NCBI GenBank assembly: GCA_040508235.1
Contig: JBEVNG010000067.1
Location: 1 to 38,035 of the forward strand
From: Polyangiales bacterium
GTDB taxonomy: Bacteria > Myxococcota_A > Polyangia > Polyangiales > DASUME01
Length of the DNA: 38,035 nucleotides
Reading direction: 5' to 3'
Shown: one piece after another, positions 1 to 38,035 of the stretch
Position numbering within the stretch: position 1 is the first letter of the stretch
Layout: the number at the start of each line of letters is the position of its first letter
Position numbers and translations under genes: made by a program
The notes under the pieces: model-generated
The model's input: the letters and a program-made list of their open reading frames with translations, nothing else
Database searches by the model: none
What the model was told of the DNA's origin: nothing

Positions 1-1871
1 AACGCGTCGACCGCCCAGTCGAGGTACTCCTTCCACTCCGCGCGACGGAGTGGCAGGCCCTCGCGCAGCGCCGCTTCGTCGATCTGAATGATGCGCACAC
101 CCGCCTTCTCCAGGTCGAGCACCTCCTCGCGGATCGCCAGCGCCAGCTGGTAGCACGACGCCGAGCGCGGCTGGTCATCACGCACGAAGGACCAGTTCAG
201 GATCGTGACCGGCCCGGTGAGCATGCCCTTCATGGGCCGCTTGGTGAGGGACTGCGCGTAGCGTATCCACTCCACCGTCATCGCCCTGGGCCGGCTGATG
301 TCGCCGAACAAGATCGGCGGCTTCACGCAGCGCGATCCGTATGACTGCACCCAACCAAGCTCGCTGAACGCGTAGCCGTCGAGCTGCTCGCCGAAGTACT
401 CCACCATGTCGTTGCGCTCGGCTTCGCCATGCACGAGCACGTCGAGCTCGAGCTTCTCCTGTTCGCGCACGGCGCGCTCGATCTCCGCGTGCATCTGCTT
501 GGTGTAGGAAGCCGTGTCGAGCTTGCCCGACTTGTGTTCGCTGCGGGCCTTGCGGATGTCCGCGGTCTGCGGGAACGAGCCGATGGTGGTGGTGGGGAAG
601 CGCGGCAGCTTGAACGCGCTCGCCTGCAGCACGGCGCGCTTGGCGTAGGGCGCCGTCCGCCTGCCGAGGTTGGAGTCGAGCTTGGCGATCGCCGCGCGCA
701 CCTTCGGATTGTTGACGCGCGGCGAGCTCGCGCGGCTCTTCCGCGCGGCATCGCTGGCGGCGAGCGCGTCGCGTACGCTGTCACGGCCGCCGTTCAGCGC
801 CGCGCCGAGCACGCGCACCTCGTCCAGCTTCTGCTGGGCGAACGCGAGCCACGACTTGATCTCGGGGTCGAGCTTCCGCTCGCTGGCGAGGTCGACCGGG
901 ACGTGCAGCAGCGAGCAGGACGGAGCGATCCACAGCCGATCACGCAGGCGCTGGTGGATGGGCTCGACGTAGTCGAGGATCGCGGACAGGTCCGCCTTCC
1001 AGATGTTGCGTCCGCTGAGCACGCCGAGCGAGAGCACGCGGCCCTCGGGCAGTGCGGAGACCACGGTGTCGACCTCGCTGCGCGCGCTGACCGCGTCGAT
1101 GTGGATGCCCGCGGTGGGCAGGCTCAGCGCGAGCGCCAGGTTCTCCGCCAGGCGACCGAAGTACGTGGCCAGCAGCAGCTTGGGGCCCTCGAGCGCCGCG
1201 TAGCTGGTGCGGTAAGCCTGCTGCCATTCGGCGTCGAGCTCGGTCACCAACGCAGGCTCGTCGAGCTGCACCCACTCCACGCCCTCCGCGGCGAGGGCGG
1301 CGAGCAGCTCCTTGTAGACCGTCAACAAGCGCGGAAGCAGGTCGAGTCGGTTCGAGCCGTCCTTGGCTTTGCCGAGCCACAGGTAGGTGACCGGGCCGAT
1401 CAGCACGGGCTTGGCCTTCACGCCCTGCTGCTTCGCTTCGCGCAGCTCCGCCAGCAAGCGAGTCGCGTCGAGCTTGAACTGCGTGCCCGCGTCCAGCTCG
1501 GGCACGATGTAGTGGTAGTTGGTGTCGAACCACTTGGTCATCTCGCCGGCGGCCACGCCCGCACCGGTGTCGCCCGCGGCGCGCCCACGCGCGACGCGGA
1601 AGTAGACGTCGAGCGGGCTCCCTCCCGCCGCCCTCGATGGCACGTTGCCAAGCAGCATGCTGGTGTCGAGCACATGGTCGTAGAACGAGAAGTCGCCGAC
1701 CGGGGCGCGGTCGAGCTGGGACTGACGCTGCCAAGTGAGCTTGCGTAGCTCCGCCGCCTGGGCGGTGAGCTGACCCTGGGAGAGCGCGCCCTTCCAGTGC
1801 TTCTCGAGCGCGAACTTGAGCTCACGCTGCGCGCCGACGCGCGGGAAACCAAGGTTGTGTGTACGTGCCAT
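1..1871 (-). CDS. metE: Cobalamin-independent methionine synthase, 3' end runs off the window
   Basis: Hand translation from ATG 1871: [23 protein letters not shown]...[16 protein letters not shown]...[11 protein letters not shown]...[15 protein letters not shown]...[13 protein letters not shown]...[15 protein letters not shown]...[21 protein letters not shown] upstream. Missing from the ORF track because there is no stop in the window. Confidence 0.97.
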
Positions 1872-1927
1872 CGCTGACGTCCTTGCTAGATGCTCGGTCA
1901 AGCTAGGCCCGTGACGTGTGAATACAA

Positions 1928-1963
1928 ATGGTAAGTTTGCATGCATCCATGCAACTCATTCAT
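1928..1963. promoter_or_regulatory. Tandem MetR/LysR binding boxes in the divergent metE-metR spacer
   Basis: ATGCAACTCATTCAT at 1949-1963 (reverse: TGAA-N5-TGCA, near the MetR consensus TGAA-N5-TTCA). A second ATG-N9-CAT (T-N11-A) element lies at 1928-1942, 21 bp away, in an AT-rich patch. Confidence 0.7.
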
Positions 1964-1977
1964 CGATCGAGAACACG

Positions 1978-2892
1978 ATGCTGGAACGAACTCACCTCAA
2001 CTTGATGCGCGAGCTGGCGCGCGAAGGCTCGCTCACGTCGGCAGCGCGCAAGCTCGGGTCGAGCCAGTCCGCGCTGAGCCACGCGGTGCGCAAGCTGGAG
2101 GAACAGCTAGGTACGAAGCTGTGGGAGCGCGAGGGCCGCAGCTTGCGCCTCACGCCCGCGGGCGCGCACCTGTCGGCCTTTGCGCAGCGCATCGCCCCTC
2201 AGTTCGAGCACGCCGAGCACGTGATCGCGCAGATCGCGCGCGGCGAGCGCGGCACGCTGCGTATCGGCATGGAGTGCCACCCGTGTTATCGCTGGATCCT
2301 GCGCGTGATCGAGCCCTATGTGCGCACCCACCGCGACGTCGACCTGGACGTGAAGCAGAAGTTCCAGTTCGGCGGCATCGGCGCCCTGTTCGCGCACGAG
2401 ATCGACATGCTGGTCACGCCCGACCCACTGCGCCGCAAGGGGCTGCGCTTCGAGCCGGTCTTCGACTACGAGCAGGTGCTGGTCGTCAGCGCGGACCATG
2501 CGCTCGCCAGGCGCGCCTACGTGGTGCCGGCGGACCTGGAGCCGCAGACGCTGATCACGTATCCGGTCGAGGTCGAGCGCCTGGACATCTTCAGCCAGTT
2601 CCTGCTGCCCGCGGGCTGCACACCCAAGCGCCACGTCACGATCGAGACCACGGACATCATGCTGCAGCTGGTCGCCAGCGGACGCGGGGTCGCCGCACTG
2701 CCACGCTGGCTGGTCAAGGAGTACACGTCCACGATCCCGGTCCGGGTCGTGCGCCTGGGCCGGCACGGCGTAGCCAAGCAGATCTTCCTCGGCACGCGCG
2801 TCGACGACGCCGCCGTCGACTACATCGCAGCCTTTATCAAGCTCGCGCGCACCACGCAGGGCTCCCGGAAGGCGCGGGCCACTCGCGGATGA
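1978..2892 (+). CDS. metR: LysR-family regulator MetR
   Basis: LysR HTH (GSLTSAARKLGSSQSALSHAVRKLE), MetR-typical LRIGMECHPCYRW and LITYPVEVERLDIF. Divergent from metE. ATG 1978 preferred over the track start at 1918. Confidence 0.92.
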   Translation: MLERTHLNLMRELAREGSLTSAARKLGSSQSALSHAVRKLEEQLGTKLWEREGRSLRLTPAGAHLSAFAQRIAPQFEHAEHVIAQIARGERGTLRIGMECHPCYRWILRVIEPYVRTHRDVDLDVKQKFQFGGIGALFAHEIDMLVTPDPLRRKGLRFEPVFDYEQVLVVSADHALARRAYVVPADLEPQTLITYPVEVERLDIFSQFLLPAGCTPKRHVTIETTDIMLQLVASGRGVAALPRWLVKEYTSTIPVRVVRLGRHGVAKQIFLGTRVDDAAVDYIAAFIKLARTTQGSRKARATRG

Positions 2893-2917
2893 ACACCCCG
2901 GTGGCTACCTGACTGAC

Positions 2918-3844
2918 GTGACGCCCGACGCACAACCCACCGCCGCCCCGACCCACGCTCCGTTCTTCGTCGTCTACAACCCCAGCTCTGGCTCGGGCGA
3001 CGACGTGACCGAGGCGCTGCAGCGCATGCTGGGCGGGCGACACGAGCTGATCGCGATCCGTCAGGGGCAGGTCGATGCCGCGGCCAAGGACGCGGTCCAG
3101 CGGGCCAAGCGTGCGGGCGGTACGGTGGTGGCGGCGGGAGGCGACGGCACCATTCGCTGCGTCGCCAAGCACGCGCTCAAGGAGGGCGTGAAGGTCGGCA
3201 TCCTGCCGCGCGGCACGTTCAACATCACGGGGCGCACCTGGGGCATCCCGCTGGAGCTGGAGGCATCGATCCAGAACCTGCTCGATGCGCGCGTGCGGCG
3301 CGTGCAGGTCGGCACCGTGAATGACCACGTGTTCCTGGTGAACGCGAGCCTCGGTCTGTACCCGGAGCTGCTGGAGGAACGCGAGCAGTACAAGCGTCAG
3401 TTCGGGCGCAAGCGGACGGTCGCGCTGCTGGCGGGTCTGGTCACCATCCTGCGCCACCACAAGCACCTGGTGCTGCAGAGCGAGCACGAGCTCGGCAGCG
3501 AGCTGGTGCAGGCCACCACGCTGTTCGTCGGCAACAACCCCATGCAGCTGGAGGACGTGGGGCTGCCCGAGTCGGAAGACGTGAAGCACGGTCAGCTCGC
3601 GGCCGTGTTCGTGAAGCCGGTGGGCAGGCTCGCGCGGCTCGGTCTGTTCGTGCGTGGCCTCGCCGGCAAGCTGGGTGGGGCACCCGAGCTGAAGGACTTC
3701 TCGTTCGAGCACCTGACGGTCCGTCCGCGTCGCACCAACAAGAAGACACTCAAGGTGGCGCTCGACGGCGAGATCATGCGTCTGGCGCCACCGCTGGAGT
3801 TCAAGCTGACGCCGGAGCCGCTTCAGCTGTTGGTGCCGCGCTGA
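2918..3844 (+). CDS. Diacylglycerol/lipid kinase family protein (YegS/DAGK-like)
   Basis: NPSSG, AAGGDGT, GILPRGTFN and C-terminal ALDGE motifs. Confidence 0.88.
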   Translation: MTPDAQPTAAPTHAPFFVVYNPSSGSGDDVTEALQRMLGGRHELIAIRQGQVDAAAKDAVQRAKRAGGTVVAAGGDGTIRCVAKHALKEGVKVGILPRGTFNITGRTWGIPLELEASIQNLLDARVRRVQVGTVNDHVFLVNASLGLYPELLEEREQYKRQFGRKRTVALLAGLVTILRHHKHLVLQSEHELGSELVQATTLFVGNNPMQLEDVGLPESEDVKHGQLAAVFVKPVGRLARLGLFVRGLAGKLGGAPELKDFSFEHLTVRPRRTNKKTLKVALDGEIMRLAPPLEFKLTPEPLQLLVPR

Positions 3845-4361
3845 GCGCGAACGAGTGCGGCCGGTTCCAGACGCCACGCTCGTCGCGTACGCCCATCACC
3901 AGCTCCCGCGCTTCGAACGCGATGGGTAGCTGAAGCGTGAGTGACGCCAGCGCCTCGCGCGCTCGCGCGGGAGTGAGCCCCTGCGCGAGTGTCAGGTGGG
4001 GATAGAAGACGCGGTCCTCGACCTCGAGCCTGGGACCTGAGTGTGCGAGATGGGCGACGGCGTGCAGCAGCGTCAGGTGCAGCGCGTCGAGCGCGGGCGT
4101 ACGCGGCGCGTGCAGGTGCAGCACGGCGCCGAACTGTGGCGTATCGAACACGCCCGCCTCGCGCAGGTCGATGGCGACCGCGGGCAAACGCAGGGCCGCG
4201 ACGCACGCACGTACGTCGTCGAGCTGGTCCGTCTCGAACGGCTGCTTCATGGTCAGGTGCGGAATGGTCTTGGCCGCGTGCTCCGGATCGAGCTGCGCGC
4301 GCAGCGCGGCGAACGTCGTGGACAGCGAAGCAGGCGGCACCAGCGCGAAGGAGACCAACAT
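3801..4361 (-). CDS. 2H phosphoesterase / 2'-5' RNA ligase family protein
   Basis: Two HxT motifs, IPHLTM and FYPHLTLA. Converges on the DAGK gene with a 44 bp overlap. Confidence 0.8.
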   Translation of the reverse strand: MLVSFALVPPASLSTTFAALRAQLDPEHAAKTIPHLTMKQPFETDQLDDVRACVAALRLPAVAIDLREAGVFDTPQFGAVLHLHAPRTPALDALHLTLLHAVAHLAHSGPRLEVEDRVFYPHLTLAQGLTPARAREALASLTLQLPIAFEARELVMGVRDERGVWNRPHSFALSAAPTAEAAPASA

Positions 4362-4396
4362 GGGCCCGCAAGCTAGCCGACGCCTCGGACGCGCGC

Positions 4397-4424
4397 TTGA
4401 CTTCGTGGGCTGTTGGCGCAGATT
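4397..4424 (+). promoter_or_regulatory. Putative sigma70-type promoter of riboswitch 1
   Basis: TTGACT (4397-4402), 16 nt spacer, CAGATT (4419-4424). Same geometry as the promoter at 7917-7944. Confidence 0.5.
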
Positions 4425-4431
4425 CGCTGGG

Positions 4432-4567
4432 TTCTGGGTCGAAGGCGCCTTTGCGACCGGAGACTGCTGCGCTGCAGCTTTAGGGAAGCCGGTTCAAGTC
4501 CGGCGCGGACCCGCCACGGTAAGAGTCTCCTCGCGAAGAGGCCTCGAGCCCGGATACCTGCCCAGAC
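4432..4567 (+). ncRNA. Cobalamin riboswitch 1, short form without the GCCACTG/GGGAAG accessory domain
   Basis: P1 TCTGGG/CCCAGA; TAGGGAAGCCGGTTCAAGTCCGGCGCGGACCCGCCACGGTAA; B12 box GAGCCCGGATACCTGCC. Lies upstream of a Co/Ni permease. Confidence 0.92.
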
Positions 4568-4704
4568 GGATGGTCCCTCTACGCCTCGGGGATGGCGCAA
4601 GGACGAGCTCGCCAGGCCGCTATTTTACGGCGTGGCGCCTTCGTTCTCGTGCTCTGCCCTTGGGCCATGCGAGCACGGATGGCGCACTTACCACGCGGTC
4701 GAAC

Positions 4705-5304
4705 ATGTTGAGCTCCCCGCTCTTGCTGGGTCTGCTGCTCGGCTTTCGCCATGCGTCGGACGCCGATCACGTGGCGACCATCGCGGCGGTGGTGGTGGGG
4801 CGCTATCGCTTGCTCGGGGCGATCCGTACGGCGTTGTTGTGGGGCCTCGGACACAGCGTGACGTTCTTCGCGGTGGGTCTGGCGATCGTGATGTTCGACC
4901 TGCACGTGCCGGAGGCATTCGAGTCGGCGGTCGATATCGCGATCGCGGCCTCGCTGCTGGTGCTCGGCGGCATCCAGCTGGTGCGGGCGCAGCGCAACCA
5001 GACCGAGCAGCCGGAGCCGCACGGGTCACGTCCGTTCTTGCTGGGCTCGCTGCACGGACTCGCGGGCTCGGCGGGTGTGGCGCTGATCGCGCTGACCACC
5101 ATCCACAGCCGGCACCAGGCGCTCTGGTACCTGGTGTTGTTCGCGATCGGCACGATCGGCGGCATGGCCGTGATCACGCTCGCGCTGGCGTGGTCGTTCC
5201 AGCTCTCGTCGTCGCTCAGCTGGGCCAAGCGTGCGCTGATCGTGGCCGCCGGCGTGGTGAGCTGCCTCTGTGGACTCAGCATCCTGCACGAGATGCTGGC
5301 ATGA
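4705..5304 (+). CDS. Nickel/cobalt permease (NiCoT/UreH-like), probable cobalt importer
   Basis: GFRHASDADH (HX4DH signature), WGLGHS and GSLHGLAGS motifs, about 6 hydrophobic segments. Start at ATG 4705; the track's longer ORF runs through the riboswitch. Confidence 0.85.
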   Translation: MLSSPLLLGLLLGFRHASDADHVATIAAVVVGRYRLLGAIRTALLWGLGHSVTFFAVGLAIVMFDLHVPEAFESAVDIAIAASLLVLGGIQLVRAQRNQTEQPEPHGSRPFLLGSLHGLAGSAGVALIALTTIHSRHQALWYLVLFAIGTIGGMAVITLALAWSFQLSSSLSWAKRALIVAAGVVSCLCGLSILHEMLA

Positions 5305-5306
5305 CC

Positions 5307-6071
5307 TTACTGCAGCAGACGCTCCAGCATGTCGAGTCCGTCCGTCAGACAGGCGGGACCTGGCTGCAGGATGATCGACGATGGAAGCTCGTGGACGGGC
5401 TTGCCGCGCAGCGCCTCGAAGCCGTCGCGGGCGAAGAACTTGTCGCGATCGAACGGCTTGCCGCACCAGCTCGCGAGCACGACGTCGGGGGCGCGCTCGA
5501 TCACGTCGCGCGCCTGCACGATACGCTCCTTGGCGTTGGGGTGCTCGGCGAGCTCGCGGAAGATGTTGTCGCCGCCGGCGAGCTCGATCAGCTCCGACAC
5601 CCAGCGAATGCTGGTGATGATCGGGTCGGGCCACTCCTCGAAGTAGACCTTGGGGCGCGGTCGGCCGGCGGTGCGAGCACGGACGGCGGCGATGCGAGCC
5701 TCGTACTCGGCCACCAGAACGCGCGCTCTTTGCTCGGCGCCCACCAGCCTGCCCGTCGCGACGATCACCTTGAGGATCTCGGCGATCGAGCGCTGGTTGA
5801 AGATGATCACCTGCATGCCCGCGGCGATCAGCTCGGCTGCGTACTTGGCCTGGATGTCGGAGAAGCCGATCACGAGGTCGGGCGCGAGTGCCTTGATCTT
5901 GCTCAGGCTGCCGTTCATGAACGCCGACACGATCGGCTTCTCGCGCCTGGCCTCGGGTGGCCGCACCGTGTACGCGCTGATGCCCACGATGCGGCGTTGC
6001 TCGCCGAGCAGGTAGAGCAGCTCCGCGGGTTCTTCGGTGAGGCAGACGATGCGCTCGAACGGCTCGTGCAT
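5307..6071 (-). CDS. Cobalamin-binding / class III solute-binding fold protein (BtuF-like) with no signal peptide
   Basis: RIVCLTEE..ELLY.LGE..RIVGIS, PDLVIGFSDIQ, VYFEEWPDP, ILQPGPA. Start at ATG 6071 (alternative 6080). Confidence 0.8.
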   Translation of the reverse strand: MHEPFERIVCLTEEPAELLYLLGEQRRIVGISAYTVRPPEARREKPIVSAFMNGSLSKIKALAPDLVIGFSDIQAKYAAELIAAGMQVIIFNQRSIAEILKVIVATGRLVGAEQRARVLVAEYEARIAAVRARTAGRPRPKVYFEEWPDPIITSIRWVSELIELAGGDNIFRELAEHPNAKERIVQARDVIERAPDVVLASWCGKPFDRDKFFARDGFEALRGKPVHELPSSIILQPGPACLTDGLDMLERLLQ

Positions 6072-6147
6072 GCCGCCCATTCTCGCGCGCCCTCGGCACG
6101 CGCGCACGCTTTCGCGACTCGAGTGGGTCGCACGTTGGGAGAGTCGG

Positions 6148-7050
6148 ATGATCAAGATGCGTAAGACCTGGATGCTCACGTCGGCCCTGCTGCTCGCCGC
6201 TGCCTGCGGCGACGACGACGACGCATATTCTCCCGACACTCCCAGGGACGGCTCGGTCCCCGACGCGAGCACGCCCACCGACAGCTCCGTTCCCACCAAC
6301 ATCGACGCCGGTACCGACGCGAGCCTCGACGCCACGATCCAGGACGCCAACACCCCCACCGACGCCGCGCCCAGCGACGCGGGTCCGGTCGCGGCGGCGA
6401 TCGCGCTGGTGGGCCGCTGGCACGATGACGACTATGGCGGCGAGCTCGAGGTCACCGAGACCAAGTATGGCTCGCAGACCCTCATCGAGTACGACAACAG
6501 CGCGCGCGTCGGGTACACGCAGAGCCCGGCCGACGACATGTACAGCCCGAACAAGTTCAACAAGATCGTCTGGACGGCCGTGACGAGCGCCGGCTTCTAC
6601 CAGTGCACGCAGGACTACGGCAAGGACACGCTCGAAGCCGCCAAGGCGACGACGATGAAGGCCGACCCCAGCGATCCGGGGAACAAGGGCTGTGGCAACG
6701 GCGACTTCCCCTGGACGCACTACGTGCCTGCGATCGAGCTGTCGGGCTCGTGGCAGAGCGGCGGCGCGGCGTTCGCGGTCGACTCGGACAGCTTCGGTGC
6801 GTACGCCGTGGTCAGCTACGACAACGCGGGCGACAAGGCCGTGCTCTCCACCGGCGGTGGCGACGCGGGCGCAGCGACGTTCAGCAAGGTCGTGTGGACG
6901 ACCGCTGCCGGTCCGAACCGCGTGTACTACTGCATCGTGGCAACGGGCCTGAGCACGGAGGCCGAGGCGCTGGCGAGCACCGCGACGGCCGATGTCAGCC
7001 TGCCGACGACCGGCTGCAACGGCGCGGCCTGGACCGGCCTGACCAAGTGA
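6148..7050 (+). CDS. Lipoprotein with a DAG/DAS linker and two tandem homologous Cys-containing domains
   Basis: Lipobox LAAAC. Two copies of the pattern AI.L.G.W...YDN...F.K.VWT...Y.C...T.EA...AD.S.P..GC.G..WT. GGAGAG RBS before ATG 6148. Confidence 0.8.
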   Translation: MIKMRKTWMLTSALLLAAACGDDDDAYSPDTPRDGSVPDASTPTDSSVPTNIDAGTDASLDATIQDANTPTDAAPSDAGPVAAAIALVGRWHDDDYGGELEVTETKYGSQTLIEYDNSARVGYTQSPADDMYSPNKFNKIVWTAVTSAGFYQCTQDYGKDTLEAAKATTMKADPSDPGNKGCGNGDFPWTHYVPAIELSGSWQSGGAAFAVDSDSFGAYAVVSYDNAGDKAVLSTGGGDAGAATFSKVVWTTAAGPNRVYYCIVATGLSTEAEALASTATADVSLPTTGCNGAAWTGLTK

Positions 7051-7859
7051 AGCGCCTCGCCATCGTCACGCTCGCGCTCGCTGCGTACGGCTGCGACGAC
7101 GCGCCCATCCAGGAAGCTCCGGAGCTGCCGGAGGAGCTGGACGCGCAAGTCATCGACGCTGGCGATGCAGCCCGTGCGATCGAGCTCGATGGCGGACTCG
7201 ACGCGTCCCTGGATGCGTCCTTCGACGCGAGCATGATCGACGCGGGGTATGTCGAGGAAGTCGACGCCGCCGCGGACACGCGCGATGCGGCCGCCCTGCC
7301 CTACGCGCGCGGCGTGCAGCGCTACAGCCCGGGCTCCAACGCCGGCTACGGACAGGAGCGCTATCCCGAGGTCGTGCTTGGTCCGCCGAGCGGCAAGGGG
7401 AACCTCGCGGGCGGCCTCGACGTGCTCTCGCTCGGCGTGGGCGGCGAGATCGTGCTCGACTTCGGTGCGCGTACGATCGTCGATCGCCCTGGAGCGGACT
7501 TCATCGTGTTCGAGAATCCGTTCCACGCCGGCGGTAGCGCTGCGGCGGTGTTCGCGGAGCTGGGAGAAGTCTCCGTAAGCAACGACCTTACTACCTGGCT
7601 GACCTTCCCATGTTCGCTTCAACCCACACAGCCGGGCATGTACCCGGGCTGCGCGGGCTGGACGCCGACGCTCGCGTTCGATCCGTTCACGCTCGTCCCA
7701 CTCGACCCCGCGCAGACGGGTGGAGACGCGTTCGACCTCGCCACGGTGCAGGCCACGAGCGCGCGCTACCTGCGCGTGCGCGATCTCGCCACCAGCGGGC
7801 AAGGCAGCAGCGCCGGCTTCGACCTCGACGCGGTCGGCGTCATCCACGCCGCGCCGTGA
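7047..7859 (+). CDS. Cell-surface lipoprotein with a BtuH-like candidate B12-binding domain
   Basis: GTG overlaps the previous TGA. Lipobox LAAYGC. Motifs LSLGVGGEIVLDF, GADFIVFENPF, ELGEVSVSND, GGDAFDL, GFDLDAV resemble, from memory, the cell-surface domain family of Bacteroides BtuH. Confidence 0.7.
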   Translation: MKRLAIVTLALAAYGCDDAPIQEAPELPEELDAQVIDAGDAARAIELDGGLDASLDASFDASMIDAGYVEEVDAAADTRDAAALPYARGVQRYSPGSNAGYGQERYPEVVLGPPSGKGNLAGGLDVLSLGVGGEIVLDFGARTIVDRPGADFIVFENPFHAGGSAAAVFAELGEVSVSNDLTTWLTFPCSLQPTQPGMYPGCAGWTPTLAFDPFTLVPLDPAQTGGDAFDLATVQATSARYLRVRDLATSGQGSSAGFDLDAVGVIHAAP

Positions 7860-7916
7860 TGGCAAGATTTGCCGCGCAGCTGTGCGAATCTTCGCCAAAC
7901 GCGCGGGAGGCGCCGC

Positions 7917-7944
7917 TTGACTCGGCCCTCGTTTCCCGCACATT
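7917..7944 (+). promoter_or_regulatory. Putative sigma70-type promoter of riboswitch 2
   Basis: TTGACT (7917-7922), 16 nt spacer, CACATT (7939-7944). The riboswitch 5' end GTTCTGGGTCGA starts 34 nt after TTGAC, as in riboswitch 1. Confidence 0.5.
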
Positions 7945-7950
7945 CGGCGC

Positions 7951-8165
7951 GTTCTGGGTCGATGGCGCGACTTGCTCGCGGCCGGAGACAGCGCTGGCAT
8001 GCGGTGTCGGGACTGCCCGAGACGGTGTCGGGGTAACAGGGAAGCCGGTTGAAGTCCGGCGCGGACCCGCCACGGTAAGAAGTCGAATCCTCACCACGAG
8101 GCCACTGGCGTAAGGCTGGGAAGGCGGTGAGGCTCTGGCTTCGAGCCCGGAGACCTACCCGGAAC
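7951..8165 (+). ncRNA. Cobalamin riboswitch 2, long (class I-like) form
   Basis: P1 GTTCTGGG/CCCGGAAC; AACAGGGAAGCCGGTTGAAGTCCGGCGCGGACCCGCCACGGTAA; accessory GCCACTGG...CTGGGAAGGCG; B12 box GAGCCCGGAGACCTACC. Confidence 0.95.
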
Positions 8166-8280
8166 CTCAGGATCCTTGTCTGCCTCGGGGATGGCGGAAG
8201 GACGAACAGACGTTCGGTCCGTCGTCTCTCCGGCCACGTCCGTCTCGCTCCGACCGCACCTCGAGCCTGGAGCTCGCAGG

Positions 8281-10275
8281 TTGTTCATTCGGTTCGCCAT
8301 CGTCGCGCTGCTCGTCGCATGCATGTGCGATCGTGCGCGCGCACAAGAGCCGCTGGACATCCGCGCGCGCAGCACGCGCAAGATCACCGCGACGCACGGG
8401 CTGGATCCCACGGCATCGGGCACCTCGCTCGACGTGCTCGACCGTGTGACCACGCCGCGCTCGCTTGGCGACATCGTGCGCGAGTCGCCGGGAGCGCGCG
8501 TGTTGAGCACGGGTGGGCTCGGTGCCTCGTCGACACTCAGCCTGCGCGGCGCGCAGGGCGACGAGACGCAGGTGTTGCTGGACGAGATCCCGCTCAACAC
8601 ACCCGACGGCGGCGCGTTCGATCTGAGCCTTTTCCCGGTCGAGCTGTTCTCCAAGGTGAACGTGTTTCGTGGCGGCGCGCCGGTGTGGCTCGGCTCGGGT
8701 GCCATCGGCGGCGTGCTGCAGCTGGTGCCGCGTCGTGGTGATCACAACGGCCTGTACGGTTCGCTCGGCGCGGGCTCGTTCGGCACCTACCAGGCGACCG
8801 CGGGCAGCCAGCTCTCGCTGCCGAACGGATCGTCCTCCAGCTCCGCGCTGGTGCTGCGCAGCACGCAGGGAAACTACCCGTACGTCGACGACCGCGGCAC
8901 CGCGTTCGTGCGCTCGGATGATCGCGAGTTCAAGCTCAAGAACGCGGACTTCCAGGATGCCAGCGGCTTCCAGGACTTCACGCTGCCGCTCGGCAAGGGA
9001 AGGCTGCACGTGGTCGCGCTGGGGGTCGTGCGCGGCGGCGGCCTTTCGGGGCCCGCGGCACAGCCGACGCCCAAGGTGCGCCGCGAGAGCGCGCGCGCAA
9101 TCACCGCCGCGTCCTACACGGTCGAGGGCGGTGAGGCGCTGCAGCGCAAGCTCCAAGTGGTCGCGTCGGGCTCGTACGGCGCCGACCGCTTCAACGATCT
9201 CGATGGCCAGCTCGGCCTCAGCAACCGCACCTCGACCAACAATCGCTCGTTCCGCGCGTTCCTGCGCAGCGCGGGCTCGCTCGAGCTCACGCGCTGGCTG
9301 CGCGCGGACGCGGTTGGCAGCTACGCCTTCGATGCCTTCCTCCCTCACGACCTCTACATCACTCCCGATCCCAGAGCGTCCACGCGCAACACGGTCTCGG
9401 GAGCCGCGGAGCTGATCGCGCACGGCGCGCTCGCGGGCATGCGCTGGGAGCTGCGGCCGTCCGTGCGCGTGGAGTGGAGCAACACCGAGACGCACTTCGT
9501 CAACACGCGCGGAGCCCGCGACTTCGAGCGCCGCGTGCTGGTGCCCACGGGGCGCGTGGGGGGCGTGCTCGAAGTCCACAAGGGAATCGCGCTCAGCGCG
9601 TCGTACGCCACCGGCACGCGCCTTCCGACTCTCTACGAGCTGTTCGGCGACGGCGGGCTGACCTTACCCTCGCCAGACCTCCGACCGGTGAAGTCGAAGA
9701 CCGTCGACGCCGGTGTCACCGCGAAGGGCAAGCTCGGTATCGCGCAGGGCAGCGCGGAGCTGCGCGGCTTCTGGCAGCAGCGCGCCGACTCGATCGCGAT
9801 GTTCCGTACCGCGCAATACCAGGTCGCGTACGAGAACCTGTCGTCCGTGGAGCAGTACGGCCTCGAGTCGCGCGTCGCGGGCGAGCTCACGCGCTGGTTT
9901 CGCGCGAGCGGCTCCTTTACCTGGCTGGAGACAGAGACCGCGCTCGGCACGCGCTTGCCGTTTCGTCCCAAGTTCATCGCGTTCGCGCGCCCGGAGCTGT
10001 ACGTGCCGATCGAGCGCGGCTGGCTCACGTCGGCGAGTGCCGCGACCGAGCTCTGGCATCGCGGCTTCTCGTTCTACGACGACAAGAACCTCGCCTACGC
10101 ACCGGCCTGCACCAAGGTCGGCTTCGGCGCCGGGCTCAACTTCTTTCGCGATGCGGTGCGCCTGAGCGCGCGCCTCGATGACGCGCTCGATGCGCGCTGC
10201 ACCGACCTCATCGGCTACCCGCTGCAGGGTCGCACGTTGTTCTTCAGTTTGAGCTATCGAGAGGGTGGAACGTGA
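8281..10275 (+). CDS. TonB-dependent outer-membrane receptor, probable cobalamin receptor (BtuB-like)
   Basis: Plug motifs (SLRGAQGDETQVLLDEIPLN, VNVFRGGAP..GSGAIGGVL), RLPTLYELFG, C-terminal GYPLQGRTLFFSLSY. Lies behind a B12 riboswitch. TTG 8281 with a GGAG RBS and signal peptide is preferred over the track start at 8176. Confidence 0.9.
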   Translation: MFIRFAIVALLVACMCDRARAQEPLDIRARSTRKITATHGLDPTASGTSLDVLDRVTTPRSLGDIVRESPGARVLSTGGLGASSTLSLRGAQGDETQVLLDEIPLNTPDGGAFDLSLFPVELFSKVNVFRGGAPVWLGSGAIGGVLQLVPRRGDHNGLYGSLGAGSFGTYQATAGSQLSLPNGSSSSSALVLRSTQGNYPYVDDRGTAFVRSDDREFKLKNADFQDASGFQDFTLPLGKGRLHVVALGVVRGGGLSGPAAQPTPKVRRESARAITAASYTVEGGEALQRKLQVVASGSYGADRFNDLDGQLGLSNRTSTNNRSFRAFLRSAGSLELTRWLRADAVGSYAFDAFLPHDLYITPDPRASTRNTVSGAAELIAHGALAGMRWELRPSVRVEWSNTETHFVNTRGARDFERRVLVPTGRVGGVLEVHKGIALSASYATGTRLPTLYELFGDGGLTLPSPDLRPVKSKTVDAGVTAKGKLGIAQGSAELRGFWQQRADSIAMFRTAQYQVAYENLSSVEQYGLESRVAGELTRWFRASGSFTWLETETALGTRLPFRPKFIAFARPELYVPIERGWLTSASAATELWHRGFSFYDDKNLAYAPACTKVGFGAGLNFFRDAVRLSARLDDALDARCTDLIGYPLQGRTLFFSLSYREGGT

Positions 10276-11666
10276 AACTTCGTAAAGTCTTGATCCTTGG
10301 TTGTCTGCTGGCTGCATGCGACGAGCCGCCGGAGGCCGGCGGCCCGAGCCTCCCCACGTTTCCGATGGACGGCGACGTGCCGCAGGTCCCGGACGACGCC
10401 GCGGTGCAGAGCGACGCCGCGCTGCCGAGCGATGCCGCCTCGCCGGTGGACAGCGGCCTCGACGCTGGCGCACCGGTGCGCACGGGTCCGGCGTTCGCCG
10501 TGATCAACAGCGACTGGACGTCGACCGCCATCTCGCTGCTCGACGTCGAGGGCAAGGTCCTGGCGGACAACTACCTCAACTCCGGCTCTCGCCCCGCGGG
10601 CCTGGTCACCGCGTTGTCCGGCGACGTCGAGCTGCCCAAGCGATCCGGCGAACAGGGCGTGCTCGTGATCCTCGACCGCTTCCGCACCGACGTGGTCACG
10701 CGCGTGCGCCTGTCGGACGGCGCGATCCTGGGCCAGGTCAAGACGCACACGCCGCCCGAGCAGAACACCACCAGCTCGTACTCGTCCAACCCGCACGACT
10801 ACCTCTACATCGACCCGGAGACTGCGTACGTCACGCGCAGCGAGCCCAACGTCGACACCGGCGCGCTGCCGATCGATCTCGGCGACGACCTGTTCCGCAT
10901 CAACCCGACCACGATGCAGCGCAGCGGCGAGCGCATCGACCTCGGCGTGCTCGATCAGCAGGTGATGGGCACCAGCGGCATGGTCACCGCCTACGCTCGT
11001 CCGTCGCGCATGGTGCGCCTCGGCCGCACGGTGGTGGTCGGCATCGGCCGCTCCGCGTTCGACTTTAAGGCCGTCGGCGACGGCGTGGTCGCGCTGGTGA
11101 ACCTCGACACCAAGGTCGTCACCGGCTTCCCGCTCCCCGGCCTGAAGAACTGCACCGACGTCGAGCACGTGCCCAACGACAGCGACACCGTGCTCGTCTC
11201 CTGCGGCGGCGACTGGAACACCGGCAGCAAGGCGACCGCGGGCCTCGCGCTCGTCGGCGTCAGCAACGGCACGGCGCAGGTCGAGCAGATCTGGCGCGCG
11301 GCCAACGACGCCGCCGCGACGCCGCTCACGTCGGCCACGACCTCGCTCGGCGGCACGCTCGTGGGCGCGGCGGCGAACGACTACTCCGGCAGCGGCACGG
11401 ACGTCTACGCGGTGCTCGACCTCGCGACCGGCAGCAAGACCATGATCAAGTCGATCACGCCCGGCAAGGGAGTGTTCGGCACGCCTTCGTTCGACGCCGC
11501 GAGAGGCCTGCTGCTGCTGCCCGACGCGAGCATGGACAAGGACAAGAAGCCCACCGCCGGCCTGCGCCGCTTCCAGCGCAACGCCGACGGTAGCTTCACC
11601 GAGCTGGAGCTCGTAAAGGTGGCGCCGGGCACCAACATGCCGGTGCGCCACGTCTTCCCGCTGTGA
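10272..11666 (+). CDS. Beta-propeller surface lipoprotein, candidate BtuG-like partner of the TonB receptor
   Basis: GTG overlaps the receptor stop. Lipobox LLAAC, DAA/DAG linker, YncE-like blades (SNPHD..AYVTR, ARPSRM, KNCTDV). Confidence 0.75.
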   Translation: MKLRKVLILGCLLAACDEPPEAGGPSLPTFPMDGDVPQVPDDAAVQSDAALPSDAASPVDSGLDAGAPVRTGPAFAVINSDWTSTAISLLDVEGKVLADNYLNSGSRPAGLVTALSGDVELPKRSGEQGVLVILDRFRTDVVTRVRLSDGAILGQVKTHTPPEQNTTSSYSSNPHDYLYIDPETAYVTRSEPNVDTGALPIDLGDDLFRINPTTMQRSGERIDLGVLDQQVMGTSGMVTAYARPSRMVRLGRTVVVGIGRSAFDFKAVGDGVVALVNLDTKVVTGFPLPGLKNCTDVEHVPNDSDTVLVSCGGDWNTGSKATAGLALVGVSNGTAQVEQIWRAANDAAATPLTSATTSLGGTLVGAAANDYSGSGTDVYAVLDLATGSKTMIKSITPGKGVFGTPSFDAARGLLLLPDASMDKDKKPTAGLRRFQRNADGSFTELELVKVAPGTNMPVRHVFPL

Positions 11667-12959
11667 TCAGCGCCAGCTCGTGGGCGAGGTGAGTCCCTCG
11701 TAGAGCGGCTTCTGTTCGGCGAGCTTCTTCACGCGCGCGCGCAGCGCGTCGTGGTTCGCGTTGGGCTGCAGCGTCAGCGCGATGATGTCCGCCACCTCGG
11801 TGAACTCCGCGTCGCCGAAGCCGCGCGTCGCGAGCGCCGGGGTGCCGATGCGCACGCCGCTCGGCGTCAACGGCGGGCGCGGGTCGAACGGCACCGCGTT
11901 GCGGTTGACGGTGATGCCCACCGCGTGGAGCGCGTCTTCCGCGTCCTTGCCGTGGATGGCGGACTTGCGCAGGTCGACCAGCACCAGGTGCACGTCGGTG
12001 CCGCCGGTGAGCACGTCGACGCCCGCGTCGCGCGCGTCCTTGGCGGTGAGGCGCTCGGCCAGGATCTTGGCGCCGCGCAGCGTGCGCTCCTGACGGTCCG
12101 CGAACTCCGGCTCGCCCGCGAGCTTGAAGGCCGTGGCCTTGGCCGCGATGATGTGCATCAGCGGGCCGCCCTGCTGGCCGGGGAACACGTTCGAGTTGAG
12201 CTTCTTCTGCAGCTCGAGATCGTTGGTGAGGATGAAGCCCGAGCGCGGGCCGCCGATGGTCTTGTGCACCGTCGACGAGGTCACGTGCGCGTGCGGCACC
12301 GGCGACGGATGCAGCTTGGCGGCGACCAGGCCCGCGAAGTGCGCCATGTCGACCCACAGGATGGCGCCGACCTCGTCCGCGATCGCGCGGAAGGCCGCGA
12401 AGTCGAGCTGACGCGGATAGGCCGACCAGCCTGCGATCAGCACGTGCGGCCGAACCTCGAGCGCCTTCTTGCGCACGACATCCAGGTCGACCCGGAACGT
12501 CTCGGGGTCCACGCCGTACGCGTGCGCCTCGTAGAGCTTGCCGGAGAAGTTGAGCTTCATGCCGTGGGTCAGGTGACCACCGTGGGCGAGCTCCAGGCCG
12601 AGGATGCGGTCGCCCGGGTTGGCGATCGCCGACAACACCGCGGCGTTGGCGGACGCGCCCGAGTGCGGCTGCACGTTGGCGTAGCCCGCGCCGAACAGCT
12701 TCTTCACGCGCTCGATGGCCAGCTTCTCGGCGACATCGACGTGCTCGCAGCCGCCGTAGTAGCGGCGACCGGGGTAGCCCTCGGCGTACTTGTTGGTGAG
12801 CACGGAGCCCGCCGCCTCGAGCACGGCGCGCGGCACGAAGTTCTCGCTCGCGATCATCTCCAGCGTGTTCCGTTGGCGGCCGAGCTCGGCCTCCAGGACG
12901 GCGGCGATCTCCGGATCGACTTCCTGTAGCGGCGCGCTGAACTGGCCCTTCCCCGTCAT
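11667..12959 (-). CDS. glyA: Serine hydroxymethyltransferase
   Basis: [44 protein letters not shown]-lysine motif [29 protein letters not shown]. Confidence 0.98.
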
Positions 12960-13002
12960 CACGAACTCCTTTTCGAGGCGCCTAAGGTGGCAGCCCCGCG
13001 CG

Positions 13003-13160
13003 TTCGCACAAGCGGGAAACGCTCACTGCGAACTTTTGCGTCTTTTCGCGCATCTGCGCTGCAAAGAACGTGAACCGGTTTGCGAAGGCTCGCTACGCAA
13101 AAGTGCGCCTTTTCCTGCCTTGTTGCACGGCCGGTCATGCCCAAGCTCCCGGCTCGCAAA
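13003..13160. promoter_or_regulatory. Cluster of ScfR/RamB-like octamers in the glyA-fpr divergent spacer
   Basis: TTTGCGAA 13079-86, plus variants TTCGCACA 13003, ACTGCGAA 13025, TTTGCGTC 13035, TTCGCGCA 13045, GCTGCAAA 13058, TACGCAAA 13094, CTCGCAAA 13153. Confidence 0.5.
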
Positions 13161-13170
13161 GGAGACCGGC

Positions 13171-13974
13171 TTGACCCTCGACACCGCCACCGTGATCACC
13201 GTGCCGTCTGCATACTGTCTGGAGACCGTGCTCTCCGTGCGCCACTGGAGCGACGGCCTGTTCAGCTTCCGCTGTACGCGCAGCCGCGGCTTCCGCTTCG
13301 AGGCTGGCCAGTTCACGATGATCGGCCTGCTCAGCGCCGGAAAGCCGCTGGTGCGCGCCTATTCGATGGTCAGCGCACCCGGCGACGATCACCTGGAGTT
13401 CCTGTCGGTCGCGGTTCCCCACGGCGCGCTGACCAGCCAGCTGCGCAAGGTGCGCGTCGGCGACGAGGTGCTGGTCGGCAAGAAAGCCGTGGGCAGCCTC
13501 ACGCTGGGCAGCCTGCACCCGGGCGGCACCCTCTGGATGCTCGGCACCGGCACCGGTCTGGCGCCGTTCATGAGCATCCTGCACACCCCGGAGGTCTACG
13601 AGCGATACGAGCGCATCGTGCTCAGTCACACCGTCCGCGCGGTGAGTGAGCTCGCCTACGCGAAGACCATCGAGGCGCTGCCGGAGCACGACCTGCTCGG
13701 AGACTACGTGGGCCAGAAGCTGCTCTACTACCCGAGCGTGACGCGCGAGGCCTTTGCGACCACGGGCCGCATCACGGACCACATCCGCAGCGGGCGCGTG
13801 TTCAGCGACCTGAATCTCGAGCGTCTGCACCCGGAGCGCGACCGCGTGATGTTGTGTGGCAGCGAGGCGATGAACGCCGAGTGCAAGCAGCTGCTGGAGG
13901 CCGAAGGCTTCACGGAGGGCTGCACCGGCGAGCGCGGCTCGTACGTGCTCGAGAAGGCCTTCGTCAGCAAGTGA
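13171..13974 (+). CDS. fpr: Ferredoxin/flavodoxin-NADP+ reductase
   Basis: GQFTMIGL, RAYSMVS, GTGTGLAPF, MLCGS and C-terminal EKAFVSK. TTG 13171 follows an AGGAG RBS. Confidence 0.9.
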   Translation: MTLDTATVITVPSAYCLETVLSVRHWSDGLFSFRCTRSRGFRFEAGQFTMIGLLSAGKPLVRAYSMVSAPGDDHLEFLSVAVPHGALTSQLRKVRVGDEVLVGKKAVGSLTLGSLHPGGTLWMLGTGTGLAPFMSILHTPEVYERYERIVLSHTVRAVSELAYAKTIEALPEHDLLGDYVGQKLLYYPSVTREAFATTGRITDHIRSGRVFSDLNLERLHPERDRVMLCGSEAMNAECKQLLEAEGFTEGCTGERGSYVLEKAFVSK

Positions 13975-14042
13975 AAGCGCCCGCGATACAGGGGTTGTGC
14001 ACGCCTTCTTCCGTGATAGGAGCAGGCTCTCTGGAGGCTTCG

Positions 14043-14699
14043 ATGCTCGCTAGCGCCGCGCTCGCTCCGATCCCACCCACCCACGTCGTGCCGCAGCCCG
14101 ACGGCACGCTGATGGAGTACACGGACATCCCGATCGTGCCCGCCGAGCTCGGCGTCGCGCACAACAAGATCCTGCGTCTGAAGCAGATCGAGGAGCTGCC
14201 GCGCGAGCGTCGCGGCACCATGCTCTCGCTGGTCTACGACCTGTTCGTCGAGAGCTGGGAGCAGATCGTGTTCGGGCCGTGCATCCAGGGCGCGGTGTTC
14301 GAGCTGCAGCTCGGCGCGCGACCCGAGCAGCTGTCGTACCTCGATGGCTACCTGACCGTGCACCTCGAGCCGGGCCCGGCGCACATGCACCTCTGCATCG
14401 GCGCGCACCAGGGCCTGAAGAACGAGACGCCGGACGAGCTGGCGCGCATCCGTCCGTGCAAGCGCGCGACGTTCGTGCGCAGCTTCAGCCAGGGGTGCTT
14501 GCCTGGCTCCTGGCAGCTGCAGCTGTTCAATGGCGCCAACGAGCAGATGATCACGTTCTTCCTGCCGAGCCCGTGGTGGGACCGTCAGAAAGAGAAGCGG
14601 CTCAAGGAGCCGAACTGGGAGCACCTCACGCTCTGGAACACGCTGCGCGCGCGCTACCTCGGCGAGCAGGTGCCGCAGCCGCTGCCAATCGAAGCATGA
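14043..14699 (+). CDS. Hypothetical cytoplasmic protein with a ChuX/HutX/HemS-like motif pattern
   Basis: GGAGG RBS. GAVFEL...DGYLTV...HMHLCIG...SWQLQLFNGANEQMITFFLP. Its stop overlaps the ABC permease start (ATGA). Confidence 0.65.
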   Translation: MLASAALAPIPPTHVVPQPDGTLMEYTDIPIVPAELGVAHNKILRLKQIEELPRERRGTMLSLVYDLFVESWEQIVFGPCIQGAVFELQLGARPEQLSYLDGYLTVHLEPGPAHMHLCIGAHQGLKNETPDELARIRPCKRATFVRSFSQGCLPGSWQLQLFNGANEQMITFFLPSPWWDRQKEKRLKEPNWEHLTLWNTLRARYLGEQVPQPLPIEA

Positions 14700-15733
14700 C
14701 CAGCGACGCGCTCGAGCTGTCCGGATCGTCCGGACGTCGCTGGGGGCGCGGCACGCTGATCGCTCTTGCGCTCGTCGGCTTCGCGGCGGCGAGCGCGTTG
14801 CTCGGCTTGTGGGTCGGCCGCGGGACCGCGCTCGATGGCTCGATGAGCGAGCTGTTCCTCACCATGCGCGCGTACCGCGTGGGCGTCGCGTTCTTTGCCG
14901 GAGGCGCGCTCGCCGTCAGTGGCGCACTGGTGCAGGGCCTGGTGCGCAACCCGCTCGCCAGTCCCAACATCCTGGGCACCAACGCGGGTGCGCTGCTCGG
15001 CGGCAAGCTCGCGCTGATCGTGACCTTCGTGATGCTGGAGGGACGCGCGCTGCCGCACCTGCTGCCGGAGATGCTGGTCCCGCTCGGCTGCATCGTCGGC
15101 GGCTCCATCGCGCTCGGCACCGTGATCTCGATCAGCTCGCTGCGCGCGAGCACCATCGCGCTGGTGCTGACCGGCTTCGTGCTCAACGGCATCTTCATGA
15201 GCATCGGCAGCTTCCTCAGCAACGCGTCGCAGGACTACGTCGAGCTCAACCGCGCGATGATCACGTTCGCGGCGGGCAGCTTGAGCGGCTCGGGCTCGCG
15301 GCAGCTGATGCTGGCGATCACGCTGTCTCTCGCGGGCCTCTTGCCCGCGTTGTTCTGGTCGCGCTCGCTGGACGTGTTGTTGTCCGGCGAGGAAGAGGCG
15401 GCCGCACTGGGCGTGGAAGTACCTCGTGTGCGCCTCTGGGGTGTGGTCTGGGCCGCGCTGATGGCCGCGGGCGCGGTCTCGGTGGGTGCGGGCGTGGGCT
15501 TCATCGACTTGATCACGCCGCACGTCGTGCGCCGCATGATCGGTCCCTCGCACCGCACGCTCTTGCCCGCGTCCTTCATGCTCGGTGGCAGCTTCCTGAT
15601 CCTGTGCGACGCGTTGTGCCGCGCGCTGCCGCTCAAGCACGAGCTACCGCTGCAGGTGTTGGTGGACATGCTCGGCGGCCCGGCGTTCCTGTGGATGCTG
15701 CGCCGGCTCGGCACGGAGCGTGGCCATGGCTGA
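14696..15733 (+). CDS. FecCD/BtuC-family ABC permease
   Basis: GALAVSGALVQGLVRNPLASPNILG, GEEEAAALGV (EAA loop), PHVVRRMIG. Confidence 0.92.
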   Translation: MTSDALELSGSSGRRWGRGTLIALALVGFAAASALLGLWVGRGTALDGSMSELFLTMRAYRVGVAFFAGGALAVSGALVQGLVRNPLASPNILGTNAGALLGGKLALIVTFVMLEGRALPHLLPEMLVPLGCIVGGSIALGTVISISSLRASTIALVLTGFVLNGIFMSIGSFLSNASQDYVELNRAMITFAAGSLSGSGSRQLMLAITLSLAGLLPALFWSRSLDVLLSGEEEAAALGVEVPRVRLWGVVWAALMAAGAVSVGAGVGFIDLITPHVVRRMIGPSHRTLLPASFMLGGSFLILCDALCRALPLKHELPLQVLVDMLGGPAFLWMLRRLGTERGHG

Positions 15734-16481
15734 GGCACTGAGCGCGACGAACGTCGAGGTGAAGCGCGGCAAGCTCACGGTGCTCCGCAACGTCTCGTTC
15801 CGCGCGGAGTTCGGCAGCGTCACCGCGATCATAGGCCCCAATGGCGCTGGCAAGAGCAGCTTGCTGCGGGCGCTCAACGGGCTGCTGCCGCACCAAGGCC
15901 GCATCACCACGAACGAACGAGAGATCGCAAAGCTCTCCCCACGCGAGCGCGCACGCCGTATCGCCTACGTGCCGCAGCAGACGCAGCTGGCGGCTAACTT
16001 GAGCGTGCGCGAGACGGTCGCGCAGGGACGCTTCGCGCACACGTCCGGCTGGGCGCAGGTCGACACGCACGCGCCCTCCGTGCAGCGCGCGCTCGTCGAT
16101 GCCCACGTCACGCACCTCCGTGACCGCGCTTTCAACACGCTGTCGGGCGGCGAGCAGCGCCGGGTGTTGCTGGCACGCGCCCTCGCCACGGAGGCTTCGA
16201 TCTTGCTCCTCGATGAGCCCACCGCCGGCCTGGATCTCGCGCACGTCCTGCGCTTCCACGCGCTGATCCGCACGCTCGCGGATCGCGGCCTGTGCGTGAT
16301 CAGTGTGCTGCACGATCTGGTCGACGTGTTTCATCACGCCGATCGCGCGCTGTTGCTCGCGCATGGCGAGCAGGTGCTGGAGGGTCCCGCCGCGGACGTC
16401 GTGCGCTCCGAGCAGGTCACGCGTGTATATGGCGTGCGCGTCGCGGCGCTGACGGCTCCGTTCGAGCTGGTGACGCCATGA
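15726..16481 (+). CDS. ABC ATPase (BtuD/FecE-like)
   Basis: Walker A GPNGAGKS, signature LSGGEQRR, Walker B LLLDEPT, H-loop VLHDL. Confidence 0.93.
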   Translation: MAEALSATNVEVKRGKLTVLRNVSFRAEFGSVTAIIGPNGAGKSSLLRALNGLLPHQGRITTNEREIAKLSPRERARRIAYVPQQTQLAANLSVRETVAQGRFAHTSGWAQVDTHAPSVQRALVDAHVTHLRDRAFNTLSGGEQRRVLLARALATEASILLLDEPTAGLDLAHVLRFHALIRTLADRGLCVISVLHDLVDVFHHADRALLLAHGEQVLEGPAADVVRSEQVTRVYGVRVAALTAPFELVTP

Positions 16482-17440
16482 AGCGCGTCGACTACGTCAG
16501 CGCATCGTGGCTCGCGCTCGCCATCGCGGTCACCGTCTGGCTCGGGCTCGATCGCGCCGGCACGCGCGCCAGCGTGCCCGTGCAGCGTGAGAAGCTTGCC
16601 GCCGAGGCCCGGCTCGCGCAGCTGCCCAACGGCGAGCGCGGCGTGATCGACGCCAACGGCGTGGTGGTGCCGATCCGCAACTACCAGCGCATCGCCACCA
16701 TCAGCACGCCCGCCGATACCATCGCGCTCGCGCTGCTGGAGCCGGAGCGCCTGATCGCGATGAGCGACTACGGCAAGGGTCACAGCGAGACGCCCTACCT
16801 CTACGGCGCGCGCATGACCGTGTATGGACCCAAGCACCTGGAGGAGCTGGTGCAGCAGCGTGTCGACCTGCTGCTGATCAACCACCTCGGCTCGGCGGCG
16901 GATCTCGCACGCGTGCGCGAGGCGGGCATCCAGGTGTTCAACCTCGGCGACATGCGCGGCATGACCACGCTGCTGCCCAACATCGCGGCGTTCGCGGCGT
17001 TGATCGGCGCGCCCGAGCGTGGTGAGGCGTACGCCAGCAAGCTGGTGCGGCGCATGCGCGCGGTCGCCGCGGACATCGCACCCGCGCGGCGCAAGACCGC
17101 GATCTACGTCAGCTCGTACGCCAACCAGCTGTTCGGCGGCGCGGACGGCACCAGCTACCACGACGTGCTGACCAGCGCGGGCCTGCGCGACCTCGCCGCC
17201 GAGCGCGGCTTCAGTGGCTGGACGCACTTCGATCCCGAGCAGCTGGTGGAGCTCGATCCCGAGCTGATCGTCGCGCACGACGGCACCGGCGAGCTGCTCT
17301 GCCGCGTGGGTGGACTCGCGGTGCTGCGCGCTTGCAAGCACGGCGGCGTGATCGAGATGCAGATGGACCTGCTGTCCGATCCAGGACCGCGCATGCTCGA
17401 GGCCGCCGAGGTGCTACGCGAGCGCGTCTACAAGCACTGA
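16478..17440 (+). CDS. ABC substrate-binding protein (BtuF-like) with an N-terminal membrane anchor or signal
   Basis: ATGA overlap with the ATPase. Hydrophobic N-terminus, YQRIATIS..AD.I...L, EQLVELDPELIV, PGPRMLEAAE. Confidence 0.85.
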   Translation: MKRVDYVSASWLALAIAVTVWLGLDRAGTRASVPVQREKLAAEARLAQLPNGERGVIDANGVVVPIRNYQRIATISTPADTIALALLEPERLIAMSDYGKGHSETPYLYGARMTVYGPKHLEELVQQRVDLLLINHLGSAADLARVREAGIQVFNLGDMRGMTTLLPNIAAFAALIGAPERGEAYASKLVRRMRAVAADIAPARRKTAIYVSSYANQLFGGADGTSYHDVLTSAGLRDLAAERGFSGWTHFDPEQLVELDPELIVAHDGTGELLCRVGGLAVLRACKHGGVIEMQMDLLSDPGPRMLEAAEVLRERVYKH

Positions 17441-17442
17441 GG

Positions 17443-17964
17443 TCAGGCGCGACCGAGCGTGAACTCGGCGGAAGCGATGCGCGGCTCGTCGGCGCGATCC
17501 TCCGAGAGCACGGCTTGAACCATCACGCGCTCCGGGTCGACGTGCTGGAGCGAGAGCGAGACCTTGAGCGGCGCACCGGCACGGTGGCTGCCTTCCAGCT
17601 TGGCTTGCGCACAGCCGACACAGCGCAGCTTGCGGTCGGTGACGGTGGAGATGCGATCGACCACCACACTCTCCATGAAGCTGAGCGCGGCACCGAGCGA
17701 GTCGATGTGCACGCTGGTGGGTACGGCCGATTGAGGTTGGGCGATCACCTGAGCTGCCTCACTGGCGGACATTCCGCTCTCACAGAGCTCGCGCATGCGC
17801 TTGACGGCATCCACGTCCTGCTTGCTGTACACCCGATAGCCCGAGGGGGTGCGGGCCGGCGTGGGCACCTGGTAGCGGCGCTCCCACGCACGGAGTGTAG
17901 CCTCGGGCACGCCCGTCTGCTCGGAGACCCAGTGAATGCGGTAGAGCTGACGGGGTTCGTTCAC
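17443..17964 (-). CDS. MerR-family regulator: CarA/CarH-like HTH plus a non-B12, hotdog-like C-terminal domain
   Basis: GTG 17964 overlaps the meaB TGA. YRIHWVSEQTGVPEATLRAWERRYQVPTPARTPSGYRVYS. 173 aa, with no W-x9-EH or E/DxHxxG B12 motifs. Confidence 0.82.
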   Translation of the reverse strand: MNEPRQLYRIHWVSEQTGVPEATLRAWERRYQVPTPARTPSGYRVYSKQDVDAVKRMRELCESGMSASEAAQVIAQPQSAVPTSVHIDSLGAALSFMESVVVDRISTVTDRKLRCVGCAQAKLEGSHRAGAPLKVSLSLQHVDPERVMVQAVLSEDRADEPRIASAEFTLGRA

Positions 17965-18908
17965 GGTGATTTGTTCTCGTGGGGAGCGAGCCTGGCCGAA
18001 AAATCCGCCTGCGCACGCTCGAAGTTGGTGCAGCGGCGAAGATACACCCCCGCACCGCCCTGCGCATCCAGCGCTCGCACCCCGGAGCGCCCCCACTCGT
18101 CGCGCACCCAGCGCTCGAAGAAGTACGGCTCACGCTCCCGGAGCGCCGGTGGCGTGCTCGCGCAGTCCTCGATCAGCCCGCGCGTGAGCTCGTCGATGCC
18201 GACGCCCGTCTTGGCGCTGGTGCGGTAGATGGGCACATTGTTGCCGTCGAGCGGCCGCGCCAGCCCGATGGTGCCGCGCAGCGTGTGGTAGCTGCGCTCG
18301 GACGACGGCTCATCGCACTTGTTGAGCACGAACGCGTGCGGCACCTCCATAATGCCGGCCTTGAGGAACTGGATCTCGTCGCCGCCGAGCGGCGCCATCA
18401 CCAGGTACACGCGGTCGGCCAGGTGACGGATGTCCGCCTCGCTCTGGCCGATGCCCACCGTCTCCACCAGCACGCAGTCGAACAGGTGCGCGAGCAGTCT
18501 GCAGACTTGGAAGCTCCACGGCCCGAGTCCCCCCAGCTCGGTGGCGGAGGCCTGGCTGCGGAAGAACGCGCGCCGCTCGTCGTGCGGCAGGTTCATGCGC
18601 GTGCGATCGCCGAGCAAGGCCCCACCCGAGATGTGCGACGACGGATCTACCGCGAGCACCGCGACCGAGAGCGAGGAGCCGGCGAGCAGCGACAGCGTGA
18701 CGCGCGCGAGGAGCGACGACTTGCCGGAGCCGGGCGTGCCGGTGAGGCCGATGACGACCGCGCACTTGCGCCCCTGCAGGCGATCGAGCACGTATGCCCG
18801 CTTCTCCACCGCCTCCGCGCGCTGATCCTCGAACAGCGAGACCAGCTGCGACACCGCGCGCTTCTCGCGCTGCAGCGCGCGCTCGATCAGTTCGTCTTCG
18901 GGCCTCAC
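17961..18908 (-). CDS. meaB: MeaB/ArgK GTPase chaperone of AdoCbl-dependent mutases
   Basis: GTPGSGKS, DPSS..GGALLGDRTRM, ETVGIGQSE, GDEIQFLKAGIME, NKCD, SAKTG. GTG 18908 overlaps the ecm stop. It is the C-terminal part of the 1516 aa track ORF. Confidence 0.93.
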   Translation of the reverse strand: MRPEDELIERALQREKRAVSQLVSLFEDQRAEAVEKRAYVLDRLQGRKCAVVIGLTGTPGSGKSSLLARVTLSLLAGSSLSVAVLAVDPSSHISGGALLGDRTRMNLPHDERRAFFRSQASATELGGLGPWSFQVCRLLAHLFDCVLVETVGIGQSEADIRHLADRVYLVMAPLGGDEIQFLKAGIMEVPHAFVLNKCDEPSSERSYHTLRGTIGLARPLDGNNVPIYRTSAKTGVGIDELTRGLIEDCASTPPALREREPYFFERWVRDEWGRSGVRALDAQGGAGVYLRRCTNFERAQADFSARLAPHENKSP

Positions 18909-20920
18909 GCCGCATCCTCCTCGAGCACGCTCACGATTGACTCCATGATCTGGATCAAGCTGTAGTCGGACGGCGTGAACACCTTGCGCACGCCCTTCGC
19001 GTAGAGCGCGTCGAAGTCGGTCTGCGGGATGATGCCGCCGAACACCACGCGCACCTTGTCGATGGCCTTGTGCTCGCGAAGCTGCTCCATGATCTGCTCG
19101 GCCAGCTCCAGGTGCGAGCCGCTCAACACGGAGGCGCCGATCAGATCCGCGCCTTCCTCGACCGCCGACTGCACGATCTCGTCGGGGCTGAGCCGGATGC
19201 CGGAGTAGATCACGTCGAAGCCGACGTGGCGCGCGGAGACCGCGATCACCTCGGCGCCGTTCGAGTGACCATCGAGGCCTGGCTTGCCAACCACGATGCG
19301 TGGGCGATGGCCGAGCTTGGGGATCAGCGACTCGATGCGGTGGCGCAGCTGGTCGACCTGATCGCCCTCCAGGCCGAGCCGCTGGCCGTCGATGCCGGTG
19401 GCCGGGCGATACTCGCCGAACACGCCGCGCAGCGTGCGCGCCCACTCGCCCGTGGTGACGCGCGCCAGGGCGCACTCGATCGAGGGCTCCATCATCGACG
19501 TGCCGTTGCGGGCCGCGTCTTGCAGCGCCGCGAGCGCGCGCTCCACACGCTTGGCATCGCGCGTCGCACGCGTGCGATTCAGGCTCTCCAGCGTCGCCTG
19601 GGTGGCGTTGGCGTCGAGCTTGAACAGGCCGCCGTCCGCGCCACCGAGCAGCGGCGAGGGGATGCCCTCCGTCCACTTGTTCATGCCCACCACGATCTGC
19701 TCGCCGGTGTTGATGCCGCGCATGCGGTTGGCCATCGAGCGCACCAGCGCCGACTTCATGTAGCCGGTCTCGATCGCGGTCTTCACGCCGCCCATCGCCA
19801 CGATGCGCTCGATCTCCTCGCGCGCCTCCTTCTTGAGCGCGTTCACCTTGGAGATCACCACCGGGCTGCCGTCGAACAGGTCCGGGTACTCCAGCAGGTC
19901 GGTCTCGTAGGCGAGGATCTGCTGCAGGCGTAGCGACCACTGCTGATCCCAAGGACGCGGCAAGCTGAGCGCCTCGTTCCAGGCCGGCAGCTGCAGCGCA
20001 CGACAGCGCGCGTTGCGGCTGAGCGTGACGCCGAGCGCCTCGATCAGGATGCGCCAGGCGTTGTTCTCCGGCTGGCTCTCGGTGAGGCCCAGCGAATTGA
20101 CCTGCACGCCGTAGCGGAAGCGGCGGAACTTGGGGTTCTTCACGCCGTAGCGGTCGCGCGTGATCTCCTCCCACATCTCGGAGAACGCGCGCATCTTGCA
20201 CATCTCCTCCACGAAGCGCACGCCCGCGTTCACGAAGAAGCTGATGCGCCCCACGATCTTCTCGAACTGATCGCCGCTGAACTTGCCGCGCTCCTTGATC
20301 AGATCGAGCAGGCCGATCGCGTTGGCCAGCGCGAACGCCAGCTCCTGCACCGGCGTCGCGGCCGCCTCCTGCAAGTGGTAGCTGCAGATGTTGGAGGCGT
20401 TCCACTCGGGCATCTCGATCAGGCAGAACTCGTACATCTCGGCGATGATGCGCAGGCTCTCTTCGGGCGGGAAGATGTACGTGCCGCGCGCAAGGTACTC
20501 CTTGATCAGATCGTTCTGCGTGGTTCCGTTCAGCTTCTTGGTGTCGATGCCGCGCTCGCGCGCCAGCGCGACGTACAGGGCGAGCAGCCACATCGCCGTG
20601 CCGTTGATCGTCATCGAGGTGTTCATCTTCTCGATCGGGATCTGGTCGAACAGCAGGTGGAAGTCGTCGAGCGAGTTGATCGGCACGCCGACCTTGCCCA
20701 CCTCCGGCAGCGCGATGCGGTCGTCCGAGTCGTAGCCACACTGGGTCGCGAGATCGAACGCGATCGAGAGGCCGGTCTGCCCCTTGGCCAGGTTCGAGCG
20801 ATAGAGCTCGTTGGACGTCTTGGGGCTGGAGTGTCCGGCGTAGGTTCGGAAGATCCAGGGCGGCTCGCGCGTCGGCTTGCCTTCTTTGTCGCGGATGACG
20901 TGCGCGTCGGGCGTGTCCAT
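18905..20920 (-). CDS. ecm: Ethylmalonyl-CoA mutase (MeaA), AdoCbl-dependent
   Basis: PWIFRTYAGHS..SNELYR.NLAKGQTGLSIAFDL, RFRYGVQVNSLGLTE.QPENN. The B12 motif is GLDGHSNG, the Ecm-type variant rather than the MCM-type DGHDRG. Confidence 0.92.
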   Translation of the reverse strand: MDTPDAHVIRDKEGKPTREPPWIFRTYAGHSSPKTSNELYRSNLAKGQTGLSIAFDLATQCGYDSDDRIALPEVGKVGVPINSLDDFHLLFDQIPIEKMNTSMTINGTAMWLLALYVALARERGIDTKKLNGTTQNDLIKEYLARGTYIFPPEESLRIIAEMYEFCLIEMPEWNASNICSYHLQEAAATPVQELAFALANAIGLLDLIKERGKFSGDQFEKIVGRISFFVNAGVRFVEEMCKMRAFSEMWEEITRDRYGVKNPKFRRFRYGVQVNSLGLTESQPENNAWRILIEALGVTLSRNARCRALQLPAWNEALSLPRPWDQQWSLRLQQILAYETDLLEYPDLFDGSPVVISKVNALKKEAREEIERIVAMGGVKTAIETGYMKSALVRSMANRMRGINTGEQIVVGMNKWTEGIPSPLLGGADGGLFKLDANATQATLESLNRTRATRDAKRVERALAALQDAARNGTSMMEPSIECALARVTTGEWARTLRGVFGEYRPATGIDGQRLGLEGDQVDQLRHRIESLIPKLGHRPRIVVGKPGLDGHSNGAEVIAVSARHVGFDVIYSGIRLSPDEIVQSAVEEGADLIGASVLSGSHLELAEQIMEQLREHKAIDKVRVVFGGIIPQTDFDALYAKGVRKVFTPSDYSLIQIMESIVSVLEEDAA

Positions 20921-20936
20921 GACCGATCAGCGTAGG

Positions 20937-21013
20937 TTTGCGAAGGTGCGCCGCCACCGGCAAAGAGGCGCCGATTTGCGAACGAAAGCGCGCCGCTTTG
21001 CAAAGTTTGCAAA
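20937..21013. promoter_or_regulatory. ScfR (RamB/PrpR/PccR) operator array between ecm and the regulator
   Basis: TTTGCGAA 20937-44 and 20975-82, CCGGCAAA 20957-64, perfect palindromes TTTGCAAA 20997-21004 and 21006-13. TTTGCAAA is the known PrpR/PccR site. Confidence 0.8.
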
Positions 21014-21050
21014 GCGAGACGGCGACCGTCTTTCGGGCTACAAGGCGGGG

Positions 21051-22460
21051 GTGACGAAGGCGTTCCTCGGTCCCCGATTGCGACGATTGCGCGAGGATCG
21101 CGGCCTCACCCAGAGTGCGGTCGCGAGCCAGCTCCAGGTCTCGGCCAGCTACTACAGCCAGCTGGAGGGCAACCAGCGGCCGCTCACGCCGGCGTTGATC
21201 TCGCGTATTGCGAAGACGTTCACAATCGAGGCGCAGTACTTCTCCGAGGAGGACGAGGCGCGCTTGTTGGTCGACGTACGCGAGGCGCTGGAGTCGTGCG
21301 CGCCCGACGAGCTGCCCTCCGCGAGCGAGCTGCGCGGGTTGGTGAGCGACACACCTCAGGTAGCGCGCGCGCTGGTGGCGCTGCACCGGCGTCATCGCAC
21401 CGCGGTCGAGCGAGCGGATGCGCTGGCCAGTCGCATCGGCGAGCGTGGTGCACCGAGCGACAGCGGCCTGCCGCTGATGCCCTACGAAGAAGTGCGCGAC
21501 CTGTTCTACAAGCGCCACAACTACATCGACGAGCTCGACACGCTGGCCGAGCAGATCGCCGACGAAGCGGGCCTGGTGCCGGGCGAGATGATCAAGCGCA
21601 TCACGCGCCGCTTGAAGGAGCGCGGCATCACGCTCGCGGTCGCCGAGGCCGGGCGCAACACGCCGCTGCGCCGCTTCGATGCCGCCAGCAAGACGCTGTG
21701 GCTCGCACCGCACCTGCAGCCCGGACAGCGCGCGTTCCAGCTCGCGACGCAGGTCGGCCTGCTCGAAGCGCGCGCGGTGATCGACCAGCTCGCCGGCGAG
21801 CCATCCACGGACGAAGCGCGTCGCCTTGCGCGCATCGGGCTCGCGCACCACTTCGCCGGCGCGCTGCTGATGCCGTACCGCATGTTCCTCGCGCGCGCGG
21901 AGGCGCTGCAGTACGACATCGACGAGCTGCGCCGCGAGTTCTCGGTTAGCTACGAGACCGCGTGCCACCGGCTGTCCACGCTGCAGCGGCCGAGCGAGCC
22001 CGGCGTGCCCTTCTTCTTCATCCGCGTCGACCGGGCCGGCAACGTCTCCAAGCGACAGTCCGCGACCGACTTCCACTTCTCGCGCGTGGGCGGCACCTGC
22101 CCGCTGTGGAACGTGTACGAGGCCTTCTCGCAGCCGTCGCGGATCCTGCGTCAGGTGGCACAGATGCCCGACGGCCGCTGCTACCTGTGGATCGCCCGCG
22201 CGGTCTCGCACTCGCAGGGCGGCTTCGGCGTGCCCAGCAAGACGCACGCGATCGGACTCGGCTGCGACCTGCGCCACGCCTCGCGCTTGATCTACGCGCG
22301 CGGCCTTAACCTCACGGATCCCGCCGCCGCCACGCCGATCGGCATGGGCTGCAAGGTGTGCGAGCGCCAGCACTGCCCGCAGCGCGCCTTCCCCTCGATC
22401 GGCCGCACGCTCGACGCGGACGAGAGCGTGTCCCGCTACGAGCCGTACGTCTCGCGCTGA
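21051..22460 (+). CDS. Short-chain fatty acyl-CoA regulator (ScfR family, RamB/PrpR-like XRE regulator)
   Basis: XRE HTH (FLGPRLRRLRE.RGLTQ..QLEGNQRPLT), HRLSTLQRP, RVDRAGNVSKR, GGTCPLWNV, C-terminal CKVCERQHCPQRAFP Fe-S motif. GTG 21051. Confidence 0.92.
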   Translation: MTKAFLGPRLRRLREDRGLTQSAVASQLQVSASYYSQLEGNQRPLTPALISRIAKTFTIEAQYFSEEDEARLLVDVREALESCAPDELPSASELRGLVSDTPQVARALVALHRRHRTAVERADALASRIGERGAPSDSGLPLMPYEEVRDLFYKRHNYIDELDTLAEQIADEAGLVPGEMIKRITRRLKERGITLAVAEAGRNTPLRRFDAASKTLWLAPHLQPGQRAFQLATQVGLLEARAVIDQLAGEPSTDEARRLARIGLAHHFAGALLMPYRMFLARAEALQYDIDELRREFSVSYETACHRLSTLQRPSEPGVPFFFIRVDRAGNVSKRQSATDFHFSRVGGTCPLWNVYEAFSQPSRILRQVAQMPDGRCYLWIARAVSHSQGGFGVPSKTHAIGLGCDLRHASRLIYARGLNLTDPAAATPIGMGCKVCERQHCPQRAFPSIGRTLDADESVSRYEPYVSR

Positions 22461-22500
22461 TCGTCTTGCATAGTAGACACGAGTTCGGTAGACCGCTGGC

Positions 22501-23274
22501 ATGAACAGCAAGGCGCAAACCGTGCGCGATCGCGTCGGCCCGGAGGAGTGGGCGCGGCGGGTCGAGCTCGCGGCTCTGTATCGTCTGACCGCCCTCTACG
22601 GCTGGGACGACTTCCTGGCCACGCACATCTCGGCGCGGGTGCCCGGACCGGACAAGCACTTCCTGCTCAACCCGCTCGGGTTGTGGTTCGAGGAAGTGAC
22701 CGCGTCGAACCTGGTGAAGATCGACCTCGACGGCAAGATCATCGACGGCGATCACGAGATCAACTACGCGGGCTTCGTGATCCACTCGGCGATCCACGCC
22801 GCACGCGAGGACGCGCACTTCATCGCGCACTTTCACACGGACGACGGCGTCGCGCTGTCATCGCAGAAGGACGGGTTGCTGCCGCTCAACCAGCGCTCGC
22901 TCGCGATCCTGCCGCGGCTCGCTTACCACGACTACGAGGGCATCGCGTTCAACCTCGACGAGCGCGAGCGCCTGGTCGCGTCGCTCGGTGACAGGAGCCA
23001 GCTGATCCTGCGCAACCACGGCACGCTCGCGCTCGGCGCGACGCCGGGCCAGGCGTGGAGCCGCATCTACGGCCTGGAGAAGGCGGCCTCCGCGCAGGTG
23101 CGCGCGCTCTCCGCGGGGCGCGATGGCGTGCTGATCGCACCGGAAGCCGCGCAGGAGGAGGTGCGTCGCCAGACCCAGCGCAAGCCGGGCGAGCGCGGCA
23201 ACGTGTACGAGGGCCTCGCCTGGGAGGCGATCAAGCGCAAGGTCGACCGCGACAGCCCCGGCTACGCGCAGTAG
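22501..23274 (+). CDS. Class II aldolase/adducin family protein
   Basis: THISARVPG, FEEVTASNLVKID, GFVIHSAIH, HFHT, LILRNHG. Confidence 0.9.
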   Translation: MNSKAQTVRDRVGPEEWARRVELAALYRLTALYGWDDFLATHISARVPGPDKHFLLNPLGLWFEEVTASNLVKIDLDGKIIDGDHEINYAGFVIHSAIHAAREDAHFIAHFHTDDGVALSSQKDGLLPLNQRSLAILPRLAYHDYEGIAFNLDERERLVASLGDRSQLILRNHGTLALGATPGQAWSRIYGLEKAASAQVRALSAGRDGVLIAPEAAQEEVRRQTQRKPGERGNVYEGLAWEAIKRKVDRDSPGYAQ

Positions 23275-23286
23275 TCTCGCTCGACC

Positions 23287-24633
23287 ATGTCCAGCCTGCA
23301 CGAGCTCGCCTTTCTGGGCGACGGCCTGATCACGGATCCGGAGGTGATCGAGGGCTATCGCCGCGATCGCACCACGTGGGCGGAGCCCGGTGTGCCGCTG
23401 GCTCTGGTGCGGCCTCGCTCCACCTACGAGGTGCAGGCGATCGCGCGCTGGTCGACAAAGCATCGTGTGCCGCTGGTCCCGCGCGGTGCGGGCAGCGGCA
23501 TCTCCGGCGGTGCGACGGCGAGTGACGGCGCGCTGATCGTGAGCTTCGAGCGCATGAAGCAGATCGTCGAGCTCGACTCGGTGGCGATGCTCGCACGTGT
23601 GCAGCCCGGCGTGATGAACGCGGAGCTGAAGCGCGCCGCATCCGAGCAGGGCCTCTGGTATCCGCCCGATCCGTCCAGCTTCGAGATCTCTTCGATCGGC
23701 GGCAACGTCGCCACCAACGCGGGCGGCCTGTGCTGCGTGAAGTACGGCGTCACCGCGGACTACGTGCTCGGCCTGGAGGCGGTCCTGAGCGACGGCAGCG
23801 TGGTGCGCGCCGGCAGCAAGAGCCGCAAGGACGTGGCCGGATACGATCTGACCAAGCTGCTGGTCGGCTCGGAGGGAACGCTCGCGCTGATCACGGAGGT
23901 CACCGTGCGGCTGCGTCGCAGGCCTCCGCCGTCGCGCACGCTGGTAGCCACGTTCGACACGCTGGAGACGTCGGGCGCCGCGGTGGCCGCGATCGTGCGC
24001 ACGGCGGACGCGTCGCTGCTGGAGATCATGGACCGTGCGACGCTGCGCGCGGTGGAGCGGCACGCGCAGCTCGGGCTCGATGTGGGCGCGGCGGCGATGT
24101 TGATCGCGCAGACCGATGCAGGCGACCGCGAGCTACAGCAGATCGCCGCTGCGTGTGAAGCGGTGGGCGGACGTGACCTGGTCGTCTCCGAGACCGAGAC
24201 GGAGAGCCGGTTGCTGTTGGCCGCGCGCCGGCTGGCGTATCCCTCGCTGGAGAAGCTGGGCGACGTCCTGGTGGACGACGTCGCGGTGCCGATCTCTCGG
24301 CTGGCCGAGATGTTCGCGCGCATCGAGCAGCTCGCGGCCCGCACCGGCGCGCACATCGCCACCGTCGCGCACGCGGGCGACGGCAACCTGCACCCGCTGG
24401 TGGTGTTCGACCGCCGCGACCCGCAGGACGAAGCGCGCGCGCTGTCCGTGTTCGAGCAGCTGATGGACGACGCGCTCGCGCTGGGCGGCACCATCACCGG
24501 CGAGCACGGCGTGGGCACCCTCAAGCGCCCCTACCTCGCCCGTCAGCTCGGCGAAGAGATGGTGGCGCTACAGCGCCGCATCAAGCTCGCGTTCGATCCC
24601 CACGGCCTGCTCAACCCCGGCAAGGTCCTTTAG
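23287..24633 (+). CDS. FAD-linked oxidase, GlcD / D-2-hydroxyacid dehydrogenase family
   Basis: PRGAGSG.SGG, PPDPSS..SIGGNVATNAGG..KYGVT, GSEGTL, HAGDGNLH, TGEHGVG, FDP.GLLNPGK. Confidence 0.9.
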   Translation: MSSLHELAFLGDGLITDPEVIEGYRRDRTTWAEPGVPLALVRPRSTYEVQAIARWSTKHRVPLVPRGAGSGISGGATASDGALIVSFERMKQIVELDSVAMLARVQPGVMNAELKRAASEQGLWYPPDPSSFEISSIGGNVATNAGGLCCVKYGVTADYVLGLEAVLSDGSVVRAGSKSRKDVAGYDLTKLLVGSEGTLALITEVTVRLRRRPPPSRTLVATFDTLETSGAAVAAIVRTADASLLEIMDRATLRAVERHAQLGLDVGAAAMLIAQTDAGDRELQQIAAACEAVGGRDLVVSETETESRLLLAARRLAYPSLEKLGDVLVDDVAVPISRLAEMFARIEQLAARTGAHIATVAHAGDGNLHPLVVFDRRDPQDEARALSVFEQLMDDALALGGTITGEHGVGTLKRPYLARQLGEEMVALQRRIKLAFDPHGLLNPGKVL

Positions 24634-25711
24634 AACGTCGCGCGAGCCACAGCGCGAGGATGAGCCAGGCCGCGCCGCCGCGCGAGTGCAAGGCACACCC
24701 CTCGGCGCTCGACTCGATGGGCAGAGCTTCGCTCATCATGCCCGCGTCGCCCGCGCGGAGGGCGAGTGCGGCCTTGGCATCGTCGCGCAGATCGACCCAG
24801 CGAGTGGTGCAGTCGGCGCGAGCGGTCTCGGTGAGGGTGCTGTAGTCCGGGTCTTGCAGACCGGCGACGGTGAAGAGCGGGTCGCCGAGGCCGCGCTCGT
24901 CCACGCGAAACAGGTCTCCGCGCGAGCATGCGTAGAGGGTGCCGTCGACCTCGCCGAGGCACGTCACGCGCTCCGCGGTCTCGATGGGCGTGCCGCTCAA
25001 CGTGCGCAGCTTCCCATCGACCGCGACCAGGTTGCCTGCGGGACCCGCGATGTCGACACTCGCTTCGAGTAGCGGTTCGTACGCGCCGTCGAGGATGCGC
25101 CCCAGCGTCACCCACGGCGCCGAGCGCCCATGCGTGACCACGTGGAGTTGTGCAGCAGCGATGCGGAGCTGGGCGCTGGCCACGTAGCTGGGTGCGGTCC
25201 AGGTGATCGTGCGCTGCCCGGTCTCCACGGTTAGCTCGCGGTCTTCGAAGCGAAGGGTCGACCCATCACCCGCGAGCGCGTCGACCGGTTGCGCGAGCGT
25301 CCGCACCAGCTCGTTGCTGGATGCAGTGACGCGGCGCAGCTCCCAGCGCCCTTCATCCTGGAACACGACCAGCACGGCGTCCCGCTGCGACGCCGCGGCG
25401 AAGCCGAGGCCCGACTGCACGGGATGGCGCGCGACGCGACCGTCCTGCCCCACCACGAACAGCTCGTCGCTCGCGACCAGGGCGGGTCCGAAGGACGGCG
25501 CCGCTGCCGGAGCGAGCACGTAACCACCCCACGACTCGGGGCACACGAAGCGAAAGCCGTCGCCAGAGCGGTGTGCGAAGCCACCCGGTGTCAGCCGCAC
25601 GAGGGCAGCACCGCGCGCGTCCAGAGCGAGCAGCTCCGTGGTGGCTGGGGGCGCGCCGTGCGCGAGCGCGCGACTCGTGAACAGCAGCAGGCCGACGAGC
25701 CAGAGCTTCAC
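24611..25711 (-). CDS. Secreted beta-rich protein with a MYXO-CTERM-like sorting tail
   Basis: Signal peptide ending ALA/HG. C-terminus GC-linker-hydrophobic-basic (EGCALHSRGGAAWLILALWLARR). GTG overlaps the protease stop. Confidence 0.75.
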   Translation of the reverse strand: MKLWLVGLLLFTSRALAHGAPPATTELLALDARGAALVRLTPGGFAHRSGDGFRFVCPESWGGYVLAPAAAPSFGPALVASDELFVVGQDGRVARHPVQSGLGFAAASQRDAVLVVFQDEGRWELRRVTASSNELVRTLAQPVDALAGDGSTLRFEDRELTVETGQRTITWTAPSYVASAQLRIAAAQLHVVTHGRSAPWVTLGRILDGAYEPLLEASVDIAGPAGNLVAVDGKLRTLSGTPIETAERVTCLGEVDGTLYACSRGDLFRVDERGLGDPLFTVAGLQDPDYSTLTETARADCTTRWVDLRDDAKAALALRAGDAGMMSEALPIESSAEGCALHSRGGAAWLILALWLARRSKGPCRG

Positions 25712-27165
25712 AGCTCGTCCGACGCGTGCAGCAGATCCTCGATGCGCAGCTTGGCGCCGATGCTGACCTTGCTGTCGCGGTAGAGGGCCTTGACCGCACC
25801 GAGGGCTTGAGCGCGCGTGAGCTGGTTCTCGCCGTGGAGCCAGAACATCGCGGTCGCGATCTGGAAGGCATAACGCTCGTAGAACGGCACCGTCCGGTAG
25901 TTCAGGAACAGCTCACGGACGCTCTGATTGTCGTACGACTCGACGGCGTAAGCGGCGAGGTACGAACCGATTGTGAAGTCGAGCCTGGGCTTGAAGCGAT
26001 CGAGGGTCGCGAGCAGGTTGGTGCGCGCGGCCTGCTCCCCCGCCGCCACGGTGTCGGAGAGCCCTTCCATCGAATAGGAGATCGCCGTCAGGTCGAGTGA
26101 GCCGTTGAAGCGCTGCTGCTTGTCCATCGCCGTCTGCAGGCGCTTGCTCCAAACGGCGAGCTCTCCACGCGGGCACTCCTTGGCGTTCTCCTTGTTCTGC
26201 GACAGCAAGTCGGTGCGACACTCGATGAACTCGAGGGCGGCGAAGCACGACGAGATCGCACCCTGAAACGCCTCGTACGACTCGTAGTCGTCGTACGCCA
26301 GCGCTTCGTCGCAGTCGGTGCCCAGCAGCCACGCCAGCGACACCGGCTGTCCGTCGACATTCGCCTTCCAGGTGTGCGCCGCCAGGAAGGCGCCGCTGTT
26401 CGCGAGCGCTTGGTCCGCACTCAGCGAGTCCGCGAGCGAGAACACGCTGGTCGGCAGCGGCGCAGCGAGGGCACGCTGCACATCCGCGCTCGCGCTCGCG
26501 ACCGCGGTCACCTCCGCGCTGGTTCGTGTCAGCAGGTCGAAGCCCTCCGCACCGCGATGCAGCAAGCCGACCAGCTGCCCCGCGTCGTCGAGCAACGGCG
26601 AGCCGCTGCCGCCGGGCAAGCTGAACACGCTGGCGTCGAACCACGTTCCATCCGCGCTCACCACGTAGCCCGACGACCACTTCTTGAGCCGCCCGAGTGG
26701 ATGGCCGATGGCCGTGACGTGCGTGCCGACCAGCTCGCTGGCCGTGCGCGGCGCCAAGGTGAGATGGAACGGCGTGTTGATGCGCTGGGTCTTCGCTTCG
26801 TCGAGGAAGATCTGCACCGCCGCCATGTCGAGTCCCACGTCGACGTGCTGCGGCACGGCCCACACGCCGCGCGGCGACAGCGCGAGCGTGCCGCGCTGGT
26901 ACTCGAAAGACAGCGCCACCGCGCAGCCTTCGCGCGCGCAGGTGTCGCCGCCGAGCACGTGCGCGTTCGTCAGCAGCAGGCCGTCCGGCGAGATGAACGA
27001 GCCCGTGGCGGACCCGCCGGCCGGGTGCTGGATGCGCACCACCGCCGACGCCGCCTGCTTGACCATCGCCGATGCGTGCTCGATGTCGTGCAGCTCCGGA
27101 GGAGCCGCGTTGGGCAGCTCCTCCGCGCACGCCACCATCAGGAGCGCGAACGCAAAGCGCTTCAT
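25708..27165 (-). CDS. Trypsin-like (S1) serine protease lipoprotein with an unknown Cys-containing helical C-terminal domain
   Basis: Lipobox LMVAC; ATGSFIS..GLLLTNAHV (His), GLDMA (Asp), LPGGSGSP (Ser). Confidence 0.88.
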   Translation of the reverse strand: MKRFAFALLMVACAEELPNAAPPELHDIEHASAMVKQAASAVVRIQHPAGGSATGSFISPDGLLLTNAHVLGGDTCAREGCAVALSFEYQRGTLALSPRGVWAVPQHVDVGLDMAAVQIFLDEAKTQRINTPFHLTLAPRTASELVGTHVTAIGHPLGRLKKWSSGYVVSADGTWFDASVFSLPGGSGSPLLDDAGQLVGLLHRGAEGFDLLTRTSAEVTAVASASADVQRALAAPLPTSVFSLADSLSADQALANSGAFLAAHTWKANVDGQPVSLAWLLGTDCDEALAYDDYESYEAFQGAISSCFAALEFIECRTDLLSQNKENAKECPRGELAVWSKRLQTAMDKQQRFNGSLDLTAISYSMEGLSDTVAAGEQAARTNLLATLDRFKPRLDFTIGSYLAAYAVESYDNQSVRELFLNYRTVPFYERYAFQIATAMFWLHGENQLTRAQALGAVKALYRDSKVSIGAKLRIEDLLHASDEL

Positions 27166-27166
27166 G

Positions 27167-28369
27167 TCAGTGGCAGTAGTTCTGGCCGAGCGGAATGGTG
27201 ACGCTCCAGGGATAGTTCCCGAAGTTGTCGAAGCTCTTCACGATGGTGTTGGTCATCGTGTCGATGATCACGACGCGGTTGGCACCGCTGACGGCAGCCA
27301 CGACGTACTTGCCGTCGCGCGTGGTGGAGGCGGTCTCGGTGTTTCCGCCGACGGGGATGCGGTCGCGCACTTCCATCGTCTCGGTGTCCAGCACCGCGAT
27401 ATCCTTGCGCACGCGGTTCATCACGAACGCCTTGTTCGGCGCCAGCGACGAGAAGTTCACGCCGTACGCTTCCTCGTCACCCGGCAGCGTGCCGATCACC
27501 GAGGGCTCCTTGGCGCCGTTGATCACGGACACGGTCTGGTCGCCGAAGTTGGTAACCACGTGGCGCAGCGGCACGTTGCTGAAGGGGTGCTCGGCGAACG
27601 CCACCCACGGCTTCAGGCCCGCCTTGAGCTCCGTGCGCTTGGTGCGCGACATGGTGTCGTACACGATGACGCGGCCGGTCTCGTGGTGCGCGGCGTACAT
27701 CACTCCCTCGCGATCGATCTGCACGTCGCCAAAGCCACCCTCCTCGGGTGCCAGCGTCTGGTTCGGCGGCACGTCGAAGCCGTCGAGCGCGACGTGGCCA
27801 TCGATCTCGAGCGACTCCAGGTTGACGCGCGTCACGTGGTAGGCACCGATGTTCGCGACGTAGCCGAACTTTCCGTCGGGCGAGAAGCGCATGAAGTGCG
27901 GCGTGAAGAAGCCGCCCAGGCGCTTGATCTCGGTGTCGGTGTTGGTGTCGATGAACGAGACCGCGCCGGTACCCTCGTCTTCGTCCATGACCGCGAGCAC
28001 GCCGCGGCCGTCGTTGTTGGTGATGTGCGTGGGGTGCTTGCCCAGCGCGACGCGCTTGAGCACGTCGTAGTTCTTGCTGCGCGTCAGCTCGAACGTGCGC
28101 AGATCGATCACGCCGATCTCACCCGAGTCGCGGCACACGATGTACGCGCGGTTGAGCAGACCTTCCGGCGTGTTGTCCATGCCAAAGCCCTTGGCATCCA
28201 GCACCACCAGCTCGTCCTTGTCCGAGTTGGTCAGGTACACCTTGGTGAAGTCGCTGTTCAGCTCCGCCATGTGCACGCCCGGGATGCCGAGCGGATCGTC
28301 GTCGTCCTTGTTCGCCGAGCAAGCGGCGAGCACGCCGAGGAGGAGGGCCCATTTGGTCGATGCAGTCAC
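27167..28369 (-). CDS. YVTN/YncE-type beta-propeller lipoprotein, His-rich, ending in NYCH
   Basis: GAGG RBS, GTG 28369, lipobox LAAC, repeated blades (PHFMRFSPDGKFGYVAN, IPVGGNTE). First gene after riboswitch 3. Confidence 0.85.
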   Translation of the reverse strand: MTASTKWALLLGVLAACSANKDDDDPLGIPGVHMAELNSDFTKVYLTNSDKDELVVLDAKGFGMDNTPEGLLNRAYIVCRDSGEIGVIDLRTFELTRSKNYDVLKRVALGKHPTHITNNDGRGVLAVMDEDEGTGAVSFIDTNTDTEIKRLGGFFTPHFMRFSPDGKFGYVANIGAYHVTRVNLESLEIDGHVALDGFDVPPNQTLAPEEGGFGDVQIDREGVMYAAHHETGRVIVYDTMSRTKRTELKAGLKPWVAFAEHPFSNVPLRHVVTNFGDQTVSVINGAKEPSVIGTLPGDEEAYGVNFSSLAPNKAFVMNRVRKDIAVLDTETMEVRDRIPVGGNTETASTTRDGKYVVAAVSGANRVVIIDTMTNTIVKSFDNFGNYPWSVTIPLGQNYCH

Positions 28370-28467
28370 GTGATCCTCACTGTCTGCTCGTGAGGAAGAC
28401 GGGCGCGCCGCCCCTGCAAAATAGGGCAACCGACGGCCACTCCGTTTCCCGCGGAGGCTATGCCGGT

Positions 28468-28575
28468 CGCATTGGGTAAGTCTCCTGGCTTGCGTGGAGA
28501 TACTCCACGCTCACAGTGGCGGAACCGCGCCGGACTTTAACCGGCTTCCTCGTTATGCCTCGCGGCACCCAAACG
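28468..28575 (-). ncRNA. Cobalamin riboswitch 3, short form
   Basis: Reverse complement: TTTGGGTGCCGCGAGGCATAACGAGGAAGCCGGTTAAAGTCCGGCGCGGTTCCGCCACTGTGAGCGTGGAG-TAT-CTCCACGC-AAGCCAGGAGACTTACCCAA. TTGACA lies upstream at 28617-28612. Confidence 0.9.
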
Positions 28576-28692
28576 ACGTTGTCGCGGGTGACTATCTCGT
28601 GCGTAAGGTGGTGTCAAGGTTCGCCGACATCACGCAAGGCAGTCAGCGTCCGCGATGAATGTCGCGCAGCAGCGCAGCAACGGCATGACTCG

Positions 28693-29418
28693 CTACAGCG
28701 TCCGCTCGGTCCAGGCTTTGTTGCGCTCGATGCGCTCGTCGTCCGTGATCAGCGGGCAGCTCACGCAGTAGTGGCCGCTGGGGACCTTGTAGTAGAGGCA
28801 GCAGCTGGCGCGGCGGTGGTAGACGCGGGTGACGTCGCAGTGCGTGACCTCGTACGCGTGCGGGGCGTTGGCGTCGTCGGCGAAGAACGCCTGGATCGTT
28901 TGCAAGACTTCGCCTGCGCGGCCGAGCGCGGTCAACACGGGCTCGAACTGCGCGGCCCACGACGACTCGACTTGTCCCCAGAGCGCCTTGCGGGGAAAGC
29001 GCGACCAGCGCGAGAGCGCATCCACCACGGGGAGCGACTGCGCGACCAACGTGGCGTGGGCGCTCAACGTCGACAGGCGCGGCTCGATCAAGCACACGCG
29101 CTCGAACAGCGCGCCGTTCGCGCTGAAGCGTAGCCATGTATTGGCGAGCGCCAGGTCCGGCACCAAGCCGGCGAGCAGGTGAGGACCGAGCGCGGCCGCG
29201 GAGGACCAGCCGAAGCGCAGCGCGAAGGAGGCGGCGATCACCTTACGGTCGCGGGTCTGCAGACGCTCGCCGATCTGAGTGAGCAGCTCGGCGAACGGAC
29301 CGCGCTCCGGCTCGGCGAAGGCGCCGCCCTCGATCCAACCCGCCCCGGCGGGCGTGCCGAGCTCGACGACCCAGCTCGGGTTGAGCTCGCGCAGGCGCTG
29401 GTAGCTCTCGCGCAACAT
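28693..29418 (-). CDS. FhuF-like ferric reductase / [2Fe-2S] protein
   Basis: C-terminal RRASCCLYYKVPSGHYCVSCP is the FhuF C-C-x10-C-x2-C motif. ATG overlaps the nrdB stop (TGATG). Confidence 0.85.
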   Translation of the reverse strand: MLRESYQRLRELNPSWVVELGTPAGAGWIEGGAFAEPERGPFAELLTQIGERLQTRDRKVIAASFALRFGWSSAAALGPHLLAGLVPDLALANTWLRFSANGALFERVCLIEPRLSTLSAHATLVAQSLPVVDALSRWSRFPRKALWGQVESSWAAQFEPVLTALGRAGEVLQTIQAFFADDANAPHAYEVTHCDVTRVYHRRASCCLYYKVPSGHYCVSCPLITDDERIERNKAWTERTL

Positions 29419-30434
29419 CAGAACGCGGCGTCGAGGGAGACTTCGCCGGTGACGGCGACCTGGTAGGCGGAGACGCGGCGCTCGAAGAAGTTGGTGACCT
29501 CTTGCACGTCCTGCAGGTCCATGAACGCGAGCGGGTTCTTGGCGCCGTAGCGCCTGGGCATTCCAAGCGTCTTCAGGCGCTGATCGGCGCAGTACTCGAG
29601 GTACGTGCGCACGTCGCGCACCGAGAGGCCCGCGATGCCGCCGGCTAGCAGGTCCTCGGCGAACTGCGTCTCGCACTCGATCGCCTCGTCGAGCATCTCG
29701 CCGACCTGCCGCTCCAGCTGGGCGTCGAACAGCGCAGGCTCTTCCTTGCGCACGGTCTCGATCACGTCGAACGCGAAGCGCATGTGCATGCTCTCGTCGC
29801 GGAACACCCAGCTGGTGCCGGCGGACAGGCCGTGCAGCATGCCGCGCGAGCGCAGGAAGTAGACGTAGGCAAACGCGCCGAAGAAGAACAGACCCTCGAT
29901 GCAGGCCGCGAAGCAGATCAGGTTGAGCAGGAACTGCCGGCGGTCGCCAGCGTCCTGCAACCGATCCTTGTCCTGCATGCTGTCGAGCCAGCGCATGCAG
30001 AACTCGGCCTTCTTGCGGATCGACGGGATGTTCTCGACCGCTGCAAAGGCGGCGTTGCGCTCGTCAGGGTCCGGTACATAGGTGTCGAGCAGCGTGAGGT
30101 AGAACTGCACGTGCAGCGCCTCCTCGTACAGCTGCCTGGACAGGTACATGCGCGCCTCGGGCGCGTTGATGTGCTTGTAGAGGTTGAGCACCAGGTTGTT
30201 GGCGACGATCGAGTCGCCGGTGGCGAAGAACGCGACCAGCCGCTGGATCAGGTGTCGCTCGGCCGGGCTCATGCGCGCGAGGTCGCGCACGTCCGTACCG
30301 AAGTCGACCTCCTCCACCGTCCAGGTGTTCTTGATCGACGAGCGATACAGCTCGTAGAACTGCGGATACGCCATCGGGCGCAAGGTCAGGCACAGCCCGG
30401 GATCGAGCAGGCGGTTGGGTCTCTGCACACTCAC
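29418..30434 (-). CDS. nrdB: Class Ia ribonucleotide reductase beta subunit
   Basis: FFATGDSIV, EEALHVQFY (radical Tyr), IEGLFF, RDESMH, TNFFERRVSAY. GTG overlaps the nrdA stop. Confidence 0.95.
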   Translation of the reverse strand: MSVQRPNRLLDPGLCLTLRPMAYPQFYELYRSSIKNTWTVEEVDFGTDVRDLARMSPAERHLIQRLVAFFATGDSIVANNLVLNLYKHINAPEARMYLSRQLYEEALHVQFYLTLLDTYVPDPDERNAAFAAVENIPSIRKKAEFCMRWLDSMQDKDRLQDAGDRRQFLLNLICFAACIEGLFFFGAFAYVYFLRSRGMLHGLSAGTSWVFRDESMHMRFAFDVIETVRKEEPALFDAQLERQVGEMLDEAIECETQFAEDLLAGGIAGLSVRDVRTYLEYCADQRLKTLGMPRRYGAKNPLAFMDLQDVQEVTNFFERRVSAYQVAVTGEVSLDAAF

Positions 30435-32812
30435 TGGCACGCCTCGCAGCTCTCGGGGTTTTCGAGCGAGCACACCACCGCCGCCGTCGCTTCCTCGCTG
30501 CTGGAGACGGTCGCCTTCGCGATCTTGGTCGCCGGCCGCGAGCGCAGGTAGTAGGTGGTCTTGAGTCCGCTCTTCCAGGCGTAGAAGTACATCGACGACA
30601 GCTGGCCGATGTTCGGGTTCTCGATGAACAGGTTGAGCGACTGGCTCTGATCGATGAACGCACCGCGCTCGGCGGCCAGATCGATCAGGGCGCGCATCGG
30701 CAGCTCCCAGGCGGTGCGGTACACCTTCTTGAGCTCCTCGGGCAGGCTGAGTCCCTGCACCGAGCCTTCCCCGAGCTTGAGCTGGGCGCGCGTGGCCTCG
30801 GTCCACAACCCGAGCTCCTTCAGCTCGGCGACCAGGTAGCGGTTCACCTGCATGAAGTCGCCGGACAGCGTCTCGCGCTTGAACAGGTTCGACACCTGCG
30901 GCTCGATGCACTCGTAGCAGCCAGCGATCGACGCGATCGTCGCGGTGGGTGCGATGGCGATCAGCAGCGAGTTGCGCAGGCCGTGCTCGCGGATCTGCTG
31001 GCGCAGCTGATCCCAGCGCTCCTGCTGCGACGGCACCACACCCCAGGCATCGAACTGCAGCTCACCACGCGCCGCGCGTGTCTCCGCGAACGACGGATGC
31101 GCACCCTTGGCCTGCGCGAGCTCCAGCGAAGCCGACAGCGCGTGATAGTAGACCTCCTCCGAGATCCGCCGCGACAGCGCGCGCGCCTCCGTGCTGTCGA
31201 ACGCCAGCCGCAGCTTGAAGAACACGTCCTGCAGGCCCATCAGCCCGAGGCCGACCGGACGCCAGCGGTTGTTCGACGCTTTGGTGGTCGCGATCGGGTA
31301 GTAGTTGAGATCGATCACCGCATCGAGCTGACGCACGGCCGTGCGCACGGTCGACGCCAGCTTCGCGAAGTCGAAGCCCTCGCTGCCCACGTGCCTTCCG
31401 AGGTTGATGGAGCCGAGGTTGCAGACCGCGGTCTCGTCGCCCGAGGTGACCTCCAGGATCTCGGTGCACAGGTTGGAGAGGTGCACGGTGCGACCGGGCA
31501 GCGCGGTCTGGTTGCAGGCCAGGTTCGACTTGTCCTTGAACGTGATCCAGCCGTTGCCGGTCTGCGCCAGCGTGCGCATCATGCGGCCGTACAGCTCGCG
31601 CGCATTGACCGTACGCTCGGCCAGCCCCGCGCGCTCCGCCTCTTCGTACGCCTCGTCGAACGCCGGTCCGTACAGGTCGCACAGCGCGGGCACACGCTTG
31701 GGATCGAACAGCGACCACGGAGCGTTCGCCTCCACGCGGCGCATGAACAGGTCCGAGATCCAGTTGGCCAGGTTCAGGTTGTGCGTGCGCGCGGACTCGT
31801 CGCCGGTGTTGTCGCGCAGCGAGAGGAACTCCTCGATGTCCGCGTGCCAGCTCTCCAGGTACACGCAGCACGCGCCCTTGCGCTTGCCGCCCTGGTTCAC
31901 CGCCGAGACGCTGGCGTCGAGCGTCTTGAGCCACGGCACGATGCCGTTGGAGTGGCCGTTGGTGCCCTGGATCAGCGAGCCGCGCGAGCGCACGCGGTGG
32001 TACGCCAGGCCGATGCCGCCCGAGAACTTCGAGAGCATCGCGACGTCGGTGTACGTGCGGTAGATCTGCTCCAGCGAGTCGTTCGGCGAGTCGAGCAGGA
32101 AGCAGCTCGACAGCTGCTCGTGGCGCGTGCCGGCGTTGAACAGCGTGGGCGAGCTCGGGATGTACTCCAGCGCCGAGAACAGGCGGTAGAGGTCGAGCGC
32201 GTCGCCGACGTTCTCGCTCAGCGCGCAGGCGATGCGCATGAAGAACTGCTGCGGCGTCTCCAGCACCAGGCGCGTCTTGGGGTGCTTGATCAGATAGCGG
32301 TCGTAGAGCGTGCGCAGACCGAAGTACTCGAAGTTCGCGTCGCGCTCGCCGTCGATGGCGTGGTCGAGCTTGCGCGCGTTGGCGCGCACGAAGTCGAGCA
32401 GCCTGTCGTTGATCAAGCCCGCTTCCGCCGCCGCGCTCACCGACTGCGAGAACGCGTGGATGCCCTGGTTGCGCACCTCCTTGTCGACGTACGTGGACAG
32501 CAAGCGGGCAGCCAGGCGCGCATACTCGGGCTCTTCCGCGATCAACGCGGCCGCGGTCTGGATCGACAGGCGATCGAGCTCGCTGGTGGTCGCGCCGTCG
32601 TAGAGGCCGCTGATCGTCTTGGTCGCGACGCGCAGCGCATCGACACCGGGCAGACCCGCGCAGCAGCGGTTCACCGCGCGCACGATCTTGTTGACGTCCA
32701 CCGGCTCCGGAGCCCCGCTGCGCTTGGTGACGCGCATGGTGCTCTGCGGATAGCCGGAGTCGCGCGCCGTCTCCCCGCGACGCGCCGTTGCCAGATCTCC
32801 CCCATTCAACAT
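30431..32812 (-). CDS. nrdA: Class Ia ribonucleotide reductase alpha subunit with ATP cone
   Basis: VTKRSG ATP cone, SPTLFNAG, LSSCF, SNLCTEI, VCNLGS, APTAT, DQSQS, KTTYYLR, C-terminal CEAC. AAAAGGAG RBS before ATG 32812. Confidence 0.96.
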   Translation of the reverse strand: MLNGGDLATARRGETARDSGYPQSTMRVTKRSGAPEPVDVNKIVRAVNRCCAGLPGVDALRVATKTISGLYDGATTSELDRLSIQTAAALIAEEPEYARLAARLLSTYVDKEVRNQGIHAFSQSVSAAAEAGLINDRLLDFVRANARKLDHAIDGERDANFEYFGLRTLYDRYLIKHPKTRLVLETPQQFFMRIACALSENVGDALDLYRLFSALEYIPSSPTLFNAGTRHEQLSSCFLLDSPNDSLEQIYRTYTDVAMLSKFSGGIGLAYHRVRSRGSLIQGTNGHSNGIVPWLKTLDASVSAVNQGGKRKGACCVYLESWHADIEEFLSLRDNTGDESARTHNLNLANWISDLFMRRVEANAPWSLFDPKRVPALCDLYGPAFDEAYEEAERAGLAERTVNARELYGRMMRTLAQTGNGWITFKDKSNLACNQTALPGRTVHLSNLCTEILEVTSGDETAVCNLGSINLGRHVGSEGFDFAKLASTVRTAVRQLDAVIDLNYYPIATTKASNNRWRPVGLGLMGLQDVFFKLRLAFDSTEARALSRRISEEVYYHALSASLELAQAKGAHPSFAETRAARGELQFDAWGVVPSQQERWDQLRQQIREHGLRNSLLIAIAPTATIASIAGCYECIEPQVSNLFKRETLSGDFMQVNRYLVAELKELGLWTEATRAQLKLGEGSVQGLSLPEELKKVYRTAWELPMRALIDLAAERGAFIDQSQSLNLFIENPNIGQLSSMYFYAWKSGLKTTYYLRSRPATKIAKATVSSSEEATAAVVCSLENPESCEACQ

Positions 32813-32933
32813 CTCGCGCTCCTTTTTCAGCCGCGAGAGGACGTGGTGAGACGGACGCACGAAGGGCGCCTCGATCGCACCCTTCCGCCCTCCCACGAGG
32901 CTCCTGGGTCATCGCGCGCCATCTCGACGCACG

Positions 32934-33118
32934 GCACAGGCAGGTCTTCGGGCTCACGAGCTCACCGATCGAGATCGGCTTCCTACTGTTCACCGCTTCC
33001 CAGTCTTGCGACCAGTGCTCGAGGTGAAGGTCGTTCTCGCTTACCGCTGCGGGGCAGCCCCGGAATCGAACCGGGTTCCCTTTTCAGCTCCGACGAAAGA
33101 GTGTCGGAGCACCTGTGC
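32934..33118 (-). ncRNA. Cobalamin riboswitch 4, long (class I-like) form, upstream of nrdAB
   Basis: Reverse complement: GCACAGGTGCTCCGAC..GTCGGAGCTGAAAAGGGAACCCGGTTCGATTCCGGGGCTGCCCCGCAGCGGTAA...GCACTGG...CTGGGAAGCG...GAGCCCGAAGACCTGCCTGTGC. Confidence 0.96.
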
Positions 33119-33121
33119 GAC

Positions 33122-33201
33122 TCACGATATATGGGCTCCGACCGTGTCCTGTCAAACGAGATGTTGGGGTTGGTCGTTCGTGATCCCCCTACAGGTCGGG
33201 G
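33122..33201. promoter_or_regulatory. Three NrdR boxes at 32 bp spacing over the nrdA promoter
   Basis: TCACGATATATGGGCT (33122), AAACGAGATGTTGGGG (33154), CCCCTACAGGTCGGGG (33186) against consensus acaCwAtATaTwGtgt. Minus-strand TTGACA at 33155-33150. Confidence 0.75.
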
Positions 33202-33386
33202 ATACGCGGTGGATATCCTGTGGGTTCACGGTGGGTGAAGCCGCTGGCTCGGGCGTGCATCGCAGCCGCCCTTGCACCTCGACTTGAGCGAAGTACGCGC
33301 AAGCTTACTCGCGCCCCCGTCCGCATGGACCGCCACGTCATGTCCTGACGTAAGGATGCGTCGCGCCTGATTCCCCGCGTGCCCAA

Positions 33387-37226
<3,840 letters not shown>

Positions 37227-37301
37227 CCCTCCGAAGCCGGCAAGACCCGAGCGCGAAACCTGTGCTGTTTACGCTCCGCGCTGAGGCTCGGAGGAGACAA
37301 C

Positions 37302-38035
37302 ATGGGTGGTTTGATTCGTGGCGTGCTGGTGCTGGCGCTCGCGTTCGCCGGGTGCGGCAAGTCCCAGAGTGACGCGCCGGTCGACAAGAAGGAGTCCGCC
37401 GCCAAGAGCGACACGTTCACCGTGGGCTTCGTGTACGTCGGCCCGCGCGACGACTTCGGCTACAACCAGGCACACGCGGAAGGTGCCAGGTCGCTGGCGG
37501 GCGTGAAGCTCCTCGAAGAGGAGAAGGTGCCCGAGACGATCGACGTCCAGAAGACGATCGAGAGCATGATCAACCTGGACGGCGCCAGCGTGGTGTTCCC
37601 CACCTCGTTCGGCTACTTCGATCCGCACATCCTCAAGCTCGCGCCCAAGTACCCCAAGGTCACCTTCCTGCACTGTGGAGGTCTGTACACGGAGGGCAAG
37701 CACCCGGAGAACGTGGGCAGCTACTTCGGCTACATCGACGAGGTCGAGTACCTGAACGGCATCGTCGCCGCGCACGCGACCAAGAGCGGCAAGCTCGGCT
37801 TCATCGCCGCCAAGCCCATCCCGCAGGTACTGCGCAACATCAACGCCTTCACGCTCGGCGCGCGCAGCGTGAACCCCAAGATCGTCACCACCGTGGTGTT
37901 CACCGGCGATTGGTCGCTGCCGGTCAAGGAAGCAGACTCCGCCAGCAGTCTGATCGATCAGGGTGTGGACGTGCTGACCATGCACGTCGACAGCCCCAAG
38001 GTGATCGTGCAGACCGCAGAGAAGCGCGGCGTGTA
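37302..38035 (+). CDS. BMP-family ABC substrate-binding lipoprotein, 3' end runs off the window
   Basis: GGAGGAG RBS; MGGLIRGVLVLALAFAGC lipobox; VGFVYVGPRDDFGYNQAHAEG, TSFGY, NINAFTLGARSVNP. Missing from the ORF track. Confidence 0.9.
   Translation, partial: MGGLIRGVLVLALAFAGCGKSQSDAPVDKKESAAKSDTFTVGFVYVGPRDDFGYNQAHAEGARSLAGVKLLEEEKVPETIDVQKTIESMINLDGASVVFPTSFGYFDPHILKLAPKYPKVTFLHCGGLYTEGKHPENVGSYFGYIDEVEYLNGIVAAHATKSGKLGFIAAKPIPQVLRNINAFTLGARSVNPKIVTTVVFTGDWSLPVKEADSASSLIDQGVDVLTMHVDSPKVIVQTAEKRGV

What the first reader, a model, noticed from the sequence alone, without database searches (positions are those of the whole stretch)
24611..28617. B12-riboswitch-controlled surface operon (beta-propeller, trypsin-like protease, MYXO-CTERM protein): candidate cobalamin or cobalt scavenging system
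Seen: a clear short cobalamin riboswitch with its own TTGACA precedes three tightly coupled exported proteins (1 nt gap, then GTGA overlap). They are a His-rich propeller lipoprotein, a lipoprotein protease with an intact H/D/S triad and an unknown C-terminal domain, and a surface-sorted protein whose predicted mature N-terminus is His. Known: cobalamin riboswitches normally repress B12 or cobalt uptake, B12 synthesis or B12-independent isozymes, and Bacteroides BtuG propellers strip B12 from intrinsic factor. I know of no protease described in a B12 regulon. Inference: under B12 starvation this predator or saprophyte may digest corrinoid-loaded proteins at its surface and capture the released cofactor or cobalt for the neighbouring TonB/ABC importers.
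Basis: partly seen in the sequence, partly recalled or inferred. Interest (0 to 1): 0.88.

Follow-up and report, generated by a model that had tools for sequence, protein, structure and literature searches.

The report
B12-switched cobalt-linked propeller operon
A vitamin-B12-sensing RNA switch controls an exported propeller protein that, across its relatives, always travels with cobalt importers and B12-making genes, so it looks like an undescribed helper for cobalt capture, while the protease beside it is a recent local addition of unknown role.

Summary
A cobalamin riboswitch (28458-28586, minus strand, 60.3 bits) precedes three tightly packed exported genes: an eight-bladed YVTN-type propeller lipoprotein, an S1 serine protease lipoprotein with an intact triad, and a small propeller with a conserved N-terminal His and a MYXO-CTERM-like tail.

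The propeller is the conserved element. A same-strand riboswitch lies upstream in 36 of 39 testable loci. Its usual downstream partners are cobalt importers of four kinds (BtuF/CbtJ-like ABC, HupE/UreJ, CbiM, CDF) or cobalt chelatases (CbiX, CobN/CobW). No TonB receptor was detected beside it.

In a 401-genome phylum sample the propeller and the corrin-synthesis marker CbiC occur in the same six genomes. In a 151-genome sample, 142 carry B12 riboswitches. This favours cobalt supply for de novo B12 synthesis over BtuG-like corrinoid scavenging.

The protease and the third gene follow the propeller only in one tip clade. More distant protease homologues showed no riboswitch or propeller (77 metagenome loci, 43 with at least 1.5 kb upstream, and 4 genome loci). 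No binding, expression or complex evidence was obtained.

The parts
28612..28617 (-). TTGACA hexamer, a possible -35 element
   Evidence: Read. The consensus scan found no promoter-like site, because the hexamer 17 nt downstream (TAGTCA) matches TATAAT at only 2 of 6 positions. Unverified.
28458..28586 (-). Cobalamin riboswitch aptamer, short form
   Evidence: RF00174, 60.3 bits against a gathering score of 31.5, E 1.1e-12, model positions 1-189 spanned (again).
28374..28396 (-). Hairpin (7 pairs, 9-nt loop) whose 3' arm holds the Shine-Dalgarno GAGGA (28378-28374); candidate expression platform
   Evidence: Sequence. The hairpin is present in the MFE and centroid folds of 28350-28600 (whole-leader z -2.76). 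That it switches is inferred.
27167..28369 (-). Eight-bladed YVTN/YncE-type beta-propeller lipoprotein (PROP; 400 aa from GTG 28369), the conserved B12-regulon member
   Evidence: Pfam and NCBIfam hits. AF2 model pLDDT 93.3 with about 31-33 strands. The best fold matches are 8-bladed propellers. More than 579 homologues. Riboswitch linkage in 36 of 39 loci.
25708..27165 (-). S1 (V8/Spl-like) serine endopeptidase lipoprotein with a roughly 260-aa helical-repeat C-terminal domain
   Evidence: Trypsin_2 at 73.3 bits. Invariant H69/D113/S187 and C13. Nearest solved sequences are staphylococcal Spl/Jep/V8-type proteases. The C-domain resembles TPR/HEAT-like repeats only at TM 0.4-0.5.
24611..25711 (-). 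Small beta-propeller with a predicted mature N-terminal His and a MYXO-CTERM-like C-terminal anchor
   Evidence: Alignment of 12 homologues. AF2 pLDDT 82.8: beta-propeller, then helix 295-323, then a terminal TM helix. Fold matches are generic.

Best explanation
This is a B12-repressed operon. Its first and only widely conserved gene encodes an exported, lipid-anchored eight-bladed propeller that serves cobalt supply for de novo cobalamin synthesis.

Proposed mechanism:
- When adenosylcobalamin is low, the riboswitch leaves the Shine-Dalgarno sequence free and all three genes are made.
- The propeller sits in the periplasm or on a membrane leaflet.
- It captures Co(II), or a small cobalt complex, in a conserved pocket at the mouth of its central channel. 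The pocket is lined by His, Cys, Trp, Asn and Gln.
- It passes the metal to whichever inner-membrane cobalt importer the cell has. In this genome one candidate is a HupE/UreJ-type permease under its own riboswitch at 4419-4579.

In this one lineage the importer gene that normally follows the propeller has been replaced by two genes: a lipoprotein serine endopeptidase and a surface-anchored small propeller with an N-terminal His. They are co-regulated by position. Their role is not established. They may extend capture to protein-bound or complexed metal, or they may be passengers.

Shown: the riboswitch, the gene content, the family's regulon membership and its gene partners.
Inferred: cobalt as the ligand, the location of the pocket, the hand-over, and any role for the protease.
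For: 1. Regulon membership. A same-strand RF00174 riboswitch lies upstream of the propeller in 36 of 39 loci with upstream flank (6 of 6; 12 of 12, 11 of 13 and 7 of 8).

2. Partners. Downstream genes were called with my own ORF caller, clustered by BLAST, and named by Pfam on representatives only. The gene directly after the propeller is:
- Peripla_BP_2 followed by FecCD and an ABC ATPase in 14 loci, usually then CbiX, DUF3209, CbiD, CbiC and CbiE/T
- HupE/UreJ (L022, 114 bits)
- CbiM (L052, 188 bits)
- a CDF cation-efflux protein (L031)
- PepSY_TM (4 loci)
- CobN (2 loci)
- CobA, then CobW, then CobN (L057)
In L042 and L044 CbiX precedes the propeller. In L039 a divergent CbiM with its own riboswitch lies 3 kb upstream of the propeller start, with one called gene between. 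HupE/UreJ and CbiM are metal-ion transporters, not corrinoid transporters. A BtuF-like ABC under a B12 riboswitch (CbtJKL) is a proven Co(II) importer (passages read in review PMC7689651).

3. Phyletic pattern. In 401 genomes of the phylum, the propeller profile (E<=1e-30) and PF02570 CbiC each hit 6 genomes, and they are the same six. RF00174 is present in 142 of 151 sampled genomes, so B12 users without the propeller are the rule. G000 and four congeners all carry CbiC and CobN (5 of 5).

4. Residues. 8 of 11 His, plus C399 and H400 at the very C-terminus, are at least 93% conserved in 88 homologues. By propeller topology, six of the conserved His (33, 112, 115, 158, 178, 228) fall at strand ends on one face (strand positions; the placement is inferred).

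5. Packing. A 1-nt gap and a 4-nt overlap, and only chance-level terminator-like sites inside the operon (2 found, 2.1 expected).
Against: - No binding, transport or expression data exist for any family member.
- I could not read model coordinates, so the clustering of the conserved His is inferred from topology rules, not measured.
- The conserved pocket also carries Trp, Tyr, Asn and Gln, which is the chemistry BtuG2 uses for B12. An eight-bladed channel holds a tetrapyrrole in cytochrome cd1, NirN and NirF, which rank among the fold and sequence matches.
- The perfect co-occurrence with CbiC rests on six genomes in three families. It may partly reflect co-inheritance of one operon.
- The Peripla_BP_2 partners score equally weakly against BtuF, haem and F420 binders, so their ligand is open.
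- Most neighbour names rest on one representative per BLAST cluster.
- In the window itself the propeller has no transporter beside it.
- The three most distant propeller loci (L060-L062) showed no riboswitch.
Confidence: 0.5

Rival explanations
1. The propeller is a corrinoid or tetrapyrrole binder, functionally like BtuG or NirF. It holds cobalamin, cobinamide or a pathway intermediate in its central channel and feeds the BtuFCD-like ABC importer.
For: - It is riboswitch-controlled, and 14 loci have a Peripla_BP_2/FecCD/ABC system directly downstream.
- PF02239 Cytochrom_D1 hit of 30.6 bits against a cut-off of 25.5.
- cd1 nitrite reductase Z 29.5 (rmsd 2.8, 314 aligned) and NirN Z 26.3.
- NirF 9e-10 and BtuG2/3 about 2e-7 in the profile search.
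- Conserved Trp/Tyr/Asn/Gln in the presumed pocket resemble the BtuG2 binding chemistry.
Against: - It is directly coupled to HupE/UreJ, CbiM and CDF transporters, which move ions rather than corrinoids.
- No TonB receptor was detected in 43 loci with the query used.
- It was found only in the 6 of 401 genomes that also have CbiC, although 142 of 151 sampled genomes carry B12 riboswitches.
- BtuG scores no better than unrelated WD40 propellers (Z 22.9, against 32.8 for the top match).
Confidence: 0.2
2. Under B12 starvation the surface protease digests corrinoid-loaded proteins of prey or detritus, and the two propellers capture the released B12 or cobalt.
For: - The three exported genes are translationally packed behind one riboswitch.
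- The order propeller, protease, third gene recurs in the window, L021/L014 and L023/L020 and in part in L074-L076.
- At least 7 contig lengths are shared between close propeller and protease hits.
- Other lytic enzymes lie near the propeller in two further lineages: Peptidase_S41 in L029 and a GH25 muramidase in L024.
- The protease is of the secreted V8/Spl type rather than an HtrA chaperone-protease.
Against: - The association is confined to one tip clade nested inside transporter-linked propellers (SH-aLRT 100).
- No propeller, third gene or riboswitch was found in any of 77 more distant protease loci (43 of them with at least 1.5 kb upstream; Rfam on 15 of them) or in 4 genome loci.
- The organism makes B12 itself.
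- Nothing links the protease to corrinoid proteins.
Confidence: 0.1
3. The propeller is an extracytoplasmic metalloenzyme, with a His-ligated metal centre as in N2O reductase or thiocyanate dehydrogenase. It acts on a cobalt complex or another substrate needed for B12 synthesis, rather than being a passive binder.
For: - Eight highly conserved His plus an invariant C-terminal Cys-His.
- Weak matches to lactonase-type NosZ (5.7e-9), hydrazine synthase beta (2.3e-8) and thiocyanate dehydrogenases (2.5e-6 to 1e-4).
- PepSY_TM partners in 4 loci. I recall that family as linked to periplasmic metal reduction; no call tested this.
Against: - All these matches are far below family cut-offs and cover one to three blades.
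- No redox partner is conserved beside the propeller.
- The variety of transporter partners fits a delivery role better.
Confidence: 0.1
4. The protease and the third gene are passengers. They were inserted behind a stand-alone riboswitch-propeller unit and have no functional tie to B12 or cobalt.
For: - The propeller stands alone or faces convergent genes in several loci (L033, L038, L039, L051, L060, L061).
- The protease family is otherwise free of B12 context.
- In G006 the intergenic gaps are about 140 and 110 nt rather than overlaps.
Against: - The order is kept across relatives down to about 57-60% protease identity.
- Coupling in the window is tight.
- The third gene is known only from this context (12 homologues).
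Confidence: 0.3

Closest known systems
BtuG (Bacteroides surface B12-capturing propeller lipoprotein)
   Same: It is a riboswitch-controlled, lipid-anchored beta-propeller of the YVTN/YncE superfamily in a B12-related locus. There is distant sequence kinship (profile E about 2e-7 over roughly 130 positions).
   Different: - BtuG has seven blades and caps a BtuB TonB transporter (PMC10404256, passages read). This protein models with eight blades.
- No TonB receptor was detected in 43 loci.
- It partners with ion transporters and chelatases.
- It was found only in corrin producers.
- Wexler 2018 found no BtuG homologues outside Bacteroidetes by BlastP (PMC6143338, passages read).
Riboswitch-controlled cobalt importers: CbtJKL, HupE/UreJ, CbiMNQO
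   Same: Same regulatory logic and same operon neighbourhoods. The propeller is the first gene in front of members of each of these classes (review PMC7689651).
   Different: Those are membrane transporters or their binding proteins. No propeller component is listed for any of them in the passages I read. The review states that no cobalt-specific outer-membrane receptor has been confirmed. Extra extracytoplasmic parts of nickel ECF systems (NikK, NikL) are recalled from memory only.
Cytochrome cd1 d1 domain, NirN and NirF (eight-bladed tetrapyrrole-binding propellers)
   Same: Eight blades, periplasmic. Best-scoring bacterial fold relatives: cd1 Z 29.5, NirN Z 26.3. PF02239 scores above its cut-off over 291-399.
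   Different: Identity is 13-15%, and WD40 propellers score as high or higher. The haem d1 ligand residues were not compared. There is no nir context.
Rv3035-FecB (mycobacterial propeller bound to a Peripla_BP_2 binding protein)
   Same: A propeller working with a Peripla_BP_2-type binding protein is solved (9p3f, Z 24.2, rmsd 3.1, 309 aligned). This echoes the propeller plus binding-protein pairs in 14 loci.
   Different: The score is no better than for many unrelated propellers. The function of that pair is known to me only from the entry title.

Membership tests
Cobalamin riboswitch (Rfam RF00174) | Covariance-model score at or above the curated gathering score | tested here: met
   60.3 bits against 31.5, E 1.1e-12, model positions 1-189.
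Cobalamin riboswitch (Rfam RF00174) | Lies in the 5' leader, on the same strand as the regulated gene, with an expression platform | tested here: met
   The aptamer ends 88 nt before GTG 28369. A hairpin covering the Shine-Dalgarno sequence is in the MFE fold. Switching itself was not tested.
Cobalamin riboswitch (Rfam RF00174) | Binds a cobalamin and represses expression | not testable with these tools
   No RNA run holds the stretch.
YVTN/YncE-like beta-propeller (PF21783, TIGR02276) | Profile score above the curated cut-off | tested here: met
   PF21783 48.6 against 27.1; TIGR02276 58.2 against 27.85. 1l0q E 5.4e-35 with the family profile.
BtuG | Seven-bladed propeller | tested here: not met
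   The AF2 model (pLDDT 93.3) has 31 strands of 3 or more residues, which I read as eight blades. The top fold matches are entries I recognise as eight-bladed (Z 32.8, 32.1; cd1 29.5). BtuG2 scores Z 22.9 at rmsd 4.0.
BtuG | Encoded next to, and working with, a BtuB TonB-dependent transporter | tested here: not met
   tblastn with the window's own TonB receptor found nothing at E<=1e-4 in 43 propeller loci. No conserved neighbour cluster is a receptor. A very divergent receptor could be missed.
BtuG | Sequence membership | tested here: inconclusive
   BtuG2/3 chains hit at 2e-5 (single sequence) and about 2e-7 (profile) over 70-130 residues. This is weaker than YncE, NirF or hydrazine synthase beta.
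BtuG | High-affinity corrinoid binding | not testable with these tools
   Needs purified protein.
Peptidase S1, Trypsin_2 (PF13365) | Profile above cut-off and a His/Asp/Ser triad | tested here: met
   73.3 against 27.6 bits. H69, D113 and S187 are invariant in 66 sequences.
MYXO-CTERM sorting signal | C-terminal Gly-Cys, hydrophobic helix and basic tail | tested here: met
   G338-C339 are invariant, followed by a hydrophobic stretch and an Arg cluster in 12 of 12 sequences. A terminal helix 346-360 appears in the model. The motif definition is recalled.
MYXO-CTERM sorting signal | Match to the curated NCBIfam model | tested here: not met
   No NCBIfam family at E<=0.1 for the third protein. 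Short tail models often fail on a whole protein. One homologue carries the name from its source.
Bacterial lipoprotein | Lipobox with an invariant Cys after a signal peptide | tested here: met
   Propeller ...LAAC17 (invariant). Protease ...MVAC13 (invariant). Read by eye; no predictor was run.
Cobalt-uptake component of the B12 regulon | Riboswitch control together with adjacency to cobalt transporters or chelatases across lineages | tested here: met
   36 of 39 loci have the riboswitch. Partners are HupE/UreJ, CbiM, CDF, a BtuF-like ABC, CbiX and CobN/CobW.
Cobalt-uptake component of the B12 regulon | Binds or transports cobalt | not testable with these tools
   Needs biochemistry or genetics.

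The most novel reading that the evidence does not exclude
The propeller family is a dedicated extracytoplasmic cobalt-capture protein of Gram-negative B12 producers, a missing step between the environment and the inner-membrane cobalt importers. In this lineage it has been joined by a surface protease and a His-brace-like surface propeller, forming a B12-repressed machine that mines cobalt or corrinoids out of prey or detrital proteins.
Probability: 0.12. Interest if true: 0.85.

Novelty: new variant of a known kind. Interest (0 to 1): 0.62.

Why it matters
How cobalt crosses the envelope of Gram-negative B12 producers is poorly known. The review passages I read (PMC7689651) say that no cobalt-specific outer-membrane receptor has been confirmed.

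This finding offers a candidate for that missing step: a conserved, riboswitch-controlled, exported propeller that sits in front of four different classes of cobalt importer and was found only in corrin producers. It is directly testable, because one carrier is cultured.

It would also correct the labels of at least several hundred database proteins now called 'DNA-binding beta-propeller fold protein YncE' or 'cytochrome D1 domain-containing protein'.

The protease finding is narrower. It shows a recent recruitment of a secreted-type protease and a surface protein into a B12 regulon in soil Polyangia. In six literature searches I found no description of either.

Tried and rejected
Complex prediction. 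I sent the propeller (25-400), the third protein (18-325) and the protease C-domain (225-485) as partner. The score was 0.00 against a mark of 0.32, so there is no verdict. It is evidence neither for nor against binding.

Expression. No RNA holder is listed for 24611-28617. Five soil or other runs hold it as contigs.

Promoter scan.

Fold searches for the third protein. Only generic propellers came back (top Z 15.4). BtuG1 at Z 14.6 is tied with WD40 proteins, so no relationship is claimed.

Atlas. The third protein is nearest to Myxococcota BNR/sortilin-like clusters (0.90, a lead only). The protease C-domain has no feature hit, and its structural look-alikes are helical repeats at TM 0.40-0.50.

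BtuG membership was considered and rejected (see Membership tests).

Binding-protein ligand. The score pattern does not separate BtuF-, haem- and F420-type binders, so it does not decide between cobalt and corrinoid.

Not done:
- I could not obtain coordinates of the models (one search shows none in /data), so no distances between conserved His were measured.
- The search of protein representatives, read laying and the viral fold library were not used.

Other limits:
- treekit's careful tree did not finish in 288 s. The quick tree (SH-aLRT only) is what I cite.
- The look-up of encoding contigs was stated closed and was not called.
- Paper supplements were not opened. Supplementary lists of BtuG homologues in PMC6143338 might bear on the claim that none lies outside Bacteroidetes.

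Rows left out:
- Alignment A2 used 79 of the 120 listed hits plus 9 locus translations. I chose them by eye, leaving out short or partial hits.
- Alignment A3 used 66 of 91 hits.
- Rfam was run on 33 of the 43 loci. Six more had been scanned earlier as L014-L019. L023, L048, L050 and L063 lack upstream flank and were not scanned.
- One search scanned 15 of the 77 distant protease loci plus L076. The other 62 were covered only by my own nhmmer profile. Its sensitivity I checked only by its recovery of L076.
- The tree dropped L023 and L048 (under 340 aa). L063 had no gene call.
- Neighbour names come from one representative per BLAST cluster. My ORF caller mis-strands some genes (the third gene in L021 and L023; probably the binding protein in L041).

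Full report
WHAT IS THERE

The window is a 38-kb contig (68% G+C) of a 72%-complete soil assembly. Rfam finds four cobalamin riboswitches in it:
- 4419-4579 (+)
- 7992-8176 (+)
- 28458-28586 (-)
- 32922-33131 (-)

The third is the one in the finding. It scores 60.3 bits against a gathering score of 31.5 (E 1.1e-12), spans the whole model and is only 129 nt long.

Downstream on the minus strand lie three ORFs with the codon bias of real genes (GC3 0.84-0.91):
- 27167-28369, counted from a GTG with GAGGA 5 nt upstream
- 25708-27165
- 24611-25711

They are separated by 1 nt and then overlap by 4 nt (GTGA). A 7-bp hairpin (28396-28374) pairs the Shine-Dalgarno sequence and appears in the minimum-energy fold of the leader. 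TTGACA stands at 28617-28612, but the consensus scan found no promoter-like site.

THE THREE PROTEINS

The first protein is a YVTN/YncE-type propeller (PF21783 48.6 bits; TIGR02276 58.2 bits).
- Its lipobox Cys is invariant in 88 homologues.
- AlphaFold2 on that alignment gives pLDDT 93.3 and about 31 strands, which I read as eight blades.
- In an all-against-representatives fold search the top matches are propellers I recognise as eight-bladed (Z 32.8 and 32.1). Cytochrome cd1 follows at Z 29.5 (rmsd 2.8, 314 aligned) and NirN at 26.3. BtuG2 reaches 22.9 at rmsd 4.0.
- It is not His-rich by composition (11 of 400). However, 8 of the 11 His are at least 93% conserved, as are C399 and H400 at the very C-terminus.

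The second protein is an S1 serine peptidase (Trypsin_2, 73.3 bits).
- H69, D113, S187 and lipobox C13 are invariant.
- It is nearest to staphylococcal Spl/Jep/V8-type secreted proteases.
- It carries a 260-residue C-terminal domain that looks like helical repeats.

The third protein has no family hit.
- Its 12 homologues share a signal peptide ending ASA, followed by HGxPPA (11 of 11 with an N-terminus).
- They also share an invariant H96, four Cys, and a Gly-Cys + hydrophobic + Arg-rich tail.
- The model (pLDDT 82.8) is a small propeller followed by a helix and a terminal membrane helix.
- Its fold matches are generic.

WHICH PART IS CONSERVED

The propeller has more than 579 homologues, nearly all in Myxococcota/Polyangia metagenome bins. 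They carry only generic names. I collected 43 genomic loci and scanned those with upstream flank against Rfam.
- A same-strand cobalamin riboswitch precedes the propeller in 36 of 39 loci.
- The misses are L060, L061 and L062, the most distant members (about 34% identity).
- In L042 and L044 one gene, CbiX, lies between the riboswitch and the propeller.

To see what follows the propeller, I called genes with a simple GC3-based script, clustered them by BLAST, and named representatives with Pfam. The commonest arrangement is this operon: riboswitch, propeller, Peripla_BP_2, FecCD, ABC ATPase, CbiX (fused to a 2Fe-2S ferredoxin), DUF3209, FAD-binding protein, CbiD, CbiC, CbiE/T.

The gene directly after the propeller is:
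- the binding protein in 14 loci
- HupE/UreJ (L022, 60-nt gap)
- CbiM followed further on by an ABC ATPase (L052, 8-nt gap)
- a CDF cation-efflux protein (L031)
- PepSY_TM (4 loci)
- CobN (L043, L058)
- CobA, then CobW, then CobN (L057)

No TonB-dependent receptor was found in any of the 43 loci when I used the window's own receptor as query.

COBALT OR CORRINOID?

Several observations favour cobalt.
- HupE/UreJ and CbiM carry metal ions, not corrinoids.
- The BtuF-like ABC system CbtJKL, which is also under a B12 riboswitch, imports Co(II) (review PMC7689651, passages read).
- In a 401-genome sample of the window's phylum, the propeller profile (E<=1e-30) hit six genomes. The corrin-ring marker CbiC (PF02570) also hit six, and they are the same six: G000, G655, G691, G699, G731 and G743.
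- In a 151-genome sample of the same phylum, 142 genomes carry cobalamin riboswitches. None of those genomes other than G000 is among the six. The overlapping handle lists suggest that this sample is a subset of the larger one.
- The window's own genome and four congeners all have CbiC and CobN.

So the propeller travels with B12 synthesis, not with B12 use.

There are caveats.
- The six genomes fall in only three families, and kin are not independent.
- The propeller often lies in the same operon as cbi genes, so part of the pattern may be co-inheritance.
- An eight-bladed channel can hold a tetrapyrrole, as in cd1, NirN and NirF. The conserved Trp, Tyr, Asn and Gln would also suit a corrinoid, as they do in BtuG2.

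I therefore put cobalt capture at about one half and a corrinoid or tetrapyrrole ligand at about one fifth.

THE PROTEASE AND THE THIRD GENE

Among the 43 loci the protease follows the propeller only in L021 (= L014) and L023 (= L020), both in the window's genus.
- On a quick maximum-likelihood tree of 41 propellers, the window and L021 form one tip clade (SH-aLRT 100). It is nested among transporter-linked propellers. Its next relatives are L022 (followed by HupE/UreJ) and L024 (followed by a cyclase and a GH25 muramidase).
- The protease family has 91 full-length homologues, including cultured Pendulispora species at 38-39% identity.
- In a scan of metagenome contigs, 80 loci were kept. The three closest (60-65% identity, L074-L076) have the propeller directly upstream, and L076 has the riboswitch.
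- The other 77 show no propeller, third gene or riboswitch. 43 of them have at least 1.5 kb upstream. Rfam was run on 15 of them and found none. The remainder were covered only by my own nhmmer profile.
- In a class-level sample, 4 of 400 other genomes have a homologue of about 39% identity. None of those 4 loci has a riboswitch, the propeller or the third gene.
- The third gene is known from only 12 sequences.

The pair is therefore a recent recruit to this operon.

- The gene order is retained across relatives down to about 57-60% protease identity.
- Other lytic enzymes lie near the propeller in two further lineages: Peptidase_S41 in Vitiosangium (L029) and GH25 in L024.

CONTEXT IN THE WINDOW

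The contig is a B12 and cobalt island.
- Riboswitch 1 precedes a HupE_UreJ_2-type permease (28.6 bits against a cut-off of 24.5).
- Riboswitch 2 precedes a TonB-dependent receptor and a 464-aa lipoprotein with no known family.
- Riboswitch 4 precedes class I ribonucleotide reductase NrdA and NrdB plus a FhuF-like protein.
- Also present are MetE, two BtuF-like binding proteins, a FecCD/ABC pair and a methylmalonyl-CoA-mutase-like protein.

COMPARISON WITH KNOWN SYSTEMS, AND NOVELTY

The RNA is an ordinary cobalamin riboswitch. The propeller works in the same regulatory setting as BtuG, but it fails two defining features of that family (blade number and receptor partnership) and is only a superfamily relative. 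It is better described as a new accessory of riboswitch-controlled cobalt uptake.

Six full-text searches found no paper on such a propeller or on a protease in a B12 regulon. The library lacks most subscription journals, and I read only listings and passages.

I rate the finding a new variant of a known kind, with interest 0.62. The core inference is well supported by comparative genomics and is easy to test.

Noticed in passing
window 4419-5304 (+): Cobalamin riboswitch (60.6 bits) followed by a roughly 200-aa membrane protein (from ATG 4702) that matches HupE_UreJ_2 (28.6 bits, cut-off 24.5) and weakly matches NicO. It is a likely B12-repressed cobalt permease.
   Followed up: partly
window 7992-11666 (+): Cobalamin riboswitch (100.5 bits), then a TonB-dependent receptor (8176-10275), then a 464-aa lipoprotein (10272-11666, lipobox LLAAC). 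The lipoprotein has no Pfam, NCBIfam or PDB sequence match. It is a better-placed candidate than the propeller for a BtuG-like receptor partner.
   Followed up: partly
window 28693-33131 (-): Cobalamin riboswitch (118.3 bits) in front of class I ribonucleotide reductase NrdA and NrdB plus a FhuF-C-domain protein. This operon lies directly upstream of the operon studied and on the same strand.
   Followed up: no
window 28458-28586; L059 7469-7596; L051 7658-7799: The riboswitch before the propeller is a short form (128-142 nt, 56-62 bits) in these three loci. In most orthologous loci it is 185-230 nt (75-112 bits), including the closest relative (L014, 231 nt). Ligand preference may differ.
   Followed up: no
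L029 7404-11522 (Vitiosangium sp. GDMCC 1.1324): In a cultured myxobacterium the order is riboswitch, propeller, PepSY_TM protein, then, 132 nt further on, a Peptidase_S41 protein. This is a second, unrelated protease near the propeller.
   Followed up: partly
L024 8001-10908: In a near relative of the protease clade, the propeller is followed by a putative cyclase (PF04199) and a GH25 muramidase with a peptidoglycan-binding domain.
   Followed up: no
L030 13015-13497 and cluster 5 in 10 loci: DUF3209 sits consistently in the cbi operons, directly after CbiX in L030 and before the FAD-binding and CbiD genes. It is an uncharacterised but conserved member of this B12 pathway variant.
   Followed up: no
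L039 334-2492: Two cobalamin riboswitches face away from each other. One drives CbiM. The other drives the propeller, with one called gene lying between the two.
   Followed up: no
window 3-2892: MetE (B12-independent methionine synthase) has no detectable riboswitch. A divergent LysR-type regulator overlaps its start region.
   Followed up: no
L072 452-3352: A distant protease homologue is preceded by a 462-aa protein whose C-terminus has a hydrophobic stretch and a basic tail, reminiscent of the third gene's anchor. No sequence similarity to the third gene was detected.
   Followed up: no

Follow-up and report, generated by a model that had tools for sequence, protein, structure and literature searches.

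Evolution by repeat amplification has a textbook example in the beta-propellers. Among propeller-like rings that tolerate a change in how their strands are connected is the C-terminal domain of GyrA, a beta-pinwheel. Propellers that were circularly permuted by design fold as well (PMC8458387), and non-cyclic permutation of protein domains has been treated as a concept (PMC2096629, PMC10085705, and PMC3863775, the last with an HK97-fold example). The described propellers closest to the protein studied here are those that bind heme d1, a tetrapyrrole, and those of the BtuG family. The d1 domain is eight-bladed, and His182 is described as the heme d1 iron's fifth ligand (PMC7278500). BtuG of Bacteroides binds B12 in the central cavity of its propeller, which is seven-bladed in BtuG2 (PMC10404256). 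Our open-access literature search found no non-cyclic permutation of a propeller, and nothing on the present propeller family or on YncE with a cobalamin riboswitch.

Here we analyze a propeller lipoprotein gene within a 38,035-nucleotide stretch of DNA from a Polyangiales bacterium (hereafter the window), in which two adjacent segments, A and B, stand in an order opposite to that of most of the family. We refer to proteins with segment A ahead of B as A-B forms and to those with B ahead of A as B-A forms. The evidence makes it quite probable that a block of strands was transposed in a Polyangiales ancestor, with the eight-bladed fold kept and the chain rewired.

The propeller gene and its protein

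The window protein is a YVTN/cd1-type beta-propeller lipoprotein with eight predicted blades, and its database copy (P0002) is identical over all 400 amino acids. Its repeated units of ~40 residues scored above the curated cut-offs for both the YVTN repeat (TIGR02276, 58.7 bits vs 27.85, in three stretches) and the YNCE-like family (PF21783, 48.8 bits vs 27.1), and PF02239 (Cytochrom_D1) also matched above its gathering cut-off (30.8 bits vs 25.5). The NCBIfam YncE equivalog scored far below its threshold (24.6 bits vs 400), and the seven blades of E. coli YncE were not seen in the predicted models, which have 32 strands and eight-bladed proteins as their best targets. A search of the ESM Atlas returned only generic lactonase/YncE propeller clusters and no structure of the window protein itself.

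Cys17, the predicted lipid anchor, was invariant in alignments A1 and A2, and residues 1–24 had pLDDT <50 in the AF2 model. The C-terminal closing strand and its GQNYCH tail did not change between A-B and B-A forms. Table 1 gives the features of the locus.

Table 1 Features of the propeller locus, listed in the direction of transcription.
Feature	Position	Strand	Evidence
Cobalamin riboswitch aptamer, directly upstream of the propeller gene	28458..28586	(-)	Rfam RF00174, 60.3 bits (gathering 31.5), E 8.8e-14
Propeller lipoprotein gene	27167..28369	(-)	ORF and translation; 400 aa, start GTG at 28369, ends GQNYCH
Signal peptide with lipobox, residues 1-17 (...VLAAC)	28319..28369	(-)	Read from sequence
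Unit A (GVHMAEL / KVYLTN / ELVVLD), residues 31-62, first three strands of a blade	28184..28279	(-)	hhalign; AF2 E34-37, E43-48, E53-58, pLDDT 91-95
Unit B, transposed block, residues 63-101	28067..28183	(-)	39-residue insertion vs B-A profile; AF2 H68-72, E74-79, E85-89, E94-98, pLDDT 93-95
Strand A4, residues 102-110, DVLKRVALG	28040..28066	(-)	hhalign to EVIKRIPTG of B-A form; AF2 E103-108
Residues 386-400, with the closing strand at the C-terminus (YPWSVTIP) and the invariant tail (GQNYCH)	27170..27214	(-)	Invariant columns Y386..H400; AF2 E387-391, E396-399
Trypsin-like peptidase lipoprotein gene	25708..27165	(-)	PF13365, E 4.4e-20; starts 1 nt past propeller stop
366-aa protein gene, second downstream	24611..25711	(-)	No Pfam match

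Limits of the transposed block

A sequence-only reading of the window had proposed an in-frame swap of A, drawn as residues 26–60 (28294..28190), and B, drawn as residues 61–99 (28189..28073) and followed by NYDVLKRVALGKHPTH. Translation of the gene reproduced its protein strings exactly, and the order it had flagged is indeed unusual for the family: local alignment placed window A 33–40 residues downstream of B in 16/20 B-A proteins, and the 4/20 exceptions were very distant members with scores near the shuffled range. Segment A scored 62–112 in the 11 closest B-A proteins, against shuffled maxima of 33–46 (41 within those 11 comparisons), and segment B, which matched the N-terminal unit of B-A proteins, scored 55–80.

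We compared the profile of 42 A-B sequences (A2) with that of 67 B-A sequences (A3) using hhalign. The two aligned with a probability of 100 and a single 39-column insertion, which coincides with unit B. Window residues 32–62 paired with residues 78–108 of the B-A reference P0049, and the alignment resumed at residue 102. The limits found by hhalign therefore lie two residues from the breakpoints of the earlier reading, which gave these as uncertain by a few nucleotides. That reading had also left blade A without a fourth strand. This was not borne out, as NYDVLKRV is most likely still the fourth strand of A, split from strands A1–A3 by the inserted unit B. Unit B itself opens with the new linker GMDNT, continues with PEGLL as a short helix, and ends in three strands (RAYIVC / IGVID / ELTRS), and its counterpart is the first structured element past the signal peptide in all other family members. 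Unit A bears the invariant H33-M-A-E and directly follows the lipid tether in the A-B clade.

The CAAG noted at both segment ends is present, but it is no more than AAG, a codon for Lys, preceded by C where the reader chose to draw the boundaries. A search for DNA repeats found only short chance repeats, none of which marked the junctions. We therefore rejected microhomology at the breakpoints.

The homology between the repeats A and B leads BLASTP and MAFFT into a forced collinear alignment, and the wrong alignment that these programs silently impose on A-B vs B-A proteins is a warning for annotation pipelines. The same homology, with strands 2 and 3 of the two units aligning to each other, could be taken to mean that nothing moved and that neighboring repeats drifted or were gene-converted into each other's likeness. 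Against this, window A scored well beyond the shuffled maximum when matched to the A units of those 11 B-A proteins, the match took in the non-repeat strand HMAEL, and hhalign showed a clean 39-residue block rather than a mosaic. We consider such convergence of repeats, or its companion possibility that the A-B order is ancestral and B-A derived, very unlikely.

Distribution of the two orders

The homologue set consisted of the 120 matches listed out of ~600, one being the protein of the window itself. By motif positions, 43 of these were A-B forms, 74 were B-A forms, and three were uninformative fragments (P0033, P0038, and P0052). The A-B calls rested on HMAE lying 41 residues ahead of RAYIV in 42 proteins and on a B-to-HPTH spacing of 38 in P0045; the B-A calls rested on RAYIV lying 33 residues ahead of HMAE in 70 proteins and on a spacing of 73 in four more. 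The A-B group (43/120 clusters) reached down to 58% identity.

We also scanned 32 roughly full-length representatives of distant relatives, clustered at 50% identity. Thirty carried the ending ..YCH/..YCR or one much like it (..FCH, ..HCH), and 28 of those 30 read B-then-A as far as their motifs are recognizable; the remaining two, P0198 and P0143, had no recognizable A motif. The two representatives without such an ending were P0131, which reads B-then-A, and P0196. Two fragments were informative as well, with P0146 being A-B and P0153 reading B-then-A.

The canonical B-then-A order predicted from the window alone therefore exists in nature, in 74/120 listed homologues and in the distant relatives as far as their motifs are recognizable. 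The earlier reading held that homologues sharing the A-then-B order, together with a confident fold, would speak against a swap, and the close homologues do share that order and the fold is confident, but deeper homologues, and these alone, reveal the swap. Judged by these sequences, the A-B order is an old event common to a clade of soil myxobacteria and not peculiar to this genome.

Presence of the order in the DNA

The A-B order is really in the DNA. Contigs from three runs in two studies kept the window order, with no joints reported: one contig (record 12 of run X2) spanned 27973–28385 and all three junctions with 0 differences, records 4 and 5 of run X1 overlapped across the region, and run X13, from the other study, gave a 5297-nt contig over 27801–28599 with 34 differences and one gap. 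The order also occurred in four species-representative genomes (L002, L004, L006, and L007).

The sequence-only reading had left the choice open between a frame-preserving intragenic rearrangement and an artefact of assembly or sequencing. The fragmented state of this metagenome-assembled genome (571 contigs, 72% complete) and the proneness of repeat-rich genes to misassembly would favor an artefact. However, the order is shared by 43/120 database clusters from several sources and by the four genomes above, independent contigs cross the junctions, the junctions have no DNA repeats, the reading frame is uninterrupted, and residues specific to this order are conserved. The chance that the order is an artefact of this contig is negligible; of the two options, the rearrangement stands and the artefact is excluded.

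Predicted fold and chain connectivity

Both orders yielded confident eight-bladed propellers when their AF2 models were compared, as the earlier reading had suggested doing. The window form had a pLDDT of 88.7 and pTM of 0.86, with the blocks of residues 31–110 at 91–95, and the natural B-A form P0049 had a pLDDT of 91.1 and pTM of 0.87. The best structural targets were all eight-bladed (cd1, Rsa4, Bagel8, Tako8, and Cake8; Z 28–37.6). Those of the B-A model were of the cd1 type, with 344–346 residues aligned, Z 36–37.6, and rmsd 2.5–2.8.

In VIA-align comparisons with cd1 (1hj5_A), 313 residues of the window model aligned (Z 29.9, model 26..397 to chain 192..567) vs 345 of the B-A model (Z 37.6, model 34..402 to chain 157..561). 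The numbers were 286 (28..394 to 28..321) vs 313 (44..401 to 2..321) for Bagel8 (8prj), and 288 (chain 8..301) vs 296 (chain 1..301) for Tako8 (6y7n_A). Read as the first and last aligned residues that they are, and assuming a strictly sequential aligner, these ranges map A1 to the same target position in both forms and leave the window form short of about one unit of three strands. The pattern is consistent with a predicted 3D fold that is kept with rewired, non-cyclic connectivity. From the ranges and aligned lengths we infer that B pairs with the C-terminal strand and A3 with A4.

In the history that we favor, a 39-residue block would have been transposed in frame in the ancestor of a Polyangiales lineage. 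The moved block, unit B, would correspond to the short helix and strands 2–4 of the first, 'velcro' blade, and would have gone from behind the lipoprotein tether into the strand 3/4 hairpin of the blade that follows (A together with A4), changing the chain from tether-B-A-A4-rest to tether-A-B-A4-rest. A1–A3 would still pair with A4, and B would still complete the closing blade with the C-terminal strand. Only three connections would be rewired: the tether would lead into A1, A3 would reach the B helix through a new linker ('GxDxS'), and B4 would pass to A4 along the rim. The last of these links has only four residues (KNYD), which, from general propeller geometry, should work only if the consecutive outer strands run head to tail round the rim. 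With the fold kept and these three connections rewired, the result would be a non-cyclic permutation. The lipid tether would now enter at A1, the strand with the invariant His, and not at the B helix, and this new entry point may change how the propeller faces the membrane.

A different outcome of a real rearrangement would be a plain sequential meander, in which A1–A3 occupy positions 2–4 of the closing blade and B2–B4 occupy positions 1–3 of the next, so that homologous segments would have changed radial position. Several features agree with such an exchange of slots: all linkers between consecutive strands except that from A3 to B are four residues long and hairpin-like, which by strand-direction parity favors a plain meander, AF2 confidence is uniformly high, and the model ranges in VIA-align begin at residues 26–28. 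With a sequential topology the window model should nevertheless match the B-A model in aligned length on targets that take all 32 strands, and it aligned 27–35 residues fewer (286 vs 313 for Bagel8, 310–313 vs 345 for cd1), with alignments that began 26–37 residues later in the Bagel8 and cd1 chains. The H-M-A-E strand is also invariant in both the A-B and B-A groups, which argues for a kept 3D position. We regard the slot exchange as improbable.

Circular permutation was rejected, since the lipoboxed signal peptide and the GQNYCH-tailed C-terminal strand are in place in both forms. The non-cyclic nature of the change is seen in the moved 39-residue block (hhalign), the motif order in the 120 matches, and the identical C-terminus.

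Direction of change and possible single origin

We placed both forms in a tree of 63 rows with the 'quick' search of IQ-TREE, using the columns for residues 111–400, the collinear part. It sampled every second A-B sequence (21) and every third B-A sequence, along with 19 distant sequences. In this tree the A-B rows fell deep inside the B-A rows, and all 21 belonged to one starred clade (SH-aLRT 95) together with eight B-A rows. Because the A-B rows are nested in this way, the A-B order is, as judged from the tree, derived from B-A. An ancestral A-B order is further opposed by the distant relatives, which are B-A where motifs are recognizable, and by the regular four-strand repeat order of the B-A form.

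The free tree had its outgroups on long branches and left many forks unresolved, and it did not recover the A-B rows as a clade (three changes). When they were held together, the tree was 7.7 log-likelihood units better than that of the free search (p-AU 0.658), so a single origin of the A-B order is compatible with the data.

The usual model for such moves is a tandem duplication, here of B-A, followed by two in-frame deletions. By motif positions, the 120 listed matches contained no intermediate (B-A-B-A, A-B-A, or similar). A search with residues 26–112 returned 26 proteins from 70 candidates, all known A-B forms, although absence from this word-based search is weak evidence. In the 72%-complete genome only one copy was found, and no B-A paralogue as a recombination partner.

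Gene neighborhood and likely function

A cobalamin riboswitch preceded the propeller gene in 31/34 related loci, and the other three had no upstream DNA, making this 31/31 of the assessable loci. Genes for periplasmic-binding proteins, FecCD, or ABC ATPases lay downstream in 12/16 B-A loci with scanned ORFs, and such BtuFCD-type genes were found beside A-B forms in 0/5 loci having downstream DNA. L002 and L003 were the sole loci that kept the window's two downstream genes (24611..27165) after the propeller. An inverted repeat at 28369–28401 was considered as a leader hairpin sequestering the ribosome binding site; folding of 28355–28460 gave a z of -1.0, which was not significant, and we rejected this candidate.

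The riboswitch in all assessable loci and the BtuFCD-type genes beside most B-A forms suggest corrinoid capture. From gene context and fold, the propeller is likely a corrinoid-capturing accessory lipoprotein of B12 uptake, and these loci point to an extracytoplasmic part of B12 acquisition, so far unstudied, in Myxococcota. More speculatively, the natural non-cyclic permutation, an undescribed myxobacterial class of corrinoid-capture proteins on a heme-d1-type eight-bladed scaffold, cofactor ligation by the inner-strand His H33 and the C-terminal Cys-His, and re-orientation or re-purposing of the binder by a swap that shifted the tether onto the His strand and coincided with lost linkage to BtuFCD-type genes could all hold together, though we find this full combination doubtful.

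Comparison with known systems

The window protein resembles the heme d1 propellers (the NirS d1 domain, NirF, and NirN) in its predicted eight-bladed fold and in a PF02239 score that exceeds the gathering cut-off. An approximate range offset (window residue 28 to 1nir_A residue 176) would put the invariant H33 about a residue away from His182 of NirS. In contrast to those proteins, it shares only 13–17% sequence identity with them, has no cytochrome c domain, is a lipoprotein under a cobalamin riboswitch and not a denitrification gene, and carries its own C-terminal ..NYCH signature and, in the window clade, a rearranged strand order. In a profile search of the PDB only YVTN repeats aligned, NirF and NirN matched in other regions, and no cd1 chain was among the matches listed.

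With BtuG the protein shares a lipid-anchored propeller behind a B12 riboswitch, given here by the VLAAC lipobox and RF00174, and BtuG too is found in corrinoid-uptake loci. Profile matches to chains of the BtuG family (8bai, 8baz, 8bmy, and others) were weak (E 6e-5 to 9e-4) and limited to query residues 123–260, and BtuG2 and BT1954 ranked 44 and 47 among Foldseek matches. The two also differ in blade number, eight being predicted here vs seven in BtuG2, and in partner genes: BtuG pairs with the TonB-dependent BtuB, whereas among the tested downstream ORFs this family had BtuFCD-type ABC components and not BtuB. By sequence, the likeness is at the generic level of YVTN repeats, and the protein is not a demonstrated BtuG member.

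In velcro variants, circular permutants, and the beta-pinwheel, the chain ends move or every blade is rewired alike. The window protein instead keeps its closing strand at the C-terminus as it was, and one internal block appears to have jumped across half a blade. A further parallel is with known non-cyclic permutations, in which, as here, segments retain their sequence and apparently also their location in 3D, and it is their order that is altered without a circular shift. The present case would differ in that a three-strand block of a propeller is permuted and that both orders are extant in one orthologous family with the same riboswitch context. If true, orthologous genes under the same riboswitch still encode both the ancestral and the permuted topology, and such a natural pair of orthologues with a non-circular three-strand move would be a clean test of how far connectivity can change at constant fold and could benchmark topology-independent alignment and structure predictors.

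Segment order among relatives

The sequence-only reading had held that two adjacent segments of the propeller gene, A and B, are swapped in frame, by either a real rearrangement or an artefact. Its strings and coordinates are exact in translation (A, residues 26-60; B, residues 61-99), and motif positions, local alignment and profile alignment against relatives all confirmed that the window order (A-B) is unusual. The canonical order it predicted is real, as proteins with the reverse order (B-A) read …NRAYIV…VIDL..LEIIGRV-PTGGVxNHMAELNADFTKVYI…VVVDAxx-FEVIKRI…HPTH in the alignment.

Motif positions were recorded for 120 listed homologue clusters, the window's own entry (P0002) included. HMAE lay 41 residues before RAYIV in 42 of them (A-B), and P0045 was judged A-B by spacing. 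RAYIV lay 33 residues before HMAE in 70 (B-A), with four more assigned by spacing, and three were fragments uninformative on order. Order tracked similarity rank exactly: P0002-P0046 (58-100% identity) were A-B and P0047-P0121 (52-62%) were B-A. By local alignment, the window's A segment lay downstream of its B segment in 16/20 B-A proteins (scores of 62-112 for A and 55-80 for B; shuffled maximum 33-46), and the four exceptions were very distant members with scores near noise. Alignment of the A-B and B-A profiles with hhalign matched window residues 32-62 to residues 78-108 of the B-A reference and placed a single 39-residue insertion in the A-B form (window residues 63-101), after which the profiles were collinear up to the C-terminus. 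Ordinary BLASTP and MAFFT alignments masked the swap by laying A onto B, because the two align together as repeats.

The propeller protein begins with a signal peptide and lipobox (…VLAAC, Cys17) and ends in GQNYCH. It matched TIGR02276 (YVTN repeat; 58.7 bits vs cut-off 27.85), PF21783 (YNCE-like propeller; 48.8 vs 27.1) and PF02239 (cytochrome d1 domain; 30.8 vs 25.5), scores that place it in the YVTN/cytochrome-d1 propeller families. YncE proper was ruled out, with eight predicted blades vs seven. Alignments showed invariant His on several inner strands and a terminal Cys-His. A much wider family of ~400-aa secreted propellers (P0122-P0250; 27-57% identity), many without lipoprotein status, also carries the ..(N)YCH signature at its extreme C-terminus and a conserved 'PHM' inner strand.

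Features of the window discussed in the text
Feature	Position	Strand	Details
Propeller gene	27167..28369	-	400 codons; GTG start; translated ORF
39-residue insertion (hhalign)	28067..28183		
Cobalamin riboswitch aptamer	28458..28586	-	RF00174, 60.3 bits, E 8.8e-14; 89 nt upstream of propeller gene
Inverted repeat	28369..28401	-	12 nt, 83%
Trypsin-like peptidase lipoprotein	25708..27165	-	PF13365; own lipobox (…LMVAC); starts 1 nt after propeller stop
366-aa protein	24611..25711	-	No Pfam match; follows peptidase gene
nrdA, nrdB (class I ribonucleotide reductase), then 327-aa ORF	28693..32896	-	Upstream of riboswitch
Long ORF with MeaB domain	17961..22511	-	Domain at residues 1221-1446

Authenticity of the A-B order

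The A-B order was found again in clusters of JGI, ENA, NCBI and Logan origin, as well as in L002, L004, L006 and L007, four species-representative genomes in which the N-terminus could be read and whose labels are Polyangiales, Polyangiaceae, Sorangium and, for one MAG, 'Pseudomonadota'. Among sequencing runs with contigs matching the window, X2 held one 413-nt contig (27973-28385) that crosses all three junctions with 0 differences, X1 covered the junctions with two overlapping contigs, and X13, from a different study, matched 27801-28599 with a 5.3-kb contig (34 differences, one 1-nt insertion). None of the X1, X2 and X13 contigs had a reported joint. X1 is possibly the source sample, and independent support comes from X13 and the database clusters. 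On this combined evidence an artefact is rejected and the in-frame rearrangement is supported. Both orders are natural, and the propeller gene of the window is conserved and undamaged, with a product predicted to fold.

Ancestral order and age

B-A is the regular repeat order, running through strands 1 (xHxxx), 2 (xxYVxx), 3 (xxVxD) and 4 (xVxxxIxxG). A whole-library phmmer search gave 4244 matches (E ≤ 1e-3), of which 32 roughly full-length representatives were read as distant relatives. Thirty ended in ..YCH/..YCR or a close variant (..FCH, ..HCH), and 28 of those 30, with identities as low as about 27%, were B-then-A wherever motifs were recognisable. P0198 and P0143 had no recognisable A motif, P0131 and P0196 had C-termini of other kinds, and a fragment, P0146 (160 aa), had the A-B order.

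A maximum-likelihood tree was built from the collinear residues 111-400 only, with 63 rows that sampled every second A-B and every third B-A protein alongside 19 distant proteins; fragments and two over-long proteins were excluded. All 21 A-B rows fell in one starred clade (SH-aLRT 95) together with 8 B-A rows, several starred nodes deep among B-A proteins, and this nesting indicates that A-B is the derived order. In the free tree the A-B rows were not resolved as a single clade (3 changes, unresolved forks). Holding them together gave a tree 7.7 log-likelihood units better that was not rejected by the AU test (p 0.658), so the data are compatible with a single origin. Divergence among A-B proteins reaches 58% identity, so the event is old. 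A three-strand block was thus transposed in frame in the distant past, and the whole clade shares the result.

Repeat searches found no DNA-level trace of the rearrangement left in the window gene. Block B took along some 8 residues of what had been the N-terminal tether (…S/T-x-E-A-L-L-N-R-A-Y in both forms), and unit A took the G-V that precedes HMAE. Permutations usually arise by tandem duplication (B-A-B-A) and then in-frame loss of the outer copies. By this route the A-B form would need three events, and no B-A-B-A-type intermediate was seen among the 120 listed clusters or the N-terminal-region search matches.

Predicted fold and connectivity

AlphaFold2 models were built from group-specific alignments for the window form (pLDDT 88.7, pTM 0.86; residues 31-110 at 91-95 per block) and the natural B-A orthologue P0049 (pLDDT 91.1, pTM 0.87), and each had 32 strands. 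The best structural matches of both were eight-bladed propellers (Z 28-37.6, rmsd 2.2-2.9), namely cd1 nitrite reductase, Rsa4 and the designed Bagel8, Tako8 and Cake8. Connectivity was judged by comparing both models on the same targets, from alignment lengths and end-point ranges.

Structural alignment of the two models to the same eight-bladed targets
Target	B-A model	Window model
cd1 1hj5_A	345 aligned, Z 37.6, 34..402 to 157..561	313 aligned, Z 29.9, 26..397 to 192..567
cd1 1nir_A	345 aligned, chain from 139	310 aligned, chain from 176
Bagel8 8prj	313 aligned, chain 2..321	286 aligned, chain 28..321
Tako8/Cake8	295-296 aligned	286-288 aligned

On Tako8 and Cake8 the window model loses only about one strand, because the ends of these chains already leave out two strands of the B-A form. 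The pattern is as expected if the residues just before A1 share one place in both forms, and if A4, the fourth strand of blade A, follows A1-A3 structurally with the three B strands (B2-B4) out of sequential order. We therefore consider it likely that the three-dimensional arrangement is kept and its connectivity rewired, a non-cyclic permutation with a kept fold; this reading assumes a sequential aligner, and the ranges are alignment end points only. In propellers generally, outer strands of adjacent blades follow one another roughly head to tail along the rim, and only for this reason is the 4-residue B4-to-A4 link plausible. An exchange of slots, in which the rearranged protein folds as a plain sequential meander, appears improbable: its alignments should then be as complete as those of the B-A form, but the window model aligns less. 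The swap also shifts the point of tether entry, which is the B helix in the B-A form, to strand A1 with its His.

Riboswitch and gene neighborhood

A cobalamin riboswitch lay upstream, on the gene's strand, in 31/34 related genome loci; L003, L018 and L032 have just 0-91 nt of upstream DNA, giving 31/31 assessable loci. The family seems to belong to the core B12 regulon of myxobacteria. The loci (L002-L035) are nearly all Myxococcota, with one Planctomycetales-labelled MAG. Genes upstream of the riboswitch were unrelated between loci.

Peripla_BP_2, FecCD and/or ABC ATPase genes, a BtuFCD-type importer, followed the propeller gene in 12/16 scanned B-A loci (L005, L008, L009, L010, L014, L015, L020, L025, L026, L031, L033, L035), and a PepSY_TM protein gene took their place in L016, L027 and L028. 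L016, a Deltaproteobacteria-labelled MAG, had a CbiX (cobaltochelatase-type) ORF (2151-3392, +) between riboswitch and propeller gene. In L017, a second cobalamin riboswitch (1136-1339, -; 87 bits) on the opposite strand, ~1 kb upstream of the propeller's own, points at a divergent B12-regulated unit.

The A-B clade kept the riboswitch, and ABC genes were downstream in 0/5 loci with downstream DNA. The peptidase and 366-aa genes stood behind the propeller in the window, L002 and L003, a pair conserved only in these closest relatives (59-66% identity); L006 had a cyclase and a GH25 gene, and L007 had no Pfam match among the ORFs tested. Upstream in the window, the 327-aa ORF carries an FhuF-type C-terminal 2Fe-2S motif and stops shortly before the riboswitch. 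As listed, the nrdB and nrdA ORFs reach too far at the 5' end, an effect to be expected at high GC content. The window holds another B12-related gene, the MeaB-bearing ORF, which is probably over-extended or a fusion; MeaB is a G-protein chaperone of B12-dependent mutases. Through the inverted repeat, a UCCUC stretch further upstream could base-pair with the Shine-Dalgarno GAGGA and the GTG start; a leader hairpin there was rejected, as the leader folded no better than shuffles (z -1.0).

Putative function and comparison with known systems

Most simply, the propeller lipoprotein would be a putative corrinoid-capture or hand-over protein, because it is extracytoplasmic, B12-repressed by inference and, in B-A loci, heads a corrinoid-type ABC operon. 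A link between the tether shift to A1 and the missing ABC genes in the A-B clade is speculation.

Protein domains with non-cyclic permutations form a known but rare category (PMC2096629, PMC3863775, PMC10085705), and circular permutants of propellers are known from design work (PMC8458387). Searches of the open-access literature turned up neither a propeller with a non-cyclic permutation nor an account of this riboswitch-linked family.

BtuG of Bacteroides binds B12 in the central cavity of its propeller (PMC10404256). BtuG is the proposed analogue of the window family in a corrinoid-capture role, but the family scaffold is instead of the eight-bladed heme-d1-binding type, and BtuG membership of the window protein is not demonstrated. 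In NirS, inner-strand His182 ligates the tetrapyrrole iron (PMC7278500). The invariant H33 of strand A1 lies about one residue from NirS His182 by range offset, a correspondence that is no more than suggestive. In the Paracoccus enzyme the corresponding ligand is His200, and the 1hj5_A offset gives 199. The invariant inner-strand His and terminal Cys-His would fit a putative role in cofactor ligation.
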